Source of the DNA: Thermoplasmata archaeon
Lineage (GTDB): Archaea; Thermoplasmatota; Thermoplasmata; Lutacidiplasmatales; SKW197
DNA length: 64,000 nt
Assembly (NCBI GenBank): GCA_038874435.1
Contig: JAVZCK010000008.1
Coordinates: forward strand, 9,705 to 73,704
Direction: 5' to 3'
Shown: piece after piece, positions 1 through 64,000 of the stretch
How the letters are laid out: each line of letters begins with the position of its first letter
How positions within the stretch are numbered: the first letter of the stretch is position 1
The notes under the pieces: model-generated
Told to the model about the DNA's origin: nothing
What the model saw: the letters and a program-made list of their open reading frames with translations, nothing else
Database searches by the model: none
Made by a program: the position numbers and the translations under genes

Positions 1-93
1 CTCCTAGCCCAGCATCAATTAAGACATTCCTATTTCCTTTCACCAAGTAGATGTTTGAACTATAGCCCTCTCCAAGGATTGGATAAACCTGCA

Positions 94-633
94 TCACCAT
101 CGCTCCTGATGGAGGTATTCTTCAATAGGTGCACGCTTTCGCATTTCTGGCTGTTCGGCAGGATAGCCAACAGGAATAATTATTACAGGTCTTGCATACT
201 CTGGTATTTGCAGGATTTTTCTCACCGCTTCCTCGTCAAAAGCCCCTACCCAGCAAGTTCCAAGCCCATGCTCAAGGGCTGCAAGCATAATCAGCATTGC
301 AGATGCGGCTGTGTCCTGATATGTGTAGAGCGTTGTCCCTCTGCTTCCATACCTTTTTATTTTCTTTTCATTCGTGCAAATGACAATATCCACTGGTGCT
401 TCAGCTACAAAATCCTGATTAAGTGCTGCCTTTGCCAGTGCCTCTCTTGTTTTTTTATCTCTCACCACTATGAAGTCCCTTGCCTGCAGGTTGCCAGCAG
501 AAGGTGCCATATTTCCAACTTCAAGAAGTTTCTTCACAACCTCATCAGCCACATCCTTCTCCTGATATTTTCTCACAGACCTTCGGTTTGCAATCGCATC
601 CATCAATTCCATGGGTTCCTGCATTCTATCCAT
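94..633 (-). CDS. nitroreductase family protein
   Basis: 179-aa ORF. Sequence pattern typical of the NADH/flavin nitroreductase fold: N-terminal RRSVRKY motif, FIVV...GNLQ..., and a conserved central Gly/Trp-rich segment. Confidence 0.8.
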   Translation of the reverse strand: MDRMQEPMELMDAIANRRSVRKYQEKDVADEVVKKLLEVGNMAPSAGNLQARDFIVVRDKKTREALAKAALNQDFVAEAPVDIVICTNEKKIKRYGSRGTTLYTYQDTAASAMLIMLAALEHGLGTCWVGAFDEEAVRKILQIPEYARPVIIIPVGYPAEQPEMRKRAPIEEYLHQERW

Positions 634-821
634 AAAAATAAACCTTTCTCAGAACCCTTTTCAGGGTGCTTCGCACCCCGAAAAGGTTTCATCCAAAATG
701 GGGGTAGGTTCGGAGATGCTGAAAGCATCCCCTTAATGCGGGTTAGCGTAAGGGTGCCAACCCTCGGGGGTTACCGTAAGGGGCGTAGCCCCTCGTGGTA
801 CCGTAGGGTGCAACCCCGTAA

Positions 822-1466
822 TCATACAATCATAATCTTTTCTCCTGTCTCCATGTACACAATTGATTTGCAGAGGTATGTGGTGTGGTCTCCAATTCTC
901 TCAAGATAGCGGACGATCAGTACACTTGAGATTATACATTGTGTGGTTGCTGGCGTGTGAGCAGATAATCTGTCAAAGAAGTCAAAGTACATTTTATCCA
1001 ATTCGTGTTCCCGAGTAGAAATGTTTTCTGCAAGGGTCGGTGAATAGTTCTTAAGTGCATCTATGCTCATTTTTACCATCGCTAGAGTTTTTTCTCCCAT
1101 TTCTGTAATGTAATCAACAATCCATGGCTCGCAATGGCATAAGCCACCAGTACGCCTGTTCGTGAAGGAAATGTCTAATGCATATCTTCCAAATCTGGCA
1201 AAATCATATGCAATTTTCATCGAGGACTTGATTTTTCTCAGGTCTGATGCCACAGGTTGATACCTAGCAATTATCTCTACCACTTTCTCCTCTACAGCAT
1301 CTTCCATGCTCATCAGCTTGTTTGAAATTTCTCTTACCTCACTATAGTTTTCTGTACAGGTTATGCATTCAGAAATTGCGAGCGATACCACTTTGTAGGC
1401 CAGTTCGCCCATCTCATACATCATGTTGGATAGTTCGTCCAAGCTTGCTTCAATCATTCTTGTCAT
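822..1466 (-). CDS. phoU: phosphate transport system regulator PhoU
   Basis: 214 aa. PhoU-like helical repeats with the ERIGDH motif. Located immediately downstream of pstB in the same operon. Confidence 0.85.
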   Translation of the reverse strand: MTRMIEASLDELSNMMYEMGELAYKVVSLAISECITCTENYSEVREISNKLMSMEDAVEEKVVEIIARYQPVASDLRKIKSSMKIAYDFARFGRYALDISFTNRRTGGLCHCEPWIVDYITEMGEKTLAMVKMSIDALKNYSPTLAENISTREHELDKMYFDFFDRLSAHTPATTQCIISSVLIVRYLERIGDHTTYLCKSIVYMETGEKIMIV

Positions 1467-1475
1467 TTCATCACC

Positions 1476-2228
1476 TCATCCAAATTCTCCTGTGATGTAC
1501 CTTTCTGTCAGCTCGTGCTGGGGATTTTCGAAGACCTCTGTGGTTTTCCCATACTCCACAAGCTTACCCATGTAGAGAAAAGCCACATTATCCGAAACCC
1601 TTGCCGCCTGCTGTACATTGTGAGTGACAATGATCACCGTGTATTTTTTTGCGAGCTCCTGCATTAACTCCTCGATCTTTGCAGTTGCAATAGGGTCCAG
1701 CGCACTGCAGGGTTCATCCATCAGGATTACATCTGGCTTTACAGCAAGTGCCCTTGCAATGCAGAGTCGCTGCTGCTGTCCACCGGACAAACTGAATGCA
1801 CTCTCGTGCAACCTATCCTTCACCTCATCATACAGGGCGGCTCCTTTTAAGCTCTCTTCCACAATTTTTGTCATGGTCTTTCCATCAGCCATCTTGTGAA
1901 TCCGTAATCCAAAAGCCACATTCTCAAATATAGATTTCGGCAGTGGGTTCGGTCTCTGGAAAACCATGCCAATGCGTCTTCTCAACTCATATACATCTGT
2001 TTTTTCGTCATAGATATTTTTGCCATCAAGGTAAACTGCACCTTTTGTCTTGCAGCCCTCTATGATTTCGTTCATTCTGTTGAGACAGCGAAGTAATGTG
2101 CTTTTTCCGCATCCGGAAGGGCCCATTATCGCAGTTACTGCATTTTCCTGAATTTCCAAACTTATGTCCTTGAGGACATGATTGTTCTTGAACCAGAGAT
2201 TCAGCCCTTCTATTTTCACCTGAGCCAT
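1476..2228 (-). CDS. pstB: phosphate ABC transporter ATP-binding protein PstB
   Basis: Walker A (GPSGCGKST), ABC signature ([15 protein letters not shown]), Walker B (ILMDEP). The PstB-typical C-terminus ends ...ITGEFG. Confidence 0.95.
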
Positions 2229-3058
2229 GGTTGTTTCCTCCTGTAGTGAATTCTGAGAATGATTGCAGCTACTGCAAATACAATCACAATAATGAAAAGG
2301 ACTAAAGCTACACCAAAAACCTTGTCGGGTGTTTCACCGAGCGCCACAATTTTGACATAGAGATTAAATGCTAGAGCCATAATAGGGTCGAGGGGTGTTT
2401 TTGGAAGTCCGCGTGTCACCATCACGCATGAAGTGAAAAGAATTGCAGCGGTTTCACCAGCCACTCTTGCAATACCTAGCAGGATACTTGTAATTATCCC
2501 TGGTGCAGCTGCAGGGAGGGTTATAGTATGGGATACCTGCCACTCAGAAGACCCAAGTGCAAGGGCCCCCTCCTTGAAACTGCTGGGAACCATTTTTATC
2601 GCTTCTTCAGACCCTCTTATCACTATGGGCAGCATCATCAGGGAAAGGGTGAGCCACCCGGCAGCAAGGGAGATTCCAAAACCAAGCTGTCTGCAGAAAA
2701 AGGCATACCCAAAAAGTCCAATGACAATCGAGGGAAGCCCAGCCAGGTTGTTGATGGCCTGGTCTATCAATCTAGTTATTCTATTCTTTGGAGCATACTC
2801 AACGAGATAAAGGGCAGCCAACACACCTATTGGGCCTGCAACGGCAGCAGAACCTAGAAGAAGATAGATTGTCCCTATGACCATTTCAAACATTCCGCCG
2901 TTCAGCACAGGGGTTGTGAGGGACGAGGATGAAAGTGTGCCTGCACCAGAAAGCAAAATTGCAGTTATCCAGAGAAAGGCAAGCAGGCAGATTGCAGTGC
3001 AAAGTCCGAAGATTGAAAATATTGTCAACTCCTTTGTCCGTTTCCCTCTGTGTCTCAT
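2216..3058 (-). CDS. pstA: phosphate ABC transporter permease PstA
   Basis: 280-aa polytopic membrane protein with the ABC permease EAA-like loop. Operon position between pstC and pstB. Confidence 0.85.
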
Positions 3059-3966
3059 TTTTTCGCTCCCTTTTTGCTTCCTTTATTTATGATAATATCC
3101 GCTAGTGTATTCACAATGAATGTGATGATGAAGAGGATTAAACCCAACCCGAACAATGCACTGTATTCCAAACTTCCAACAGAAGCCTCACCCATCTGCA
3201 TTGCAATGGCACCAGTTAGAGTGTAAACTGGAGATAGAAAGTTCCATGGAGGCGAAGGAATAACCGCGGTGTTCCCAGCCACCATCAAAACAGCCACGGT
3301 CTCACCGATGGCTCTTCCAAACCCCAAAAGAATTCCAGCAATTACGCCTGACTTTGCGGTGGGCAACACCACATGTCTAATTGTTTGCCATTTAGTGGCT
3401 CCCAAAGCCAGTGCGGCTTCTTTGTAGTCCTTTGGGACTGCAGAAATTATCTCACTGGAAACTCCAACGATTGTGGGTATGGTCATTATTGCAAGAATGA
3501 TTGCTGCAGTCAGCGCTACAGTGCCGCTCGGAATGGAAAATAATGACGCAATGAACGGTGCAACAACCAGAATTCCTATAAATCCGTAGATGATTGAGGG
3601 AATGGAGGCGAGAAGTTCTATCATTGATTTTAGAATGTCTTTGATTGAAAATGGCACAATCTCTGATATGAAAACAGATGTGCCAAGGGCAAGGGGAACT
3701 GCAATAGCCAGTGCACCGACAACAATCATCAAGGAACCGTAGATTAACGGCAATGCTCCATACAAATCAGAATTTGTCTCCCAGACGGGACCAACAACAA
3801 AACCCACACCGAACATCAAGAGTGCCTGGGCACCTTCTTTCAGGATAAACACAAGCATCAAAAATAAGAAAATTATTGAAATAAAACTGGAGAAAAAAAG
3901 AAGCCCTCTCACTGGCTCCCTTCGGATGGATTTAAAAAATTTCATCAGTTTAAATTTTAGTGCCAT
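3055..3966 (-). CDS. pstC: phosphate ABC transporter permease PstC
   Basis: 303-aa polytopic membrane protein. Permease signature loop (...LPTAKSGV...GRAIGET). Position between pstS and pstA. Confidence 0.85.
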   Translation of the reverse strand: MALKFKLMKFFKSIRREPVRGLLFFSSFISIIFLFLMLVFILKEGAQALLMFGVGFVVGPVWETNSDLYGALPLIYGSLMIVVGALAIAVPLALGTSVFISEIVPFSIKDILKSMIELLASIPSIIYGFIGILVVAPFIASLFSIPSGTVALTAAIILAIMTIPTIVGVSSEIISAVPKDYKEAALALGATKWQTIRHVVLPTAKSGVIAGILLGFGRAIGETVAVLMVAGNTAVIPSPPWNFLSPVYTLTGAIAMQMGEASVGSLEYSALFGLGLILFIITFIVNTLADIIINKGSKKGAKK

Positions 3967-3981
3967 GGTATCACGACACGC

Positions 3982-4950
3982 TTAGTTTCCGTGGAGGTAG
4001 GGCAGCTTCAGATACCCATTTTTTTCCACGATTTGCTGTCCATCCTTTGAAAGGACAAAGTCAATGAAACGGTCTGCTAACGACCCGCTCTTTGGCTGCC
4101 CGTTTGTCACCAAGTAGAGGTACCTGGAAATTGGGAAGTCGCCCTTTGCAATTGATTCTTTTGTCGGAGTAACGTATGGCATTCCATCCGCCTTTGCTAA
4201 GGAAACTGCATGCATGTTGCTGGAGAGGAAACCGAAGCCAACATACCCGATTGAATACGGTGTTGTCTCCACCTTGGTTCTGACTGCAGGATTACTGGGC
4301 TGTACACTGGCACTGGATACTACAGTATAGTTCCAGGGATGCATTGTAAACTCTTCAAATGTGGCTCTTGTACCAGAACCGGGCTCTCTGACCACAACAA
4401 TAATCTCCTTATGGGGAAGATAGGGCTTCACCTCATCCCAGTATTTATAGACCCCTCCAAAGATTTTACCGACTTCTTGCAATGTCAGGTTAAGGGGTGC
4501 ACTTGAATTTCCAACTGCTGGATGTACTACCACACAAACTGCATCTAAGGCAATCTGGTGTAGCCAGAGATCCACACTCTTGTTTTTCGCCTTCTGGATT
4601 TCGTTACTCTTCGGGTCTCTGGAAGCCATGCCAATGTCAACAACTCCATCAATAATGTTGCTGTAGCCAACTCCAGTGCCACCACCCTGAACTGTTATTG
4701 TTACACCCGAGTATTTGTTCATCATGACCACTGCACTCTCGTTTGCAATCGGGAGAACCGTGGTAGAGCCAGAAATTTTTATGCTCTCAGTTCTCCATGC
4801 ACTGTCCTCATTATTCCCTCCGCTTTGCTGTGGTGTCACACTGGCCATTCCGACAAAGTAGCCACCGAAAAACCCTATTGCCAACAACACAACAATCGTT
4901 GCTACCAGAGCGCCTGTTCCAATTCCTGCGTTTTCCTTCCGCTTTATCAT
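3982..4950 (-). CDS. pstS: phosphate-binding protein PstS (lipoprotein/TM-anchored)
   Basis: 322 aa. N-terminal hydrophobic anchor followed by a PBP-like fold (SGSTTV...GSGT motifs). First gene of the pst operon. Confidence 0.85.
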   Translation of the reverse strand: MIKRKENAGIGTGALVATIVVLLAIGFFGGYFVGMASVTPQQSGGNNEDSAWRTESIKISGSTTVLPIANESAVVMMNKYSGVTITVQGGGTGVGYSNIIDGVVDIGMASRDPKSNEIQKAKNKSVDLWLHQIALDAVCVVVHPAVGNSSAPLNLTLQEVGKIFGGVYKYWDEVKPYLPHKEIIVVVREPGSGTRATFEEFTMHPWNYTVVSSASVQPSNPAVRTKVETTPYSIGYVGFGFLSSNMHAVSLAKADGMPYVTPTKESIAKGDFPISRYLYLVTNGQPKSGSLADRFIDFVLSKDGQQIVEKNGYLKLPYLHGN

Positions 4951-5010
4951 GGTTTCACCTGTTTATGTATATGGTGGAAAAACCTATATACTTTGTCCGA
5001 ATAGGGTATA

Positions 5011-6135
5011 GTGATAAATATGAACTATATAGATAATACGGAAAATATAGAGAAATCTAAGACAGGGGAGCAAACTCACGAAGAAGTGAGAAAAATTCAG
5101 TTTACTGGTAAGTCCACCTATGTGGTTTCCTTACCGAAAAAGTGGGTCAGTTTCTGGGGACTGAAAGCTGGGAGCCAGGTAACGATTTATCAGAAAGGAG
5201 ACTCTCTGGTTCTGACACCTCGTGGCTCTGGACGCCCTCAAGAACGCTCAAATATCGCATTGATTAAAGTTTCCAGTGACGACGAAGCCGATGCTATTGG
5301 AAGAAAGATAATTGCCCTCTATCTGCTAGGATACAAATATATCTATATAAAAACGGATGAGAAAAGTATAGATACGCTCCAAAGAACGAGAATAAAAGAC
5401 CTGATAAGAAAAAAACTGGTTGGTACAGAGATAATATCAGAAACAGAAGAAGAAATCAAAATACAGGTGTTGGTGAGATACCCAGACCTCTCAATCGAAA
5501 ATGCATTGAAAAGAATGTGCCTCATCGCTAGTTTCATGCACGAAAAATCTATTCAAGCATTGAAGAACCAAGATAAGAAACTTGCAAGCGAGATAATAAA
5601 TCTAGATGATGAAGTGGACAGATTTGGATTATATGTTGTTCGCCAGTTGAAAGCGGCTGTGGTAGATGAGCAGGTACTCCAGGAGATAGGGCTATCGAGC
5701 CGTCAGGATTGCCTTGGCTACAGAGTGATTGTGAAATTTGTAGAAAGAATTGCAGACCATGCGACTACAATTGCTAAATCTATAATAGAAACTGATATTA
5801 AGATTACCGATAAGGAATATACACACATTCTCGAGATGAGCAATCTTGCAAGAAAATCATTTGAGGATGCAATTAAAGCCCTTTTCACTAAGGATTGCAC
5901 ACTGGCGGAAGAGGTGATTTCAAATGAAAGAAACACTGTGATTATGGAAGGGCAAGCGATAAAAGAGCTCCAGTCAAGAAGAAAAATCTCAGAGATAGCC
6001 AACATGAGAATGATTTTAGAGAGCATAAGAAGGTGTGCGGAGTATGCTTGTGATATTGCAGAGGTTGTGATAAATCTAAATATCGAAAATGAACTAGCAG
6101 AGAAAAAGAATTTTCAACGAACCATTAATAGTTAG
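5011..6135 (+). CDS. PhoU-family regulator with N-terminal AbrB/SpoVT-like swapped-hairpin DNA-binding domain
   Basis: 374 aa. N-terminus (GKSTYVVSLPKKWV...GSQVTIYQKGDSLVLTP) matches the AbrB/MazE-like fold. C-terminal two PhoU repeats with ERIADHA. Divergent from the pst operon. Confidence 0.75.
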   Translation: MINMNYIDNTENIEKSKTGEQTHEEVRKIQFTGKSTYVVSLPKKWVSFWGLKAGSQVTIYQKGDSLVLTPRGSGRPQERSNIALIKVSSDDEADAIGRKIIALYLLGYKYIYIKTDEKSIDTLQRTRIKDLIRKKLVGTEIISETEEEIKIQVLVRYPDLSIENALKRMCLIASFMHEKSIQALKNQDKKLASEIINLDDEVDRFGLYVVRQLKAAVVDEQVLQEIGLSSRQDCLGYRVIVKFVERIADHATTIAKSIIETDIKITDKEYTHILEMSNLARKSFEDAIKALFTKDCTLAEEVISNERNTVIMEGQAIKELQSRRKISEIANMRMILESIRRCAEYACDIAEVVINLNIENELAEKKNFQRTINS

Positions 6136-6230
6136 GAGAAGAACATTGACATTATTCAATTTTTCCAGTTTATTTGGGATACTGATTTCTCAGAAAAGTT
6201 TATCGGTAGAAAGTTAATCTCCTGAGAGAA

Positions 6231-8075
6231 ATGAAACATGCATCTGTTGGCTTGCTAGCTCAATTTCTCATGATCTGGTTGTTCATATCTCCAGCTTTGG
6301 CTGTCTCTTTTCCGCAAACTCAGGAGGAGGCGACATTGTTTCCGACCACTACAAGTGGCTGGTGTATGTATATGGGAGACCCAAGAAGAACTGGCTTTGT
6401 GGATACCTACATTCCAGCAGAGGTAGAAGTAAGGTGGGAGAGATGCCAACCATCAATTTCAACCACTTCCGTAGTTTCCGATGGAATCTATGCCTATCTG
6501 ACGCCTCAAACTAGCAATCTCACAGCGGTTTCTGTAGAAAGCAATACAACCTTGTGGGAGTATGCTGTGGGCACTGTGTTTGCTACGCCTCTGATTGTGG
6601 ACAATTTTCTGATTGTGGGGAATGCAGAGGGAATTCTCTACTTTTTCGAGCGATACTCTGGCTATCTTCATAGGCAGGTGTTTATTGGACATGGGTGCTA
6701 CCAGCACCTGCTCTACTGGAACAACACTATATTTGCAGCAGGTAAAAACTGGTTGACCGCGGTGGATGCCGACGGAACAATTCTTTGGTCGCAGTACTTT
6801 GAAAAAGAAATCACAGTGCCACCTCTTGCATATTTAAACTCTCTTTACATTCTAACTGAAAACAAGATTTGGTGTTTTAACCAGAATAAGACAATCTGGG
6901 AGAGAGAGTTTAATATGAATTTCACATCTGCAATGGTCGCCTCTGGCAATCTCATAGTAACAACCGAAAATGGAAAAATTCTGGCACTGAACGCTTTGGG
7001 AGGAGAAACAAAATGGGAGCAGGACATGGGTTGTGAGGCCTTTTCTCCTGCCTACTCTAATGGACTTCTTTTTACGGCGACCAGAAATGGCACTCTTTAC
7101 ACACTCTCTGCTCAGGATGGTTCTGACCTCTGGAATTTTTCCACTGCTTCTGAGTGTTTCCAGTCACCCGTGGTAAATCGCTACAACATTCTCTTCGCCT
7201 CTGGCAATACCCTTTACTGCTTGAAACAGAACACTGGTGAGGTAATCTGGTCGATTGGATTTGATGCAAATCTAATTAGTGAGCTTTCCCTCGTCTCCTC
7301 AAATATTTTCGTTGGAGATTCTCAAGGCAGAATTTACTGTATTTCTGCACCGAAGCCAGAACTCAAGGTTTCCGTCTATCCTTCTCAACCCACACTTTAC
7401 GAACGTACCCAGGTGAGAATTACATTCTCTGTAGTTGCAGGAATAATGCCTGCGATGAATGCATCTGTAAATCTTTCGGTGCCTGCTGGGGCACTCTCCA
7501 ATTACTCTGGTTTTACAGATGCTGATGGAATTTTTGCAGTGGTTTACACCGCACCTGCAGTGAAAAATAAAGAAAACATCACACTCAGTGCGATTTTTTC
7601 GTTTCCCGGGTACAGAAACACGACGAAGAACATTACGATTACGGTGCATCCCACCCCCTCTGTTGAATTAAACTTGAGTTTGGAGGAAATGCCTGTTTAC
7701 GCTGGTAGCACAGTTAAAATCAAGATTACTGTGTTGCGGGATGGAAAACTGGTTCAGGGTGCAAGTGTATATGCATGGTGTGGGAATGAGGTGATTGCAA
7801 CGGGCTACACTGATGCAAATGGGTCTTTTGAATTTACTTACAGAGTGCCTGAGGTGCGAGAAGAAACAACGATTAAGATTGAGGCGAGAGTTTATGGGAC
7901 AGTCAGTGCCCCTTTCCTTGAGAAAAACGCAACTCTGAGCATTGTGGTTTTACCATTACAACATGGAGAGGAAGGCAGAGAGACCCAGATTTATGCATCA
8001 CTTGCAGTTGCATCTGCTCTTCTTCTTTTATTTGCATTCTGGAATTTTTGGGAGTGGCGAAAAAGTAAACTCTGA
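6231..8075 (+). CDS. secreted/surface protein with PQQ-like beta-propeller repeats, Ig-like domains and C-terminal TM anchor
   Basis: 614 aa. N-terminal signal peptide. Repeated W/Y-containing beta-propeller blades (PQQ/BamB-like). C-terminal beta-sandwich-like repeats. Terminal hydrophobic helix followed by WRKSKL. Confidence 0.6.
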   Translation: MKHASVGLLAQFLMIWLFISPALAVSFPQTQEEATLFPTTTSGWCMYMGDPRRTGFVDTYIPAEVEVRWERCQPSISTTSVVSDGIYAYLTPQTSNLTAVSVESNTTLWEYAVGTVFATPLIVDNFLIVGNAEGILYFFERYSGYLHRQVFIGHGCYQHLLYWNNTIFAAGKNWLTAVDADGTILWSQYFEKEITVPPLAYLNSLYILTENKIWCFNQNKTIWEREFNMNFTSAMVASGNLIVTTENGKILALNALGGETKWEQDMGCEAFSPAYSNGLLFTATRNGTLYTLSAQDGSDLWNFSTASECFQSPVVNRYNILFASGNTLYCLKQNTGEVIWSIGFDANLISELSLVSSNIFVGDSQGRIYCISAPKPELKVSVYPSQPTLYERTQVRITFSVVAGIMPAMNASVNLSVPAGALSNYSGFTDADGIFAVVYTAPAVKNKENITLSAIFSFPGYRNTTKNITITVHPTPSVELNLSLEEMPVYAGSTVKIKITVLRDGKLVQGASVYAWCGNEVIATGYTDANGSFEFTYRVPEVREETTIKIEARVYGTVSAPFLEKNATLSIVVLPLQHGEEGRETQIYASLAVASALLLLFAFWNFWEWRKSKL

Positions 8076-8723
8076 TCATTTCAGAAATCTTCTGGGATTT
8101 TGCTCAAGTGCAATGTATGCTTCCTCTCCAGTAAGACCTGCTCCGAGTGCTACACGGTATGCTTTTACCAGGGAAAGGAGGTCATCGAAATCATGGGCAT
8201 CAGAATTAACCACGAATTCGGCTCCCGCCCGCTTTCCCACTTTAACCACATGCCCGTTTGTCAGGCAGTGTCCCTTCCGTGATGAGATTTCCAGAAGGAT
8301 TCCATGCTCTTGGGCGTGTTTTGCGGTCCTGTATGTGATTAAGCCAGGATGGGCAATTATATCCACATCCTCGCAGACAGCAGCAATTTCGTTTGTGTTT
8401 TCAGGGACTGGTTCTGCAAGGGTTTCTCCATGCACAATCACCACCTTTGCACCTGCTTTTTTAGCCATGGCAGCAAGTTCAGGGATTGACTCAGGAGGCA
8501 CATGGGTTAACTCAACACCTGGAATCGCTATTATTTTCCAGAATCTGTTAACAAGTTCACATTCCGCTTTTACCTTCTTCACAACTTCAACCACATTTGC
8601 ACCGCAATGGTCTGTGATTGCAATTGCTTCATGCCCGAGCACCTCAGCCCTTCTTGCCAGTTCTGTGGGAATAAAGGCACCGTCACTCAGCACAGTGTGG
8701 GCATGAAGTTCAATTCTTCCCAA
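8076..8723 (-). CDS. PHP-domain metal-dependent phosphoesterase
   Basis: 215 aa. N-terminal HAHTxxSDG motif plus later His/Asp ligands (ITDHC, HGE, NSDAHD) typical of the PHP (polymerase/histidinol phosphatase) fold. Confidence 0.8.
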   Translation of the reverse strand: MGRIELHAHTVLSDGAFIPTELARRAEVLGHEAIAITDHCGANVVEVVKKVKAECELVNRFWKIIAIPGVELTHVPPESIPELAAMAKKAGAKVVIVHGETLAEPVPENTNEIAAVCEDVDIIAHPGLITYRTAKHAQEHGILLEISSRKGHCLTNGHVVKVGKRAGAEFVVNSDAHDFDDLLSLVKAYRVALGAGLTGEEAYIALEQNPRRFLK

Positions 8724-8732
8724 GTTTTCACC

Positions 8733-9284
8733 TCAAGGAGCAAAACCCATTTCGTATATTCTGAGTTCTTCTCTCTTTCTTTCAAGGAATCTATAGACAG
8801 TGCTGTGCTCGCTACCGTTGAGCAGCATTTCAATTGCTTCTTTTGCAATTCTGAAGTTCTCATACTGACCAATAATGCTCACAGTGTGCCCGTAGATTGA
8901 GACCTCAGTGCCAGTTAATTCCTCAATTATTCTCCTTGTTTTTCCATTTTTCCCTATCAAGCGTGCACGAATTCTAACCAGTGCTGCTTTGCTTTTCCCG
9001 GTGTACTCCTTTATGTCTATGCACTCAAAGTAAGTATCTTCTTCAAAAATTTTTCTGGCTCTTTCTGGGGAAAAGCCCCGACCCACTGCCACCACATAAT
9101 CTCTCAATTTGATGCAAAGAAGTGGGTCATTCAGGGCGGTTGCATCAATTGTGGTCTCTCCCGTCTCAGAATCTACAAAAATCTTGACACCATATTTCTT
9201 TTCAATCTCCTTCTTCGCTCTTCCCTCTTCACCAATCAATGCACCGATGCGCTCTGTTGGAATTCGCACATAAAATACACTCAT
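8733..9284 (-). CDS. KH-domain RNA-binding protein (Dim2/Pno1-like)
   Basis: 183 aa. Two KH-like GxxG-containing segments (IGALIGEEGRAKKEIE; IGKNGKTRRIIEELTG). The conserved archaeal pairing with the downstream RIO1 kinase supports the call. Confidence 0.8.
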   Translation of the reverse strand: MSVFYVRIPTERIGALIGEEGRAKKEIEKKYGVKIFVDSETGETTIDATALNDPLLCIKLRDYVVAVGRGFSPERARKIFEEDTYFECIDIKEYTGKSKAALVRIRARLIGKNGKTRRIIEELTGTEVSIYGHTVSIIGQYENFRIAKEAIEMLLNGSEHSTVYRFLERKREELRIYEMGFAP

Positions 9285-10108
9285 TTTTTCAGCACCTCCA
9301 GCATTTCGTTGAGCAATTGATTTTCCTCAAGTTCAACGCCAAGTTTTCCAAAGTATCTTGCAATGTTGAACACATCTCTCCTCAATAATTCAAAAAATCT
9401 AGGATGCTCCTTTGTCACTGCCTGGCCAACATCTATTATGTAAACTTTTTTTCTAAAATAGAGCATGTTGAATTCGCTCATGTCCCCATGCACAAGCCCT
9501 GACTTGAGAATGAGTTTGTACATTCTTACCACATCTTTGTAAGTTTTTTCTGGATTCTCCACTTCTACATCCTTTATCATGGGCGCAGGAGCACTGTTCG
9601 TGCCTATGTACTTCATCACTACAATGTTGTCCAGAAATTCCAGTGGTTCTGGCACTCTAACTCCAGCATCAAACATGATTCTTAAATTCCTGAATTCCTT
9701 CTGTGCCCATGTGAAGATGATTCTTTTCCTGTCCTTACCCACATACTTGAATCGTCTATCCCCTCTTATGTAGTCACAAATCCTGTTGAAATTGGCGTTG
9801 CCTACCCGATAAATTTTCACAGCTACATTTCCGTACTTTTTCCCGCTCGCCTTGAATACATTACCTTCCTTGCCTGTGGAAATTGGGTAGTCCAGAGTAT
9901 CAAAATATCCATCGTTCATCAGCTTGTAGAGGGCGAGCATCAGGTCTCTTGTGAATACTTCATTCTCAATTTTTCTCCAATCACTGGTTTTGTCCCTAAG
10001 ATTGAGTTTCGCAATTTCGTATTCCATTCGCTGGATTTTTTTCTCGTCCACGAGTGTCATCACACATCTTATTAGGGAATGGGATATTAAGGTTTTGGAT
10101 TTGACCAT
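9281..10108 (-). CDS. rio1: RIO-type serine/threonine protein kinase Rio1
   Basis: 275 aa. Kinase motifs: VAVKIYR lysine, LVHGDMSEFN catalytic loop, IIDVGQAV metal-binding loop. Overlaps the KH gene. Confidence 0.85.
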   Translation of the reverse strand: MVKSKTLISHSLIRCVMTLVDEKKIQRMEYEIAKLNLRDKTSDWRKIENEVFTRDLMLALYKLMNDGYFDTLDYPISTGKEGNVFKASGKKYGNVAVKIYRVGNANFNRICDYIRGDRRFKYVGKDRKRIIFTWAQKEFRNLRIMFDAGVRVPEPLEFLDNIVVMKYIGTNSAPAPMIKDVEVENPEKTYKDVVRMYKLILKSGLVHGDMSEFNMLYFRKKVYIIDVGQAVTKEHPRFFELLRRDVFNIARYFGKLGVELEENQLLNEMLEVLKK

Positions 10109-10185
10109 TTTGTGTGTTCTGGTTCAGCACATTGAATCCTTTTTAATACAGTGTCCCAATCTTTATATCGGTTAATACATTCTAA

Positions 10186-11943
10186 TTGATAATGGAAATA
10201 AATCCCTACGCTCTGCCTCCTGCAATCTCAATTGTGGTTCATCTGGTCTTTATTGCAGTTTTGTTGAAGAAGACAAAGGCAAAACAGATAATAAAAGCAT
10301 TTCTTCCCTTCTTCTCCTTTGCACTTCTCTGGGCAATTTCTGAGTTCGTAGTTCGTTCATTTGTTGTAACGCCAGATAACTATATGGGGGCATGGAGTTA
10401 TCCCTATGCTCTCTTTTTCGGAAAATTGACCTGCATTGCGGTCATCGGTATTTTCCTCACGGGTGTCTATCTCTCCTTCATATTTCCAATCAGAAAAATC
10501 ACACAGAAGGAAGAGAAATTGCTCGTAGCATTCATGATTGTCTCAATGGCAATTATTTCGCCTGTGATTTTATTCACGGATGCAATGGTAGAAAAAATGG
10601 TATATTACTGGGCGGGCTACGGGAACGACTTTGGGCCTCTCCTCACCTACCTCCTTTTCCCACTGTTTGTTTTTGTCGGTGTTCTATTCTACAATTTCAT
10701 TACATCTTACATTGATGCCCGAACCAAAATCGAAAGAGCCCAGATAAAATTAATTGCAATTGGCGCTGCAATCTTTGCAATCACAGCACTGCCTACAGGT
10801 GTTTTTAGTGAGTATTTGGAGAACAGTAATTTTCCGATTTATGGCGTTCCTTCTGGTACTTTCTACATTCTCTTTCTTGATGCGTTTGTGATGTATGCTG
10901 CAGTAAGATACAGATTGTTCACAGTAGAGGCAGTGGTGGAGGAAAAGCCGGAAGAGATTGCAGTGCCTGAAGCTGGTGTCGAAATTCAAGAGGGGGATGT
11001 TGTGCTTGTTAACTCTGTTGATGGTGAAAATGGATTTGAAATTTTTCGTGGAATTACCAATCGAATGCCAGGTTTTTGCATTACCACAAAACATCCAAAT
11101 GAGGTGAGAAAGAGTTTTGGGTTTACAAAAATTCCCATTATCTGGCTCTCGGAGATCACCTCAAAGGAAAATGTGATCGAGCCGATAAATCTGGATTTTG
11201 AAATTGCCTACCATGTTTTCAGTTTTGTCAGAGAAGGCGAGAAAAGAGCAGTTTACATGGACGATGTGGACTATTTGATCACCATCAATGGATTTGAGGC
11301 GGTGCTGGCTTTTCTCAGCGCTGCAGCTGAGGAATCCAGAAAAAGAAACTCAGTTCTTATTTTCTCAACATCCATGACTGGCTTGAGTGCGGAGCAGCAG
11401 CATCTTCTCAAGAAAATTGCAACAACCGAAATCTGGCAGGAAAAAAAGGGGAAGAGGATGCCAAGGGAAGCGTTCGGTGTGAAAGAGGGCTCCGCAATCC
11501 TTGTAGAAGCACTGAGCGAGCAAAGGGAGGCCATAAAATCAAAAATATCTGGCTATCGGATTCTTGGCGTTAGTGCCCACTTTCCTACAAAATTTAAACG
11601 GGGCTTTCCAGTAGGGACAGAAATGGATTGTATATGGATTACTGAAACCACGCACTACGAAAAGGCAATTTCTGCAAAAAAGATGGAATTTGAAGTTCTC
11701 AGGGAAATTCTGAACTTTATGCGAGGCAACGCAGGAAAAGGACTTGTTTACATTGATGCAATCCCAGCATTTCTTATCACAAATGAATTCGTGTCTGTGC
11801 TTAAATTCGTGAAGGACATTGTGGATTTTGCCCATGAGCATGGATGCAAGGTGGTCTTTGAAATTCCACCAGATTTGTTCAAGCCCTCTGAAAAATTCCT
11901 TTTTGAGCAGAGAATGGATATAATCTACACCAACGCAATTTAA
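10186..11943 (+). CDS. multi-pass membrane protein with two C-terminal DUF835-like domains
   Basis: 585 aa. About 7 N-terminal TM helices. Two repeated cytoplasmic modules containing D(V/A)DYLITINGFEAVLAFL and GLVYIDAIPAFLITNEFVSVLKFV. These resemble the archaeal DUF835 family as I recall it; family name not verified. Confidence 0.5.
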   Translation: MIMEINPYALPPAISIVVHLVFIAVLLKKTKAKQIIKAFLPFFSFALLWAISEFVVRSFVVTPDNYMGAWSYPYALFFGKLTCIAVIGIFLTGVYLSFIFPIRKITQKEEKLLVAFMIVSMAIISPVILFTDAMVEKMVYYWAGYGNDFGPLLTYLLFPLFVFVGVLFYNFITSYIDARTKIERAQIKLIAIGAAIFAITALPTGVFSEYLENSNFPIYGVPSGTFYILFLDAFVMYAAVRYRLFTVEAVVEEKPEEIAVPEAGVEIQEGDVVLVNSVDGENGFEIFRGITNRMPGFCITTKHPNEVRKSFGFTKIPIIWLSEITSKENVIEPINLDFEIAYHVFSFVREGEKRAVYMDDVDYLITINGFEAVLAFLSAAAEESRKRNSVLIFSTSMTGLSAEQQHLLKKIATTEIWQEKKGKRMPREAFGVKEGSAILVEALSEQREAIKSKISGYRILGVSAHFPTKFKRGFPVGTEMDCIWITETTHYEKAISAKKMEFEVLREILNFMRGNAGKGLVYIDAIPAFLITNEFVSVLKFVKDIVDFAHEHGCKVVFEIPPDLFKPSEKFLFEQRMDIIYTNAI

Positions 11944-11953
11944 TCTTTCATTC

Positions 11954-13180
11954 TCACCTTCTCAGATGTTTGTGGCAGAGCATGAAGGCATCGATTCCAG
12001 CTCTCACCTCGTCCCTCAAATTATTTCCATACACATTTCTTGTACCAATGAATAGGTTTCTTAGTGGGGTCTGGGGTAGCTTCTTGTAGTAAGGCAAAGG
12101 CACATCTACAACCATGTGCTCTATTGTCTCCACATTAGACCAGAAGTTAGGATAGGCCCTGGCCATCACAACCCTAAACTTTCTAATTACATTCTCCACA
12201 TTTTTTGATTTCTCATCGTTTCCAATAAAATACCGCCAGTATGTGGTTGCTCTTCCACCTGCTTCGAAGCCCTCATTGGAAGGCGAGAAACCAAATAGAG
12301 GGGCTTCCTCAAACAGGAGAGGAGTGGCTGCTCCGAAAATTTTTTCCTTCAACACAATTTTCACATCTAGACATTTAGTACGCAATCCTGCATATTCCTT
12401 AAGTACGGGATGTTCTAGCTCTTTCAAGAGGCCTGCTATTTCATATGGGGCAGTACTAAGCACAAAAAATTTTGCCTCGACAGATTTTTCGTCTAGAAAT
12501 GCGGCAATTGCTTTATCATTTTCAACACTTATTCTAGTGCATTCAGCATCGTAAACTATACCATCGCTCTCGTCATAGATTTCTGTTAGATCCATCATGA
12601 ATTGCTCAATGTTAGGCCTAATTGAATAAACCTCTGGGTAGACCTTCCTCAATTTGAACAAAGATGCGAAAAATGTGATGGCATCGATACCACTCCAAGG
12701 GATGCCAGTCGCAAAGGTCCCAACTGAGAGCAAATAACTGGTAGTATAACTATCATAATTCAGGGCCTCCAACAGGTCTCTCGCCGTGCAAATTTCTACT
12801 TTTTCTGGATCAAGCTGATTCAGTTTGATAAGGTTAATTGCAATCTTAAATCTATATGGGAGAGGAAGGTAGCTATATAGCAGCATCTGGTGGAATGAGA
12901 TGGGTAATCTGTAGCTTCTGTGGTCTCTGTATACAAACAGACCTTTTATTCTGCCAAGCCGAGCTGAGAATGAAAGCACATCGGCTAATTCGATCAGGGG
13001 TGTTGGTGAGCCAAGCCAGAGATTCCCGATCTCATGGAATCTTTTTTGTTCCCTTCTTACAAAACCCACATTTATTCCTTTTCTGGCCAAAAGTGCTGCA
13101 GTGATATGGGCAGAAAGAGTATTTCCTATCACAAGGACCTCATGCTCAATCATTCGCAACCTCCACAATGCGTAGCCCAC
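11954..13180 (-). CDS. hypothetical protein, Rossmann-like N-terminus (degenerate dinucleotide-binding motif)
   Basis: 408-aa ORF. After MIEHEVLVIGNTLSAHITAALLARKG the protein resembles an FAD/NAD-binding beta-alpha-beta start, but GxGxxG is not intact. Last gene of a three-gene overlapping operon. Confidence 0.4.
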   Translation of the reverse strand: MGYALWRLRMIEHEVLVIGNTLSAHITAALLARKGINVGFVRREQKRFHEIGNLWLGSPTPLIELADVLSFSARLGRIKGLFVYRDHRSYRLPISFHQMLLYSYLPLPYRFKIAINLIKLNQLDPEKVEICTARDLLEALNYDSYTTSYLLSVGTFATGIPWSGIDAITFFASLFKLRKVYPEVYSIRPNIEQFMMDLTEIYDESDGIVYDAECTRISVENDKAIAAFLDEKSVEAKFFVLSTAPYEIAGLLKELEHPVLKEYAGLRTKCLDVKIVLKEKIFGAATPLLFEEAPLFGFSPSNEGFEAGGRATTYWRYFIGNDEKSKNVENVIRKFRVVMARAYPNFWSNVETIEHMVVDVPLPYYKKLPQTPLRNLFIGTRNVYGNNLRDEVRAGIDAFMLCHKHLRR

Positions 13181-13799
13181 CCATATCGATTTCCAGCATT
13201 TCTAGATTTGAATGCGTAATAGGTTCAACGGGTAGCACGGAGAAACCCCTTCTATCCTCACCAATTCCCCAGAATAAGCTTTGTTCCAGAAGTTCCTTTC
13301 TTTCCTCATGAAATTTTGATTTAGCCCTCCAGTTTGTAAGGATTTTGCTGAAAGAATGGAAGTCTTTAGAAAGTGCGTGCCTTATAAGGTCTATCTGATG
13401 TTTTTTAGGCATTTCTTTGTTTGCTGCACAGTCGTACAATTGTTTCTCTAGTTCAAACAAAACAAGACCATAACCCTTAGGCAAATCATTCCATACTGTC
13501 AGAATCTCGTCGTCTAGCATCCACACAATTCCTCCATAGAGAGCACAAGCACACTCAACACTCTCCGGGTTCACTTTTTTTCTAATCACTCCAAGGTCCT
13601 TTGTTGTATCAAGCAAACTTAGGTATTGGATACCCACAGATATGGTCTCGTCTGTATTATACAGTCCTTTTCTAATCTTAAATTCATCAAAATTATTTTT
13701 TTCAATAATCGCATAACTAGCAACTGTGATTCCACACTTTATCCTTCCAGACAAAACTCTGTAACACCCGGGGACAAAGAGTTTGGTAATATCCTTCAT
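13146..13799 (-). CDS. hypothetical protein
   Basis: 217-aa ORF overlapping its neighbours (operon). No recognisable motif. Confidence 0.4.
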   Translation of the reverse strand: MKDITKLFVPGCYRVLSGRIKCGITVASYAIIEKNNFDEFKIRKGLYNTDETISVGIQYLSLLDTTKDLGVIRKKVNPESVECACALYGGIVWMLDDEILTVWNDLPKGYGLVLFELEKQLYDCAANKEMPKKHQIDLIRHALSKDFHSFSKILTNWRAKSKFHEERKELLEQSLFWGIGEDRRGFSVLPVEPITHSNLEMLEIDMGGLRIVEVAND

Positions 13800-15076
13800 T
13801 CACGAATCCTCTTCCAGGATTCCTCGAACAACCTCCTGAACTCAGGGTCCAGTGCAATCCTCGGGTCAATTTTTTCATTATGCCATGGAGGCGGGAAATC
13901 TTCCCATTTCTCAATCCCATAGTTTTCTGTATATCTGAGAAAGATTTTTCCGTTTTCAGTGAGAGATTTGTCCTTTACAAGTTTTAATGCATCGTAAAAT
14001 TCAGCTAGATTAGCGCATACATCCTTTCCTGCATCAATTTTTCTTAGGTTTTCTGCATCGTCCATGTTTAAAATTGTAAGGTAGAGATTCAATGGTTGAA
14101 GTTCAACTTTGAACTTGCACTCCTTTTTTCCTTCACTTATGCAAGCGGTTTCTTCAACACTTGCAGAGATTCCAAAACATTCTGAGAAAATTCTGTAGAA
14201 GAAGTGGCTTAGGACAAAGCATGACTTTGCGCCCCTAGGTGCAATGTATATGTCAGGCACAGTATTGTTTTTCACAGAGATAATAAACTTAAAAGGCGAG
14301 AAGTCCTCAATCTCAATCTCGCCTATGCCCATTTTCTTAATGTAATATCTGAGGAACTCAAAAAGTTCTGATTTAGTGGGTTTTTCAAAGAATTTGCGGA
14401 GTTCCTTTCTAGGTACACGTGTTGTTTTTATCAAATGCCGCATTTTCGCTTCCAAAACTATACTCATTCCAAACATCTTTGCCGCTTCAGGGAATGTAAA
14501 CTGGGCTTTAGGTTCGCCTACTGCCATTACAGAGCTCTCCCGCTCTTTCAAAAACTTTATTCCTTTTGGTGTCAGATTACTTTCTGCATCAATATACCCT
14601 TTCTGCTGAAGGGTAGCAATTGCCTCTTTAAGTTCATTCCCGAAAGTCGCCAATAGAAACTCTTGGGTTTTCTTATTTCGCACATTCAGATATAGAAGAA
14701 GAACGAGCCCCCGCTCAACTTGAGTCAACGGTTGCTCTAGTTTTGTCTCCTTTCCAGTCATCACAATAAGGGCGCACCTTAATGCCGAAATTAGAAGTTC
14801 CGGTCCTCGAAGAAGTGCGTAGCCAAACTCTCCCTTCTTTGTAGAGTATCCAATTGCAATACAGCCCTTTCGGACACGTAGTTCTTGGGTCTCTGGAATT
14901 GCATGGATTTCGGTTATGCTTTCTATCGGGATGATTGCATGTTTTTGTTCAAATGAAAATATGAGTTCTTTGCTCGTGAGAGTGAAAGTAGTATCAATCC
15001 ATCCAGTATCTACATATTCTGGGCTCTCACGATACGGAATCACTTCAAGGTTGAGTACTCCCAGTTTTTCTCGCAT
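13796..15076 (-). CDS. hypothetical regulator-like protein with central winged-helix and C-terminal V4R-like domain
   Basis: 426 aa. Central segment LTQVERGLVLLLYLNVRNKKTQEFLLATFGNELKEAIATLQQKGYI looks wHTH (MarR/TrmB-like). The C-terminal segment carries several conserved Cys (CFVLSHFFYRIFSECFGISASVEETACISEGKKECKFKV), resembling V4R small-molecule-binding domains. Confidence 0.45.
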   Translation of the reverse strand: MREKLGVLNLEVIPYRESPEYVDTGWIDTTFTLTSKELIFSFEQKHAIIPIESITEIHAIPETQELRVRKGCIAIGYSTKKGEFGYALLRGPELLISALRCALIVMTGKETKLEQPLTQVERGLVLLLYLNVRNKKTQEFLLATFGNELKEAIATLQQKGYIDAESNLTPKGIKFLKERESSVMAVGEPKAQFTFPEAAKMFGMSIVLEAKMRHLIKTTRVPRKELRKFFEKPTKSELFEFLRYYIKKMGIGEIEIEDFSPFKFIISVKNNTVPDIYIAPRGAKSCFVLSHFFYRIFSECFGISASVEETACISEGKKECKFKVELQPLNLYLTILNMDDAENLRKIDAGKDVCANLAEFYDALKLVKDKSLTENGKIFLRYTENYGIEKWEDFPPPWHNEKIDPRIALDPEFRRLFEESWKRIRE

Positions 15077-15200
15077 AATCTTTACCTCTCATATATGATA
15101 AGAGGTATAAGAATTCCAAGAATTTAAAAATTACCTCACAATTGAAAATTGCCAAAAAGATTAAATCCCATGGAGATAATGTAGGGAGAGCTGTGATTGA

Positions 15201-16388
15201 ATGCAGGCAGTAATTCTCGCTGCTGGGTATGGAAAGAGGTTGTGGCCTTTCTCTGAAGAAATCCCAAAGCCGATGCTCCCCATTGCAAACAAGCCCCTGA
15301 TGGAACATCTTATAGAGGCGCTCGTAGTAAATGGCATAAAGGACATTATAGTTGTGGTTGGGTATAAAAAAGAACGAATTTTAAGCTATTTTCAAGATGG
15401 AAAAAGGTGGAATGCAAGCATAAGATATGTGGTTCAAAACCAACAACTGGGCACTGCCCATGCCCTGTATCAGGCAAAGAATCTGATAAAAGAGGAATTC
15501 TTGCTTCTGCCAGGCGATAACATAGTCCTTCCAAACGCGATTGCTAGCATCCGTGATACGAAGGGAAATGCGGTATTGCTCACAGAATGCGACGAACCCT
15601 CTGAGTATGGAGTGGCTTATGTTTCAGGCAAAATTCTTAAAACAATCGTGGAAAAACCCGCAATGCCGGACTACAACATAATAAGCACCTCAATTTTCAA
15701 GTTAGACCCCAGTGTTTTTGATGAAATTGAGAGATGCCTTGCAGTCAGCAGGTACGAGTTGAGTGACCTCATTAGAGAATGTGCAGTCAAACGCGAAATC
15801 ACTGCAGTTACCCTTTCTAGCATCTGGAAGGATGTGATGTATCCGTGGTCAATTGTGGATGTCAATGCAATGGCTGCAGCCCAGATAAGGGAGAGAATTG
15901 CCGGTACAGTGGACAGCACTGCAATAATCCGTGGAAAGGTGAACATAGGAGAGGATACAGTAATCTATCCTGGCACATGTATCAATGGCCCTGTTATAAT
16001 CGGTTCTGGGTGTGAAATTGGACCTTCTGTGGTGATTCTGCCTTATACCTCCATTGGAAACAATGTCAGAATTGCACCATTTTCAATGATTGAAAACACA
16101 GTTGTGCTGGATAATTCTACAATAGGTCCGCATTCGACGCTGCAGTCGTGTGTAATTGGAGAAGGTACAACCATTGAGTCCGAACTCAAGGGCTTGCATG
16201 GTGATGCCACAGTTGAGGTGGAAGGAAAACTTGTAAAAATTAAGCACATTGGTGGAATCATTGGTGCCAGATGCAGTGTTCAACATGGTGTTTACATGAA
16301 GCCAGGGACACTTGTCGGCAATGACTGTAAGATACATGCAAACGCACAGATTTCTGGGCGAATCCCATCCAAGGCTGTGGTGATGTGA
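15201..16388 (+). CDS. GlmU-like bifunctional sugar-1-phosphate nucleotidylyltransferase/acetyltransferase
   Basis: N-terminal nucleotidyltransferase motif (ILAAGYGKRLWP...KPMLPI). C-terminal left-handed beta-helix hexapeptide repeats. Immediately upstream of glmS. Confidence 0.85.
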   Translation: MQAVILAAGYGKRLWPFSEEIPKPMLPIANKPLMEHLIEALVVNGIKDIIVVVGYKKERILSYFQDGKRWNASIRYVVQNQQLGTAHALYQAKNLIKEEFLLLPGDNIVLPNAIASIRDTKGNAVLLTECDEPSEYGVAYVSGKILKTIVEKPAMPDYNIISTSIFKLDPSVFDEIERCLAVSRYELSDLIRECAVKREITAVTLSSIWKDVMYPWSIVDVNAMAAAQIRERIAGTVDSTAIIRGKVNIGEDTVIYPGTCINGPVIIGSGCEIGPSVVILPYTSIGNNVRIAPFSMIENTVVLDNSTIGPHSTLQSCVIGEGTTIESELKGLHGDATVEVEGKLVKIKHIGGIIGARCSVQHGVYMKPGTLVGNDCKIHANAQISGRIPSKAVVM

Positions 16389-16389
16389 A

Positions 16390-18180
16390 ATGTGTGGAAT
16401 AATTGGTTATGTGGGAAGGAACAACTGCATGCCAATAATATTTGATATGCTTAAACGTCTGGAGTACAGAGGGTATGATTCCGCAGGCATCTCGGTAATC
16501 TCAGATTCCAATCTCTACCTGATGAAGGATAAGGGCACGGTCGATGCTCTAAGAAGTGTTGTGGAATTTGTGGATTGCAACATTGGGATTGGACATACAA
16601 GATGGGCCACCTGCGGTGCACCTTTGAAACACAATGCCCATCCATTTATGGATTGCAAAAAAGAGCTTGCTCTTGCTCATAACGGGATAATTGAAAATTA
16701 CAAGGAATTAAGGGATTCTCTAATGCGTGAAGGTCATGTTTTCACATCCGAGACAGATTCTGAAGTGATTGTTCATCTGGTTGAAAAATACTATACTGGC
16801 AACAATTTGATTGATGCAGTGCGAACTGCACTCCAGCATCTTAAGGGAAGTTATGCAATCGTTGTGCTTGATAGAAAAAGCAAGAAAATAGTAGGTGCAA
16901 GACATGAAAGCCCACTAGTGCTGGGTATTGGAAAAAACGAAATTTTTCTCTCATCTGACATACCTGGCTTTCTTCAGCACACAAACAAAGTGGTGTATCT
17001 GAATGATAATGAGATTGTTGAAATTTCAGAGGAGGGTTATCGGGTTTTTGACTTCAATGGCAACACTCTTCAGAAAGAGGTAAATGAAGTTTCTTGGAGT
17101 ATAGAGGATGCAGAAAAGGGTGGGTTTGAACATTACATGCTGAAGGAAATCTACGAGATTCCCAAGGCAGTCCAGGACACATTGAGAAGTCGAATTGATT
17201 CTAGAATCGCAGAGCTTGATTTTAATGAATTTGAAAGGATTTTGTTGATTGGGTGCGGTACATCCTATCATGCCGCCCTGTATGGGAAATACCTCTTTGA
17301 GAATTTATTGAAGGTACCAACTCAGGCAGAAATTTCCTCTGAAATTCGCAATTCTACTCTGGCAATGTCAGACACCCTCGCATTTTTCATCACCCAGAGT
17401 GGTGAGACCGCAGACACACTTGCTGCAGCAAGAAACTTAAGAAAGTTAGGGGCCACAACCTGCGCAATCACAAACGTGGTTGGTAGTTCAATCACTAGAG
17501 AGACAGATGCTGTATTCTACACCCATGCTGGCCCTGAGATAAGTGTTGCAGCCACAAAAACATTTGTTTCCCAAATCACTGCACTCTACATGCTTGCAGT
17601 CGACATTGGAGAGGTGCGGAGTGAAATTTCCACAAGTGCAAGAACAAACTTGAGAAATGCGCTGAGAGTTCTCCCCTCTGAGCTTCAGAAAGTTCTTGAC
17701 AATGCCGAACCAATAAAAAATGTGAGTAAAGAGCTTGCAAAATATGAAAATGCCTTTTACATAGGGCGTGGATACAATTATCCGATTGCACTGGAGGGGG
17801 CTCTTAAACTCAAGGAAATTTCTTACATTCATGCTGAGGGCTATCCTGCTGGAGAGCTGAAGCACGGGCCACTCGCCCTCCTTTGTGAGAAGGTGCCAGT
17901 AGTTGCCATTGCCACCTATGACGAACTCTATTCTAAGATGATTGGAAACATAGCCGAAGTGAAGGCTAGAAACTCACCAGTCATACTCTTCTCCACAGAA
18001 AACCACGAAGAGGCAAAGGAACTTGCGGACTTTGTTGTTGAAATTCCAGACAATCACCAGATAATCACACCTGCACTTACAGTAACTGCCCTCCAGTTAA
18101 TGGCATACTTTGTTGCGAGGGAGCGGAACTGCCCAATAGATAAGCCGAGAAATCTAGCAAAGAGCGTTACAGTGGAGTGA
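16390..18180 (+). CDS. glmS: glutamine--fructose-6-phosphate aminotransferase (isomerising)
   Basis: 596 aa. N-terminal MCGIIGYVG with catalytic Cys2 (Ntn amidotransferase). Two SIS domains. C-terminal ...KSVTVE. Confidence 0.95.
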   Translation: MCGIIGYVGRNNCMPIIFDMLKRLEYRGYDSAGISVISDSNLYLMKDKGTVDALRSVVEFVDCNIGIGHTRWATCGAPLKHNAHPFMDCKKELALAHNGIIENYKELRDSLMREGHVFTSETDSEVIVHLVEKYYTGNNLIDAVRTALQHLKGSYAIVVLDRKSKKIVGARHESPLVLGIGKNEIFLSSDIPGFLQHTNKVVYLNDNEIVEISEEGYRVFDFNGNTLQKEVNEVSWSIEDAEKGGFEHYMLKEIYEIPKAVQDTLRSRIDSRIAELDFNEFERILLIGCGTSYHAALYGKYLFENLLKVPTQAEISSEIRNSTLAMSDTLAFFITQSGETADTLAAARNLRKLGATTCAITNVVGSSITRETDAVFYTHAGPEISVAATKTFVSQITALYMLAVDIGEVRSEISTSARTNLRNALRVLPSELQKVLDNAEPIKNVSKELAKYENAFYIGRGYNYPIALEGALKLKEISYIHAEGYPAGELKHGPLALLCEKVPVVAIATYDELYSKMIGNIAEVKARNSPVILFSTENHEEAKELADFVVEIPDNHQIITPALTVTALQLMAYFVARERNCPIDKPRNLAKSVTVE

Positions 18181-18206
18181 ACTCTGCGTTGGCAAAATGC
18201 CAGATA

Positions 18207-18227
18207 CGAAAAGTGAAACTTTAAATA
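18207..18227 (+). promoter_or_regulatory. putative archaeal rRNA promoter (BRE + TATA box)
   Basis: Purine-rich cgaaaagtgaaa followed by tttaaata. Lies about 110-140 nt upstream of the processing stem and the mature 23S 5' end. Confidence 0.4.
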
Positions 18228-18334
18228 CAAGTTCTTATATAACTTATTCCTGCTCATTTATGATGCACCCTTGGATGAAAGTTCAAGGGGAAGATGGTGA
18301 AGACGAGAAATTCGTCTGTGATACCGCTCATAGG

Positions 18335-18367
18335 CATGTGGGACTGGACTGTTGGCAGATGTGTCGC
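18335..18367 (+). other. 5' arm of 23S rRNA processing stem
   Basis: catgtgggactggactgttggcagatgtgtcgc is near-perfectly complementary to 21391-21424 (gcgatacatttgccagtcaaacagtcccatgtg). It brackets the mature 23S sequence. Confidence 0.7.
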
Positions 18368-20285
18368 TTGCTGCTGACTCCGCCACTTGGGGGATGGTCT
18401 GGCTTGTCCACCGAAGAAGGGCGTGCCAAGCTGCGATAAGCTGTGGGTAGGCGCATGGAGCCTTTGATCCACAGATGCCTGAATGGGACTTCCTGCCGCA
18501 AGGCGGTCAGTAATGACCGGGAACCCCCCGAAGTAAAGCATTTTAGTAGGGGGAGGAAAAGAAACCAATAGGGATTCCCTTAGTAAAGGCGATCGAAGAG
18601 GGAAAAGAGCAAACCGAATCCGCCCAGAAATGGAGCGGAGATGTGGAGTTTGGACCTCCGTACTTCTTCGCTTCCTGACCCGAAGTTCCCTGGAACGGGA
18701 CGCCATAGAGGGTGATAGCCCTGTAGGGGAAGGGAAGAAAGAAGATTGGAGGTATCCAGAGTACCATGCGTTGGATATCGCGTGGGAATACGGGAGGCAC
18801 AAACTTCCAACTCTAAATATGTGACAAGTCCGATAGTGGATATAGTAGTGTGAACGAACACTGAAAAGCACCCTTGACGGGGAGTGAAAAGTGCCTGAAA
18901 CCAGGTGGCTATAAGCCGAGACGGCGGGAAAGCGTAATGCACCGTCGTCACGTCCGTGCTGAAAAACGGGCCAGGGAGTTCCGATCAGCGGCGAGGTTAA
19001 GCAGGTTAACTGCGTAGCCGGAGCGAAAGCAAAAGTCCGCAACCCGCAAGGGTGAGGGACTGGGTGTGTTCGCCCGGAGTCGCTGGTGGGAGACCCGAAG
19101 CCGGCAGATCTATCCCTGGGTAGGTTGAAGCCCTCCGAAAGGGGGGTGGAGGACCGAACCGGTGCTGACGTGCAAATCGTTCGGATGACCTGGGGATAGG
19201 GGTGAAAGGCCAATCTAGGCCGGGAATGGCTGGTTCCTCCCGAAACTACTCGCAGGTAGACCTCGCCAGAGAGCGTTCGTGATGTAGAGTGACTGATTAG
19301 GTGCTTAGGGCTCGAAAGGGCTCGGCATCTTATCAAACTCCGAAGTTGCGAACCTCGTAGAAGGCGGGAGTGAGGGCCACAGGGGTAAGCCCGTGGTGCA
19401 AAAGGGAATGCAACCCAGCCCTGAGTTAAGGTCCCTAAATGCTGGCTAAGTGTTATGAGAAAGGGCGTCTCATGACTAAAACAACTGGGAGGTTGGCTTA
19501 GAAGCAGCCATCCTTTAAAGAGTGCGTAACAGCTCACCAGTCGAGTCATGGGGCCTCGAAAATGAACGGGGCTAAAGCCAGCTACCGATACTCAGGAGCA
19601 CCGAATAGGTGATCTAGTAGGGAGGTGTCGAGTGTGGGTAGAAGTAAGGGCGTGAGCTCTTATGGACCGCACTCGAATACGGATCCTGGGAGGAGTAGCA
19701 GCAAAGAGGGGTGAGAACCCCCTCCGCCGAAGGGGCAAGGGTTCCTCGACAATGTCCGTCAGTCGAGGGTTAGTCGGTCCTAAGGATGCGCTTAATCGCA
19801 GCATCCGAAAGGGAAGCAGGTTAATATTCCTGCACTGCAGTGTTAAAGCCCTATGCCTGACGCATCGCGGTAGTCCAAGCATCCTTGCCAGGATGTCTAA
19901 GCGTATTAAGGACGGGGAGTGCCGTAATGGCGAGAACCGTCCCAAAGCGTGATGGGGTTCCCGTAGGGGGACTTTGGATGATCCGTGGTGCCAGTGAAAA
20001 GGGTATAGGGGCAAACTGCAACCGTACCTAGAACTGACACAGGTGCCCCTGGGTGAGAAGCCCAAGGCGTGTCGGCGAGAATTCGAGCGAGGGAATTCGG
20101 CAAATTAGCCCCGTAACTTCGGGATAAGGGGTGCCAGCCTAGAGATAGGCTGGTCGCAGTGACAAGGGCGCTCCGACTGTTTAATAAAAACATAGATGGC
20201 CGCAAGACCGAAAAGGTTCTGTATGGCCGTTGAAGCCTGCCCAGTGCCGGTATCTGAACACCCGTTCCAACGGGACGAAGGACCG

Positions 20286-20317
<32 letters not shown>

Positions 20318-20384
20318 CCCTTTTTCTGCTCGCTCCGCTTCGCTGAAAAAGCGTTGACGGAAAATGTGGAAAAAAGGGGGAGAT
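20318..20384 (+). other. about 67-nt insertion in 23S domain IV (3' of H69, about E. coli position 1927-1929); putative mini-intron or expansion element
   Basis: The universally conserved CUUAA|GGUAGCG is interrupted. The insert is closed by an inverted repeat (CCCUUUUU...AAAAAAGGGGG). It shares an 18-nt core AAAAGCGUUGACGGAAAA with the second insertion. Confidence 0.6.
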
Positions 20385-20927
20385 AGGTAGCGTAATACCT
20401 TGTCGCTTAATTGGCGACTTGCATGAAGGCCCAACGAGAGCGCTACTGTCCCCGCTCGGAAGCCGGCGAAACTGACTTACTGGCGAACAGTCCAGTATCC
20501 TCCACCTGAAAGCGAAGACCCCGTGGAGCTTTACTGCAGCCTGTGGTTGTGATACGGTTCTGGATGTGTAGTGTAGGCGGGACCCGTTACAAAGGGCCTG
20601 TCGCTAGGCAGGTACCGAGGGGCCGATGAAACACCGCCCTTCTGGAATCGTACCACTAACTTCCTTCGGGGAGGACACCCATAGGTAGGCAGTTTGGGTG
20701 GGGCGCCACGCCCTCAAAAAGATAACAAGGGCCCCCAAAGGTCGGCTCAGGTAGGTCAGAAATCTACCGTAGAGTGCAAGGGCATAAGCCGGCTTGACGC
20801 TGTTGCGCCCAACGAGCAACAGCGATGCGAAAGCAGGGCCTAGCGAACTACTCAACCTCCTTTGTGGGGGTGAGTAATAAGAGAAAAGTTACCCCGGGGA
20901 TAACTGAGTCGTCTCCAGCAAGAGTTC

Positions 20928-20973
20928 ACACAACCCTTTTGCGACGCAAAAGCGTTGACGGAAAAGGGTGGAA
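20928..20973 (+). other. about 46-nt insertion in 23S domain V (between GAGUUCA and UAUCGAC, about E. coli 2475); putative mini-intron or expansion element
   Basis: The conserved AAGAGUUCA|UAUCGAC is interrupted. The insert is closed by CCCUUUU/AAAAGGG. It contains a CGACGC-AAAA-GCGUUG hairpin and the same AAAAGCGUUGACGGAAAA core as the first insertion. Confidence 0.6.
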
Positions 20974-21390
20974 CATATCGACCTGGAGGCTTGCTACTTC
21001 GATGTCGGTTCTTCCTATCCTGGTGGTGAATGAGCTGCCAAGGGTGGGGTTGTTCGCCCATTAAAAGGGATCGTGAGCTGGGTTTACACCGTCGCGAGAC
21101 AGGTGTGTTGCTTTTTGGTGGAGGTGCATTGGTGCCTGAGGAGAAGGTCCCTTTAGTACGAGAGGAACGAGGGATCGGCGCCTCTAGTTCATCGGTTGTC
21201 CGGCAGGGCATTGCCGAGCAGCCACGCGCCAAGGGATAAAGGCTGAAAGCATCTAAGCCTGAAGCCCACTTCAAAAAGAGGCACCTTTAAGAACACCCGT
21301 AAATGACGGGTTTGATAGAGCAGGGGTGTACGCAGGGAGCGCAAGCGACCTGCTCAGCCCGCCTGCCACTAACGTTCGCAGCATTTGCGA

Positions 21391-21424
21391 GCGATACATT
21401 TGCCAGTCAAACAGTCCCATGTGC
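21391..21424 (+). other. 3' arm of 23S rRNA processing stem
   Basis: Complementary to 18335-18367. An oligo-T tract follows (21436-21470), a likely archaeal terminator. Confidence 0.7.
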
Positions 21425-21471
21425 CTTTAACTAATTACTCTTCTTTTGTTGCTTCTTTTTCGTTTTTAAAT

Positions 21472-22578
21472 CTATGTGTTTTTCCTCAACCTTTCAATTC
21501 TCTCCCCATACCTTTCCATAAATTTTCCAGACATTATTGCGTCTCTAACCTGTGCCATGAATTTTTCCATGTAGAAGATGTTGTGGATGGATGCGAGCCG
21601 CATGCCTAAGCTGTCGTTCTCGCGCAGGTAATGGGTTACCTGGGAGCATGTGTAATTCTTGCATGTAAAGCATTCGCACCCTTCTTCAAGTGGGCCAAGA
21701 AAGTTGAGCGTCTCCATATTACCCACATTGTATTTGCCATTTTTGCTAAAAATAGTCCTGTGTCTTGCGTTTCTTGTTGGGAATGCACTGTCAAAAACAT
21801 CTATTCCGTTTGCAACAGCTAATAGAATCTCGTCTTCGGAGCCAACCCCCATTAAATACCTTGGTTTTCCCTCATTGATGAAACGCACAGTTTTTTCAAG
21901 AATTTTGTGTGTCCATTCCTTTGGCTCACCAATGGAGAGCCCACCAATTCCATAACCATCAAAATCAAGTTTTGCAAGTGCCTTGCTACACTTTTCTCGA
22001 AGCTCGATATTGAAGCCGCCTTGAACAATGCCAAACAGAAGGGAGTTGCCATTAAATGCGTTTTTTGCAATTTCTGCCCATTCCACGGTGTGCCGCACTG
22101 CCTCTTCCACCTTTTTCTCAGATGCATTCCAGACAGGACAATGGTCAAGCACCATGTTCACATCAGAGCCAAGCTTTCTCTGGATTTCTATTGCAAGTTC
22201 TGGTGTGAATTCAATTTTCTTACCTGTATCTGGCGCTTTGAAAATCACGCCTTTGTCTGTAATTTTGTAACTAAAATTTCTCACAAGCTGGAAACCTCCG
22301 CTGTCTGTAAACACGGTTCTCTCCCAGCGGAGAAATTTGTGCAAACCCCCATGCCTTTCAATCACACTCAAGCCAGGACGCATGTAGAGGTGCAGGGCAT
22401 TTGAAATTAAAGCTTCCACATTACACATTTTCAAGTCCTCAGTTGAAAGCGCTTTCACAAAACCTTTTGTGGCAACTGGCAGAAAACATGGGGTTTCCAC
22501 CGCTCCGTGTGGAGTAATAAGTTTTCCAACTCTCGCATCTGAACCAGCGTCTTTCGTAATAATTGAAAAATGTTCCAT
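21472..22578 (-). CDS. tgt: tRNA-guanine transglycosylase (catalytic TIM-barrel domain only, no PUA extension)
   Basis: 368 aa. Shows the FLPVATKG, DSGGFQL and LMGVGSEDEIL motifs. C-terminal zinc site CECFTCKNYTCSQVTHYL. Confidence 0.85.
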   Translation of the reverse strand: MEHFSIITKDAGSDARVGKLITPHGAVETPCFLPVATKGFVKALSTEDLKMCNVEALISNALHLYMRPGLSVIERHGGLHKFLRWERTVFTDSGGFQLVRNFSYKITDKGVIFKAPDTGKKIEFTPELAIEIQRKLGSDVNMVLDHCPVWNASEKKVEEAVRHTVEWAEIAKNAFNGNSLLFGIVQGGFNIELREKCSKALAKLDFDGYGIGGLSIGEPKEWTHKILEKTVRFINEGKPRYLMGVGSEDEILLAVANGIDVFDSAFPTRNARHRTIFSKNGKYNVGNMETLNFLGPLEEGCECFTCKNYTCSQVTHYLRENDSLGMRLASIHNIFYMEKFMAQVRDAIMSGKFMERYGERIERLRKNT

Positions 22579-22653
22579 GCAGAGGGTTAAGGATTCTTTG
22601 AATATAACGGTTATTCCAGGGTGTCTGTAAAAAGATTAAAAGAAATAGAAAAA

Positions 22654-25600
22654 TCATTTATGTTTTCTTCTGTGCAACGTCCTAAACAATAAGATACACA
22701 GCGGAGCCAGTGTAAACACAGTCAGTTGAGAGAATTCTACCACGGGATACCAGTCGCTTGCCCCAGCACTGCCGTCAATGGGATAGGCATTCGGAGAGCC
22801 CCACCCTTGTCCATCCCAATTGCTCCAGTAGTTGCCTTCCTGGGCTGTGTTATCATACCAGTAATTGCCACCAACGCTATCATATGCCTGGCAACTGCCG
22901 GAAACACCCTTACCTGCACCGTTGTTACCTATGAAGTAGTTGTGGTGAATTGTGTTGCCTGTGGAACCTTCTATAATGTATATCCCATGATTTGTGTTGT
23001 TGCAAATCCAGTTATAGGTGATGATGTTGTTGTTGCTTGAGTATTCCATGTAGATGCCGTAGTTGTTGCCCGAGGCATTGTTGTTTGTGATGTTGTTGTT
23101 GCTTGAGTATTCCATGTAGATGCCGTAGTTGTTGCCCGAGGCATTGTTGTTTGTGATGTTGTTGTTGCTTGAGTAGCTCAAGTAAATGCCGCATTCGGAA
23201 TTGCTAGAAGCATTGTTGTTTATGATGATGTTGTTGTTTGAGTAATCCAAGAAGATGCCGACGTTTGAGTTTCCATAGGCATTGTTGTTCGTGATGATGT
23301 TGTTGCTTGAATGTGATAAGGTTATACCGTTGAAATTGCCATATAATGTATTATTTGTTAGCGTGTTGTTGTCAGAGTTTTCTGTGCGGATGCCTGCCCA
23401 TGTGTTGTTGGATACATTGTTGTGGTTAATATTATTGTAGTTTGCGAAATCCAAAAATATTCCATTGCCAATCTGTTCAGATATTGTATTGTTTGCAATC
23501 GAGTTGTTGTCTGAGATACTCAAGGAGATTCCCCACAAGTTTCCATACACATAGTTGCTCTCAATATAGTTGTAACTTGATGAGTATAGTTGTATACCAT
23601 TTTCAGCGTTACTGGACACATTGTTGTTTACAAGTAGGGTGTGAGAGCATCCATCTAGATAAATCCCATAGTAGGAGTTGTTGCATGTGTTATTGTCCAG
23701 CACTCCGTTAATTACATTTAACAACGCAATACCGGAACCATAAGGTGCACTGCCTGAATTTGTCGCGCCGTAGACTTTACAGTCTTGAATCACGAAATAT
23801 GCATCAGTATTCTCAATCCAGATGCAATAACTTCCACCATTGGCATCTATCTCCCAGCCCCCAATGATGTAGGGGTCTGTTGCTGTGCCAGAGCCTGCAA
23901 TTACTCCATTTGCAGGTGTGAACTCAGCGTTGCTAGTTATATGAATTGGAAGATGGACATTTGATACTGGTAGAGGATACCAATCACTTGCACCAGCACC
24001 GCCGTTGATTGGATATGCACTGGGTGTGCCGTAGTCCTGTCCATCCCAATTGCTCCAATAGTTTCCCTCATTAACTGTGGTGTCGTACCAGTAATTTCCG
24101 CCAACATCATCGTAGGCTTGGCAATTTCCATTCACATTCTTCACAGCACCATTGTTCCGGATGAAGTAGTTATGGTGGATGTAGTTGCCTGTAGATACGG
24201 AAGTTATGTAGATTCCATAATTGGTGTTGCTGGTAATTTGATTTCCTGTTATAATGTTATTGTTCGCTTGAGATAGGTAGATGCCATAATTGTTGTTATT
24301 TGAGATTGTGTTATTTCTGATTGTAGAATTGCTGGATGCATACAGCATCATACCTACCACGGAGTTATAGGAAATTATGTTGCCTTCCATCGTATTGTTG
24401 TTGGAATAGCTCAGATAGATTCCCGAATATGTGTTGTTGGTGGCAGTGTTGTTTTTAATCATGTTATAATACGATGATGTGGATAGGTATATTCCAGAAT
24501 AACAGTTTGAAACATTGTTACCTGAGGCAGAGTTGTTGTTGCTTGAATAATACAGATAGACTCCATATTGTGAGTTAGCCGATGCATTGTTATTTGCAAT
24601 GGTGTTGTTGCTTGAGCTGGCAAAGTAAATCCCGTAGGTATTTCCTGTAGCATTGTTGTTCGCAATTATGTTGTAGTTTGAGTTGTGCAGGTAAACTCCA
24701 TGCGTGTTGGCTGAGATATTGTTGTTTGTCACACTATTGTTGGTTGAGTAGTACATATGGATACCTTTGTCAGCGTTGTTTGTTATATTGTTGTTTGTTA
24801 TGTTGGTGTTGTTACAGAACGAAAAGTAAACGCCATTGGTGTTGTTGATAACATCGTTCCTAGTGATTGTGTTTTGGTCCGAAGAGTAAATATACACTCC
24901 ATACCAGTTATCAGAGATTTTGTTGTTTGTAATATTATTTCTATTGCTTGAAGCATCTAAATAGAGACCATAGTGGTCGTTTCTAGAAGCATCGTTGCCG
25001 ATAATCAAGTTGTTTGTAGCTCCATTTAAGCCGAAACCATAGTCCATGTTTTCATAAGCTTTGTTCCCGGATAGTGTATTGTAATTGGCAGATTCTAGGT
25101 AAATTCCTGTTCCATAATTGTTCGAAGCATTGTTGTTTGTAATGTTATTGTATCTGGCCGAGCTGGCGAGATAAATACCGTACAAATCGTTGTTGGTTGC
25201 AGTGCAGCCAGTGACATTGTTGTAAGTTGAGTCCTGCAAAAGAAGACCATAGTATGTATTAGAAGATAAATTATTGTTGATGATTTGATTATATTTTGAA
25301 TTACTGTATATGAATATGCCCATTCTTGATGTACAGTATGTATTATTTTCTACTGTACCATTATTCACATTTCTCAGTGCTAATCCAGCACCATAGGGCG
25401 CATTTGCACTGTCTGTGGCATTGGAAATACTACAATTTCTAATAGAAAAGTAGCAAGTGGTGCTTTCAATCCAAATTCCATAGGAACCGTCATTTCCGTC
25501 AATATTATAGTTGCCAATAAGGTATGGATTATTACGACTTCCATCACCAGGCCAGCCATACAGCGTTTTCATGAAGGAAAACTCTGAATTTCCATTTATG

Positions 25601-27561
25601 TGGAGAGGTGCAAGCACACGCTTTGAGAGCGGATAATTATCGCTTTCACCCCCACCGCCATCAATTGGATACGCACTTGAAGTGCCCCATCCAGTACCAT
25701 CCCAGTTGCTCCAGTAGTTTCCTGCCCGTGATACGCTCTCATACCAGGAGTTTCCGCCTACACTATCGTAGGCCTGAGATTTACCAGAAACACCTCTGCT
25801 AGCACCATTGTTTCTGATGAAATTATTGTGATGAATTATATTGCCAGTGCAACTGCTAGTAATATTAATTCCATACTTTGCGTTATTGTAAAACAAGTTG
25901 TAAGAGAATATGTTATAGTTTGCACCATTTAGGTAAATCCCGTATTCATTGTTACCAGATACATTGTTGCTAGTTATGGTGTTGTTTGCTGAAAACGCTG
26001 ACAATACGATGCCCGAAAGAGAGTTGCTAGTCACTATGTTGTTTATAATGGTATTGTTCTTTGAATACCTATCCAAGTAGATACCATTACCGTTTTCTGA
26101 TACATTGTTGTTTCTTATCGTGTTGTAGCTTGAGTTATATAGGTAGATACCCTCCTGTGCGTTATCCCATACGCTATTATTTATGACCGTATTGTTGGTG
26201 GAATTTACCAGCGAGATACCAGTAGTGTATGTATTGCTGTGCACATTGTTATTTGTTATGATGTTATGGTTGCTACCTCCTGAGATACGAATGCCTTTCC
26301 GCGATTCATTGCATATATTATATTCTAATTTTCCATTTGTCACATTGTTCAGTGCGATTCCTGCACCTTCAGGTTCACTGAGATACGCTGTTGCATTGTA
26401 AACTGTACAATTTCGAACGATAAAATATGCCGTTGTATTTTCAATCCAGATCCCGTATGATCCTCCATTTGCATTTATTTCATAGTTCTCGATTATGTAG
26501 GGATTCGCCTGTGAGCCATCCCCACCTATCACCCCATGTGCAGCATCAAACTGACCATTCCCATTGATATGTATTGGTGCGTGCGGTGTGGCTTTGATTT
26601 CCGAACAAATCCTTTCAACTCTCACCTTTGTATGGGCACTTAAATACAGATTGAACTGAGAAACTTTTGCATTTTCATGCAGTAATGCATTCTCCAGCTT
26701 GCACTCTATATTCTGCCAGTCAATCATGTAGAAGTAAACTGCATACTTCTCTTTAATGCCGAGCTGGTTTTTACCTGCCATTGTTTCTAACTCTTTACCA
26801 TTTGTTGCTGATGCTACAGTTTCACCGATATTCCAAGCCCATTCATGCTGCACTACTCCAGCAAAACTCAGCACCCTGCTTGCCTCAATCTTTCCGTTTT
26901 TGCCCAAAATTTCTAGTGCCCTGTCAGCGCCGACTGCAAAATTGTCGGAAGGTTTGAACCCAGTGGACGGGTTTGCGTCAATGTCAATAAACACATAAGC
27001 CAAATCCCTCCCGTTTGCATTAGGTATTGCAGTCTCTATATGATTTGATACATACACTGGAGTCCCTGATGAGGCCTCGACGAAGTATTTACCGTCACCA
27101 GCGAGCAAATTACCATAAACCTTGAAGTAAAATGCTACATTTTTACCAGTTTCTGCAGTTGCATATTCTGCGATGTCTATGTTATCTGGGACATCACCAG
27201 CATTTGGTTTTGTAGTCTTTGATATCCTTTGCCAGTCCTCAAAATTGCCATCTATTATTATTGCACTAGCACCGTTGCTCTGCCATGTCAGAAACGCAAC
27301 AACGCTTAGCACAAGCATTGCAAGCACAAAAACAGCCAGAATTTTGCCATGGCTTCTGCTTTCTTTCAATTTTCTACTATTCCTGTAGCCATTTCCGTTG
27401 GTGAATCCATTCGTCAGCCCATTTGTAAAACCACGGGTGTTGTCTTTGCCATTTCCGAGCCCTAAACACTTTGTAGTTTTACCCTCCAATCTCATGGAAA
27501 TCACAGGAAGAGAAGGGAATACGGGTATATAAAATTTTGCTGCGAAAATCTGTAAATTCAT
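22654..27561 (-). CDS. giant surface protein with right-handed parallel beta-helix (PbH1/CASH/NosD-like) repeats, three internal about 400-aa modules, N-terminal signal-anchor and C-terminal TM anchor
   Basis: 1635 aa. Dozens of about 22-residue rungs (NNxIxxNxxxGIYLxxSxNN). Each of the three modules ends with ...HHNYFIRNNG...QAYDxVGGNxWYxxxxxxGNYWSNWDG...AYPIxGGxGxSDxYP. N-terminus has a GFTNGLTNGFTNGNG repeat, then a TM helix. C-terminal hydrophobic helix plus RTLHRRKHK. Confidence 0.8.
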   Translation of the reverse strand: MNLQIFAAKFYIPVFPSLPVISMRLEGKTTKCLGLGNGKDNTRGFTNGLTNGFTNGNGYRNSRKLKESRSHGKILAVFVLAMLVLSVVAFLTWQSNGASAIIIDGNFEDWQRISKTTKPNAGDVPDNIDIAEYATAETGKNVAFYFKVYGNLLAGDGKYFVEASSGTPVYVSNHIETAIPNANGRDLAYVFIDIDANPSTGFKPSDNFAVGADRALEILGKNGKIEASRVLSFAGVVQHEWAWNIGETVASATNGKELETMAGKNQLGIKEKYAVYFYMIDWQNIECKLENALLHENAKVSQFNLYLSAHTKVRVERICSEIKATPHAPIHINGNGQFDAAHGVIGGDGSQANPYIIENYEINANGGSYGIWIENTTAYFIVRNCTVYNATAYLSEPEGAGIALNNVTNGKLEYNICNESRKGIRISGGSNHNIITNNNVHSNTYTTGISLVNSTNNTVINNSVWDNAQEGIYLYNSSYNTIRNNNVSENGNGIYLDRYSKNNTIINNIVTSNSLSGIVLSAFSANNTITSNNVSGNNEYGIYLNGANYNIFSYNLFYNNAKYGINITSSCTGNIIHHNNFIRNNGASRGVSGKSQAYDSVGGNSWYESVSRAGNYWSNWDGTGWGTSSAYPIDGGGGESDNYPLSKRVLAPLHINGNSEFSFMKTLYGWPGDGSRNNPYLIGNYNIDGNDGSYGIWIESTTCYFSIRNCSISNATDSANAPYGAGLALRNVNNGTVENNTYCTSRMGIFIYSNSKYNQIINNNLSSNTYYGLLLQDSTYNNVTGCTATNNDLYGIYLASSARYNNITNNNASNNYGTGIYLESANYNTLSGNKAYENMDYGFGLNGATNNLIIGNDASRNDHYGLYLDASSNRNNITNNKISDNWYGVYIYSSDQNTITRNDVINNTNGVYFSFCNNTNITNNNITNNADKGIHMYYSTNNSVTNNNISANTHGVYLHNSNYNIIANNNATGNTYGIYFASSSNNTIANNNASANSQYGVYLYYSSNNNSASGNNVSNCYSGIYLSTSSYYNMIKNNTATNNTYSGIYLSYSNNNTMEGNIISYNSVVGMMLYASSNSTIRNNTISNNNNYGIYLSQANNNIITGNQITSNTNYGIYITSVSTGNYIHHNYFIRNNGAVKNVNGNCQAYDDVGGNYWYDTTVNEGNYWSNWDGQDYGTPSAYPINGGAGASDWYPLPVSNVHLPIHITSNAEFTPANGVIAGSGTATDPYIIGGWEIDANGGSYCIWIENTDAYFVIQDCKVYGATNSGSAPYGSGIALLNVINGVLDNNTCNNSYYGIYLDGCSHTLLVNNNVSSNAENGIQLYSSSYNYIESNYVYGNLWGISLSISDNNSIANNTISEQIGNGIFLDFANYNNINHNNVSNNTWAGIRTENSDNNTLTNNTLYGNFNGITLSHSSNNIITNNNAYGNSNVGIFLDYSNNNIIINNNASSNSECGIYLSYSSNNNITNNNASGNNYGIYMEYSSNNNITNNNASGNNYGIYMEYSSNNNIITYNWICNNTNHGIYIIEGSTGNTIHHNYFIGNNGAGKGVSGSCQAYDSVGGNYWYDNTAQEGNYWSNWDGQGWGSPNAYPIDGSAGASDWYPVVEFSQLTVFTLAPLCILLFRTLHRRKHK
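23027..23158. repeat. perfect 2 x 66-bp in-frame tandem duplication inside the beta-helix gene
   Basis: 23027-23092 and 23093-23158 are identical. The unit is gttgttgttgcttgagtattccatgtagatgccgtagttgttgcccgaggcattgttgtttgtgat. Each copy encodes one beta-helix rung, ITNNNASGNNYGIYMEYSSNNN. Confidence 0.85.
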
Positions 27562-27846
27562 AATAAAATTTTCCTCATGAAATAATATTTCATATAGTTT
27601 TCATATAGTATATAATATTGAAAAAGTGCAAATTTCTATTTCTAATCTTTTTGACTATAGTGCGCAGCGCAAGTGGCAGGAGCTTTAATAATGGCATTGG
27701 TGTGGTTTGTAAGAATTTTTGTGCAGAACGACGAACTATGATGAACTTTTGCAATTCCTTTATCTTTGTCTTCTATTGGTTTAGAAAATATCTGGAAAAT
27801 TGGGAAATTGCGATTATTATAAATACACCTTATATGATTACTCTCC

Positions 27847-28395
27847 ATGCTTGAAAAGAGAGAGCAAAGAATTTTTTCCAATGCAGACATCTCTATGCTG
27901 TACTCTAAGTGTCTGGAATTCTGGCGTGTTCAGGGCTTTCATCTTGTTGAGATGGGAAACTATACATTTTCAGGTGAGCATTTTACATCCAAGTTAGGAT
28001 TGAAAAGGAAGATTCAGGTGCAACTCATTAAAAATAGTGAAAATGTCCTAGTAGATGCCACATTTTGTGCAGAAATTACAGAGACGGGTGCAGTTGCAGG
28101 TGCAATAGGTGCAGTTCTACTTTTCCCAGTTGCTGTGGCCGTGGGGGCTGTGAGTTATTTTGAATACGAAAACGACGCAGATAATTTGATGCGCGCCTTC
28201 TGGCATTATTTATACCTTGTCACATCATCTCCAGGCAAGAACATCTTGCCCCCTGTGCTTCCTACACCTGAGCAGCAAATGGCATCTACAGTTTCAACCC
28301 CTCCATCCGCAACTCAGCAGATTTTCTGCAAACACTGCGGTGCAAAAATAGAGGCAGACAGCAAATTCTGCAGATATTGTGGCGGCAAGCAATAA
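27847..28395 (+). CDS. small membrane protein with C-terminal zinc ribbon
   Basis: 182 aa. Central hydrophobic segment (AVAGAIGAVLLFPVAVAVGAV). C-terminal CKHCGAKIEADSKFCRYCGG. Divergent from the giant beta-helix gene. Confidence 0.45.
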   Translation: MLEKREQRIFSNADISMLYSKCLEFWRVQGFHLVEMGNYTFSGEHFTSKLGLKRKIQVQLIKNSENVLVDATFCAEITETGAVAGAIGAVLLFPVAVAVGAVSYFEYENDADNLMRAFWHYLYLVTSSPGKNILPPVLPTPEQQMASTVSTPPSATQQIFCKHCGAKIEADSKFCRYCGGKQ

Positions 28396-28408
28396 CACAA
28401 CTATATAA

Positions 28409-29815
28409 TTATATACTTCTGCCAGCATCTGCAATCATTTCTGTGTCCTTCTTGCAAACGATGCATTTCCCAAGTTTTGTAGGAACATTTAGCGGTACAC
28501 CTAATATGGATACATCTAGTGCCTTTTCGATTTCCATTCCACAACTTTCATCGCCACACCAGTTAAATCGCAGGAGACCTTTCTTGTTTCTTCCCTCTTC
28601 TATGTTGTCGATCCAGTAGATATTTTCTTGTAGGGTTTTCTCCGCCTTAGCATAAAGGTCTTCTTGTACTCTCTCAAGTAATCCTTTTATTTCTTCTACA
28701 AAATTATCCTTAGGAATTGTTTTCTTTTCTCGTGTATCTCTCCTCACCACCGTAACGCAGCCCTCTACCTTCTCTTTCTCACCAACTTCTATCCTAAGTG
28801 GGACCCCTTTCAGCTCCCAGTCATAGTATTTATTTCCGGGGCGTAGGTCTCTGAGATCTAGATGGACTCTGACTCCTGCATCTGCTAGGAGTTTCTGAAT
28901 TTCCATTGCATAACTTTCCACGAGTTCTCTTTTTTCTTTTTTTGGCACAGGTACAATTACCACTTGATAAGGCGCAATTTGTGGGGGTAGGATAAGCCCA
29001 GCATTATCTCCATGGACCCCCACCACTGCACCAACTAATCGTTCAGACAAGCCAAATGTGGTTTGATGAGCATGTTTATGGTTTCCATCCTTATCTTCAT
29101 AAAGTATATTATATGCCTTAGCGAAATTTTCATGATATTGGTGGATTGTTCCGATCTGGAGTGCCTTTTCTCCAACTAAAAGGTCTGCACCTAAGCTGTA
29201 AACTGAGCCCGCAAATTTATCCCAGTCAGGACGTTTATGGAGGATGTAGGGAAGTGCAAGCGCTTTTCCAAGCTTCTCCATTATCTGGATATCTTCCTTT
29301 ATTTGTCTCTCAGAGTCATTAGCGTCTGTATGGCATGTGTGGGCTTCAAAGAAATGGATTTCTCGGACGCGAATGAATGCTCTTGTCTGTTTGGTCTCGT
29401 ATCTAAATACATTCACAATTTGATAAATTTTGAGAGGCAAATCTGCGTGACTCCTTACCCAAATTGAGAACATGCTATACATTGCGGTTTCACTTGTTGG
29501 TCTTAGCACGAGTTTTATGTCTAGAGGATTTTCTCCAGCATGTGTGACCCAGAAAACCTGAGATGAAAAACCCTTGATGTGCTCTGCCTCCTTCTGGAAT
29601 TCGCTCTCAGGGATAAGAAGAGGAAAGCATACTTCGGCGTGGCCAGTTGCATCGAACTCTTCTCTGATTTTTCTGTCAATTAATTGCATAATTTTCCATC
29701 CGTAGGGTAGCCAGATATTCATACCTTTGACAGGGTATCTCTTGTCGCAGAGACCTGCCGCCTCTACTACCTCGTTATACCATTCGGATACATCTACTTC
29801 CTTTTTGTGCTCCAT
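28409..29815 (-). CDS. proS: prolyl-tRNA synthetase (archaeal/eukaryotic type)
   Basis: 468 aa. Class II aaRS motifs. Archaeal-type N-terminus (...NIWLPYGWKIMQL...). C-terminal zinc-binding domain ending CGDESCG...CIVCKK. Confidence 0.9.
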   Translation of the reverse strand: MEHKKEVDVSEWYNEVVEAAGLCDKRYPVKGMNIWLPYGWKIMQLIDRKIREEFDATGHAEVCFPLLIPESEFQKEAEHIKGFSSQVFWVTHAGENPLDIKLVLRPTSETAMYSMFSIWVRSHADLPLKIYQIVNVFRYETKQTRAFIRVREIHFFEAHTCHTDANDSERQIKEDIQIMEKLGKALALPYILHKRPDWDKFAGSVYSLGADLLVGEKALQIGTIHQYHENFAKAYNILYEDKDGNHKHAHQTTFGLSERLVGAVVGVHGDNAGLILPPQIAPYQVVIVPVPKKEKRELVESYAMEIQKLLADAGVRVHLDLRDLRPGNKYYDWELKGVPLRIEVGEKEKVEGCVTVVRRDTREKKTIPKDNFVEEIKGLLERVQEDLYAKAEKTLQENIYWIDNIEEGRNKKGLLRFNWCGDESCGMEIEKALDVSILGVPLNVPTKLGKCIVCKKDTEMIADAGRSI

Positions 29816-30056
29816 AGTTCCACTTTCGAGAGGAATAATATGGATTTTAAAAATGTTTGCCTTCGAAAAACAGCGGTGTTTTTACAGACATAAATATTGG
29901 TGCTAGTTAACCTAATTATGTGCTTTTTCTCTTCTGATTTTTTATGCCCCTTCAGAAACCAATGCAAAGTTTAGGTAGGAGATATGGAAAAAAGCGGTTT
30001 TATTTTTCCCTTCTACTGCAGAAAAATTTAACAACAACTGAACGTTTGAGGGAACC

Positions 30057-31178
30057 ATGGAAGAAGATTTCAGAGTAACTCCCTGGGAAGTATCAGGCAG
30101 AGTCGATTACGATAGAATAATCCAGGAATTTGGCACTACTAAGATAGATGAAAGCCTTAAGGAAAGAATCAAGAAGAATTTCGGAGAACTTCACCAATAT
30201 ATACGAAGGGACATTTTTTTCTCCCATCGCGACCTTGACATTATTCTCTCAGATTTTGAAAATGGGAAAAATTTTTATCTCTACACTGGTAGAGGACCGT
30301 CTGGACATACACACCTTGGCCACATTCTTCCATGGATTTTTACAAAATATCTTCAAGAAAAGACGGGTAGCACTCTTCTTTTCCAACTGACTGACGATGA
30401 GAAATTCTATTTTAAGGAAGAACTTTCTCTTGAAGATACGAAGAAGATGGCCTACGAAAACATTCTTGACATCATAGCCCTGGGGTTTTCCCCAGAGAAG
30501 ACAAAAATATTCCTTGATACAGAATACATCAAAACTCTCTATCCTGTGGCTGCGAAAGTCGCAAAGAAAATTACATTTTCTACAGCAAGAGCGGTCTTTG
30601 GGCTAGAAAATAGCAACAATTTGGGTGAGATTTTTTATACCTCCCTACAATCAGCTCCAGCATTCTTGCCAACTGAATTTGAAGGTAAGATTACCCATGT
30701 ACTTATCCCTTGCGGAATAGACCAGGACCCTCACTTCCGTGTTTGTAGGGATGTAGCTCCTAAACTGGGTTATCCGAAACCTGCATTACTACACTGTAAG
30801 CTATTCCCTTCATTAATGGGTGCAGAAACCAAAATGTCTGCCTCTGTCCCAGAAACCTCAATTTTTACAACAGATGCCCCAAAGGTCGCTAAAAAGAAAA
30901 TAATGAGTGCATTCACGGGTGGTGCTGTGTCAGTTGAAGAACAGCGGAAGCATGGAGGTAACCCAGAAGTTTGTTCCGTTTTTGCTTACTACCAATTCAT
31001 GTTTGAGCCGTATGATGAAAAACTCACTGAGAGATACACCGCATGTCGAAATGGAAATGTGCTTTGTGGAGAGTGCAAACAGGTGCTTGCAGAGCGAGTG
31101 GTCGAATTTCTTAAGGCACATCAGGAAAGGAGAGAGCGGGCAAGAGAATTTGTGGAAAAGTTTATCGTGAGAGATTGA
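30057..31178 (+). CDS. trpS: tryptophanyl-tRNA synthetase (archaeal/eukaryotic type)
   Basis: 373 aa. Class I motifs GRGPSGHTHLGH (HIGH-like) and KMSAS. Confidence 0.9.
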   Translation: MEEDFRVTPWEVSGRVDYDRIIQEFGTTKIDESLKERIKKNFGELHQYIRRDIFFSHRDLDIILSDFENGKNFYLYTGRGPSGHTHLGHILPWIFTKYLQEKTGSTLLFQLTDDEKFYFKEELSLEDTKKMAYENILDIIALGFSPEKTKIFLDTEYIKTLYPVAAKVAKKITFSTARAVFGLENSNNLGEIFYTSLQSAPAFLPTEFEGKITHVLIPCGIDQDPHFRVCRDVAPKLGYPKPALLHCKLFPSLMGAETKMSASVPETSIFTTDAPKVAKKKIMSAFTGGAVSVEEQRKHGGNPEVCSVFAYYQFMFEPYDEKLTERYTACRNGNVLCGECKQVLAERVVEFLKAHQERRERAREFVEKFIVRD

Positions 31179-31223
31179 GCTCTCCAGCATCCTTTTTAGA
31201 GAGAATAACGAAAGAGAAGCAAC

Positions 31224-31233
31224 CTATAAATAC
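31224..31233 (+). promoter_or_regulatory. putative TATA box of the archaellum operon promoter
   Basis: ctataaatac lies about 45 nt upstream of the arlB1 TTG start. A GGAGG Shine-Dalgarno-like element sits 7 nt before the start. Confidence 0.35.
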
Positions 31234-31275
31234 CTAAAAACTTATTTCCAATCACAAAAGTAAGGAGGCGTTAAA

Positions 31276-31965
31276 TTGAAATGGAAGTTGAGAAGAAGCA
31301 GGAAAGGCAGCATGGGTATCGGTGCTTTGATAGTTTTCATAGCACTGGTAGTGGTGGCTGCGATTTCGGCAGTGGTGATAATCAACACAGCAATTACATT
31401 GAAGAACCAGGCAGAGAAGACAGGTGAGAGCATAAAGCTCACAATTCCAGAAGTGAAATCTGTGATAGGGGATAGAGATCCGACAAACTCAGGAACATTA
31501 AGTCCGACCGTTGATTTTCTATATCTTACAATGGTTGTTAATGGTGCCAAAACCCTGAACATGACCACAATGCGTCTGCACATAACTGCATCAAACAGCG
31601 CTAAGAGCGTTGACCTTGTACTCAACACAGCAGCTCTTCAAAGTGCTGCAGACCCTGAGAATCCAACAGAAGCAGAACTGAGAAATGCTGCAGATGCCAC
31701 GCATTATGCTGCAAAGGAGATTGCATCCTATCTGGGGAGTGGATGGGACCCTGGCTTGGGTGCTTTTTATGTGAGCAAGAACACCACATTGAAACTCTAC
31801 ATTGACCTCAGAAACTCTCCGGAGGGCATTGGCATGCCATTACCAGTAAATACAGATGTAATTATCACATTTAATGCGGGAGATAGCAGTGCTTCCTACA
31901 AAGTGCAGTTTAACACTGGCTACTCCTACGGCAACTCTAAAATTATTGACTTTACCTACACATGA
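31276..31965 (+). CDS. arlB: archaellin (archaeal flagellin) ArlB1/FlaB
   Basis: 229 aa. Class III signal peptide MKWKLRRSRKG|SMGIGALIVFIALVVVAAISAVVII (type IV pilin-like N-terminal domain). Start is TTG with an upstream GGAGG. Confidence 0.85.
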   Translation: MKWKLRRSRKGSMGIGALIVFIALVVVAAISAVVIINTAITLKNQAEKTGESIKLTIPEVKSVIGDRDPTNSGTLSPTVDFLYLTMVVNGAKTLNMTTMRLHITASNSAKSVDLVLNTAALQSAADPENPTEAELRNAADATHYAAKEIASYLGSGWDPGLGAFYVSKNTTLKLYIDLRNSPEGIGMPLPVNTDVIITFNAGDSSASYKVQFNTGYSYGNSKIIDFTYT

Positions 31966-31977
31966 GGAGGTGAATAA

Positions 31978-32700
31978 ATGCACAGATTTAGAGTAAGAAA
32001 AATAAAGAAGAGCAAGAATGGTGCAATTGGCATAGGGACGCTGATAGTATTTATCGCAATGATACTCGTGGCTGCAATAGCCGCTGCAGTGATAATCTCA
32101 GCAGTGTTCTCACTCCAGCAGCAAGCAGAAAATGCAGCTGCAGGTGCCCAGAACAAGGTGAGTAATGCATTGCAGGTGAGAATAATTGAAGGTGTTAGAA
32201 CTGGCACACCCCTTAGCAACACAATTGATTATCTTCAGATTCAGGTCGCCCTTGCGCCTGGCAGCAATCCAATCAACATGGCGGATGTGATAATTAAAAT
32301 TGTGACAGCTAATAAGGAAACGGAACTCTCACTTAACCAGTATGTTTTTCCTGGTCCCAACCCTGAAACCCAGTCATTGACAGATGCACTGGCTCTCCAG
32401 CTTGCAGATGGAACACACTATGCGGCTGAGGAAGTTCCAGGTGGACAGGACAACAGTGGCTGGGACCCCTACACCACACCCTCTCATCCTAATCCATCTT
32501 ATTTCCTTGCCGAAGGGAATGTTCTGAAAATCTGGATTGACTTGAGAGCTTCACCTGAGGGAATCGGTTCTCCACTATCTCCATCCACTTACTGCAAGGT
32601 CTCCTTCATCATAACTACTGGTGGCTTCGATACATTTGAAACCTTCACAACACCGCCCTCCTATGATACTGCGCCGATAATAGATTTAACATACAGATGA
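31978..32700 (+). CDS. arlB: archaellin ArlB2/FlaB
   Basis: 240 aa. MHRFRVRKIKKSKNG|AIGIGTLIVFIAMILVAAIAAAVII. C-terminal region paralogous to ArlB1 (...WDP...PEGIG.PL...). Confidence 0.85.
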   Translation: MHRFRVRKIKKSKNGAIGIGTLIVFIAMILVAAIAAAVIISAVFSLQQQAENAAAGAQNKVSNALQVRIIEGVRTGTPLSNTIDYLQIQVALAPGSNPINMADVIIKIVTANKETELSLNQYVFPGPNPETQSLTDALALQLADGTHYAAEEVPGGQDNSGWDPYTTPSHPNPSYFLAEGNVLKIWIDLRASPEGIGSPLSPSTYCKVSFIITTGGFDTFETFTTPPSYDTAPIIDLTYR

Positions 32701-34082
32701 GGTGGAAAATGTCTCCGCTCTTCAAGAAGAAGCAGAAGGAGGAAGGTTCCGCCCAACAAAAACAGGGTATAGAGCAAAGTCTCGAGAAGCCGACTGAGGG
32801 AATCTGTGCAAAGTGTGGCAGCACAAAGCTAAGCTTCTTTGATGATGGCACTGGTAAATGCAACAACTGCGGCAGGACTTTTAACTGGAAGGCTGCACTT
32901 GCCTCGCCTCCAGCACCACAGCAGTTAGAGCCTGTTCAACATCCACAATCAGCTTCGCAACAGCCATCTGCCCAGTTCATAGAATCACCCCAGAATGTTT
33001 CGCAACCACTATCACAGCCCACCCCTGTTGAAAACCCCCAGTTGAATGCACAGACAGTCGTAGAACCCCTACCTCCATCCCCACCGCCTGCAGAGACACA
33101 AAAGGACAACGACGGAGGTTCTGTGTCCACATTTCCCAACCCAGCACTTCCATTGCCTCCTTCACCTGAGATACCTCAGCAACCAGTTCAGCCAATAGTC
33201 ACGCCATCAATCCAGACAGAAGGGGGATTCAGAAGAAGTGAGAGAATTGAGGAGGCACTGGTGGATTTGAAAAATCGTGTGGAAAGGATAAACGATGCCA
33301 ATGAACGCTACAGACTTGAGATAAACGAGATAAAAGAAAGCATTGCTAGAATAGAGAGCAGGTTACACGAACTTACCGCACTTTATGATGCAATCTCAGC
33401 GCAGTTCAACCCGTTCATTGATGTTCAGATAAAACGGGAGACGGTCCAGAGTACAGAGACTACGCCAGAAAAGATTGGTGAGGAACTGAGTGATGCTGTG
33501 ATTCTAGACAAGGTTGCCTGCCCAAAGTGTGGAGAACTTATTCCAGAGGATGCGAAGATCTGCCCCAAATGTGGGACAATTCTGGAGGTTTCTTCAACAC
33601 AATCAATGCCCTCTAATGAGGCACCTCTGCAGGCACTTCCGCAAGTTCCAATGTTTCCACAACAGCCAATGTTTGTCCAGCAACTGCAAAGTTCTCCTCA
33701 AAGGTTCACCCCACTTCTTCAGAGTATTGGGACAGATTACAGGAGTTCTTTGCTTGCAATGAGATGGATTGAGTATCTGCTTGACAGAGTTGATTTGAAC
33801 GAACTCCCACAGGTGCTTGATTATTATAGGAAAATTAACTGGATAAGTAACGAAGTTAAGGCCGACATTCTCTGGAAAATAAAGGGAATAAAAATTGAGA
33901 AAAAACCCTCAAAACCGGAAACAAAAGATGGCTGGCGGCTTTCAATAAATGACCACCTGAAAACCCTGATGTTCATTGAAATGCTCAGAGGCACCCAGCT
34001 GGATAAACAGAATCTGGAGGAATTGGAAAAGGAAATGGAGAAGTTGAAAAAAAGCAATTTGGAGGATTTTTATGGGTTATAG
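32697..34082 (+). CDS. archaellum accessory protein ArlC/D/E-like with two zinc ribbons and Pro/Gln-rich linker
   Basis: 461 aa. N-terminal CAKCGSTK...CNNCG. Low-complexity P/Q/S-rich segment. Coiled coil (RINDANERYRLEINEIKESIARIESRLHELTALYD). Second ribbon CPKCGELIPEDAKICPKCG. C-terminal segment (WIEYLLDRV...LPQVLDYYRKINWISNEV) resembles the FlaD/E domain. Position in operon between arlB and arlF. Confidence 0.6.
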   Translation: MRWKMSPLFKKKQKEEGSAQQKQGIEQSLEKPTEGICAKCGSTKLSFFDDGTGKCNNCGRTFNWKAALASPPAPQQLEPVQHPQSASQQPSAQFIESPQNVSQPLSQPTPVENPQLNAQTVVEPLPPSPPPAETQKDNDGGSVSTFPNPALPLPPSPEIPQQPVQPIVTPSIQTEGGFRRSERIEEALVDLKNRVERINDANERYRLEINEIKESIARIESRLHELTALYDAISAQFNPFIDVQIKRETVQSTETTPEKIGEELSDAVILDKVACPKCGELIPEDAKICPKCGTILEVSSTQSMPSNEAPLQALPQVPMFPQQPMFVQQLQSSPQRFTPLLQSIGTDYRSSLLAMRWIEYLLDRVDLNELPQVLDYYRKINWISNEVKADILWKIKGIKIEKKPSKPETKDGWRLSINDHLKTLMFIEMLRGTQLDKQNLEELEKEMEKLKKSNLEDFYGL

Positions 34083-34491
34083 CGTGGCTGTTGCCTCAGC
34101 CATACTGTTTACTTCTCTTCTCCTTTCGTTTTCATTCATATATATGGGTGTCAATTTCTCAATAGATGCACTTGAGCATGGTTTCAATGAAGGGCTTTCA
34201 GTAAGAGATGCAAAACTTCACACCCTAATTTCTGTTTATGCCTCAAATCTGAGTATGCCCGAAAGTGAGATAGTGCTTTTCAATAGCGGTAGCACAGAGA
34301 TTCGGGTGACAACCCTTAACATCATTGTCAACGGAATCCTTATCACTCAAAACCTTACGATGACTGTAGAAGGAAAAACTACCGAGTTTTGGTATCCTGG
34401 TGAATATCTGAAGGTTCAGATAAGCAACTTGACATACATCCCCGAGAAAGTAAAAATTGTATCTGGAAACGGAAGTTACGCTCTGATATAA
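34072..34491 (+). CDS. arlF: archaellum protein ArlF (FlaF)-like
   Basis: 139 aa. N-terminal TM helix then a beta-rich domain. Operon position. Confidence 0.6.
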   Translation: MGYSVAVASAILFTSLLLSFSFIYMGVNFSIDALEHGFNEGLSVRDAKLHTLISVYASNLSMPESEIVLFNSGSTEIRVTTLNIIVNGILITQNLTMTVEGKTTEFWYPGEYLKVQISNLTYIPEKVKIVSGNGSYALI

Positions 34492-34505
34492 GTGGTGAGA
34501 AAAAA

Positions 34506-35003
34506 ATGCCCGCAAACGCAGCTTCGCACACAATATTTTTCATAGGTGCGCTTGTAGTGTCGAGCATTCTATCTGCTGTATTCATAGGTGTCTCTCTACA
34601 GCTCAAGGATGGGATTGAGGCGAGAAGCGATGCCTTAAACAAACAGTTGAGGACAAGCATAGAGATAATAAATGACCCAAGACAGATGCCCTATGATTCA
34701 AATAATTCTGAACTTGTTCTATACATAAAAAACACTGGCTCAACAACAATCTCTGTTGTAACATTAACAATTGAAATTAATGGAACTCTATATGGTTACA
34801 CATCTGGCTCTGCATCTGGAACAACATTCAACGACACGCAGCTTATCTCACCTACAGGCATTCAAGAGTGGATACCTGAGTCCACACTGATGGTGAAGGT
34901 AAAACTGGTTAGCCCTCTCATTCCTGGGAGTTCATGTCTGGTTAAGGCGACTGTAGAGTATGGTGCCTCTTGCACATTCTCCTTCCGTGTGGTGGGCCCA
35001 TGA
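34506..35003 (+). CDS. arlG: archaellum protein ArlG (FlaG)-like
   Basis: 165 aa. N-terminal TM helix (TIFFIGALVVSSILSAVFIGV) then a beta-sandwich-like domain. Operon position. Confidence 0.6.
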   Translation: MPANAASHTIFFIGALVVSSILSAVFIGVSLQLKDGIEARSDALNKQLRTSIEIINDPRQMPYDSNNSELVLYIKNTGSTTISVVTLTIEINGTLYGYTSGSASGTTFNDTQLISPTGIQEWIPESTLMVKVKLVSPLIPGSSCLVKATVEYGASCTFSFRVVGP

Positions 35004-35698
35004 ATGGAAAGGTATTCTCAATTGAAATTCCAAGAGATGGACTTCACAGAAGGCTAGGAGGAGGTTTACCTGTGGGCACAATAACAGCGATAACTGGTAA
35101 ACATGGGAGTGGAAAAAGTGCAATTGTTCAGCGGATCCTGTATGGACTACTTAAAAACAACTACAATGTCACATACATTTCCACAGAACTCACCACAAAG
35201 GGTTTGATAGACCAAATGGAATCACTTGACTATCAGATCCTTGAGTATCTCACATCTAAACATTTGCTTTTTATCCCTGTTTTTCCTTTGATTGGCAAGA
35301 GCATTCCAAGGAAGGATTTCTTAACAAGGTTGATGGCTGCAAAGAAATTATTTGAAAGTAATATTTGCATAATTGACACATTTTCTGCACTTGTAAAAGA
35401 CCAGCTCACCCCAGAATCTGCCATTGATGTGATGGCATTTTTCAAGAAAATTGTGGCGGGAAGTAAGGCAGTAATCCTTACGATTGAGGATGGAGAGCTA
35501 ACGAAGGAGGTTGAAAATGCAATTTTTTCCGCGGTGGACATTCTCATTGAAATTGAAAGGAGCTTTGGCGAGGGCGAAATCCAGAGGGTGATGACAATAA
35601 CTAGATACACAAACGCTCAGGACTATGTTGGTAGTGTGATAGGTTTCAGGGTCGAGGCAAAACGAGGCATAATTGTTGATATAACTACGGTGGCTTAG
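34970..35698 (+). CDS. arlH: archaellum ATPase-like protein ArlH (FlaH), KaiC/RecA family
   Basis: 242 aa. Walker A GKHGSGKS. RecA-fold layout. Located immediately upstream of arlI. The true start may be the internal MNGKVF. Confidence 0.8.
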   Translation: MHILLPCGGPMNGKVFSIEIPRDGLHRRLGGGLPVGTITAITGKHGSGKSAIVQRILYGLLKNNYNVTYISTELTTKGLIDQMESLDYQILEYLTSKHLLFIPVFPLIGKSIPRKDFLTRLMAAKKLFESNICIIDTFSALVKDQLTPESAIDVMAFFKKIVAGSKAVILTIEDGELTKEVENAIFSAVDILIEIERSFGEGEIQRVMTITRYTNAQDYVGSVIGFRVEAKRGIIVDITTVA

Positions 35699-35699
35699 T

Positions 35700-37361
35700 A
35701 TGGCTACACTTGAAGAAGTTATTGCAAAAAATCCGCATCTTGGTAAATATCTAGAAAGTTTGGCAGCCAAGGGCTTCCCAAAACCTGTATTTCTTGAACG
35801 ACTTGGTGAAGAGGTATCTCGATTGAAGAATCCGAACATAATTTATCCAGTAGGTGACCCAATATTCATACATCTCTATAGGCCAAACGGATATTATTAT
35901 GTGGTAATTGAGCCCCCACTTCCACCAGAAACTGAAGCAAAATACAATCAGATTCTTGAACTCATGCTCAAGTATGCTACCAGATTCGAAGAAACACCTG
36001 AAAAGAAGGAAGAATTTGAACTTCTGATTGACAAACTGATTAACCGAATCACCTCTGTAGAGGAAAAGGAGAAGCGGAAATTTTTCAGAAAATTTGAATT
36101 TGAAAAAATTCCTGTTACACCCCAGGAACTGGAGGTGCTGAGATACCATATCAAGAAGAACATTCTTGAAAACGGAAAAATTGAACCTCTCATCAGAGAC
36201 CCCTACATTGAAGACATTCACTGTGTTGGTACCACTGAAATCCACATCACCCACAAACTTTTCGGGATGCTTGCAACCAACCTCCAGTTTGCAAAAATCG
36301 GGGAAATTGATGAGTTTCTGCGTAACATGACTGAGCGAATTGGTCATCCTGTAAGTGATGCCCGTCCTGTTGTTGACGCTGCCCTGCCAGATGGTTCCAG
36401 GTTGAATGTGGTCTATAGTGAAGATGTGAGCATGCGGGGTCCAAGCTTCACAATCAGAAAATTTTCTGAAAAACCATACACACTTCCAAGGCTTGTAGCA
36501 TGGAATACGCTGAGTGCAGAAATGGCTGGTTTTCTCTGGCTCTGTGTAGAAAATGGAATAAATGCGTTTGTGTGTGGTGAGACAGCATCTGGCAAGACCA
36601 CAACATTGAATGCGCTCATTCCGTTCATAAACCACAAATACAAGGTGTATTCTGCAGAAGATACACCAGAAATCATTTCGCCTCACAAGGTCTGGCAGAG
36701 AATGCTCACACGAGAGAGTGTTCAGGAAAGTGCAAGGGTTGAGATGTATGACTTGCTCAGGGCAGCCCTGAGAAGCAGGCCGAACTTCATAATCGTGGGT
36801 GAGATAAGAGGAAAGGAGGGTTTTGTGGCCTTCCAGGCAATGCAGACAGGCCACTATGTGCTTTCTACCTTCCATGCACCCTCTGTGAAGCAATTAATCC
36901 AGAGATTCATAGGAGAGCCAATTAACATTCCTGAGCGATTTATGGACAACCTGAATCTTGTCGTTTTCCAGCAAAATGTTTACGAGGGGGGCAGAGTGAT
37001 GCGCAGATGCATTTCCATAGACGAAATTCTAAAATACTCAAAGGAGAAGGGCGGTGTGTTAACCCGAAACATGTTCATGTGGGAGCCAGACAGGGACCAG
37101 TTCTTCTTCAACGGCATCAACAACTCCTACATTCTCGAGGAAAAGATTGCTCCGAGATTGAAATACAAGGATAAGGCAGCGATATACAGGGACCTGGAGG
37201 CAAGAGCGACAGCAATCCAGAAACTTGTAGAAGCAAAGGTGTTTGATTACGATGTACTTAACCGAATTCTGGATGAATACTTTGAGAGGAACATTGATAG
37301 TATAAGGAATCCTGCTGAATTTTTGCGGGAGTTTGACAGATTAATCAAGGCGGTCACATGA
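35700..37361 (+). CDS. arlI: archaellum motor ATPase ArlI (FlaI), type II/IV secretion ATPase family
   Basis: 553 aa. Walker A GETASGKTT. Asp box, Walker B (NFIIVGEIRG), His box (TFHA). Confidence 0.92.
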   Translation: MATLEEVIAKNPHLGKYLESLAAKGFPKPVFLERLGEEVSRLKNPNIIYPVGDPIFIHLYRPNGYYYVVIEPPLPPETEAKYNQILELMLKYATRFEETPEKKEEFELLIDKLINRITSVEEKEKRKFFRKFEFEKIPVTPQELEVLRYHIKKNILENGKIEPLIRDPYIEDIHCVGTTEIHITHKLFGMLATNLQFAKIGEIDEFLRNMTERIGHPVSDARPVVDAALPDGSRLNVVYSEDVSMRGPSFTIRKFSEKPYTLPRLVAWNTLSAEMAGFLWLCVENGINAFVCGETASGKTTTLNALIPFINHKYKVYSAEDTPEIISPHKVWQRMLTRESVQESARVEMYDLLRAALRSRPNFIIVGEIRGKEGFVAFQAMQTGHYVLSTFHAPSVKQLIQRFIGEPINIPERFMDNLNLVVFQQNVYEGGRVMRRCISIDEILKYSKEKGGVLTRNMFMWEPDRDQFFFNGINNSYILEEKIAPRLKYKDKAAIYRDLEARATAIQKLVEAKVFDYDVLNRILDEYFERNIDSIRNPAEFLREFDRLIKAVT

Positions 37362-39025
37362 TTGATAGAATAAGAAAAGCGTATCTCTGGATGGAAATTT
37401 CGCCAAAGGACTACATCCTCACAAGAATTCTCCCTGTGTTCATTTTCAGCACAGTTTTCATACTCTCAATTGTGATTCTGCAGCCAGCAATTCTTCAGGA
37501 CATGCTCTACTATCTCCTTTTCGTGGCTGTCCCTCTATTTATCTGCATTTATGTGGTAATTCACCCCCTTGTTATCTACGAACGGCTGGGCAAATCTATA
37601 GATGAAGACATGCACCTTTTTGTGACGAGGCTTGGTGTACTCTCAGTTGCCTATGTCTCAAGAAAGGAAATGTTTGACATTCTCGGGGAGATGAAGGAAT
37701 ACAGGGCGCTGGCAAGAGAGGTGAAAAAAGTTTACGACTTAATGAGCAAGTGGAACATCGCACTCCAGAGGGCATGTAGATTGGTTGCAGAGATGACACC
37801 GAGTGTGCTTTTCTCGGATTTTCTCACAAGAATGGCTCATGCGATTGAGACGGGAGAGAGTGCTGAGAAGTTTGCAGAAAATGAGCAAAAAGCCACGATG
37901 GAAGAATTCGTGGTGAAATACAGGGCAAGTTTGGGTGCTGTGGAAATAATGAACGAGGTCTTCATTTCTTTTGCTGTAGTTGTTATTTTTATTTTCGTGT
38001 TTGTGTTTATTCTTCCCTTTCTAGTTGGTGAGAATGCAATTTATCTGCTTGCAGGTGCCGGGCTTCTCTTTGTGCTGGGAGAAATTTTTTTCCTCTACTT
38101 CTTTGCTACTGTTGTGCCTGGAGAGCACATCTGGCAGACATCTGGAACAGAGACAGAGAGAGAGCAGAAACTTAAAAGAGCATTACTTTACACAGCTCTA
38201 GCATCTGGTCTCCTCATACTTCCTTCTACCTTCCTTTACCTTTTCTTCGCAATCCCGCTATACATTCTCGTTCCGCTCATATTTTCACCGCTTGCGCTAA
38301 CTGGATATCTTGCGGACAAGGAAGAAGAAATCATTATCAGAAGGGATGAGAATTTTCCTTCATTTATCCGCTCCCTTGGAAGTTCTGCAGGTGCAATGGG
38401 AAAGGAAACGACCTATGCCCTTAAAAAGCTCCGCCAGTATAGATTTGGCCCGCTCACAAAAAACATAGATGACCTTTACAAACGCCTTAACCTCAGAATT
38501 AACAAGAGTTTGGCATGGAAGCTTTTTGGAATAGAGAGCGGGAGCGATTTGATTTCAAAGTTTAATGCATTGTATGTTGAAGGCACGCACATTGGTGGGA
38601 ATCCAAAACAAATCAGCCAGATTATCAGCGACAATTTTCTCACAATTGTGGGCTTGAGAAAACACAAGTACCAGGTGAGTGCTACTACCTCTGGAATTCT
38701 CTATGGGCTTACTGCAGGCATAACATTTCCGCTCTACATCTCGCTCTATCTCTCAAACTGGATTCAGCGACTGATGAATTCAGTGGCACCACCAGAGGAA
38801 TACCCTTTTCTAAATATTCTGCACGGCACTGTGTTTGACACATTCTGGCTCACTGTAATCTGTCTTTTCGTGGTTTGCGTCCACTCCTTTCTCTCTGCGT
38901 ACATGCTCAAAATTTTGAAGGGCAGTCATCCCTATGTCATGCTTAAACACTACTGCATAATGCTCTGGATTTCTGGCATCACAGCAGCAATTTCAATCTA
39001 CATGATGCAGATGCTTTTGCCGTGA
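37358..39025 (+). CDS. arlJ: archaellum membrane platform protein ArlJ (FlaJ)
   Basis: 555 aa. Polytopic protein with two cytoplasmic domains (GspF/TadB-like organisation). Overlaps the arlI stop. Confidence 0.85.
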   Translation: MIDRIRKAYLWMEISPKDYILTRILPVFIFSTVFILSIVILQPAILQDMLYYLLFVAVPLFICIYVVIHPLVIYERLGKSIDEDMHLFVTRLGVLSVAYVSRKEMFDILGEMKEYRALAREVKKVYDLMSKWNIALQRACRLVAEMTPSVLFSDFLTRMAHAIETGESAEKFAENEQKATMEEFVVKYRASLGAVEIMNEVFISFAVVVIFIFVFVFILPFLVGENAIYLLAGAGLLFVLGEIFFLYFFATVVPGEHIWQTSGTETEREQKLKRALLYTALASGLLILPSTFLYLFFAIPLYILVPLIFSPLALTGYLADKEEEIIIRRDENFPSFIRSLGSSAGAMGKETTYALKKLRQYRFGPLTKNIDDLYKRLNLRINKSLAWKLFGIESGSDLISKFNALYVEGTHIGGNPKQISQIISDNFLTIVGLRKHKYQVSATTSGILYGLTAGITFPLYISLYLSNWIQRLMNSVAPPEEYPFLNILHGTVFDTFWLTVICLFVVCVHSFLSAYMLKILKGSHPYVMLKHYCIMLWISGITAAISIYMMQMLLP

Positions 39026-39065
39026 GAGGAGTAAAGAGTTTTTATATCCCGAAGTAATTCCCGTC

Positions 39066-39925
<860 letters not shown>

Positions 39926-39929
<4 letters not shown>

Positions 39930-40936
39930 GCTCTTCTCCCCACTATTGGGCGGTGGGGAGGCACATACTTTATTTTTGGGAGTACCTCATTATCTAACAC
40001 AACGATTTCCCCAAAATAGGCATCCACAATTTTTGAGCCACGCTTAATCTCCCTTCGCACCTTTTCTACATCCATCTTTGAAAACAACAGAAGACACTGG
40101 TCTGTAGCTTCCTCCTTCAGTAATTCTAACAACTCAAGAGCACTTGCATTCCTGTTTGTAAACACAACTGGTGTAATTGCAAATGTGAGAGAGTATTCGC
40201 TTACATTCTCACCCTCAAAAACAAATCTTATTCGATTTTCCTTGACACTGGCTTCACTTGGGTATGCCAGATTGATTTCGCATTTTTCGTATATTTCGTC
40301 AGGATACATTTCAATGTCCTTCAACTCCCGCATGAAAATTGTCTCCACGCGCTCAACTATTCTATTCCTCGCATCAATTACAGCTTCTCTCAGCGACACG
40401 GTCTCGTCAAACTTAATCTCAAATCGCATCTTAGTATAGAACTGTGTCAGTTTGTTTTTATAACTGTAGTTTTCCACAAGCTTCGGATGTATCTGGACTG
40501 AGCCCTTCGAAGAGTACAGAAAACAGCCAAGAGAGTAGCCGTCTGTAACCACCGAGAGATAGCTCTTTTTCATCGAGGCACGGGAGGAGAGCATGTGGTC
40601 ATCGATCTCGCTGTGGAACATTGGCGTTGTTTCAGCACCCATTGTAGCTTCAAGGTAGTCGTCCCTGAATGGATGAGAATGATAAAGCCCCACAATCCCA
40701 ACCTTCCTTGGGTAGCTCATTGCCAGGTTCATTTCCTCCACAGGACTTGCTTCGGCACCATACTTTGACTGCGAGATGTACTGGGTCGCGGGCACTGCAT
40801 CAAGCACAAACACATCATCATTATCAAAGAATCCCACGAGCCAGCCCACCACCTCAAACCCATGTGCCTTTGCCTGCTCTAAGGCATGGTTCAGAATTTT
40901 TTCCTTCGCTGTATTCATCAACACAATTTCAGCCAT
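39926..40936 (-). CDS. JAB/MPN (JAMM-like) domain protein with about 200-aa C-terminal extension
   Basis: 336 aa. N-terminal EVVGWLVGFF...LDAV... followed by GLYHSHPF (HxH core of JAMM) and a downstream SEIDD. Last gene of the Ubl-E2-E1-JAB operon; its start is 2 nt after the E1 stop. Confidence 0.65.
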
Positions 40937-40937
40937 T

Positions 40938-41765
40938 TCACATCAACTTTTCAAAGAGTTCATCAATATTTTCTAGTTCCTCTAACTTCTTTTTATCAAT
41001 TTTTTCCTCGGATTTCTTACCACACACCCTGCATTTCGGATTTCTCTTCCAGTTCACCACATTCATTGTGCCATTTAATCCATCATAGATTATGTAGGGT
41101 ACGGTTTTCCCAAATCCGAGAAGAATTTTTAATGCTTCCTGGCATTCAAGGGCCGCAATAATTCCCATTGTGGTTGGTAGTGAAACTGCATGGCAGGTGC
41201 CTGTTTCATGTCCCTCTGTTTTCATAGGATAGTCAGTTTTCTGGCTCACCACATGGCACCTGTAGCATGCGGTTTTGCCTGGAATTATTGTGTGCACAGA
41301 ACCCCGAATTCCATCCAAACTCGTACCACCATCCACATATGTTTTTTTCAGTTCCACACACTTTGCATTTATGAACATGCGCACACCAAAACTATCCACA
41401 CAGCCGAGCACAATATCTGACCTTTCAACTTCGGCAACAAATGCCTCATAACCATCCCTTGTAATGTCAAGGGGATAGGGTAAAATCTCCACATCTGGGT
41501 TTACATGATTAAGATACTCTTTCAGTGCCTCCACCTTCTTCATCCCTACCTGCTCCATCCTGTATATCATCCTGTTCAAATTTTCCAAACCAAGAGTGTC
41601 ATAATCAAAGATTGCAATTTTGCCAGTGCCAAGTCTCGTCATGATATCTGCACAAACTGCACCCAATCCGCCAGCACCCACTATTAAAATTCTTTTCTCC
41701 CTCAACTTTTCCAATTTTGCATGCGGAAAAATTGCAAGGCGGGAGTAGCGTTCTGGTGTGGTCAT
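40938..41765 (-). CDS. E1-like ThiF/MoeB/HesA-family adenylyltransferase with C-terminal zinc ribbon
   Basis: 275 aa. Nucleotide-binding motif ILIVGAGGLGAVCADIMTRLG. NLNRM motif, with the arginine finger. Cys motifs CYRCH...CH and CRVCGKK. Confidence 0.85.
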   Translation of the reverse strand: MTTPERYSRLAIFPHAKLEKLREKRILIVGAGGLGAVCADIMTRLGTGKIAIFDYDTLGLENLNRMIYRMEQVGMKKVEALKEYLNHVNPDVEILPYPLDITRDGYEAFVAEVERSDIVLGCVDSFGVRMFINAKCVELKKTYVDGGTSLDGIRGSVHTIIPGKTACYRCHVVSQKTDYPMKTEGHETGTCHAVSLPTTMGIIAALECQEALKILLGFGKTVPYIIYDGLNGTMNVVNWKRNPKCRVCGKKSEEKIDKKKLEELENIDELFEKLM

Positions 41766-42250
41766 AAATATCCCTGTCTTATCGCCATTGTGAGCACGCT
41801 TTGAACCCAGTAAGAAACCTCACGTTTCAGGTATAGGGCAATGCTGCAGTGCTCGTTCCACCAGAAATTCTGTTCCATGTGCATATCGCAGATGCGCAGC
41901 CCGAGAACCTCATCCTCAAGCTTCCTGTCAGTGTAGTCAATAAGCACAGGCACTCTTGCTGCAGGTGGTGTGTGGGGGTAGGTTTTTTTCAGCACAAGTT
42001 CAATATCAAACTGATAGTTTTGTGCTGTTATAGTACCTTCCCATCTGGTTGCATCATCATTAACTGGCTTAATTGAAAACCATCTCGGATTTTCGCCCAC
42101 CTTTTCCCAATACTCAATATATTCTATAAGTTTCACCAGTGCATACTTCTCTTCCTTAACTCTGAGATTCCATTTTTTGTCGCCTGGGGAAGCAACTGTT
42201 GCACATTGCAGGAAGTGGAAGAGGTCTGGCTCTTTTGGAATGGCTCTCAC
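41762..42250 (-). CDS. UBC-fold E2-like ubiquitin-conjugating enzyme homolog
   Basis: 162 aa. Matches the UBC core pattern: helix ALVKLIEYIEYWEK; ...DDATRWEGTITAQ (W.a.I.GP-like); YQFDIELVLKKTYPHTPPAARV (F.l.i.fp.dYPf.PP.v.F); and GLRICDMH in place of G.ICLDIL (candidate catalytic Cys). GTG start overlaps the Ubl stop (GTGA). Confidence 0.65.
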   Translation of the reverse strand: MRAIPKEPDLFHFLQCATVASPGDKKWNLRVKEEKYALVKLIEYIEYWEKVGENPRWFSIKPVNDDATRWEGTITAQNYQFDIELVLKKTYPHTPPAARVPVLIDYTDRKLEDEVLGLRICDMHMEQNFWWNEHCSIALYLKREVSYWVQSVLTMAIRQGYL

Positions 42251-42507
42251 CCTACAACTGATGGGTCTATTACATGAATCACCGTGTTTTTCTCAGCAAC
42301 CTCACCGACAGTTCCACCAGTTATGGGCGTTCCTGCTGGGTATGTGGCGCTCAGGATTGTCGGGTCTTTGTTCTGCTGTTTGGCTGCAATCACAAGTGCT
42401 TCCTGAAAGAGCATGCTATCTGGCACTTTCACAGTGACCACGGGTTTGTCGGGTTCACTTATAAATATGAATCTAAGTGTTACCACCGCCATGCCTATCA
42501 CCATCAC
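42247..42507 (-). CDS. small putative ubiquitin-like beta-grasp protein (C-terminal ...VVG)
   Basis: 86-aa ORF, first in the operon. KPVVTVKVP...FQEALVIAAKQ...TILSATY...TVIHVI fits a beta-alpha-beta beta-grasp pattern. Terminates with Gly. The hydrophobic N-terminal 20 aa may reflect a mis-called start (alternative start M32). Confidence 0.4.
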   Translation of the reverse strand: MMVIGMAVVTLRFIFISEPDKPVVTVKVPDSMLFQEALVIAAKQQNKDPTILSATYPAGTPITGGTVGEVAEKNTVIHVIDPSVVG

Positions 42508-42623
42508 AGATATGGAGGAGGGGTATTTATGAGTTGTGGGAGGGGGGACTGTAATGTAAGTATCTCCGTATGTTCAAATCGCCATCAAAATTTTTAAATA
42601 CACTCTTGTAATCCCTCAAATCA

Positions 42624-42878
42624 GTGGTTAGCATGAAGAAATTCATAACTGAACTTAGGGGAAAGACTGTGATGACAAATGACGGCCAGATACTTGGAGT
42701 AGTGGACAACTTCGTTGTTGACTCTCTCAGTGGAGAAATAGAACACATGCTGGTAGTCCCGGCGGAAGAGCTGGACACACGGGGCTTCAAACTAGATAAC
42801 CAGAATAGAATCATCCTGCCCTTCAAGTCCATGAGGGCAGTAAAGGATGTCATCGTGATGGATCTAGGTGGCCAGTAA
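42624..42878 (+). CDS. PRC-barrel domain protein
   Basis: 84 aa. GKTVMTNDGQILGVVDNFVVDSLSGEIEHMLVV is a typical PRC-barrel (RimM-like) segment. Confidence 0.6.
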   Translation: MVSMKKFITELRGKTVMTNDGQILGVVDNFVVDSLSGEIEHMLVVPAEELDTRGFKLDNQNRIILPFKSMRAVKDVIVMDLGGQ

Positions 42879-42901
42879 CTGCGTTTGAGTTCCGTGATTC
42901 T

Positions 42902-43624
42902 ATGCAAAAGCCAGAAATTTCGCGAATTAAAACATTCATTGAAGGGTTTGATGAAAAGTTGAATGGCGGTATTCCCCAGAAAAATGTGGTCTTGATTGCT
43001 GGTGAACCAGGCACGCTGAAAAGCACGATTGCATTCTACATTCTTTATCACAATGCCCTCAATGAAAGCATACCTGGGGTTTACATTACCTTGGAGCAGG
43101 GAAGAGAGAGTATACTTTCCAACATGGAAGGACTTGGGCTGGAGTACGCAAAGGTAGAAAAGAAGTTAAGTGTTGTCGACTTGGCTATGATCAGAAAGCA
43201 CATAGAGGGGATTGGAGAGCATACATGGATGGACATCTTCAAAATGTATGCTGACAATTTAAAAGCTACTACAGACTATCAACTTTTTGTGATTGATTCT
43301 TTGCCTGTGCTTGAAATGCTAGCTGAATTAAAAAATCCTCGGAATGAATTGTTTCATTTTTTTGAATGGCTCCGAGATCTGGATGTGACTGCCTTGGTAA
43401 TTACCGAGATGCGCCCAAACTCTCTTGAATACTGCCATTTTGGAGAGGATTTTCTTGCAGATGGTATCCTGCATGTGAAGATGGAGCAGGTGGATGAAGT
43501 CACAGTCCAGAGAAGGATTCGCTGTGTCAAAATGAGAAATACGAATCACAGCACTAATTTCTACACTTTGATGCTCGAGAATGGCGTCCTCCAGGTAACT
43601 AGAGTGCTTTCTGAAAAGACCTGA
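42902..43624 (+). CDS. KaiC/RecA-superfamily ATPase (single domain)
   Basis: 240 aa. FIEGFDEKLNGGIPQKNVVLIAGEPGTLKST Walker A region. Walker B (LFVIDSL). Confidence 0.75.
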   Translation: MQKPEISRIKTFIEGFDEKLNGGIPQKNVVLIAGEPGTLKSTIAFYILYHNALNESIPGVYITLEQGRESILSNMEGLGLEYAKVEKKLSVVDLAMIRKHIEGIGEHTWMDIFKMYADNLKATTDYQLFVIDSLPVLEMLAELKNPRNELFHFFEWLRDLDVTALVITEMRPNSLEYCHFGEDFLADGILHVKMEQVDEVTVQRRIRCVKMRNTNHSTNFYTLMLENGVLQVTRVLSEKT

Positions 43625-43648
43625 GTGAGTGCCAGATGGGGGGTTCAA

Positions 43649-43723
43649 GGGTCTGTGGGGTAGTTTGGCCTATCCTCCGTGGTTCGGGACCACGGGACTG
43701 CGGTTCAAATCCGCACAGACCCA
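43649..43723 (+). tRNA. tRNA-Pro (anticodon CGG)
   Basis: Hand fold: acceptor GGGUCUG/CAGACCC; D arm; anticodon stem CGUGG/CCACG with loop UUCGGGA (CGG, G37); 4-nt variable region; T arm UGCGG-UUCAAAU-CCGCA; discriminator A. No encoded CCA. Confidence 0.8.
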
Positions 43724-43857
43724 TTTCTAGTGGCTCTCATCTCTCAGTTGATTATCTCTAGGAACATCCTGATAGAACAGGCAATTTTCGTGATTGTCTA
43801 GTTTTTCTAACTCATTTCTAAGATAGAAATCAAAGCACAAATTCCATATACCTGCAA

Positions 43858-44127
43858 ATGTTTTTCCTAACCATGGAAAAATACACTGTTGAGATAAAGG
43901 TTGAATTGAAGAAGGGCATCACAGATCCAGAAGGAGAAAATACAAAGAAAGCACTTGCACTTCTTGGTTTCAATGCGATAGAAAGTGTCCGCTCACTTAG
44001 AATTTACGAACTCATGGTTGTTGCTGAAAACAAAGAAAAGGCGCTCGCAATTGCCGAAGAAAGCTGCAAGAAATTGTTGGCAAACCCCGTGATTCACAAC
44101 TATAAAATTATGGTCAAAGAGCAGTGA
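43858..44127 (+). CDS. purS: phosphoribosylformylglycinamidine synthase subunit PurS
   Basis: 89 aa. PurS-like (...KKGITDPEGENTKKAL...). Directly upstream of and overlapping purL. Confidence 0.8.
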   Translation: MFFLTMEKYTVEIKVELKKGITDPEGENTKKALALLGFNAIESVRSLRIYELMVVAENKEKALAIAEESCKKLLANPVIHNYKIMVKEQ

Positions 44128-46457
44128 GAAGGATGAAGACCAAAAAGCATGGAAATTTGGATAATTGTTTTGAAGTGGAGCTACCAGAAACTCCAGAGGG
44201 ATTGAAGGAAGTGAGCGATGCTCTCAAGCTTGGCCTTAGCGCAGAAGAAATGCTGCACGTGAAGAATTATTTTAAAAAGCTAGGGAGGAATCCAACAGAT
44301 GTAGAATTGAATGCAATAGGTCAGGCCTGGAGTGAACATTGCTGTTACAAGAGTTCAAAGGTTGTGCTGAAGAAATACATATTCCCACTGGAACACAAGG
44401 ACATGCTTCTCAAAGGTGATGCAGGTGTTATGAGCTTTGATGAGGAGTATGCTTACGCGATAAGAATTGAGTCACACAATCATCCCTCAGCGGTTGAGCC
44501 ATATGGTGGAGCTGCCACTGGTATAGGAGGAATTCTCAGAGATGTGCTGGCGATGGGAGCTCAACCGATCGCACTGATTGATCCATTGTTCTTTGGTCCA
44601 TTGGACATCCCATATGAAAAACTTCCAAGTGGGGTGAAGCATCCAAAATATCTATTTACTGGTGTGGTCGCAGGAATAAGGGACTATGGAAACAGAGTCG
44701 GTATTCCCACAGTTGCAGGGTTCGTCCATTTTGACCCTAACTATACATCCAATTGCTTGGTAAATGTTGGTTGTGTTGGAATCGGAAAGAAGAAGTTCAT
44801 AAAGAAGAATGCAGTTTCAAACCCAGGGGATAACTTTGTATTAGTTGGTGGACTTACGGGCAGAGATGGAATCCATGGTGTGAATTTTGCATCTGCAGTC
44901 CTCACAGAAAAAAGTGATGTGGAGGCAAGACCATCAGTCCAGCTCGGTAATCCGATAATGAAAGAACCACTAATTCATGCGGTTATGGAATGTGTGGAAG
45001 CAAATCTGGTAGAGGGTGTGAAAGATTTAGGAGGAGGTGGCCTTTCCTGTGTTTGTGGAGAGATGGCAATTGCTGGTGGCTGTGGGGCGGAAATTCATTT
45101 GGACCGGGTACCCCTGAAGGAAGAGAATATGGCCCCCTGGGAAATTTGGATTTCCGAGTCCCAGGAACGGATGATGCTCGCTGTGAAAGACGAGAATCTT
45201 TCTAAGGTGAAGGAAATTTTTGACCTCTACGATGTGCCATGCACACCTATTGGGAAGGCAGTCCCAGAAAAGAAAGTTAAGTTGTATTTCAAAGGGACTA
45301 AAGTGTTTGAACTTGACATCGATTTCTATACTGGTGGGCCCGAATATGTTAGACCTTTTGTGATTAGGAAAAGGGAGAAGACAAAAGAGAAGAATCTTCC
45401 CCCATCTCCCAAACCAGAGGAATTGGAGAAAATTTTCCTAACTATTCTTTCCGACCTGAATGTGTGTTCAAAGGAATGGGTGATTCGACTATATGACCAC
45501 GAAGTTAGAGGCAGAACGATCATTAAACCGCTTACTGGAAGACCCTCTCATCAAACACACGCTGATGCTGTGGTATTGAAACCGCTAGAGGACTCTTATC
45601 GTGGGCTTGCAATTGCAGTTGGTTCAGCTCCATGGGTTTCCGCTTTGGACCCTTACATAGGAGGAGTGATAAGTGTTGATGAGGTTGCTAGGAATCTGGC
45701 AAGTGTGGGTGCAATACCCCATGCAATGACTAACTGCATGAATTTTGGCAACCCTGAGGTGCCAGAGGTTCTTGGTGACTTTTATGAGGTGTTGAGGGGC
45801 ATCGGCGATGCCTGTCGTGCCTTCAAAATTGCCGTACCTTCTGGCAATGTGAGTTTTTACAATGAGAGTCCTGCTGGTAGAATTTTGCCTACACCAGTTG
45901 TTCTGGGCACTGGCATTGTGAAAGATGTGAGAATTTCTGCGAGTACAGATCTTGCCTCCAGTGATGGTTACATCTATTTAATTGGAGAAACTCAGGAGAA
46001 TCTTGGTGGCTCTGTCTATTCTAGAATTTACGGAATAGAAGACAATCCACCTACATGCAACCTTGGAAATGCCTTCAAGTATGTTTCCGCTGTTGTCTCT
46101 GGGATTGAGAGAGGGATAATTCGAAGTTGCCATGACATCGGTGATGGTGGACTTGCAGTGGCAATAGCTGAGATGAGTATTGGAGGAAATGTGGGTGTTG
46201 ACATCAACTTAGATGCAGTGAACATGCGGGAAGATGTATTCCTGTTCTCAGAGTCGCCAACCCGATGGATTGCAGAAGTGGATGAGGAAAATCACGAAGA
46301 ATTTGAGCGGGCTTTTGCAGGGCTAAACATAATGAGAATCGGAAGGGTAGGCGGAAAAAATATTGACTTTTTCAAGGCGGGAAAAAAGGTGCTTGGTGTT
46401 GAAATCCAGACAGCAAAGAGGGTCTGGAGTGAAACCCTTTGGAAGATAATGGGCTAA
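44124..46457 (+). CDS. purL: phosphoribosylformylglycinamidine synthase II (PurL)
   Basis: 777 aa. Two PurM-like halves. Conserved ESHNHPS...EPYGGAATG motif. Confidence 0.92.
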   Translation: MRRMKTKKHGNLDNCFEVELPETPEGLKEVSDALKLGLSAEEMLHVKNYFKKLGRNPTDVELNAIGQAWSEHCCYKSSKVVLKKYIFPLEHKDMLLKGDAGVMSFDEEYAYAIRIESHNHPSAVEPYGGAATGIGGILRDVLAMGAQPIALIDPLFFGPLDIPYEKLPSGVKHPKYLFTGVVAGIRDYGNRVGIPTVAGFVHFDPNYTSNCLVNVGCVGIGKKKFIKKNAVSNPGDNFVLVGGLTGRDGIHGVNFASAVLTEKSDVEARPSVQLGNPIMKEPLIHAVMECVEANLVEGVKDLGGGGLSCVCGEMAIAGGCGAEIHLDRVPLKEENMAPWEIWISESQERMMLAVKDENLSKVKEIFDLYDVPCTPIGKAVPEKKVKLYFKGTKVFELDIDFYTGGPEYVRPFVIRKREKTKEKNLPPSPKPEELEKIFLTILSDLNVCSKEWVIRLYDHEVRGRTIIKPLTGRPSHQTHADAVVLKPLEDSYRGLAIAVGSAPWVSALDPYIGGVISVDEVARNLASVGAIPHAMTNCMNFGNPEVPEVLGDFYEVLRGIGDACRAFKIAVPSGNVSFYNESPAGRILPTPVVLGTGIVKDVRISASTDLASSDGYIYLIGETQENLGGSVYSRIYGIEDNPPTCNLGNAFKYVSAVVSGIERGIIRSCHDIGDGGLAVAIAEMSIGGNVGVDINLDAVNMREDVFLFSESPTRWIAEVDEENHEEFERAFAGLNIMRIGRVGGKNIDFFKAGKKVLGVEIQTAKRVWSETLWKIMG

Positions 46458-46500
46458 TGGCAAAGATTATATCTTCGGTTGAAATTTAAGTGGTGATACT

Positions 46501-48018
46501 ATGATGCAGAAAGAAAAAATAAAGATAGGAGTTCCAGGACTAGACGAGATGCTCCATGGTGGGCTTATCCCTGCCAGACCATACATTGTCTCAGGACAGC
46601 TTGGGAGTGGAAAGACCACGCTTGCAATGCAATTTCTGCTTGAAGGTGTAAAAAACGGGGAAAATGTGTTATACATCACTACTGAGGAGCCCCCGAATGA
46701 ACTTAAGAAAAATTTTGAAAGTTTTAACTGGGATATTTCAAGAATAAAGGTTTTTGATGCGATTCCAGATGTGATGACATATGAAATCACTCCAGTGAAA
46801 GACATAACTGCGTTGCGGGAGATTGTTTCATTTAAGGATGTACCATACACAATTCGGAAGACCCCAGAGCATGGAGCCCCAGAGATGACATTCAATGCAT
46901 TGCAGAATGCTCTCAAACTTGCCCTGTCAACAAGCGATTATGACAGAATAGTGGTGGATTCACTTACCGCACTCAAATTTTTCTGTATACCCTCATACGA
47001 CCATAACCTGGGTGTTCAGTCCTTCATTCGTTTTCTTTCCGAACTCAAGGTTACCGCACTGCTCACTGTGGAAATGCCTCTCGAGTATCAGTTTGAACCG
47101 GAACTTTTCCTCGCAAGGGGTGAAATTCGGCTGCTGAAGTGGAGAGACAAAGACGGGGAGTTAAAGAGAGGAGTACTGATTGAAAAATACAAGGGTTCCT
47201 CGCACGATGTGCACCTCCGCCCAATGGAGATTACACCAGATGGAATTGTGGTGTACTCAGAGCTGCATGTAGAAAAGAGCCCGCTTGAAGCATACCTTGA
47301 GGCAATGCCAGTAGAAGAGCTTGAAGAAGAGGAGGTAGAAGAGAATAGAATTCCAGTGTCATCAGAGACAATAGAAAAGAAGTCAGTTGCTGAAAATCTT
47401 AGGCCAGTGAATGAGCCCTGTAAAGTTGAGCCAGTACCTGCACCGCCTTCTCCAAATCTTCCCAAGGTGGTGCAATCGCCTGTGGAACCTCCCAAACAGG
47501 TTCCAGCCACACAAGTTCCTAGCCCTGTAGCCTCCGTTACAACTTCGACAGAAGAGAAAAGAGAGATTGTGGACAAAGCCCAGATAGAGGCACTAATCAA
47601 GGAGGTAAAAATTTTGAGGGATGATGCAAACGATGCAGATTTGATTGGGATAGATGTCACGGAAATTCGTGCAATGTTGGATAAAACCGACTCGCTACTA
47701 TCTCAGGGAAAGGTAGGCGAAGTTAAGGAAACAATTATGGCTGCGAGAAAATTGCTGGATGAGAGAATAAACCTCTTCCACACTGGTAGAGAAGTTGAGA
47801 AGGTTTCTGAAGGAAGTGGCGGCGTTGCTCCTGCTCAGATTCTTACACAAGAAATTCCACAAAGTGCTGAGGTGAAAGCAGAGGAGAAAAAGGTAGAAAA
47901 ACCAGCAAAAGAAAAGAAGCCAAGGAAAAAGAAAGAGAAAAAAGTGGAGGAGAAAGAGAAGTCCGCGAAAGAGAAGAAGCCAAGAAAAAGAAAAACTGAG
48001 AAGGAGGAGGTGAGCTGA
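46501..48018 (+). CDS. KaiC/RecA-like ATPase with Pro-rich linker and Lys/Glu-rich C-terminal tail
   Basis: 505 aa. Walker A GQLGSGKTT. Post-ATPase helical segment (IGIDVTEIRAMLDKTDSLL) shared with the next gene. Tail has AKEKKPRK repeats. Confidence 0.75.
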   Translation: MMQKEKIKIGVPGLDEMLHGGLIPARPYIVSGQLGSGKTTLAMQFLLEGVKNGENVLYITTEEPPNELKKNFESFNWDISRIKVFDAIPDVMTYEITPVKDITALREIVSFKDVPYTIRKTPEHGAPEMTFNALQNALKLALSTSDYDRIVVDSLTALKFFCIPSYDHNLGVQSFIRFLSELKVTALLTVEMPLEYQFEPELFLARGEIRLLKWRDKDGELKRGVLIEKYKGSSHDVHLRPMEITPDGIVVYSELHVEKSPLEAYLEAMPVEELEEEEVEENRIPVSSETIEKKSVAENLRPVNEPCKVEPVPAPPSPNLPKVVQSPVEPPKQVPATQVPSPVASVTTSTEEKREIVDKAQIEALIKEVKILRDDANDADLIGIDVTEIRAMLDKTDSLLSQGKVGEVKETIMAARKLLDERINLFHTGREVEKVSEGSGGVAPAQILTQEIPQSAEVKAEEKKVEKPAKEKKPRKKKEKKVEEKEKSAKEKKPRKRKTEKEEVS

Positions 48019-48019
48019 G

Positions 48020-49222
48020 ATGGGTGGCGATAGAGTTAGCACAGGGCTTCAGGAACTTGACCATATGTTGAATGGAGGGCTTTTGCCAGGTAGACCGTAC
48101 ATTGTTTCTGGTCCACCGGGCAGTGGCAAAACCACACTCTGTTTGCATTTTCTCAGAGAAGGGCTAAAAAACGGAGAGCGATGCATGATTGTAACTTTGG
48201 ATGAACCACCCAACGAAATAAAGGACAACATTTCGGTTTTTGGTTGGGATTTAAGCGGGATTGCTGTGTTGGATGCCACTCCTGATATCAGAAGTTACAG
48301 AAAGGCAACAGACATTTTAGAAATAAAAAGCATGAAGGATATCAAAACGCTGGGTGAGGTTGAGGATATCCGACAGAGCTCTGCAATAAATCCATATGAC
48401 ATCACAATTCAGTCCATTTACATGAAACTCAAAAAGGAATTCCAAGACAGAAAATACGACCGTATTGTGCTTGATTCCTTCACATCTCTACGTTTGTTTG
48501 CGGTCAAAAGTGAGAATATAGATAGCGAAAGACGAGAGATTCAGTCGTTACTGCGATTTCTTGCTGAATCCGAGGTCACAACACTCATAACTTCAGAGTA
48601 CCCATCGCCTACAAAGATTGACCCAGAGTTTCTAGTTGCGAGAGGGGAAATTCGTCTCCACAAGGAGGTAATAAAAGGTACAATTGTTCGTGGCATTTCC
48701 ATAGAGAGGTTGAGAGGCACAAGCCATGATACGATGATTCGCCCACTTGAATTTACAAAGGAAGGATTGAAAATTAGAATTCCTCTGTTTAAGGGAAAGC
48801 AAGTTCCCACTTCCAAACTCACAAATGTCACCTATTCGGACGAGGAAATCAAGGCGATTATGGAACAGATCGTAGACATGAACTCATGGGTGGAGTCAAA
48901 GCTTGAGAAATGTGTTGAGATTGGAATTGATGTGAGCCACATTGAATCGTTAATTGACAAGGCAAAAATGCTTCTAGATGCATCCGAGTACAACGAAGCA
49001 TTGGAATGTGCAAAAGAGGCATGGAATATCACAGACCATAAACTTAACCAATACTTTACTGCCGTGGAACGCTGGAGAGCAAAACAAACCACTGCCAAGG
49101 ACCTGCAAGAGTATCTTAACCAGTATCCTGCAGAGCCGCTGTGTGGGGTATGTGGATGTAAGGAGATAATTCTCCTGGAGGATGGTCGACTACAGTGCAG
49201 AAGATGTGGAAATATTTTGTAG
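48020..49222 (+). CDS. KaiC/RecA-like ATPase with C-terminal zinc ribbon
   Basis: 400 aa. Walker A GPPGSGKTT. Helical segment IGIDVSHIESLIDKAKMLL homologous to the upstream paralog. C-terminal CGVCGC...CRRCG. Confidence 0.75.
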   Translation: MGGDRVSTGLQELDHMLNGGLLPGRPYIVSGPPGSGKTTLCLHFLREGLKNGERCMIVTLDEPPNEIKDNISVFGWDLSGIAVLDATPDIRSYRKATDILEIKSMKDIKTLGEVEDIRQSSAINPYDITIQSIYMKLKKEFQDRKYDRIVLDSFTSLRLFAVKSENIDSERREIQSLLRFLAESEVTTLITSEYPSPTKIDPEFLVARGEIRLHKEVIKGTIVRGISIERLRGTSHDTMIRPLEFTKEGLKIRIPLFKGKQVPTSKLTNVTYSDEEIKAIMEQIVDMNSWVESKLEKCVEIGIDVSHIESLIDKAKMLLDASEYNEALECAKEAWNITDHKLNQYFTAVERWRAKQTTAKDLQEYLNQYPAEPLCGVCGCKEIILLEDGRLQCRRCGNIL

Positions 49223-49239
49223 TAGGGGATTAGACAATA

Positions 49240-50325
49240 ATGAGAACGGGTTTTGCAGACCTTCCGCTGCATGGTGGTAGTGCACCCAGATGGTTGTTTG
49301 AGAGAATGGTTAAACTTGAGGGTGCAATAGCTGAGGTGATTGTTGAGGAATATGGCACCGCAGAATTGCTGAGACGCCTGTCCTCGCCTCACTGGTTCCA
49401 GGCGTTTGCCTGTGCAGTTGGCTTTGACTGGCATTCAAGTGGGACAACCACAGTTACCTGTGGTGCACTCAAGGAAGCCTTGGCGTTGAAAAATCTTGGC
49501 GTAAGGGTAGCTGGTGGCAAAGGTGCGACTTCAAGGGCAACCCAGCAGGAGATTGTAAAAATCGGTGATGAATTCAGTTTTACTGGGAGAAAGATTGACG
49601 AATTGAGAAGAGCAAGCAGAATGTGTGCAAAGGTGGACAACAATTGTGTCCAGGATGGACATGAACTCTACCATCATGTTATGGTGGTTGCAGAAAGCGG
49701 GGACTGGTGCGTGATTCAGCAGGGGATGCACAAGGAAAGGAATTACGCAAGGAGATACCACTGGTTTCAGCCAGAAAAATTCGTGGTTGAGCCACATGCT
49801 GGGATAGTTGGAGAGAGGATAGAGAATGTCCTTGATTTAACAGCTAAGCAAAGTGTGGAAGTCCAGAAGACCAGTGTTGACCTTGTCTGTGATGATTTTG
49901 AGAGATTACCGAGGTACCTTGCCTCTCTCACCCATCAAAGCACACTTGAGGATTTTGTTGATGGGCATCCAGTTAAACTTGAGAAATTGCAAATGCCGCT
50001 CAATGTGAACTGGGAGGTTTTGAAAAGAGTTTATGAATTCCAGCCCAGAAATTTTGAGGAACTTGTTGAGTTTAAAGGTGTGGGTGTCAGCACACTCCGT
50101 GCCCTTGCCCTGATCAGTGAAATTATTTTTGGAAAGGAACCGAGCTGGAAAGACCCTGTGAGGTTTTCGTTTGCAGTGGGCGGCAAGGACGGTGTGCCCT
50201 ACCCTGTTGACAGAAAAGCAATGGACGAATCAACAAGGTTTTTGATAGAGACGATAGAAGGGGCGAAAATTGGGAAAAAGGAAAAGCTTGAAGCGCTAAA
50301 AAGGTTGCCAGAAATAAAAGAATAA
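49240..50325 (+). CDS. conserved archaeal hypothetical protein (DUF763-like)
   Basis: 361 aa. N-terminal LPLHGGSAPRWL motif, which I recall as characteristic of the DUF763 family; not verified. Confidence 0.4.
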   Translation: MRTGFADLPLHGGSAPRWLFERMVKLEGAIAEVIVEEYGTAELLRRLSSPHWFQAFACAVGFDWHSSGTTTVTCGALKEALALKNLGVRVAGGKGATSRATQQEIVKIGDEFSFTGRKIDELRRASRMCAKVDNNCVQDGHELYHHVMVVAESGDWCVIQQGMHKERNYARRYHWFQPEKFVVEPHAGIVGERIENVLDLTAKQSVEVQKTSVDLVCDDFERLPRYLASLTHQSTLEDFVDGHPVKLEKLQMPLNVNWEVLKRVYEFQPRNFEELVEFKGVGVSTLRALALISEIIFGKEPSWKDPVRFSFAVGGKDGVPYPVDRKAMDESTRFLIETIEGAKIGKKEKLEALKRLPEIKE

Positions 50326-50331
50326 AAGAGT

Positions 50332-51078
50332 TTAGAGCTGGAAAAGCTCATGGGCAATTGCATGCTGGCTCTTGTATGAGGGGTTTGTGATAGCACATAC
50401 GATGTAATATTCGCCGCTGTCAACCGAGAAGCCAGTGTTTGAATTCAATGTCCAGTGATGCACACCATAGCTTCCAGGTGAGAGCGAGTACTTCTTTGAA
50501 GTTGTGTAGGCATAGACCACATCCCCGTTTGAGTTGTACACATAGAAGTGGAAGTAGCCAGTTATTGTAGTTGTTCCAGAATTCCAGACATAGATTTCCG
50601 CCCTGTTTGCTGTCTGGTTCATCACTGTTATTGTGTAGATTGATTTTGTGCTTCCAACCCCTATTTTGAAGGTTGCCAGTGCAAATTCACCAGCAAACCT
50701 TGCCTTGACCACATATTCATCCTCTGCAACCAGATTGCCATTTCCATCTTTCTGGTCCCAGTAGAAGCTTATGGATTGTGAGGGTTGAAGTGTGTAGAGC
50801 ACTGTGAGAGTGGGCACAGCAGCAACAAAGGCACCATCCTTCTTGTGGATGGTTACAGAAGGAGTGTCCATCATTTCTATACTCCCTGTGTTTGTGAGTA
50901 CGAAACCTACACCCTGCCCTCTCTCATAGTAGTTCTTCTCAACTGCAATTGAGATTGCTCCCTCTCCATTTCCTGTAGCCACTGTCTTTGGAAGGCATAG
51001 CACTGCAAGTGCACCTGCGAATAGAAGTCCGAGCACCAAAGCCAGACCGAATTTGATTTTTCCATTCATGGTTATCAC
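50332..51078 (-). CDS. secreted beta-rich hypothetical protein
   Basis: 248 aa. N-terminal signal peptide or signal anchor (FGLALVLGLLFAGALAVLC). No known motif. Confidence 0.45.
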   Translation of the reverse strand: MITMNGKIKFGLALVLGLLFAGALAVLCLPKTVATGNGEGAISIAVEKNYYERGQGVGFVLTNTGSIEMMDTPSVTIHKKDGAFVAAVPTLTVLYTLQPSQSISFYWDQKDGNGNLVAEDEYVVKARFAGEFALATFKIGVGSTKSIYTITVMNQTANRAEIYVWNSGTTTITGYFHFYVYNSNGDVVYAYTTSKKYSLSPGSYGVHHWTLNSNTGFSVDSGEYYIVCAITNPSYKSQHAIAHELFQL

Positions 51079-51126
51079 AAAACCGCCTACAGGCAGGGGG
51101 TATTTATAATTTACTACACTGTGTAG

Positions 51127-54100
51127 TTAATCTCTCTTTCGCTTCCTCCAGAAAACAACTGGTGCAATCAAAAATACGAACAGGGCAAGGAATGAGAGAT
51201 CACCACTTTCCGCTATCTCTGCATGATATATTGCAGTGAGGGAATTTGCGGTGCTGCTATTTTCAGCCCATAGTGAGAGGGCAGAACTCTTGTTTGTGAC
51301 CACCAGACAGCCAGGATAAACTCTAACCTCTCCATCATTGTCATTCACACGGAGCGGAGAAAGCCATGTCTGGCCATTGTTTGTTGTGTTTGAATATGAA
51401 ATATTTGCTTTTGTTCCCGTGATGTTGATAAATGCAATGTTTGCGAATGCACCGTTTGCAGCCACTGACGGGAAGAGTTCATCATTGGTTGAAAGGGCAA
51501 CAGCTGAGAGCCCTGGGCTTGTAGCAAATTCATCGGTAGACCAGAAACAGTAGATGTCGCGGTCCCCATAGGTATCATCCTGGAATGCCACATATCCGTA
51601 ATTTCCGCTGATGGAAATTGATGGATACATTTCGTTTTCAGCCCATGGAGTGTACCAGCCATTCCAGTTCTCGCCATCTGCAGAATAATACCAAGTTATG
51701 TTGTAATTTCCACCCGTTTCATTTTGGAATGCTATGAATACATAATTTGCATTAATCCCGGCACTTGGGTTTCTCTCATCTGTTGTTGTCTCGTTAAAAT
51801 AGAAGTAACCATTCCATGTATTTCCTCCATCTGTTGAATTCACAAACCCAATGTCATACTTCCCAGGATTTGTGGTGCTCTCATTTTCATAGAAAATATA
51901 CACTATATCATTATAGGCAACAATTGAGGGGTTCTTCCATTTTGATGAATCCCAGCCAGGAATATAATATTCGGCCCAGACATTACTCGCATTAGTGTAT
52001 TTCCCAAATGAGAATGTAGCATTTTCGTAAGCAACATAAATATTCTGGGTAATTGGGTCTACGCATATGGAAGGATTTGTCACATTTGTTGTTGTGCTGT
52101 TTTTGCTCCAAGAGGTGGCCCATGCGCTTGTAAGTCCCTCTATACCTGCTCTCACAAAAACTCCGTGCGATGTTTCGGAATTATTTTGCTGGTATGCAAC
52201 ATAAATTGTTCCGTTTGCAGCTACACAGGCAGATGGATTGCTTCCATTTAGTTTCGGTGAGGTGCCAAGGATATTTGTGTCTGAGGTAAATGGTGCATCA
52301 AGGATATCAATTCCTCCTGATTTCGTCTCCACAACAGGAGAAACAACCACTTTTGTTTGGGCATGTGGTAACGGGTCAACTGTTAGCGTTGCACTTGCCC
52401 TTCCTATGGGATTACTCTCATTTGTATAGTCCTTGTTCTCCTTCCAGTCGGATGTGACAAATACCATTGAGGCATTTTCGTCTATCATCAGCTTCACTTC
52501 AATCTGGTAGTTATCAATTTCTGCTGCCACATATCCGGCAAATTCCCAATCTCCAGAGGCATTAAAAACAAAATATTTCTTTGAAAGAATTTTTCCATTT
52601 TTGCCATTTATCTCAACAAAATAATTTGCAAGAATGTGTCCTATCTTGTAGCCGACAGGAGGCGAACCCTTCTGGATGTAGATGCTGACAAAGTCGGTAG
52701 CATTCAGTGGTGGCGAAGGAATCACGCCACCCCCACCAGACCCTGAAATCTTGACTGGGCCAGTGTATGGCACATCAATTCCACCAAGCAAATTTTGTTC
52801 AACTGAAAGGTAGAGATTAATGGTTGAATCTTCCCTCACTGCACCGAATTTTTTAATGTTGTACTGAGCAGGAGCATCGTCCTCATCCTCCTCAAGTTGC
52901 TTGTCTCGCCAGTCAGCAAAAGCTCCATCTATTATTATTTTGGCAGGGGCACTTTTCACATACGAAACTTTTGCTTTACCTGCATCCTGGCTCTCGGATA
53001 CACTCACCACTCCTTCTGCTTTCACACTCTCTCTACCATCAATTTCTATTCCCACTGCACTCTCCGGCAGATGGGCACTGGCATTCAGATAAAATACAAT
53101 TTCTGTTTTTGTTTTGGTAATTACTGTGTTAAAACCAATCTCCTTTGCACCACTGAAAGTTTCTCTCGCTCTTGCACCGCCGTTGATGGAATATTCTACA
53201 TCTACTGGCTGACTACTGCCAACTTCCTTCAGCACTATTCCTTTCAGTGTCACATCTTCCTGCGGTGCAGTCAACTCTACCCTTATGTACTCTGCAGCAT
53301 TATCAATCACTTCATTGCCCACATACTTCACATTACAAACGAGTGCTGGCTTTTTGTTTGACACAATATAATCTGAAAAGTCCTCAGCACCATTGTAGGA
53401 AAACATATGATAAATAACTTCAATGTTCTCGCTATTGAATATCTTTTTCTGGACACGAAGTTCCACTGCATGGAGTGATTTCGCACAGTCTATGCTTCCA
53501 TAACCAATTTTCGCCTGCCAATCAAAATTCCCTCTGCTTTCATCAAATTTGTAAACTTCGTGTATCTGGGCTTCTCCCCTGCAACCACCCAAATTAAGCA
53601 CATAGTCTGCACCGATGCCTCGCACAAAGTAGCCTGTTTCAGGGTTGCAATCAGCATCCACAAAAATGTGGAGAATATCCATGTAGCCAGCATTTGCCTG
53701 CTTTGCATCGCCCTCAAAAATCTCGCCTCTCACCTCTACCAGAAAATAATACCATTTCTCATCGCTCTCAATCGCTGCATTCACGATGTCTATCTGAGTA
53801 GGCACAATGCCTGCAGAAAACTGGCTTTTCTTTGCACCTTCCCAGTCCGAAAACTCACCATCCAACTGGATTCTCTCTTTCTTTATTAAGAGAAGCCCTC
53901 CCAATGCGACACAAATCAAAATTATGGTGATAACAGGGACAAGGTAAAGATAAACTCTTTTTTGTTGCTTCTTTTTGCGGATTTGAGCCCTGTGGACAGG
54001 ATAACCGCGTCCCTTCACGCCATTGATTTTGCCTTGGCTTGTCTCCCTCAGACCATTAGAGGCTGCTCTTTCACGTTGAGCAACGCCAGCAGTGGTTCTG

Positions 54101-54267
54101 CCTTCTATATTTTCAGGCGAGGAATATTCTGGCTCTTCAGTTTCAATTCTTTCAAAAATTTCATCCAGCTTTTCATGGACAGTTTTTGGAAACATATAAT
54201 TGCACTGAAGGCAATGGCTGGCTGTATCATCATTTTCATAGTTGCAGAGAGGACAGATTTTAGACAT
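51127..54267 (-). CDS. giant double-anchored surface protein with C-terminal BNR/Asp-box (sialidase-like) propeller
   Basis: 1046 aa. Cytoplasmic N-terminal zinc ribbon (CPLCNYENDDTASHCLQCNY). TM helix. About 400-aa domain near-identical to its upstream paralog. Asp-box repeats (STDGGNTW, SADGENW, TNNGQTW). C-terminal TM plus WRKRKRD. Confidence 0.75.
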   Translation of the reverse strand: MSKICPLCNYENDDTASHCLQCNYMFPKTVHEKLDEIFERIETEEPEYSSPENIEGRTTAGVAQRERAASNGLRETSQGKINGVKGRGYPVHRAQIRKKKQQKRVYLYLVPVITIILICVALGGLLLIKKERIQLDGEFSDWEGAKKSQFSAGIVPTQIDIVNAAIESDEKWYYFLVEVRGEIFEGDAKQANAGYMDILHIFVDADCNPETGYFVRGIGADYVLNLGGCRGEAQIHEVYKFDESRGNFDWQAKIGYGSIDCAKSLHAVELRVQKKIFNSENIEVIYHMFSYNGAEDFSDYIVSNKKPALVCNVKYVGNEVIDNAAEYIRVELTAPQEDVTLKGIVLKEVGSSQPVDVEYSINGGARARETFSGAKEIGFNTVITKTKTEIVFYLNASAHLPESAVGIEIDGRESVKAEGVVSVSESQDAGKAKVSYVKSAPAKIIIDGAFADWRDKQLEEDEDDAPAQYNIKKFGAVREDSTINLYLSVEQNLLGGIDVPYTGPVKISGSGGGGVIPSPPLNATDFVSIYIQKGSPPVGYKIGHILANYFVEINGKNGKILSKKYFVFNASGDWEFAGYVAAEIDNYQIEVKLMIDENASMVFVTSDWKENKDYTNESNPIGRASATLTVDPLPHAQTKVVVSPVVETKSGGIDILDAPFTSDTNILGTSPKLNGSNPSACVAANGTIYVAYQQNNSETSHGVFVRAGIEGLTSAWATSWSKNSTTTNVTNPSICVDPITQNIYVAYENATFSFGKYTNASNVWAEYYIPGWDSSKWKNPSIVAYNDIVYIFYENESTTNPGKYDIGFVNSTDGGNTWNGYFYFNETTTDERNPSAGINANYVFIAFQNETGGNYNITWYYSADGENWNGWYTPWAENEMYPSISISGNYGYVAFQDDTYGDRDIYCFWSTDEFATSPGLSAVALSTNDELFPSVAANGAFANIAFINITGTKANISYSNTTNNGQTWLSPLRVNDNDGEVRVYPGCLVVTNKSSALSLWAENSSTANSLTAIYHAEIAESGDLSFLALFVFLIAPVVFWRKRKRD
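52686..53883. repeat. copy A of about 1.2-kb near-identical direct repeat (partial gene duplication)
   Basis: Encodes residues about 129-528 of the 1046-aa protein. These are about 90% or more identical to residues 167-570 of the 1628-aa protein. Identical spurious plus-strand ORFs sit at a constant offset of 4824 bp. Confidence 0.85.
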
Positions 54268-54318
54268 ATTTCTCGCTCAGTAAAACGGTCTCCTGCCTAA
54301 TAAATTTTTCTAAATGTG

Positions 54319-57300
54319 CTATGTCTGGCAATTGTCCTTTCTTCTCCGCCTTCTCTGAAACAGAATGATTCCAGGTGCTGCAGGAACTGCCGCAATAAAG
54401 AAAAGTGCGGACTGGCTTTCAGAAACCTGGGTTGAAACAACCACAGAATACCCATTGTTTGAACTGTTTGCAGGTGCCCCAGTACACAAGTCCTTGTATG
54501 TGTCAGAGTTAACATCTCCGAGGCTTGCGATTGCCCAGCCCAGCTTTGAGCCAGATGTTGTGCCGAAGTAATAGTACTCTGCATTTGTTGCACTCATCAC
54601 GCTCTGGATGTTGTTCCCATCAAATACATAGATTGCACCAGTGCCTCCCGTGTTTATTGCACCCACTGCAAAGTCCTTTGAGCCATTGCTGTTAAAGTCA
54701 CCCAGGTAAGCGATGGAAAAGCCAAAATTGTCACCAGCACTTGCACCAGAGATTGTAGCATTCGGAGCATAGTGGACGATGAAGGTTTGGTCCTCAGCTG
54801 TGGGAGTTTGCCACACACCATTTACTGTCCAGGATGAGCCCGCATCAGGGTAAGGATTGCTATTGTCTGCAAGCCAAAGATACCCGTTGTTTGCTGAATC
54901 ATAGTTTATACCCACAATCCAGTATGTAGCACCTTGAGTTACATACGCAGGAGTAGTAAAGCTTATTAATTTCCATTCGCCCCATGAAGTAAAATCCATT
55001 GGTTCTGAAGAAGATAATGCAGTTCCGGGCAAGCCAGAACTAGTTGCATTTATAGAAAAATATGCTGCTGTGGAATCGGTGCCATAATCAATACAAGATA
55101 CTTCTACAGCAGAGATATAACCCGTCTTTGGTGCAACAAATGCCTGAGCGAGAAATTCCGAAGAATCAAGCAAATACCCAATCCACATGTCTGTTATTGC
55201 ACATGGCTCTGAAACGCCTCCAGCATTTGGATAATAGTAGTATATGCTAGCAGAGCCAGTACCTGAGTTGTTGTTGGGTGCACCCACTATCAGGTCTCCA
55301 TAGCCATCTCCATTTAAACTTGGTGTAATTGCCACGCTTGTGCCAAAACCGCTATTCGTTGTTGTTGGGACAATCTTCTTTGACCGTGTTGCCGTGAGCA
55401 CAACATCATCAATATACACATACTCATTGTTTGCATTCGCCCAGATATCAAACTCAATTACTATGCTTGCAGTCATGTAAAAGTACTTGCTTAAATCAAT
55501 GGTTACCTGCTCGTACTGTGTTGTGCTGGGAACAGCCATAATCAGACAGAACCAGCGGTCTTCCGCAAAGAGATAGACCTCGCCGTCCTCACCAGCATCT
55601 AATCCTGCCGACATCCACCACCATGAAAGTTGCACATTTGTGGCATTTCGCATGTCAAACTCTTTTCCTATGTAGGCTATTCTATTAAGATTTCCTTGAA
55701 GTCTTGCAGCCCTGTTCCCGCTGTGAACTGGGGAAGTAACAAGACTGGCTATGTTTGCATTATTTGGATTTTCATACCAGCCAGGAATTTGATTACTTAT
55801 CTCAGGGTTTTCAAATCCCTCCTGGAAAATCTGGGTTGCAGATAAAGCGCCACCGTTAAATGCAGACACCCTGCCTCTTGCCCCCTCTATGTTGTTGTTC
55901 TTAAAATTCGGGCTTCCGACAGCCAGATCGTCTTTTCCATCGTTGTTCAGGTCCCCACCAGCAGAAACACTGTAGCCAAACTGCTCATTCGGATACGCAC
56001 CAGCAAGAATTGAATTTGCATTCTTGGCATAGCTTGGAACTGTTCCATCATAGAACACATAGGTCCTTCCAGCAGGACCCCAGACACGGACATCATCAAT
56101 GTACCAGCCCCTGGCAACAGTTGCACTGTCTGAACCGAAGTGGAAACGAACCTTGATTGTTTTGCCTGCATAATCCGCAAGGAGCACAGTACATTCATAC
56201 CATGCTTGCATATCAACATACCATGCCTCCTTGTTATACAAGGGATTAGAAGCTGCAGTAATTGTGCCATTGTAGTGAGGCCAAGGAGAATAGGGCATGT
56301 GCATGTTAATTTGCGTCCATGTAGCAAAATTATCGTCGGATGTGGCAATTTCTATTAACCCCCCATCATTTGCTGTGCCCTGAAAGTCACGCCAGTGCCA
56401 GAAAGACAGATAGAGGGCACCAGATGGGAGCTTAATTTCAGGACTCACAAGGGCGGCGCTGTATTGGTTGGCGTAATTGCCAGCAAGGTTTGTGCCCCAG
56501 CATTTTGTGCCGCTGTGCGTGGATGCAGGTGGGCTTGTGGGCGTGCCCCGCTGCCATTCATCTATTGCACTTCCACCCGTGTTATAGTGGGTCCAGTCCT
56601 CGTCTGTACTGCCTTCAAAGTCATTGGAATAAACATCCTGTCCAACACCAGGGGCACCAACAACCAGGTCTGTGGTGCTTGCACCGTTTGTGTTCCCCAC
56701 GCTCACAGACCAGCCAAATCTGTCCCCTTCGCCAGTCCCATTTATGCACTTTGTTCCGTAGGGATAGGTGGCTAAATCAATTGTTTTCGGTGAACTCAGG
56801 GCTGAGCCATAGACCACATAAACTCTCCCTGGTCTCAGCGTGCCATTTGAGGCATTTGGAGCACCAATGATTAAGTCATTCTTTCCATCACCATCCAAAT
56901 CACCAGATGTAATGTTCCACCCAATATTATCGTTTGTGTTGTTACCATAAATTGTGATGTTAGCATTTGCTGGATTTATATTCGCAAATTCCATTCCTTT
57001 GTAGCCATAGAAAACATAGACAGCCCCGCAATCTGTTCTGCTCGAATAGTCCGCATATGGCGCGCTCACAGCAAAATCCACAATTCCATCGCCGTTTACA
57101 TCACCCAAAGAGGCAATTGAATATCCAAACCACTCTGCTGAGCTACCAACACCATCAGTAACCTTTACGAGCTGGGTGTAGGCCATAGGAAGAATCTCTC
57201 CCGACTTCCAAGAAACACTTGTTTGCGACTTGCTCCAGTCAATGCTATGGTTCCAGTTTGAGGTTTCAAAAACGATTGTTAGATTCCCTTCAAGCGGGCA

Positions 57301-59205
57301 CATTACCTCAATCTGCAGACTGTCCTTTGCACAAAGAGGTGAATCAATTTTGTTCCATCGCTCATCGTAGATGGATGCCCCAGTAAACTCATACATTGTG
57401 GCGTTTACAATTTTACCATGAAGCCCAATTACCTCAATCTTATAGTTTGCGAGAAGTCCATAAATGTTGTACCCGAATGTGATATTTTCTTGTGAAATGT
57501 AGATTCTGAGATAGTCGTACCCGATGAGAGGCGGTGGTGTGACTGGTTGAGTTGGTGTGATGTTGTGCTCAACTTTCACAGGCCCGGTGAAAGGCACTTC
57601 TGCGCCGAGGAAGAGGGCATTTTCAACACTCGCATAAAAACTCACATTTCTGTCGTTTCTGAACGCTCCGAATTTCTTGATGTTGTACTGAGCAGGAGCA
57701 TCGTCCTCATCCTCCTCAAGTTGCTTGTCCCTCCAGTCACCAAAAGCTCCGTCTATTTTTATTCTAGCAGGGGCACTTTCCACATACGAAACTTTCGCTT
57801 TACCTGCATCCTGGCTCTCGGATACACTCACCACTCCTTCTGCCTTCACACTTTCTCTGCTATCAATTTCTATTCCCACTGCACTCTCCGGCAGATGGGC
57901 ACTAGCATTCAGATAAAATACAATTTCTGTTTTTGTTTTCGTGATCAATGTGTTGAAACCAATTTCTTTTGCACCGCTGAAAGTTTCCTTAGTCCTTGCA
58001 CCGCCGTTGATGCTGTACTCTACATCTACTGGCTGGCTGCTTCCAACTTCCTTCAGCACTATTCCTTTCAGTGTCACATCTTCCTGCGGTGCAGTCAACT
58101 CTACCCTTATGTACTCTGCAGCATTATCAATCACTTCATTGCCCACATACTTCACATTACAAACGAGTGCTGGCTTTTTGTTTGACACAATATAATCTGA
58201 AAAGTCCTCAGCACCGTTATAGGAAAACATGTGGTAAACCACTTCAATGCTCTCGCTGTTAAAAATCTTTTTCTGGACACGGAGTTCCACTGCATTGCTT
58301 GATTTCGCACAGTCAATGCTTCCATATCCAATCTTGCCCTCCCAATCAAATTTGCTCCTGCTCTCATCAAACTTATAAACTTCATGGGTAAAAACCTCAC
58401 CTCTGCAACCACCCAGATTAAGCACATAATCAGCACCGATGCCTCGCACAAAGTATCCTGTCTCAGGGTTGCAATCAGCATCCACAAAAATGTGAAGGAT
58501 ATCCATGTAGCCAGCATTTGCCTGCTTTGCATCGCCTTCAAAAATCTCGCCTCTTACCTCTACCAGGAAATAATACCATTTCTCATCGCTCTCAATCGCT
58601 GTGTTCACGATGTCTATCTGAGTGGGCACAATGCCTACAGAAAACTGGCTTTTCTTTGCACCTTCCCAGTCCGAAAACTCGCCATCCAACTGGATTCTCT
58701 CTTTTTTTATCGAAATCAAAGCCATGAGTGATGTTATTACAAGAATGCATACAATTAAAGGCACCACAATTTTTCTGTACTCCCTCTTTTTTATTTCCCT
58801 TCTTGCTTTCGTGGGCTTAAATGTGCCATTTGTTAGACCGTTGGTCATCCCGTTAATTCTTCCCGCCCTTGTTGCTCCTGTTTCCCTTGTTGCCATGGGC
58901 GTTCTTCCTAAACTCATGGTCTCCCTGCTTTCTGGCACATCTGATGAAGGTTTTGTCTCTTCTTCCTCTAAAGATGCCAAAATTTCATCAAGTTCTTCCT
59001 CTATCTCCTCCTCCTTTTTTGGTTCTTCAATTTCCTCAAAAATTTCATCCAGTTTTTCATGCACTGTCTTCGGAAACACATAGCTACACTGCTTGCAGAA
59101 TTTATCAGCATCCCCTGCCTCGTAACCACAAACAGGGCATCTCTTCATTGCTCCCCCTATGGATTTACCCACTAATAAACTTTTTTGATGCCAACCTCTA
59201 AACAA
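54319..59205 (-). CDS. giant double-anchored surface protein with FG-GAP/integrin-alpha-like propeller and additional beta-sandwich domains
   Basis: 1628 aa. N-terminal zinc ribbon (CPVCGYEAGDADKFCKQCSY). Acidic linker and GRINGMTNGLTNG. TM helix. Shared 400-aa domain. Seven D-x-N/D-x-D-G-x-x-D repeats (DVNGDGIVDFAV, GDLDGDGKNDLIIGAP, GDLNNDGKDDLAVGSP, ...). C-terminal TM plus QRRRRRKD. Confidence 0.75.
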   Translation of the reverse strand: MFRGWHQKSLLVGKSIGGAMKRCPVCGYEAGDADKFCKQCSYVFPKTVHEKLDEIFEEIEEPKKEEEIEEELDEILASLEEEETKPSSDVPESRETMSLGRTPMATRETGATRAGRINGMTNGLTNGTFKPTKARREIKKREYRKIVVPLIVCILVITSLMALISIKKERIQLDGEFSDWEGAKKSQFSVGIVPTQIDIVNTAIESDEKWYYFLVEVRGEIFEGDAKQANAGYMDILHIFVDADCNPETGYFVRGIGADYVLNLGGCRGEVFTHEVYKFDESRSKFDWEGKIGYGSIDCAKSSNAVELRVQKKIFNSESIEVVYHMFSYNGAEDFSDYIVSNKKPALVCNVKYVGNEVIDNAAEYIRVELTAPQEDVTLKGIVLKEVGSSQPVDVEYSINGGARTKETFSGAKEIGFNTLITKTKTEIVFYLNASAHLPESAVGIEIDSRESVKAEGVVSVSESQDAGKAKVSYVESAPARIKIDGAFGDWRDKQLEEDEDDAPAQYNIKKFGAFRNDRNVSFYASVENALFLGAEVPFTGPVKVEHNITPTQPVTPPPLIGYDYLRIYISQENITFGYNIYGLLANYKIEVIGLHGKIVNATMYEFTGASIYDERWNKIDSPLCAKDSLQIEVMCPLEGNLTIVFETSNWNHSIDWSKSQTSVSWKSGEILPMAYTQLVKVTDGVGSSAEWFGYSIASLGDVNGDGIVDFAVSAPYADYSSRTDCGAVYVFYGYKGMEFANINPANANITIYGNNTNDNIGWNITSGDLDGDGKNDLIIGAPNASNGTLRPGRVYVVYGSALSSPKTIDLATYPYGTKCINGTGEGDRFGWSVSVGNTNGASTTDLVVGAPGVGQDVYSNDFEGSTDEDWTHYNTGGSAIDEWQRGTPTSPPASTHSGTKCWGTNLAGNYANQYSAALVSPEIKLPSGALYLSFWHWRDFQGTANDGGLIEIATSDDNFATWTQINMHMPYSPWPHYNGTITAASNPLYNKEAWYVDMQAWYECTVLLADYAGKTIKVRFHFGSDSATVARGWYIDDVRVWGPAGRTYVFYDGTVPSYAKNANSILAGAYPNEQFGYSVSAGGDLNNDGKDDLAVGSPNFKNNNIEGARGRVSAFNGGALSATQIFQEGFENPEISNQIPGWYENPNNANIASLVTSPVHSGNRAARLQGNLNRIAYIGKEFDMRNATNVQLSWWWMSAGLDAGEDGEVYLFAEDRWFCLIMAVPSTTQYEQVTIDLSKYFYMTASIVIEFDIWANANNEYVYIDDVVLTATRSKKIVPTTTNSGFGTSVAITPSLNGDGYGDLIVGAPNNNSGTGSASIYYYYPNAGGVSEPCAITDMWIGYLLDSSEFLAQAFVAPKTGYISAVEVSCIDYGTDSTAAYFSINATSSGLPGTALSSSEPMDFTSWGEWKLISFTTPAYVTQGATYWIVGINYDSANNGYLWLADNSNPYPDAGSSWTVNGVWQTPTAEDQTFIVHYAPNATISGASAGDNFGFSIAYLGDFNSNGSKDFAVGAINTGGTGAIYVFDGNNIQSVMSATNAEYYYFGTTSGSKLGWAIASLGDVNSDTYKDLCTGAPANSSNNGYSVVVSTQVSESQSALFFIAAVPAAPGIILFQRRRRRKDNCQT
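57510..58707. repeat. copy B of about 1.2-kb near-identical direct repeat
   Basis: See copy A. Offset is 4824 bp. Confidence 0.85.
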
Positions 59206-59210
59206 TGAGT

Positions 59211-60257
59211 TTAGCAGATTCTCGGAACAGGGTCCCCAATTGGTGGCTGGAGAATTCGCATCCCTCCGACCCTGGTTTTAAGTGCCACGCCATCAATGTC
59301 CTTTCTGGCCATGCCTATAATTGCTGCCTCTTTTCCTTCCCTGGTTTCGCGCAGTGTCTCAAGCACCTGCTCTGCCATTGCTGGCACTACTGCAAGCACT
59401 ACCTTGCCTTCATTTCCGATTTCGTATGGGTCAATCCCAAGCATTGAACAGGCAGCCCTTACTTCGTCTCTAACTGGGATTTTTTCCTCCTCAACAACAA
59501 TTCCTACACTTGACTTCTCGCTCCATTCGTTGAGCAAGTTTGCAAGCCCTCCTCGTGTCGCATCCTTCACCGCACAGATGCCACCCACTTCAAGTGCTCG
59601 CCCTAGCATTTTGTTAAGAGGCATGACATCGCTCACAAAATTGCCCTCAAACCCGATTCCTTCCCTTGCTGAAAGCACTGCAGCACCGTGGTCTCCCACA
59701 TAGCCAGAAACAATAATTACATCTCCATCAGCCACATTTGAGTCCAGAAGCCACGCATGTTTAACAGTTCTGTATTTTCTTGCTACTTCAAGATTCTGAT
59801 CAAGAAGTTCGTGTCTCCTGCCTATGCCCGATGTGTTGATAACAATCTCGCTTAAGCCACCATGCTCCACAACTTTAGTGTCCCCAGTAACAATCTCCAC
59901 ATCTGCTTCTTCTGCAGTCGCTGCCATGCTTTCTACAATTTTCTCAAGTTTTTCCTCCTCAAAACCCTCCTCAATCACGAAAGCGGCCGAAAGTGCCAGG
60001 GGTCTCGCACCCACGCAAGCGAGGTCATTCACTGTGCCAGCTACAGAAAGCCGTCCGATATCGCCACCAGGGAAAAAAATTGGTTTTACTGTGTGCGAAT
60101 CTGTGGTGAACACAATACCCTCAACCACAGCGGCATCATCAAGAGCTGCCAATGGCACCTCTGATTCACCCCTACCAAAGTGTTTCAGAATCTTCTCTTT
60201 AATCAAGCGTTGCATCACACTGCCGCCAGCGCCATGGGCTATCGTAATTTTACTCAT
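59211..60257 (-). CDS. hypE: hydrogenase maturation factor HypE (PurM-like carbamoyl dehydratase)
   Basis: 348 aa. Collinear match to HypE: N-terminal IAHGAGG, FFPGGDIG, VTGDTKVV, DATRGG. Diagnostic C-terminal PRIC. Confidence 0.85.
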   Translation of the reverse strand: MSKITIAHGAGGSVMQRLIKEKILKHFGRGESEVPLAALDDAAVVEGIVFTTDSHTVKPIFFPGGDIGRLSVAGTVNDLACVGARPLALSAAFVIEEGFEEEKLEKIVESMAATAEEADVEIVTGDTKVVEHGGLSEIVINTSGIGRRHELLDQNLEVARKYRTVKHAWLLDSNVADGDVIIVSGYVGDHGAAVLSAREGIGFEGNFVSDVMPLNKMLGRALEVGGICAVKDATRGGLANLLNEWSEKSSVGIVVEEEKIPVRDEVRAACSMLGIDPYEIGNEGKVVLAVVPAMAEQVLETLRETREGKEAAIIGMARKDIDGVALKTRVGGMRILQPPIGDPVPRIC

Positions 60258-60355
60258 GAAAAAAGGGAAAGAGTGTAGGTATTTTAGGGTTGGGATTCAT
60301 CATTGCTGAAGTATGCAGACAAACCCTTATATCTGCCTGATTTTTAGCTGTTCCG

Positions 60356-61693
60356 ATGGCAGACCTGAACTCAATTCTGCTGGCTATTGTGGTAATCGGT
60401 ATCTATTCTCTCATCGTGCTTATGCTCTGGAAACTGAAGTATCTTGAGAAATACAACTTCACGCCGTGGGCGGGCCCTATCCTGATGTGGAAGACAAAGA
60501 GAGGAAAGAGATTTCTTGACCGCCTTGCCAAAAGAAAAAAATTCTGGGAATGGTACGGGAACATCAGTGTGGTCATTGCAATAATCTCAATGTTTTTCAT
60601 CACTGCACTGCTTGTTTGGTCCGTTTCAAAGGTGAGTTTGATACCAAAGGAGAAAGCCCCTTCTCCTGAGCTCTTGCTTGGAATACCGGGCATAAACCCT
60701 GTAATTCCTGTTTTTTATGGCATAATTGGACTTGTGGTTGCAATCGTCTTCCATGAACTTGCACATGGAGTGCTCGCAAGAGTGGCAGGGCTTGAGGTGA
60801 AGTCAGTAGGAATTCTGCTTTTCGTTTTTCCAATCGGTGCATTCGTTGAGCCAGATGAGGAAGAATTGTTGAAAATAAAGAGGATGAAACGCAGCCGAGT
60901 TCTTGCTGCAGGCCCAGCAACAAATCTCATCATTGCTTTTCTTGCCCTGCTCGTGTTCTGCCTTGCTTTTGCACCTGCAATGGAACCGAGAGCTGAAGGG
61001 ATTGGCATTCTTGGTGTCGAAAAGGACAGCCCAGCGAGCCATACCTCGCTTAAGCCCTATGACATTCTCGTCAGTTTGAATAACACAACTGTGCGAAATT
61101 ACGCGGAATTTAAGGAGGCATTGAACAAGACAAAGCCAGGGGATACTGTTGAATTCTCATTCTACTCCAGAGACAGGAATACTATTGTCACTGAGAACAT
61201 TACAATTGGTAATCGCTATGATTTTATTCCTGCGGAGGAAAACAAGGGAAAACCATACCTGGGTATTACGATGCTCCCCCTAGACCTTGGTTCTTTCAAG
61301 CAACAGCTTGCAAACCCGTTCAATGGTGGAATTGCCAGCTTTCTCACATTCCTCAGTTTGCCATTTTTGGGACTCTCGCCTCTTGATGCTGGCATTGGGA
61401 GTTTCTATGTGCTCAACTCCCCGCTTCCAGCAGATGTTTTTTTCCTGCTTCTCAACACCTTTTACTGGCTTTTCTGGATTAATCTGATGGTCGGGCTTAC
61501 CAACACACTGCCCAGCCTTCCCCTCGATGCTGGCTACCTTGTGAGAGACGGACTCTACATCCTGCTGGGACGCACAAAAGCCACAAAGGAAAAGACAGAG
61601 AAGATTGTAAAGTATGCTATGCTTGGCATTGGATTACTTGTGCTCTTCATGATTCTCTTCCAGATTATTGGTCCAAGAATCTTCGGGACATGA
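60356..61693 (+). CDS. site-2 protease (M50 family) with PDZ domain
   Basis: 445 aa. Polytopic. HELAHGV zinc motif inside a TM helix. PDZ-like segment (GILGVEKDSPAS...). Distal LDAGY/LxxD motif. Confidence 0.85.
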   Translation: MADLNSILLAIVVIGIYSLIVLMLWKLKYLEKYNFTPWAGPILMWKTKRGKRFLDRLAKRKKFWEWYGNISVVIAIISMFFITALLVWSVSKVSLIPKEKAPSPELLLGIPGINPVIPVFYGIIGLVVAIVFHELAHGVLARVAGLEVKSVGILLFVFPIGAFVEPDEEELLKIKRMKRSRVLAAGPATNLIIAFLALLVFCLAFAPAMEPRAEGIGILGVEKDSPASHTSLKPYDILVSLNNTTVRNYAEFKEALNKTKPGDTVEFSFYSRDRNTIVTENITIGNRYDFIPAEENKGKPYLGITMLPLDLGSFKQQLANPFNGGIASFLTFLSLPFLGLSPLDAGIGSFYVLNSPLPADVFFLLLNTFYWLFWINLMVGLTNTLPSLPLDAGYLVRDGLYILLGRTKATKEKTEKIVKYAMLGIGLLVLFMILFQIIGPRIFGT

Positions 61694-62370
61694 GGCAAGA
61701 CATGAGCATAAAAATTGATGCGGTGGTTTACTCAAAACGAAAACACATTATGCTGAAGATTGAACCAGATGGCAAACTCATCGTGCATGCGCCTGTGCAC
61801 ACCAGCAAGCAAGAAATTCTAGTCGTTGTCCAGAGGCACAGAAAATGGATTGAGAAAACGAGAACAAGAATGCTGGAGAAGCGGAGACAACAGACGAAAA
61901 AGTTTGAAGAGGGCGAGCGATTTCTGTTTCTCGGGAAAGAGTATCCATTGAAAATAGGTAGAGGAAGTGAGCCACTGGTTTTTCAAGATGCTTTCATTTT
62001 GAGTGAGGATTATTTGGCACATTCAAAAGAGGTTTTTGAGTGGTGGTACAAAAACATGGCGAAGGCAATTCTAGTTCTGAGAGCAAGGGAACTCGCGGAG
62101 CAGTTTGGTTTCAAGCCAAAGAAAATCAAAATCACGAGCGGGAAAACAAGGTTTGGCTCATGCACCTCTAAGGGCTACATAAATCTCTCTTGGCGACTCG
62201 TGCTGGCACCTCCAGAAATAATTGATTATGTAATTGTGCATGAACTTGCTCATCTGAAAGAACCAAATCATTCCAAAAAATTTTGGGCGGTGGTGGAAAA
62301 ATTTATTCCTGACTACAAGACAAAAAGAAAGTGGCTGAAGGAAAATGGACATTTGCTTATCCTCAGATGA
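61690..62370 (+). CDS. DUF45/YgjP-like (M48-related) zinc metallopeptidase-fold protein
   Basis: 226 aa. C-terminal HELAHLKEPNHSKKFW, the hallmark of the YgjP/DUF45 family. Overlaps the S2P stop. Confidence 0.75.
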   Translation: MRQDMSIKIDAVVYSKRKHIMLKIEPDGKLIVHAPVHTSKQEILVVVQRHRKWIEKTRTRMLEKRRQQTKKFEEGERFLFLGKEYPLKIGRGSEPLVFQDAFILSEDYLAHSKEVFEWWYKNMAKAILVLRARELAEQFGFKPKKIKITSGKTRFGSCTSKGYINLSWRLVLAPPEIIDYVIVHELAHLKEPNHSKKFWAVVEKFIPDYKTKRKWLKENGHLLILR

Positions 62371-62414
62371 TGCTCTACAGAAAATATTTTATACCGCATT
62401 ATAAATGCCAGAAT

Positions 62415-64000
62415 ATGGCGAAAATTCTCGTAGCTGTTGCCTGGCCTTACACGAATGCACCTGTGCACTTTGGCACAATTGCAGGTGCTTGCTTGCCTGC
62501 AGACATCTTTGCGAGATTCATGCGGTTAAAGGGAAATGAAGTGCTGATGGTTTCTGGCAGTGACCAGCATGGAACTCCAATTATCTTTACAGCCATGGAG
62601 CAGAAAAGCACGCCTGAACAGATTGCAAAGAAATACCATGAGATAAATTCAAGGGCGTTGAAGGAACTAGGCATCTCCTACGACATTTTCTTTGAAACAA
62701 GCCATCCAAACCACAAAAAGGTTGTGCAGGAGATTTTCCTTAAATTGCTGGAAAAGGGATACATTTACTCCAAACTGATGCCAATGCTTTACTGTGAAAA
62801 TTGCAAAAGATTTTTGCCAGATAGATATGTGGTGGGCATCTGTCCCTATTGCAAGGCAGAGGATGCAAAAGGAGACCAGTGCAGCAATTGCGGAAAAACC
62901 TACGAGGCAACGGAGTTACTTGAACCGAAATGCAGGATTTGCGGTGGAAAGCCAATAGTCAAAGAGAGCGAGCATTTCTTTCTGAAACTTTCCGCGTTGG
63001 AGGAGAATCTTAAAAAGTTCATAAATGACAAAACATACTGGAGGGAGAATGCCTACCTTTTCACAAAAAACTTGCTTGAAGCAGGTTTGAAGGACAGGCC
63101 AGTGACGAGAGACCTGGAGTGGGGAATTGATGTTCCATTGCCGAACATGGAGGGCAAGAAGATTTATGTGTGGTTTGAAGCAGTGATTGGTTACCTTTCC
63201 TCCTCAATTGAATGGGCTGCGAGGCAGGGAATGCCAGATAAATGGAAAGAGTTCTGGTATGACAATGAAGCAAGACATTATTATTTCATTGGCAAGGACA
63301 ATGTGCCTTTCCACAGCATAATCTGGCCTGCAATTCTGATGGCTTACGATGAAAAACTAAACCTGCCTTACGACATCCCTGCAAATGAATGGCTCCAGTT
63401 TGGTGGTGAGAAAATTTCAAAGAGCAAGACAAAGGAAAGTTCTATTTTCCTTCCTGACTTTCTGGCTAAATACCCACCAGACCCACTTCGTTTTTACCTT
63501 GCAATGCATCTGCCAGAAAAGCATGATACCTCTTTTGACTGGGACGAGTTTGAGAGCCATGCGAATAAACTTCTGCTCGCAGCTTATGGAAATCTGGCAA
63601 ACAGGGTGCTGGTCACAGTTCTGAAGATGGATGGAAAGATTCCTCAGCTAAAGGAAGAATTGCTTGGAAAGGATGAGAAGGAGTTGCTGGCATTGATGGA
63701 GAGAACTAAGAAGGAGGTGGAGGAGCACATTGCCAGATGTGAGTTTAAAGCAGGAATTGAGAAAATCATGGCGCTTGTGCATGCTGCAAATGCCTGCTTC
63801 CAGAATGTGAAGGTCTGGGAATTGGTGAAAACAGATAGGCAAAGAGCAGAGGCAGTGCTCCATATCTTCCTGAAACTTCTCAGAAATCTGGCAATCATGT
63901 TCTTGCCCTACATTCCACACTCAAGTGAGAAACTCTGGCGAATGCTAGGCTATCAAAAACCAATTTCTTCATGGGAGGAACTGGATGCACCGTTGCCTGC
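62415..64000 (+). CDS. metG: methionyl-tRNA synthetase, 5' partial (runs off window)
   Basis: ATG at 62415. PYTNAPVHFGTIAG (HIGH-like). Zinc knuckles CPYCK...CSNCGK...CRICG. KISKSK (KMSKS). No stop before the window end, so it is absent from the ORF track. Confidence 0.85.
   Translation, partial: MAKILVAVAWPYTNAPVHFGTIAGACLPADIFARFMRLKGNEVLMVSGSDQHGTPIIFTAMEQKSTPEQIAKKYHEINSRALKELGISYDIFFETSHPNHKKVVQEIFLKLLEKGYIYSKLMPMLYCENCKRFLPDRYVVGICPYCKAEDAKGDQCSNCGKTYEATELLEPKCRICGGKPIVKESEHFFLKLSALEENLKKFINDKTYWRENAYLFTKNLLEAGLKDRPVTRDLEWGIDVPLPNMEGKKIYVWFEAVIGYLSSSIEWAARQGMPDKWKEFWYDNEARHYYFIGKDNVPFHSIIWPAILMAYDEKLNLPYDIPANEWLQFGGEKISKSKTKESSIFLPDFLAKYPPDPLRFYLAMHLPEKHDTSFDWDEFESHANKLLLAAYGNLANRVLVTVLKMDGKIPQLKEELLGKDEKELLALMERTKKEVEEHIARCEFKAGIEKIMALVHAANACFQNVKVWELVKTDRQRAEAVLHIFLKLLRNLAIMFLPYIPHSSEKLWRMLGYQKPISSWEELDAPLP

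Follow-up and report, generated by a model that had tools for sequence, protein, structure and literature searches.

Two probable, recently gained bulge-helix-bulge mini-introns of one family in the 23S rRNA gene of a Thermoplasmata archaeon

The 23S rRNA gene of a Thermoplasmata MAG is interrupted by two short, related inserts, which raises the questions of what they are, how old they are and how they arrived. An earlier note on the window (the whole stretch of DNA that was analysed, 64,000 nucleotides) had proposed degenerate mini-introns marking old intron sites, a family of tiny mobile elements targeting rRNA, or retained expansion segments. According to the analysis described here, both inserts are very probably bulge-helix-bulge (BHB) mini-introns that were recently gained, belong to one non-autonomous family and are predicted to be spliced. 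The gene, the inserts and their common core were located as follows:

18365..21387, + strand: archaeal 23S (LSU) rRNA gene (Rfam RF02540, 2756 bits, model positions 1-2987).
20317..20384 (equivalent placement 20318-20385), + strand: intron 1, 68 nt, placed by covariance-model alignment and empty sister sites.
20347..20364, + strand: core 18-mer AAAAGCGUUGACGGAAAA, copy 1 (exact match).
20930..20976 (equivalent placement 20931-20977), + strand: intron 2, 47 nt, in the H89 loop, placed by covariance-model alignment and sister genomes.
20948..20965, + strand: core 18-mer AAAAGCGUUGACGGAAAA, copy 2 (exact match).

The host gene is of full length and high-scoring; no 16S or 5S gene is present in the 64-kb window. 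Both segments stand out as insertions in the alignment with the archaeal LSU covariance model, as the earlier note had led one to expect: insert 1 follows CUUA (69 nt vs 1 in the model), and insert 2 lies in the H89 loop after AGAGUUCA (49 nt vs 2). The sites were mapped by hand to what we take to be E. coli positions 1927/1928, 3′ of H69, and 2477/2478, in the H89 loop. The inserts had been correctly recognised before, at about 67 nt (20318-20384) and about 46 nt (20928-20973); their exact limits had not, and were corrected with the aid of the sister genomes to 68 and 47 nt. The common 18-mer AAAAGCGTTGACGGAAAA occurs exactly twice within 64 kb, once per insert, and no third site was found in this stretch even at 3 mismatches (chance expectation 0.09). 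The closing repeats CCCUUUU(U)/AAAA(A)GGG described with it were likewise seen (20318-20325/20371-20378 and 20934-20940/20962-20968). Homing-endonuclease introns were rejected, as inserts of 68 and 47 nt leave no room for an ORF, a point on which the first reading was right. Group I and group II self-splicing introns were rejected as well: the inserts are far too short, and neither a group I/II ribozyme core nor any other Rfam family except LSU rRNA was matched (gathering threshold; insert 2 also at E<=10).

The junctions were then read and folded as BHB motifs (definition of the motif and circular introns: PMC7714728). The following elements were assigned, with the predicted cut marked by an arrow:

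20308..20317, + strand: BHB 1, 5′ side (sequence reading, MFE fold, BHB-constrained fold), with outer helix 20308-20310 (ACC), central helix 20311-20314 (CUCU) and bulge 20315-20317 (UA↓A).
20315..20325, + strand: intron 1 5′ module box (U)AACCCUUUUU, which begins with two exon bases (assigned by comparison with the CAACCCTTTT box).
20318..20378, + strand: intron 1 helix h2 and the part enclosed by it (MFE fold); CCCUUUUUCUGC (20318-20329) pairs with GUGG-A-AAAAAGGG (20366-20378).
20379..20388, + strand: BHB 1, 3′ side (sequence, folds; the cuts reproduce the empty-site junction), with central helix 20379-20382 (GGAG), bulge 20383-20385 (AU↓A) and outer helix 20386-20388 (GGU).
20922..20930, + strand: BHB 2, 5′ side (sequence reading, MFE and BHB-constrained folds), with outer helix 20922-20923 (GA), central helix 20924-20927 (GUUC) and bulge 20928-20930 (AC↓A).
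20931..20940, + strand: intron 2 5′ module box CAACCCUUUU (fold, family comparison), which pairs with AAAAGGGUG (20962-20970) as helix h2.
20971..20979, + strand: BHB 2, 3′ side (sequence, folds; the junction equals the empty site), with central helix 20971-20974 (GAAC), bulge 20975-20977 (AU↓A) and outer helix 20978-20979 (UC).

Folding of the exon-intron junctions, suggested at the outset as a check, gave a canonical 3-4-3 BHB at both inserts, with 3-nt bulges on opposite strands (UAA/AUA; ACA/AUA) and a 4-bp helix (CUCU/GGAG; GUUC/GAAC). The strict hBHBh′ form, with helices on both sides, is expected for euryarchaeal-type enzymes. It is present at site 1 (exon-exon helix of 3 bp, intron helix of 8+4 bp) and at site 2 (exon-exon helix of 2 bp running into the H89 stem, intron helix of 2+7 bp with one A bulged). 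The MFE folds of both sites contain the BHB (z-scores -3.5 to -4.2; for intron 1, -3.5 to -3.7 vs dinucleotide shuffles), and folds constrained to the canonical BHB lie 0.7-1.2 kcal/mol above the unconstrained optimum (-31.3 vs -32.5 kcal/mol at site 1, -33.3 vs -34.0 kcal/mol at site 2).

In the precursor of 23S rRNA, four exon bases, those immediately ahead of the final two, would pair with a tetranucleotide close to the 3′ end of the insert. The resulting 4-bp helix, with a 3-nt bulge at each end, would be closed by an exon-exon helix and, at the opposite end, by an intron-intron helix. EndA, the tRNA-splicing endonuclease, would cut each bulge behind its second base; the exons would be joined by the RNA ligase RtcB, and the 68-nt and 47-nt introns would be freed, probably as circles. 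To our knowledge, EndA and RtcB are universal in archaea. With cuts after the second bulge nucleotide, the predicted junctions are CUCUUA↓AGGUAGCG and GAGUUCAC↓AUCGAC.

Exactly these junctions are found in the insert-free alleles of two sister genomes, L132 (GlmS 91%, 23S 97.6% identical to the window) and L133 (GlmS 77%, 23S 96.5%), both of which lack both inserts and share the glmS-23S synteny with the window. A third relative, L139 (23S 97.3%), lacks insert 1, and its contig stops short of site 2; the 23S gene of the more distant L104 carries no insert at site 2. At the DNA level, site 1 reads uninterrupted CTCTTA↓AGGTAGCG in L132, L133 and L139, and site 2 reads uninterrupted GAGTTCAC↓ATCGAC in L132 and L133. 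For site 2, the BHB rule foretold GAGUUCAC↓AUC and not the universal GAGUUCAUAUC, and the relatives indeed have C there. The assumption that the universal GAGUUCAUAUCGAC had been split at this site has to be given up, the uninterrupted H89 loop of the lineage being GAGUUCACAUCGAC. A different splice register at site 2, one giving back the universal GUUCAUAUC, was rejected, as no BHB fits it and the sisters carry GUUCACAUC.

Because sisters with 96.5-97.6% identical 23S genes lack them, both inserts are, on this sequence comparison, recent gains, neither old relics nor expansion segments. The comparison with related genes proposed in the earlier note thereby speaks against two of its own readings, degenerate relics of old intron sites (missing from genes this similar) and lineage-typical expansion segments (missing from close relatives, situated in critical conserved loops and framed by BHBs), and for that of mini-introns for the tRNA splicing endonuclease, as inferred from the 3-4-3 BHBs and from excision that would yield the sister allele. 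The mature rRNA would after excision be identical to that of the insert-free relatives. Splicing, circularisation and the mature rRNA ends are predicted from the BHB structure together with the empty sites.

It is very improbable that the inserts are retained in mature 23S rRNA, with the core as binding site for a ribosomal or assembly factor. Both do fold as stable stem-loops protruding from hairpin or junction loops, and RNase P RNA apparently tolerates their common sequence module (see below), unspliced, in its P3 region; retention would, however, leave universally conserved sequence interrupted both beside H69 and, close to the peptidyl-transferase centre, in the H89 loop, it does not fit canonical BHBs whose cuts restore the sequence of closely related insert-free genes exactly, and the same module is removable in at least 28 tRNAs, which would be ruined by retention. 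An assembly or binning artefact, or a decaying rRNA pseudogene, can practically be dismissed: the genome is a MAG and rRNA regions are prone to chimeric assembly, but intron 1 recurs unchanged in L138, assembled independently from the same species, the full-length gene shows no gaps vs the sisters besides the inserts, synteny with glmS and tgt is maintained around it, and the architecture of the inserts is precise and biologically meaningful.

Inserts 1 and 2 have 25 module bases identical, at two sites of one 23S gene. The module is CAACCCUUUU-(variable loop or hairpin)-AAAAGCGUUG-RYGGAAAA (28 nt conserved, in elements of 29-140 nt). The search for the 18-mer elsewhere, also proposed at the outset, recovered the module in tRNA, 16S and RNase P RNA genes of many archaeal phyla. 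A scan of species-representative genomes with the 18-mer, together with a metagenome scan, gave at least about 157 module copies, in DPANN lineages, Methanocellales, ANME-1, Methanosarcinales, Thermoplasmata and others. The CAACCCTTTT box was outside the 18-mer query; it lies 1-89 nt upstream of the 18-mer in at least about 70 archaeal copies and is invariant in 69 of 71. When the tail was left free in the metagenome scan, RYGGAAAA-type tails were obtained in about 95 of 122 among the matches listed. At least 10 MAGs hold several copies each (again among the matches listed). The module is thus dispersed in multiple copies and shows presence/absence between close relatives, in the manner of MITEs. 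A family therefore exists as the earlier note had supposed, but its focus is not rRNA, the copies being mostly in or beside tRNA genes.

The two module halves form a 10-nt inverted repeat with one mismatch and can pair as a hairpin in which the C·C mismatch is conserved, and degenerate copies show compensatory changes (CAGC/GCUG, C-G to U-A). The splice-helix bases differ among almost all copies. In longer introns, CAACCC pairs instead with a further GUUG(G) or GGGUUG immediately ahead of the 3′ splice motif, so forming the intron-side helix of the BHB. Several known motifs were considered for the module and rejected: the pistol ribozyme suggested by the common AAGCGUUGA, as well as hammerhead, C/D box and H/ACA motifs (by inspection, and without Rfam match); a K-turn or L7Ae site (by hand, tandem G·A pairs are impossible in either insert); an integron attC-like site (R′ and R′′ boxes unfit, upstream flank not conserved); a CRISPR repeat (a 66-nt tandem in L003 has identical 'spacers' and sits within the 23S gene); and a complete second terminal inverted repeat as a trait of the whole family (rare, and by a flawed scoring no commoner than in controls). 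A viral origin was rejected too: all 8 IMG/VR matches to the 18-mer lack the CAACCCTTTT box and are chance matches, and no module-bearing copy was found in the viral contigs of IMG/VR. Full-text literature searches, including searches for the sequence strings themselves, returned nothing on the module, and the family is apparently undescribed.

BHB assignments among the copies were counted only if strong, or if validated by an empty site or a tRNA prediction, since a weak-threshold scan is unspecific (about 48% of random positions score too). On this basis, at least 28 copies are BHB tRNA introns whose excision yields a normal tRNA (splicing validated with ARAGORN), mostly at 37/38 and some in the D loop and T loop. 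A 136-nt copy with a strong BHB lies at the classical site 908 of the 16S gene of L195. All validated intron copies are in sense orientation. The same module thus occurs at different tRNA positions and at two 23S sites. In this the family resembles the transposed tRNA introns of Thermoproteales, with a different taxon and host range. No linked protein recurs in more than 4 of 68 archaeal loci (1033 ORFs, all-against-all clustering); the most widespread ORF families at these loci (<=4 loci) are housekeeping genes, and a linked transposase was rejected, as no non-housekeeping family recurs. The module elements are non-autonomous.

The two 23S introns are very probably independent recent insertions from one family. 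For the arrival of the copies, one reading falls a little short of an even chance: the inserts would represent a pan-archaeal mobile mini-intron of 29-140 nt, non-autonomous, with a module read by trans-acting machinery, that spreads within genomes and between phyla, enters loops that mimic tRNA loops and is neutralised by BHB splicing, a counterpart of Introners. The conserved module would be, speculatively, the handle for the mobilising machinery, and the variable 3′ tail of a copy might, as our favoured but speculative guess, select loops resembling its earlier host site. The sequence CUCUUA↓A at site 1 matches exactly the tRNA-Lys(CUU) anticodon loop interrupted by an intron at the canonical position 37/38, and such a tRNA-Lys(CUU) intron may speculatively have been the donor of insert 1. 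Most copies of the module reside in stable-RNA genes, in which insertion is made harmless by BHB splicing or by a tolerant position. Spread has possibly taken place between DPANN symbionts and methanogen, ANME or Thermoplasmata hosts.

Possible, if rather doubtful, is a DNA-level hairpin element (MITE/REP-like) moved by an unlinked HUH/Y1-type or other transposase, with the BHB as survival filter; this alternative concerns arrival only and accepts splicing of the inserts. It accounts for module copies at the same place in both orientations, including an antisense copy, in ANME-1 RNase P RNA genes, for antisense copies that adjoin tRNA genes, for copies directly after tRNA and 5S 3′ ends, and for in-frame copies inside ORFs (L040 and L060, presumably PaREP1-like, and L098). 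Direct-repeat flanks of 11-33 nt were found at 19 of 138 copies (14%, vs about 0.3% in controls), though at neither of the two 23S inserts. The invariant sequence and the conserved C·C mismatch, as in protein-recognised hairpins, and the failure to find a cis-encoded protein at the 68 loci point the same way. The target sequence, however, is not conserved, the repeats are not target-site duplications of fixed length, the 3′ boundary varies, and no candidate enzyme was found near the 68 copies. Furthermore, two inserts in a single-copy essential gene of one species-level lineage, both with a 4-nt exon match in exact register, are unlikely to result from random insertion and selection, and tRNA introns (at least 28 of about 157 copies) are far above what random landing would give.

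Copying at the RNA level is unlikely. It would have the excised intron pair, by the splice-helix bases at its 3′ side, with a similar 7-nt loop of another RNA, enter by a reversed EndA/ligase reaction or by trans-splicing, and reach the genome as cDNA through recombination. Each insert does supply its own four bases complementary to the exon; the anticodon-loop identity of site 1 (intron at 37/38), the resemblance of site 2 to a T loop, together with the existence of module-bearing T-loop introns, and the uniform sense orientation of validated intron copies are in keeping with it. The mechanism of BHB intron transposition is itself an open question (PMC4090602). Against RNA-level copying, reverse splicing by EndA/RtcB is not known to occur, a reverse transcriptase would be needed that is not known in most of these genomes, and the splice-helix bases differ between nearly all copies. 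A purely RNA-level intron model does not explain the antisense, in-ORF, gene-flanking and direct-repeat copies.

The inserts and their family can be compared with several known systems. ORF-less mini-introns occur in the 23S gene of Staphylothermus marinus. The present inserts resemble archaeal rRNA BHB introns (S. marinus, Thermoproteales, Aeropyrum; Kjems and Garrett 1991, as cited in PMC7714728; 16S introns surveyed in PMC4496867) in being short, protein-spliced (here predicted), located in the conserved 23S domains IV/V and provided with canonical BHBs at the junctions without a ribozyme core, at or near classical sites, with the L195 family member at 16S position 908. They differ in that the host belongs to the Thermoplasmata and is not a crenarchaeon, in that the pair has a common 28-nt module that is found also in tRNA introns and non-intron contexts of many phyla, and in that the gain is demonstrably recent, given the empty sister sites.

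Related sequences at different sites are known from Thermoproteales tRNA introns, by a mechanism described as unknown (PMC4090602), and the BHB requirement has been thought to define the possible targets (2010 study, as reported in PMC4090602). The likeness lies in related BHB introns in different positions and genes, which implies spread, and the difference in the restriction of the Thermoproteales case to one order, to tRNA genes and to whole-intron similarity. The present family has an invariant module across phyla (DPANN, Halobacteriota-type methanogens/ANME, Thermoplasmatota), and its hosts include rRNA, RNase P RNA, gene flanks and ORFs, in both orientations. With LAGLIDADG rRNA introns (I-DmoI, I-PorI) and archaeal group I introns (PMC6125680), the inserts share the locations (23S 1923-1931, domain V) and the presence/absence polymorphism; unlike these, they are ORF-less, measure 47 and 68 nt and have no group I/II match, and LAGLIDADG homing is site-specific and fails to account for a spread over dozens of different sites.

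Introner elements are eukaryotic transposable elements that create new spliceosomal introns (PMC9860276). As in their case, a multi-copy non-autonomous element neutralised by host splicing leads to bursts of intron gain; the present system, however, relies on a protein endonuclease and the BHB instead of the spliceosome, its elements are far smaller (29-140 nt), its hosts are mostly non-coding RNA genes, and neither a transposase (68 loci) nor regular target-site duplications could be identified. Bacterial REP elements, with their RAYT transposases, and the IS200/IS605-derived hairpin elements (PATEs) are short imperfect hairpins. With them the family shares a conserved imperfect hairpin with an adjacent conserved single-stranded tail and many dispersed noncoding copies in both orientations; it differs in that no Y1/HUH gene lies near the 68 loci, in that its sequence is conserved across phyla and not clade-specific, and in its strong tie to splice motifs inside RNA genes.

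In archaea, BHB introns are the relatives of the tRNA introns of eukaryotes. The route by which they are gained has been open since Thermoproteales introns were seen at different tRNA sites. Here, two insertions have been caught soon after the event, with empty sister sites, in a single-copy essential host gene, and the invariant module ties them to more than 100 copies in tRNA, rRNA and RNase P RNA genes of distant phyla. The module provides a handle for finding the mobilising factor, by genome co-occurrence or pull-down, and the comparison of filled and empty sites permits direct tests of RNA-guided vs DNA-level insertion. In MAGs of DPANN, ANME and Thermoplasmata, mini-introns of this kind disrupt the annotation of rRNA and tRNA genes, the sites of primers and the alignments used in phylogeny, and a covariance model of the module would flag them. 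A pan-archaeal mobile mini-intron, if true, would be a tractable system for studying the gain of protein-spliced introns.

The 23S rRNA gene of the window is complete and was the sole Rfam match at the gathering threshold; no 16S or 5S gene was found by Rfam within the 64 kb, and the one tRNA gene located with ARAGORN (tRNA-Pro) is distant from it. In Thermoplasmata, rRNA genes are typically unlinked. The 23S gene stands isolated between glmS, encoded directly upstream, and a tgt-like gene, an order shared by L132 and L133, two sister genomes. It is probably single-copy, so that an insertion left unspliced would be lethal.

Two inserts within this gene were delimited by covariance-model alignment of positions 20230-21080. 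At site 1, 69 nt follow CUUA where the model has 1; at site 2, 49 nt stand in place of 2 in the hairpin loop of H89, after AGAGUUCA. Hand mapping to E. coli numbering placed the sites at 1927/1928, just 3' of H69, and at 2477/2478, in the H89 loop. The 18-mer AAAAGCGTTGACGGAAAA occurs exactly twice in the window (20347-20364 and 20948-20965; chance expectation 0.09 matches), and a third copy was absent from the window even at three mismatches. The earlier note's description of two 23S inserts with a common 18-nt core was thus borne out by the alignment and the exact matches, its coordinates being off by 1-3 nt. Beyond the module to which the 18-mer belongs, the inserts could not be aligned with each other. 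Both fold much more strongly than shuffled controls (z-scores -3.5 to -4.2).

The archaeal tRNA-splicing endonuclease (EndA) acts on the bulge-helix-bulge motif (BHB), a 4-bp helix between two 3-nt bulges (PMC7714728). When the sequence was read against the folds, a canonical BHB was found to frame each insert, and folds forced to contain it lay +1.2 kcal/mol (site 1) and +0.7 kcal/mol (site 2) from the unconstrained optimum. The endonuclease cuts after the second base of each bulge, a rule that yielded the canonical 37/38 junction when checked here on tRNA introns. The elements and the introns predicted by this rule are as follows (slashes in sequences mark junctions).

The 23S rRNA gene and the BHB elements of its inserts (window positions)
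18365-21387, + strand: archaeal LSU rRNA gene, complete (Rfam, 2756 bits)
Site 1, exon-exon helix: A20308-U20388, C20309-G20387, C20310-G20386
Site 1, central helix: CUCU 20311-20314 with GGAG 20379-20382
Site 1, bulges: UAA 20315-20317 and AUA 20383-20385
Site 1, intron helix: CCCUUUUUCUGC with GUGG-A-AAAAAGGG
20317-20384: predicted intron 1, 68 nt, junction CUCUUA/AGGUAGCG
Site 2, exon-exon helix: G20922-C20979, A20923-U20978, running on into the H89 stem
Site 2, central helix: GUUC 20924-20927 with GAAC 20971-20974
Site 2, bulges: ACA 20928-20930 and AUA 20975-20977
Site 2, intron helix: CA(A)CCCUUUU with AAAAGGGUG
20930-20976: predicted intron 2, 47 nt, junction GAGUUCAC/AUCGAC

The predicted junctions were compared with the glmS-23S neighbourhoods of four relatives.

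Relatives of the window (GlmS and 23S identity to the window)
L132, GCA_026414225.1: GlmS 91%, 23S 97.6%; neither insert
L133, GCA_049970095.1: GlmS 77%, 23S 96.5%; neither insert
L139, GCA_038896575.1: GlmS 91%, 23S 97.3%; insert 1 absent, contig stops before site 2
L138, GCA_038883375.1, same species: GlmS 100%, 23S 99.9%; identical insert 1, contig stops before site 2

Both L132 and L133 read AACTATGACCCTCTTA/AGGTAGCG at site 1 and GCAAGAGTTCAC/ATCGACC at site 2, exactly the BHB-predicted junctions. Site 2 was the real test: the universal GUUCAUAUC was to be expected there, whereas the BHB rule gave GUUCACAUC, and it is GUUCACAUC that the relatives carry, so that the universal sequence is not, as had been proposed, what the insert interrupts. 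More distant 23S genes are also insert-free (a Micrarchaeia gene at site 1, the archaeal locus L104 at site 2). Since close relatives are without the inserts and show exactly the predicted junctions, the inserts are precise and recent gains in the species-level lineage of the window, which standard archaeal splicing geometry would remove without a scar. The proposal that they are BHB mini-introns is supported by the motif at both sites together with the match between predicted junctions and empty sites; every feature of a BHB intron that could be tested was found in both. Degenerate relics of old introns were rejected, the sites being empty in L132 and L133 (and site 1 in L139), and lineage-typical expansion segments fell likewise, both inserts being missing from close relatives. 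An assembly artefact is ruled out by the identical insert 1 in L138, and the defining features of homing-endonuclease and self-splicing introns are lacking.

The spread of the module was determined by two scans. The first (exact 18-mer, one genome per species) gave at least 120 loci. Among the matches listed, about 40 were bacterial; these show no similarity beyond the 18-mer and are either chance or unrelated matches. The other copies, about 70, are archaeal, from Micrarchaeia, Iainarchaeia, Aenigmatarchaeota, Woese- and Nanoarchaeota, Parvarchaeota and Altiarchaeia; from Methanocellales, Methanophagales (ANME-1), Syntrophoarchaeum and Methanosarcinales; and from Thermoplasmatales, Hydrothermarchaeaceae and others. 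The invariant decamer CAACCCTTTT, which lay outside the query, precedes the 18-mer by 1-89 nt in 69 of the 71 copies listed. In the second scan, of metagenomes, CAACCCTTTT-N(1-30)-AAAAGCGTTG was fixed and the tail left free; among the 122 matches listed the tails were ACGGAAAA (51), ATGGAAAA (17) and GCGGAAAA (9), and with near variants such tails were present in about 95. The module accordingly consists of CAACCCUUUU and AAAAGCGUUG, separated by a variable loop or hairpin, and then RYGGAAAA; the shortest complete copies measure 29-31 nt, and several genomes hold multiple copies. Its halves can pair (CAAC/GUUG, a conserved C.C mismatch, then CUUUU/AAAAG), and compensatory changes in degenerate copies support this pairing (CAGC...GCUG in L074; U-A in place of C-G in L003 and L039; in L109, a G replacing the C across from the mismatched C). 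That all 28 module bases, the C.C mismatch included, are nearly invariant across phyla speaks for a protein that recognises the module, and not just for a hairpin that forms. The idea of a mobile family gains support from the many module copies in archaeal genomes and metagenomes.

Exact 18-mers without the CAACCCTTTT box were seen in Oscillospiraceae and Lachnospiraceae MAGs (L001, L002, L008, L030, L035, L118), with a common downstream leader (...gagtaac...agagagag...ggctgaaag...). They are unrelated to the archaeal element and may hold a TTGACG -35 box before a riboswitch- or T-box-like leader. The module itself was found by or in archaeal-looking tRNA genes of 'Sulfurovum sp.' (L088, L117) and 'Falkowbacteria' (L099) MAGs, probably through binning contamination (the Sulfurovum contigs are of low coverage); the alternative is real transfer into bacteria. 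In the window, the intergenic stretch 640-820 contains a hairpin (AACCCTTTTC...GAAAAGGTTT) that is similar to the module's outer stem but has no core; several hairpin repeats rich in GC come after it (gggtgccaaccctcggggg, ggggcgtagcccctcg). It may represent either a module relative in decay or simply a terminator of the ordinary kind.

Copies in tRNA genes were accepted as introns when in-silico excision at BHB-compatible positions gave a normal tRNA by ARAGORN across the junction. Sense-strand introns were thereby validated for 15 copies of the genome set and for 28 of the 157 copies listed overall, mostly at 37/38 (Gly, Arg, Ser, Pro, Glu, Thr, Tyr, Cys, Leu and Gln tRNAs) and some in D or T loops. 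In most, the 5' cut lies 0-3 nt ahead of CAACCC; where introns are longer, CAAC pairs with a second GUUG(G) immediately 5' of the 3' splice helix, which gives the intron-side helix, as in both window introns. L195 carries a 136-nt copy in a 16S gene, framed by a strong BHB (4+3+6 bp); its junction, GGCUGAA/ACUUAAAGG, is the classical archaeal site 908.

Copies also lie near the 3' ends of 23S genes, as a tandem pair in L003 and as one copy in L104. In the Micrarchaeia rRNA operon L003 (23S at 1-2900, 16S at 3288-5423), the tandem units are identical, repeat every 66 nt and lie at the edge of the contig; its intron-rich 16S gene measures 2136 nt against the 1478-nt model and has several insertions, one a degenerate module with compensatory changes. 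The copy at L104:533-569 also matches window intron 1 where the variable part begins (CAACCCTTTTTCTGCTCG); at the thresholds used, its surroundings showed no strict BHB. Further copies occupy the following positions.

Copies outside tRNA and rRNA introns
L063:6646-6963, L102:4550-4865, L257:2915-3189, sense: P3 of ANME-1 (Methanophagales) RNase P RNA
L109:3005-3298, antisense: the same position
L056:5260-5425, L114 (5S at 493-614), L165, L167, L169, L170, L174, L203, L234, L235, L245, L254, sense: 5S or tRNA 3' ends
L040 (about 1048, - strand), L060:3601-3630: in-frame 30-nt ORF insertion (QPFKKALTEK/N)
L098:1998-2030: in-frame, YNPFIKSVDGK in a 1034-aa open frame, uncultured 'Halobacteria' MAG

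The RNase P copies lie directly 5' of the GAGGAAAGUCC box and are apparently tolerated, not spliced; in L257 a bare 22-nt hairpin itself seems to act as P3. The many copies by 5S and tRNA genes start 1-5 nt past the 3' end, where the CCCUUUU run might also serve as an oligo-U terminator. The L040 and L060 proteins, which we take to be PaREP1-like, are diverged orthologues in which 29 module bases are identical despite about 50% protein divergence (by eye); no convincing BHB flanks the three ORF copies. No protein family recurs beside the module copies of the 68 archaeal loci compared, no module-bearing copy was found in the viral contigs searched, and the element is non-autonomous.

Direct repeats of 11-33 nt of upstream sequence flank 19 of the 138 copies listed (L019, L042, L044, L088, L095, L108, L117, L183, L210, L223, L230, L232, L252 and others), against about 0.3% in mismatched-flank controls. 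Many consist of the leader and first 12-20 nt of a tRNA gene, giving a partial 5' tRNA copy and a module just upstream of the intact tRNA; given their variable length they do not look like transposase target-site duplications. Together with the antisense and in-ORF copies, these repeats point to movement through DNA-level events and count against retargeting at the RNA level. The window inserts themselves suggest that copies are retargeted by mimicry of their earlier host site, possibly at the RNA level: each has its own four exon-complementary bases in exact register, and random insertion would not easily do this twice in one essential, single-copy gene; site 1 (CUCUUA/A, closed by ACC/GGU) is identical to a tRNA-Lys(CUU) anticodon stem-loop with a 37/38 intron, and site 2 is T-loop-like, module introns being known in T loops as well.

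BHB mini-introns of a mobile family are the supported reading of the inserts. From the BHB framing, the restored rRNA of relatives and the same module acting as a removable intron in many tRNAs, we strongly infer that both are spliced out. EndA would cut both bulges in the 23S precursor (PMC7714728, PMC4090602). This cutting would have to precede the final folds of H69 and H89, because the BHB exon strands borrow helix bases from both; RtcB, an RNA ligase, would then join the exons and circularise the introns, as in known archaeal splicing. Thermoplasmata splicing enzymes are of the narrow-specificity dimeric type, which fits the strict 3-4-3 geometry of the window inserts.

Short ORF-less BHB introns in 23S domains IV and V have been recognised ever since Staphylothermus and Desulfurococcus were studied. 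In rRNA genes of DPANN archaea, BHB introns occur alongside group I introns (PMC6125680), and for Thermoproteales related tRNA introns were reported at different sites (PMC4090602). The family is like eukaryotic Introners (PMC9860276) in function and like REP or PATE-like hairpin elements in anatomy, but lacks the defining features of each. The claim of a family rests on at least 157 copies from the two scans and on the absence of a matching family from Rfam 15 and of a description, sequence strings included, from the searchable full-text literature. What appears new is one invariant module that insertions in tRNA, rRNA and RNase P RNA of distant phyla have in common, along with non-intron copies in both orientations and a filled-versus-empty pair at two rRNA sites in near-identical genomes.

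Follow-up and report, generated by a model that had tools for sequence, protein, structure and literature searches.

Probable recurrent gene conversion of a stalk segment between two tandem surface-protein genes of a Thermoplasmata archaeon

Two adjacent genes encode giant surface proteins

The stretch of DNA that was analysed (the window; 64,000 nucleotides of contig JAVZCK010000008.1 from a Thermoplasmata archaeon) contains two adjacent ORFs on the minus strand, 51127-54267 (1046 aa) and 54319-59205 (1628 aa as the maximal ORF), which we call genes A and B. Close relatives of the source archaeon bear hot-spring-like isolate names. The initial annotation described B as a protein of 1628 aa. 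The maximal ORF does have this length, but the start of B is most likely the ATG at 59148 (MKRCPVCGY), giving 1609 aa, since the orthologue on contig L001 of the MAG SKW197 and the public gene call begin at the same ATG. By eye, a TTTATTAG element can be read ~27 nt upstream of the ATG in both A and B.

Both proteins begin with a putative zinc ribbon and a transmembrane (TM) helix, followed by a stalk of three domains (D1, an Ig-like domain, and D2). In A the stalk is followed by a probable sialidase/BNR-like beta-propeller and in B by an FG-GAP propeller with MAM-like inserts, and each protein ends with a C-terminal TM helix and a basic tail. The genes and their N-terminal features are as follows.

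51127..54267, minus strand: gene A, 1046 aa (ORF and translation; identical protein in public assemblies, P0163)
54319..59148, minus strand: gene B, 1609 aa from the ATG (maximal TTG ORF up to 59205)
54202..54255, minus strand: A zinc-ribbon motif CxxC-x10-CxxC, cytoplasmic, residues 5-22 (regular expression)
59086..59139, minus strand: B zinc-ribbon motif CxxC-x10-CxxC, cytoplasmic, residues 4-21 from the ATG
54142..54207, minus strand: A, 66 nt coding for the conserved cytoplasmic motif FPKTVHEKLDEIFE that follows the zinc ribbon; 82% identity with B 59026-59091
53887..53952, minus strand: A N-terminal TM helix, ~residues 106-127 (hydropathy and boundary analysis)
58711..58770, minus strand: B N-terminal TM helix, ~residues 127-146 from the ATG

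The homology of A and B covers the first ~640 residues, that is, the zinc ribbon, the TM helix and the three-domain beta stalk. In blastp, A3-641 and B21-680 (maximal-ORF numbering) were 65% identical over 676 aa, while similarity between the C-terminal parts was undetectable in a sequence comparison of the pair. The initial annotation had proposed two giant tandem ORFs that share their N-terminal half but carry unrelated propellers as heads, and both points are borne out. The zinc knuckles read CPLCx10CLQC in A and CPVCx10CKQC in B. The Pfam zinc-ribbon match of B was below the cut-offs (16.6 bits vs 25) and a Pfam scan of A gave none, and several family members have full Pfam zinc-ribbon matches. 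These comparisons establish the paralogy of A and B and their architecture. Within the explanation of the locus that we favour as a whole, A and B are very likely ancient tandem paralogues, membrane-anchored at the cell surface and carrying different heads.

The stalk is a module shared by a large family

The stalk is an extracellular module of ~500 aa. D1 appears to be a CBM9/DOMON-like sandwich and D2 is a homologue of D1 (hhalign, E = 1.8e-46). Structure prediction, which had been suggested for the shared region, gave an AF2 model of a three-domain beta stalk with a pLDDT of 91.2 and a pTM of 0.88. The best single-domain Foldseek matches of D1 and D2 were the CBM9 of T. maritima Xyn10A (1i82) and the DOMON-like gamma subunit of ethylbenzene dehydrogenase (2ivf chain C), with probability 1.0 but a target-normalised TM of only 0.46 and an E of ~1e-3, so that these matches are weak. 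D1 and D2 open with a DGxFxDW motif, which resembles the start of CBM9-type domains. Unlike CBM9 and DOMON domains, D1 and D2 have no profile match in Pfam or PDB sequences, are only 12-17% identical to them, and are duplicated around an Ig-like domain next to the membrane. Pfam gave zero matches even at E <= 10 on D1, the Ig-like domain and D2 (D1/D2 of five family members), and 0 of 45 family members had a Pfam match over the module. A search of solved-structure sequences with the stalk profile gave zero matches.

The module matches 1,282 representatives of clusters at 50% identity and is combined there with a wide variety of other domains. Its genomic relatives number 335, almost all from Thermoplasmata MAGs, and a scan of metagenome contigs with the core protein gave zero relatives. 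The earlier view that the family is modular, its stalk conserved and its heads varied, holds, with more than 1,200 clusters behind it. The consensus of 45 family members ends with PEFxxxxxP. Paralogues from one genome are more alike in D1 and the Ig-like domain (D1+Ig) than in D2 in other genomes as well: 80 vs 35% in L054, and 76 vs 46% and 74 vs 42% in bin396. Across the family, the identities of D1+Ig vs D2 were 24 vs 30% between genomes and 52 vs 44% within genomes, from pairs that are non-independent. A large stalk module that lies outside Pfam and solved structures, and that bears very different heads, is thus present in uncultured Thermoplasmata. To our knowledge, there are essentially no studies of the cell envelopes of these archaea.

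The heads and the C-terminal ends differ between A and B

The features downstream of the stalks are as follows.

51223..52230, minus strand: A head, probable sialidase/BNR-type beta-propeller, ~residues 680-1015 (homologues, AF2, Foldseek, motifs)
54424..57165, minus strand: B head, FG-GAP blades interrupted by MAM-like beta-sandwich inserts (Pfam, NCBIfam M36 C-terminal region, NCBI orthologue name)
51142..51207, minus strand: A C-terminal hydrophobic helix, then WRKRKRD (hydropathy)
54355..54414, minus strand: B C-terminal hydrophobic helix, then QRRRRRK (hydropathy)

The assignment of the B head to FG-GAP stands: Pfam FG-GAP (PF01839) matched six stretches of B with E = 3.1e-43, and the score of 145.5 bits exceeds the cut-off (22.1). 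In this B resembles the integrin-alpha-type FG-GAP proteins, but its propeller is interrupted by MAM-like domains. These inserts are of the 'choice-of-anchor J'/InhA-like type (Pfam InhA-like_MAM, 3.8e-5). The BNR assignment of the A head had no direct counterpart in Pfam, as BNR and BNR_2 (PF02012 and PF13088) gave zero matches on A at E <= 0.1. It is supported indirectly. Homologues of the A head at E 1e-13 to 6e-4 bear PF13088/PF02012, and the head has a canonical Asp-box (STDGGNTW) at 811 and a degenerate one (SADGENW) at 862. The AF2 model of the head is of moderate confidence (pLDDT 67.6), and its best Foldseek matches were sialidases (E ~2e-9, TM 0.46-0.6); the solved-structure sequence search gave no meaningful match. 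A therefore resembles BNR/Asp-box proteins in its Asp-boxes, its homologues and its fold, and differs from them in staying below the Pfam BNR threshold. We regard the A head as a probable sialidase/BNR-like propeller and make no enzymatic claim. The terms 'glycan-binding' for A and 'integrin-like ligand binding' for B may be used as fold-level analogies only. Unlike typical FG-GAP and BNR proteins, both heads sit on an archaeal chassis of zinc ribbon, TM helix and stalk.

The C-terminal helix of A might either anchor the protein in the membrane or act as a sorting signal. A and B share with archaeal sorting signals (PEF-CTERM TIGR03024, Heimdall-CTERM, and Loki-CTERM) a C-terminal hydrophobic helix and a basic tail, but A, B, and the distant family member C (see below) all stayed below the cut-offs of the archaeal CTERM models of NCBIfam. 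The best match of A was to Heimdall-CTERM (15.2 bits vs 24), and B had zero matches. Another distant member, P0004, matched PEF-CTERM weakly (E = 0.0022, 18.2 bits vs 23). Literature searches found nothing on Thermoplasmata FG-GAP or on SKW197, and nothing relevant on Thermoplasmata PEF-CTERM.

A 1,046-bp repeat covers part of the stalk

Blastn identified an ungapped direct repeat of 1,046 bp between 52841-53886 and 57665-58710. The constant offset of 4824 bp agrees with the initial annotation, but the repeat reported there, a perfect one of 1.2 kb at 52686-53883, was too long and too similar. The two copies are 91.3% identical (91 mismatches in 1,046 nt) and the longest exact run is 173 bp. 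Likewise, near-identity had been given for residues 129-528 of A and 167-570 of B; it is found in A128-476 and B166-514 (maximal-ORF numbering, 94% aa), whereas A477-528 is only ~40% identical to B. In comparison windows bordering either end of the repeat the identity drops to 26-47%. The segments of the stalk are as follows.

52841..53886, minus strand: putative conversion tract, A copy, codons A128-476 (blastn 91.3%, dS 0.39, dN 0.03, sites 82:1)
57665..58710, minus strand: putative conversion tract, B copy, codons 147-495 from the ATG, equal to 166-514 of the maximal ORF
53219..53391, minus strand: longest identical run, A copy, 173 bp (partner 58043-58215)
58043..58215, minus strand: longest identical run, B copy, 173 bp
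52348..52840, minus strand: A, rest of stalk domain D2, A477-640, homologous to B (25-44% aa), grouping with orthologues (AF2 model)
57166..57664, minus strand: B, rest of stalk domain D2, counterpart of A477-640

The 5' end of the tract coincides with the extracellular end of the N-terminal TM helix of A. D1 and the Ig-like domain lie wholly within the tract, which begins with the codon of the first extracellular residue and stops inside the first long strand of D2. Most of the mismatches between the copies are synonymous, with 63 transitions against 28 transversions, and neither copy has lost its reading frame.

Over 41127-54739 and 53265-64000, across the junction, two public assemblies match the window at 100% identity. 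Since three assemblies agree at 100% identity, the repeat is not an assembly artefact as far as assemblies show. No fusion or deletion allele of A and B was found in the three assemblies. The repeat had also been regarded as a substrate for recombination that would delete or fuse the genes. With 91.3% identity it is a much poorer substrate than was claimed, and because the exact repeat is only 173 bp, such events are less likely than had been assumed.

The core groups by genome and the flanks group by gene

Within the window, A and B differ in the repeat (the core) with dS 0.39 and dN 0.03, whereas in the flanks dS is saturated and dN is 0.38-0.85. The core is under purifying selection, with dN/dS ~0.08 between A and B. 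Its dS is uneven along the tract, from 0.13 in the youngest sub-tract to 1.2 in other sub-segments.

Besides the window, SKW197 is the only species with both genes. Its contig L001 carries the B gene followed by the A gene and the synteny carries on in L080; the A gene is split over these two contigs with codons ~312-451 missing. Between the window and SKW197, dS is 1.5-2 (~1.7) in all segments of B including the core. In the first 552 nt of the core, A and B are 90.2% identical in the window and 93.1% in SKW197, while every cross-genome pair is 76-78% identical, and 76 of the 80 informative sites back the grouping of the paralogues. Over the whole core, 82 of 87 informative sites, mostly synonymous changes, group the paralogues by genome and one groups the orthologues. 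The flanks give the opposite picture, with 10 sites for the paralogue grouping and 210 for the orthologue grouping (82:1 vs 10:210, Fisher p = 1.6e-61). Amino-acid identity by segment agrees: paralogues group in A128-476 and orthologues group elsewhere. The 5' and 3' switch points are at the same codons in the window and in SKW197. The pattern is that of concerted evolution, in which the core groups by genome, the flanks show orthology, and synonymous sites are homogenised. These sequences thus place the tract under concerted evolution in two species with identical boundaries. In the 5' flank, the site patterns are 77 for orthologue and 4 for paralogue grouping, and the cytoplasmic motif FPKTVHEKLDEIFE of A (54142..54207) is kept by purifying selection, with conversion not responsible.

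The last homogenisation was not very recent. A core dS of 0.39 dates it to roughly the time of the split from the QQ lineage (dS 0.16-0.62), and conversion is not demonstrably ongoing. In the 3' core, at the sites where A and B of the window differ, the A gene of the QQ lineage (A_QQ) matches now one copy and now the other, and it is slightly closer to B. The donor of the converted sequence is likely to be of the B type: the core of A has identities of 66/62% with the B-like P0165 but of 49/44% with the A-like P0166, whereas its flank is A-type. The A-like P0009 from another lineage also has a B-type core, which suggests that the first replacement of A sequence by B sequence was old. P0165 and P0166 were also considered as a third lineage for the concerted pattern. 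Their cores are ~45% identical and unhomogenised, but the two may come from different genomes and P0165 has no A-like neighbour, so that they are only weakly informative.

Probable gene conversion and alternative explanations

We consider it highly probable that recurrent segmental gene conversion between A and B homogenised the 1,046-bp stalk tract. Intrachromosomal, non-reciprocal homologous recombination between the neighbouring genes would have homogenised the tract repeatedly, probably by copying B-type sequence into A, while the zinc ribbon, linker, TM helix, rest of D2, and heads would evolve independently of it. The boundaries may persist because the flanks are too diverged for heteroduplex extension, because each gene needs a D2 and a head of its own, or both. 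By analogy, A and B might be adhesin- or receptor-like surface proteins with different heads on a common stalk, and the stalk may need matching within the cell, for example to a shared envelope partner or for side-by-side packing. The donor may also have been a third, unseen paralogue elsewhere in the genome.

The initial annotation offered a recent duplication or ongoing conversion. Of the two, conversion agrees with the grouping of paralogues by genome in the core and of orthologues in the flanks. Recent partial tandem duplication, of a ~1-kb segment or of the whole 5' half, too young to have diverged, would fit two adjacent genes on the same strand with a sharp-edged block of 91% identity. 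It is unsupported, since the flank dS has reached saturation and a species at dS ~1.5-2 has kept the tandem pair. The in-gene regions bordering the block are homologous yet saturated at synonymous sites, B and A are paired between the same neighbours in SKW197 at dS ~1.7, and the core groups by genome and not by gene in both species. As the boundaries are identical, independent duplications would need the same codons twice. A mis-assembly of SKW197 or a contaminant of the same population could rescue this explanation, but the genome-wide dS of ~1.7 argues to the contrary, and we find a recent duplication hardly credible. An old conversion or domain swap that happened once, followed by strong purifying selection alone, accounts for the low core dN/dS (~0.08), for a core dS that is not small (0.39), and for the B-type core of P0009 in another lineage. 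Selection of this kind leaves unexplained that synonymous sites are homogenised per genome while the cross-genome core dS is ~1.7, and that 82 of 87 informative core sites are common to the paralogues of one genome. The range of core dS from 0.13 to 1.2 points to several tracts of differing age, and A_QQ alternates between the A and B bases of the window in the 3' core. A single old event without recurrent homogenisation is therefore improbable.

That short-read assembly collapsed or wrongly joined the sequence of a single gene, or that of mixed strains, could be suspected from the related MAG contigs that break within the core (P0001-P0003 are partial), from the 75-77 nt runs identical to the paralogue at the end of L001 and the start of L080, and from the public contig JAVZJE010000031.1, which stops inside the 173-bp run at window position 53265. 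A true two-copy repeat is expected to break contigs where its copies are identical, which accounts for the breaks of MAG contigs of this lineage in the A and B genes. Since the 91 differences are mostly synonymous with an ordinary transition/transversion spectrum and intact frames, since two further public assemblies are identical over the A-B junction, and since a different species has the same arrangement, an artefact is very unlikely. Programmed diversification of the stalk, by a diversity-generating retroelement or by cassette-based antigenic variation, might be considered for a multigene surface family with a repeated segment, the more so as homogenised D1+Ig recurs in other genomes. The mismatches have no adenine bias, and this spectrum contradicts a diversity-generating retroelement; of the neighbouring genes with an annotation, none encoded a reverse transcriptase. 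Moreover, the tract is 1 kb long and under purifying selection, and it is the heads that vary and not the repeated segment. Such a system is thus extremely improbable.

Recurrent conversion may itself have a selective side. Selection, beyond neutral conversion, might maintain a uniform D1+Ig across the paralogues in a cell because the many family members would have to fit a common fast-evolving partner, but we hold this to be rather doubtful. It is compatible with a break region that recurs where D2 begins in unrelated genomes (the window, L054, and the dispersed copies of bin396), with D1+Ig being less conserved between genomes and more similar within them, and with the boundaries common to two species. 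The partner could be the paralogues themselves, if they form an envelope layer or a lateral lattice in these wall-less archaea, or else a component of the membrane or a glycan that is specific to the species. If this were true, the Thermoplasmata module family would be an envelope system with a common chassis and exchangeable heads, in which the chassis evolves in concert genome-wide.

Comparison with known cases of gene conversion

A survey (PMC6053082) reported 7 archaeal genes under concerted evolution, all of them from methanogens and none encoding a surface protein. The methanogen gene-conversion cases and the A/B pair are alike in being old tandem archaeal duplicates that group by genome over a long term, and in having one copy that also bears fusions or other domains. 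They differ in that the methanogen cases are metabolic or complex-forming genes, whereas A and B encode giant Thermoplasmata surface proteins, and only a defined 1,046-bp segment of their ectodomain is affected. Conversion between bacterial surface or adhesin paralogues is similar to the A/B case in placing homogenised segments beside divergent ligand-binding parts and in recombination between the copies. However, the bacterial proteins are beta-barrels or autotransporters, and conversion there makes functional chimeras and variation on short time scales, while in A and B the heads are spared, it is the stalk that stays uniform, and the events date back further (dS 0.1-1.2). The A/B pair is a fresh example of a known process, mechanistically ordinary gene conversion. 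As an instance of concerted evolution in archaeal surface proteins it is well delimited, with boundaries that are resolved to the codon and common to two species.

Neighbouring genes

Besides the A/B pair, two further genes of the window were annotated.

22654..27561, minus strand: third, distant family member C, 1635 aa, with a single DGxFxDW domain, NosD/beta-helix heads, and a C-terminal TM helix
50332..51078, minus strand: protein of 248 aa downstream of A, hydrophobic near its N-terminus, matching FlgD_ig at threshold level

The DGxFxDW domain of C is ~26% identical to those of A and B and is outside the conversion. The gene of a divergent M50 site-2 protease (60356-61693) was considered for regulated intramembrane proteolysis of a zinc-ribbon/TM protein and rejected, as hypE (59211-60257) intervenes and the idea has no other support. 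The 248-aa protein starts with GTG in the ORF list and has 245 aa in public annotations. Its position after A is kept in SKW197.

A tandem pair of surface-protein genes

Two neighbouring genes for giant surface proteins, A and B, are arranged head-to-tail on the minus strand:

51127-54267, minus strand: gene A, ORF of 1046 aa
54319-59205, minus strand: gene B, maximal TTG-initiated ORF of 1628 aa

For B, the ATG at 59148 (MKRCPVCGY) is the most probable start and gives 1609 aa, since its orthologue begins there and a public gene call has exactly that product. A repeat finder and an ungapped scan identified a direct repeat at an offset of 4824. By blastn, 52841-53886 aligned with 57665-58710 without gaps (1,046 bp, 91.3% identity, 91 mismatches), and the windows adjoining both repeat ends were 26-47% identical. 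The longest perfectly identical run was 173 bp (53219-53391 and 58043-58215). The initial annotation had the repeat, its offset and the gene pair right, but its coordinates (52686-53883), its length of about 1.2 kb and the description "perfect" have to be replaced by these values. Homology of the proteins exceeds the repeat (A3-641 vs B21-680, 65% identity). The core, A128-476 and B166-514 in ORF numbering, is 94% identical in amino acids, while its homologous flanks are 27-59% identical between A and B.

Domain organization of A and B

Both proteins start with CxxC-x10-CxxC. Pfam zinc-ribbon matches were sub-threshold in B and absent in A, and thus the zinc-ribbon assignment rests on the motif itself. 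It is followed by a conserved acidic motif, FPKTVHEKLDEIFE, which clusters by orthology and is therefore kept by selection rather than by conversion. A low-complexity linker, a basic cluster and a single TM helix come next, and both proteins end in a second hydrophobic helix and a basic tail before the stop. By the positive-inside rule, both termini are probably cytoplasmic and the bulk is outside. Resemblance of the C-termini to archaeal sorting signals was sub-threshold only.

AlphaFold2, run on a 45-sequence alignment, modelled the stalk module (A128-640) as three beta domains (pLDDT 91.2, pTM 0.88): D1, an Ig-like domain and D2. D1 is homologous to D2 (hhalign probability 100%, E = 1.8e-46), and a DGxFxDW motif opens both. 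The sole clean single-domain structural matches were CBM9 (1i82) and the DOMON-like ethylbenzene dehydrogenase gamma subunit (2ivf_C), each with a target-normalised TM of 0.46 and E of ~1e-3, and no sequence-profile support was found for a CBM9/DOMON-like assignment.

The heads are gene-specific and predicted to be beta-propellers. In B, Pfam detected FG-GAP repeats in six stretches (E = 3.1e-43); there is also a MAM-like insert, and the B orthologue is named "choice-of-anchor J domain-containing protein" at NCBI. A has one canonical and one degenerate Asp-box, PF13088/PF02012 are present in its distant homologues, and the best matches to a moderate-confidence model of its head (pLDDT 67.6, pTM 0.76) were sialidase propellers. 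No Pfam BNR match was found in A. At the fold level the proposed contrast of BNR and FG-GAP heads is acceptable, with no sialidase activity implied.

Probable gene conversion between A and B

Within the window, dS between the A and B cores was 0.39 and dN was 0.03 (Nei-Gojobori). In the homologous flanks (zinc ribbon, linker plus TM helix, and rest of stalk), dS was saturated and dN was 0.38-0.85 by the same method. A genome-collection scan showed that the B-A pair is present in a second species too, the MAG SKW197. Its locus L001 contains B_SKW (8619-13466) and then the N-terminal part of A_SKW, which is truncated by the end of the contig. The remainder of A_SKW is on L080, where the downstream genes match those of the window (FlgD_ig-like protein, DUF763, two KaiC-like genes, and PurL). 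B of the window (B_win) and B_SKW differ with dS of 1.5-1.9 in all segments, including the core.

The flanks clustered by gene, with amino acid identities of 80% and 51% for A/A, 92% and 76% for B/B, and 59% and 27% for A/B. Core codons 128-230 clustered by genome (98% and 93% within genomes, 80-82% in all four cross-genome pairs). In the first 552 nt of the core, identity was 90.2% and 93.1% within genomes and 76-78% across them, and 76 of the 80 informative sites favoured paralogue grouping. When all alignable sites were counted, 82 supported the paralogues and one the orthologues in the core, compared with 10 and 210 in the flanks (Fisher p = 1.6e-61). The switch in grouping is abrupt and falls at the same codons in both genomes: on the 5' side at the extracellular end of the first TM helix (between ...LL and IKKE...), and on the 3' side after ...NIKKFGA (A476). 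The tract takes in D1 and the Ig-like domain and continues ~37 residues into D2, where its 3' end falls within a beta strand and does not coincide with a domain boundary.

Because the core groups by genome, the flanks group by gene and the abrupt switches are shared, the alignments carry the signature that repeated gene conversion leaves on old tandem duplicates. A and B are best explained as an old tandem pair from a family of surface proteins, putatively adhesin- or receptor-like, in which recurrent intrachromosomal gene conversion keeps a defined stalk segment alike. Recent duplication, a single old event plus constraint, an assembly artefact, and programmed diversification were contradicted or weakly supported. 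The initial annotation had offered recent duplication or ongoing gene conversion; conversion stands, as a recurrent process, but recent duplication predicts no such pattern of core and flanks. As for a single old event, dS along the core ranges from 0.13 (codons 301-360) to 1.2 (codons 231-300), a mosaic that suggests several events.

With regard to an artefact, two other public assemblies match the window at 100% identity (41127-54739 and 53265-64000), and each of these stretches includes the A-B junction. One of their contigs stops at 53265, within the 173-bp exact run, and SKW197 contigs stop or begin in 75-77-nt runs identical to the paralogue; a genuine repeat in two copies is expected to break short-read assemblies in this way. 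Also against an artefact, most of the 91 differences between A and B are synonymous, with both reading frames intact. A DGR was excluded, as the mismatch spectrum was ordinary (63 transitions and 28 transversions, without adenine bias).

Outside the core, dS between A_win and a closer relative, QQ_201709_bins_14 (L002), was 0.16-0.62, and thus the last homogenisation in the window lineage dates from roughly the time of that split. In comparison with more distant relatives, the A_win core resembles the B-like protein P0165 (66/62%) more than the A-like P0166 (49/44%), while the A flank (residues 477-560) is A-type (58 vs 42%), which indicates that A was probably overwritten by B-type sequence. 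The stable boundaries might come from self-reinforcing flank divergence, or from selection for a gene-specific D2 and head and a matched proximal stalk; the data fit both.

Concerted evolution of prokaryotic paralogues is already known, and gene conversion in bacterial surface-protein paralogues is classical. A and B are a well-resolved archaeal surface-protein example of this known process. The few published archaeal examples of concerted evolution are metabolic (mtrA, PMC4632066; survey, PMC6053082), whereas A and B are surface proteins.

The stalk-module family

With a cut-off of E <= 1e-3, a profile of the module matched 1,282 cluster representatives (clusters at 50% identity); with E <= 1e-30 it matched 476. 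Module-bearing proteins are 500-6,763 aa long, the distance of the module from the N-terminus varies, and partner domains include LTD, FG-GAP, zinc ribbons and others. None of 45 members had a Pfam match over the module, and the family had no match to a Pfam model or solved-structure sequence and was not found in the literature searched. A genome scan confirmed 335 relatives, of which 79 loci were kept, nearly all from Thermoplasmata or Methanomassiliicoccales MAGs. Genomes carry several loci (at least 10 in bin33 and at least 6 in bin396). The window itself has a third member:

22654-27561, minus strand: gene C, giant surface protein of 1635 aa with one DGxFxDW stalk domain, ~26% identical to A and B

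C also has NosD/right-handed beta-helix repeats in three blocks, as well as an internal 84%-identical repeat (23022-23310), and its C-terminus has a TM helix and a basic tail. In many family members, the cytoplasmic linker ahead of the TM helix contains (G)(L/F)TNGNG-type repeats, including those of B (~58800-58850; INGMTNGLTNG), C (~27400-27470; GFTNGLTNGFTNGNG), P0004, P0005 and the L054 genes.

Same-strand tandem arrays were found in seven other loci. Partial homogenisation is seen at other loci too: L054 has a tandem gene pair with 86.9% identity over 1,304 nt, and the block stops at the DGAFxDW motif of D2. Dispersed copies in bin396 are 74-76% identical in D1+Ig and 42-46% in D2. On the bin396 chromosome (CP070739), L004, L007 and L012, ~1 Mb apart, share 90-92% identical blocks of 586-1240 nt that adjoin the module or fall within it, with 74-76% identity in D1+Ig and 42-63% in D2. 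Segmental exchange thus extends beyond tandem neighbours. Among 57 modules, same-genome pairs were 52% identical in D1+Ig and 44% in D2, and different-genome pairs showed the opposite (24 vs 30%; Mann-Whitney p = 1.7e-9, exploratory, with non-independent pairs). Selected, genome-wide homogenisation of the chassis for envelope compatibility seems improbable.

Other features of the window

6231-8075, plus strand: predicted surface protein, PQQ/BamB-like beta-propeller, then Ig-like/CarboxypepD_reg-like domains
18365-21387, plus strand: archaeal 23S rRNA, complete, standalone
31276-39025, plus strand: archaellum gene cluster
39926-40936, minus strand: JAB/MPN protein (E = 2e-5)
40938-41765, minus strand: ThiF-type E1 (E = 3e-55)
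41762-42250, minus strand: UFC1-like E2 (PF08694, E = 3.9e-13)
42247-42492, minus strand: 81-aa ORF, no Pfam match
50332-51078, minus strand: small protein with a threshold-level FlgD_ig match, directly downstream of A
59211-60257, minus strand: hypE (TIGR02124, E = 1.7e-113), immediately upstream of B on the same strand
60356-62370, plus strand: M50 site-2 protease with PDZ domain and YgjP-like metallopeptidase, divergent from hypE/B

The 23S rRNA is archaeal, and the close relatives are all "Thermoplasmata archaeon" MAGs. No 16S or 5S rRNA was detected in the whole 64-kb window, and thus the rRNA genes are unlinked. The small protein downstream of A (248 aa from its GTG start, 245 aa in public annotations; also at L080 1852-2589 and L081 3671-4408) has a hydrophobic segment at its N-terminus and keeps its position after A in SKW197. 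It could be a surface-protein partner or a mere neighbour. By eye, a TTTATTAG element lies ~27 nt upstream of the ATG of both A (54268-54318, minus strand) and B (59149-59210, minus strand); it is a candidate archaeal TATA box, and if so, each gene would have its own promoter. The translation of 6231-8075, also read by eye, has a C-terminal hydrophobic stretch and a basic tail. Pfam assigns two archaellins to the archaellum cluster, along with a FlaC/FlaD-E fusion protein into which a zinc ribbon is inserted; putative FlaF/G-like, FlaH, FlaI and FlaJ genes follow (translations read by eye). The genes at 39926-42492, all on the minus strand, possibly form a ubiquitin-like conjugation operon, and the occurrence of a UFC1-type E2 in a Thermoplasmata archaeon could merit separate attention.
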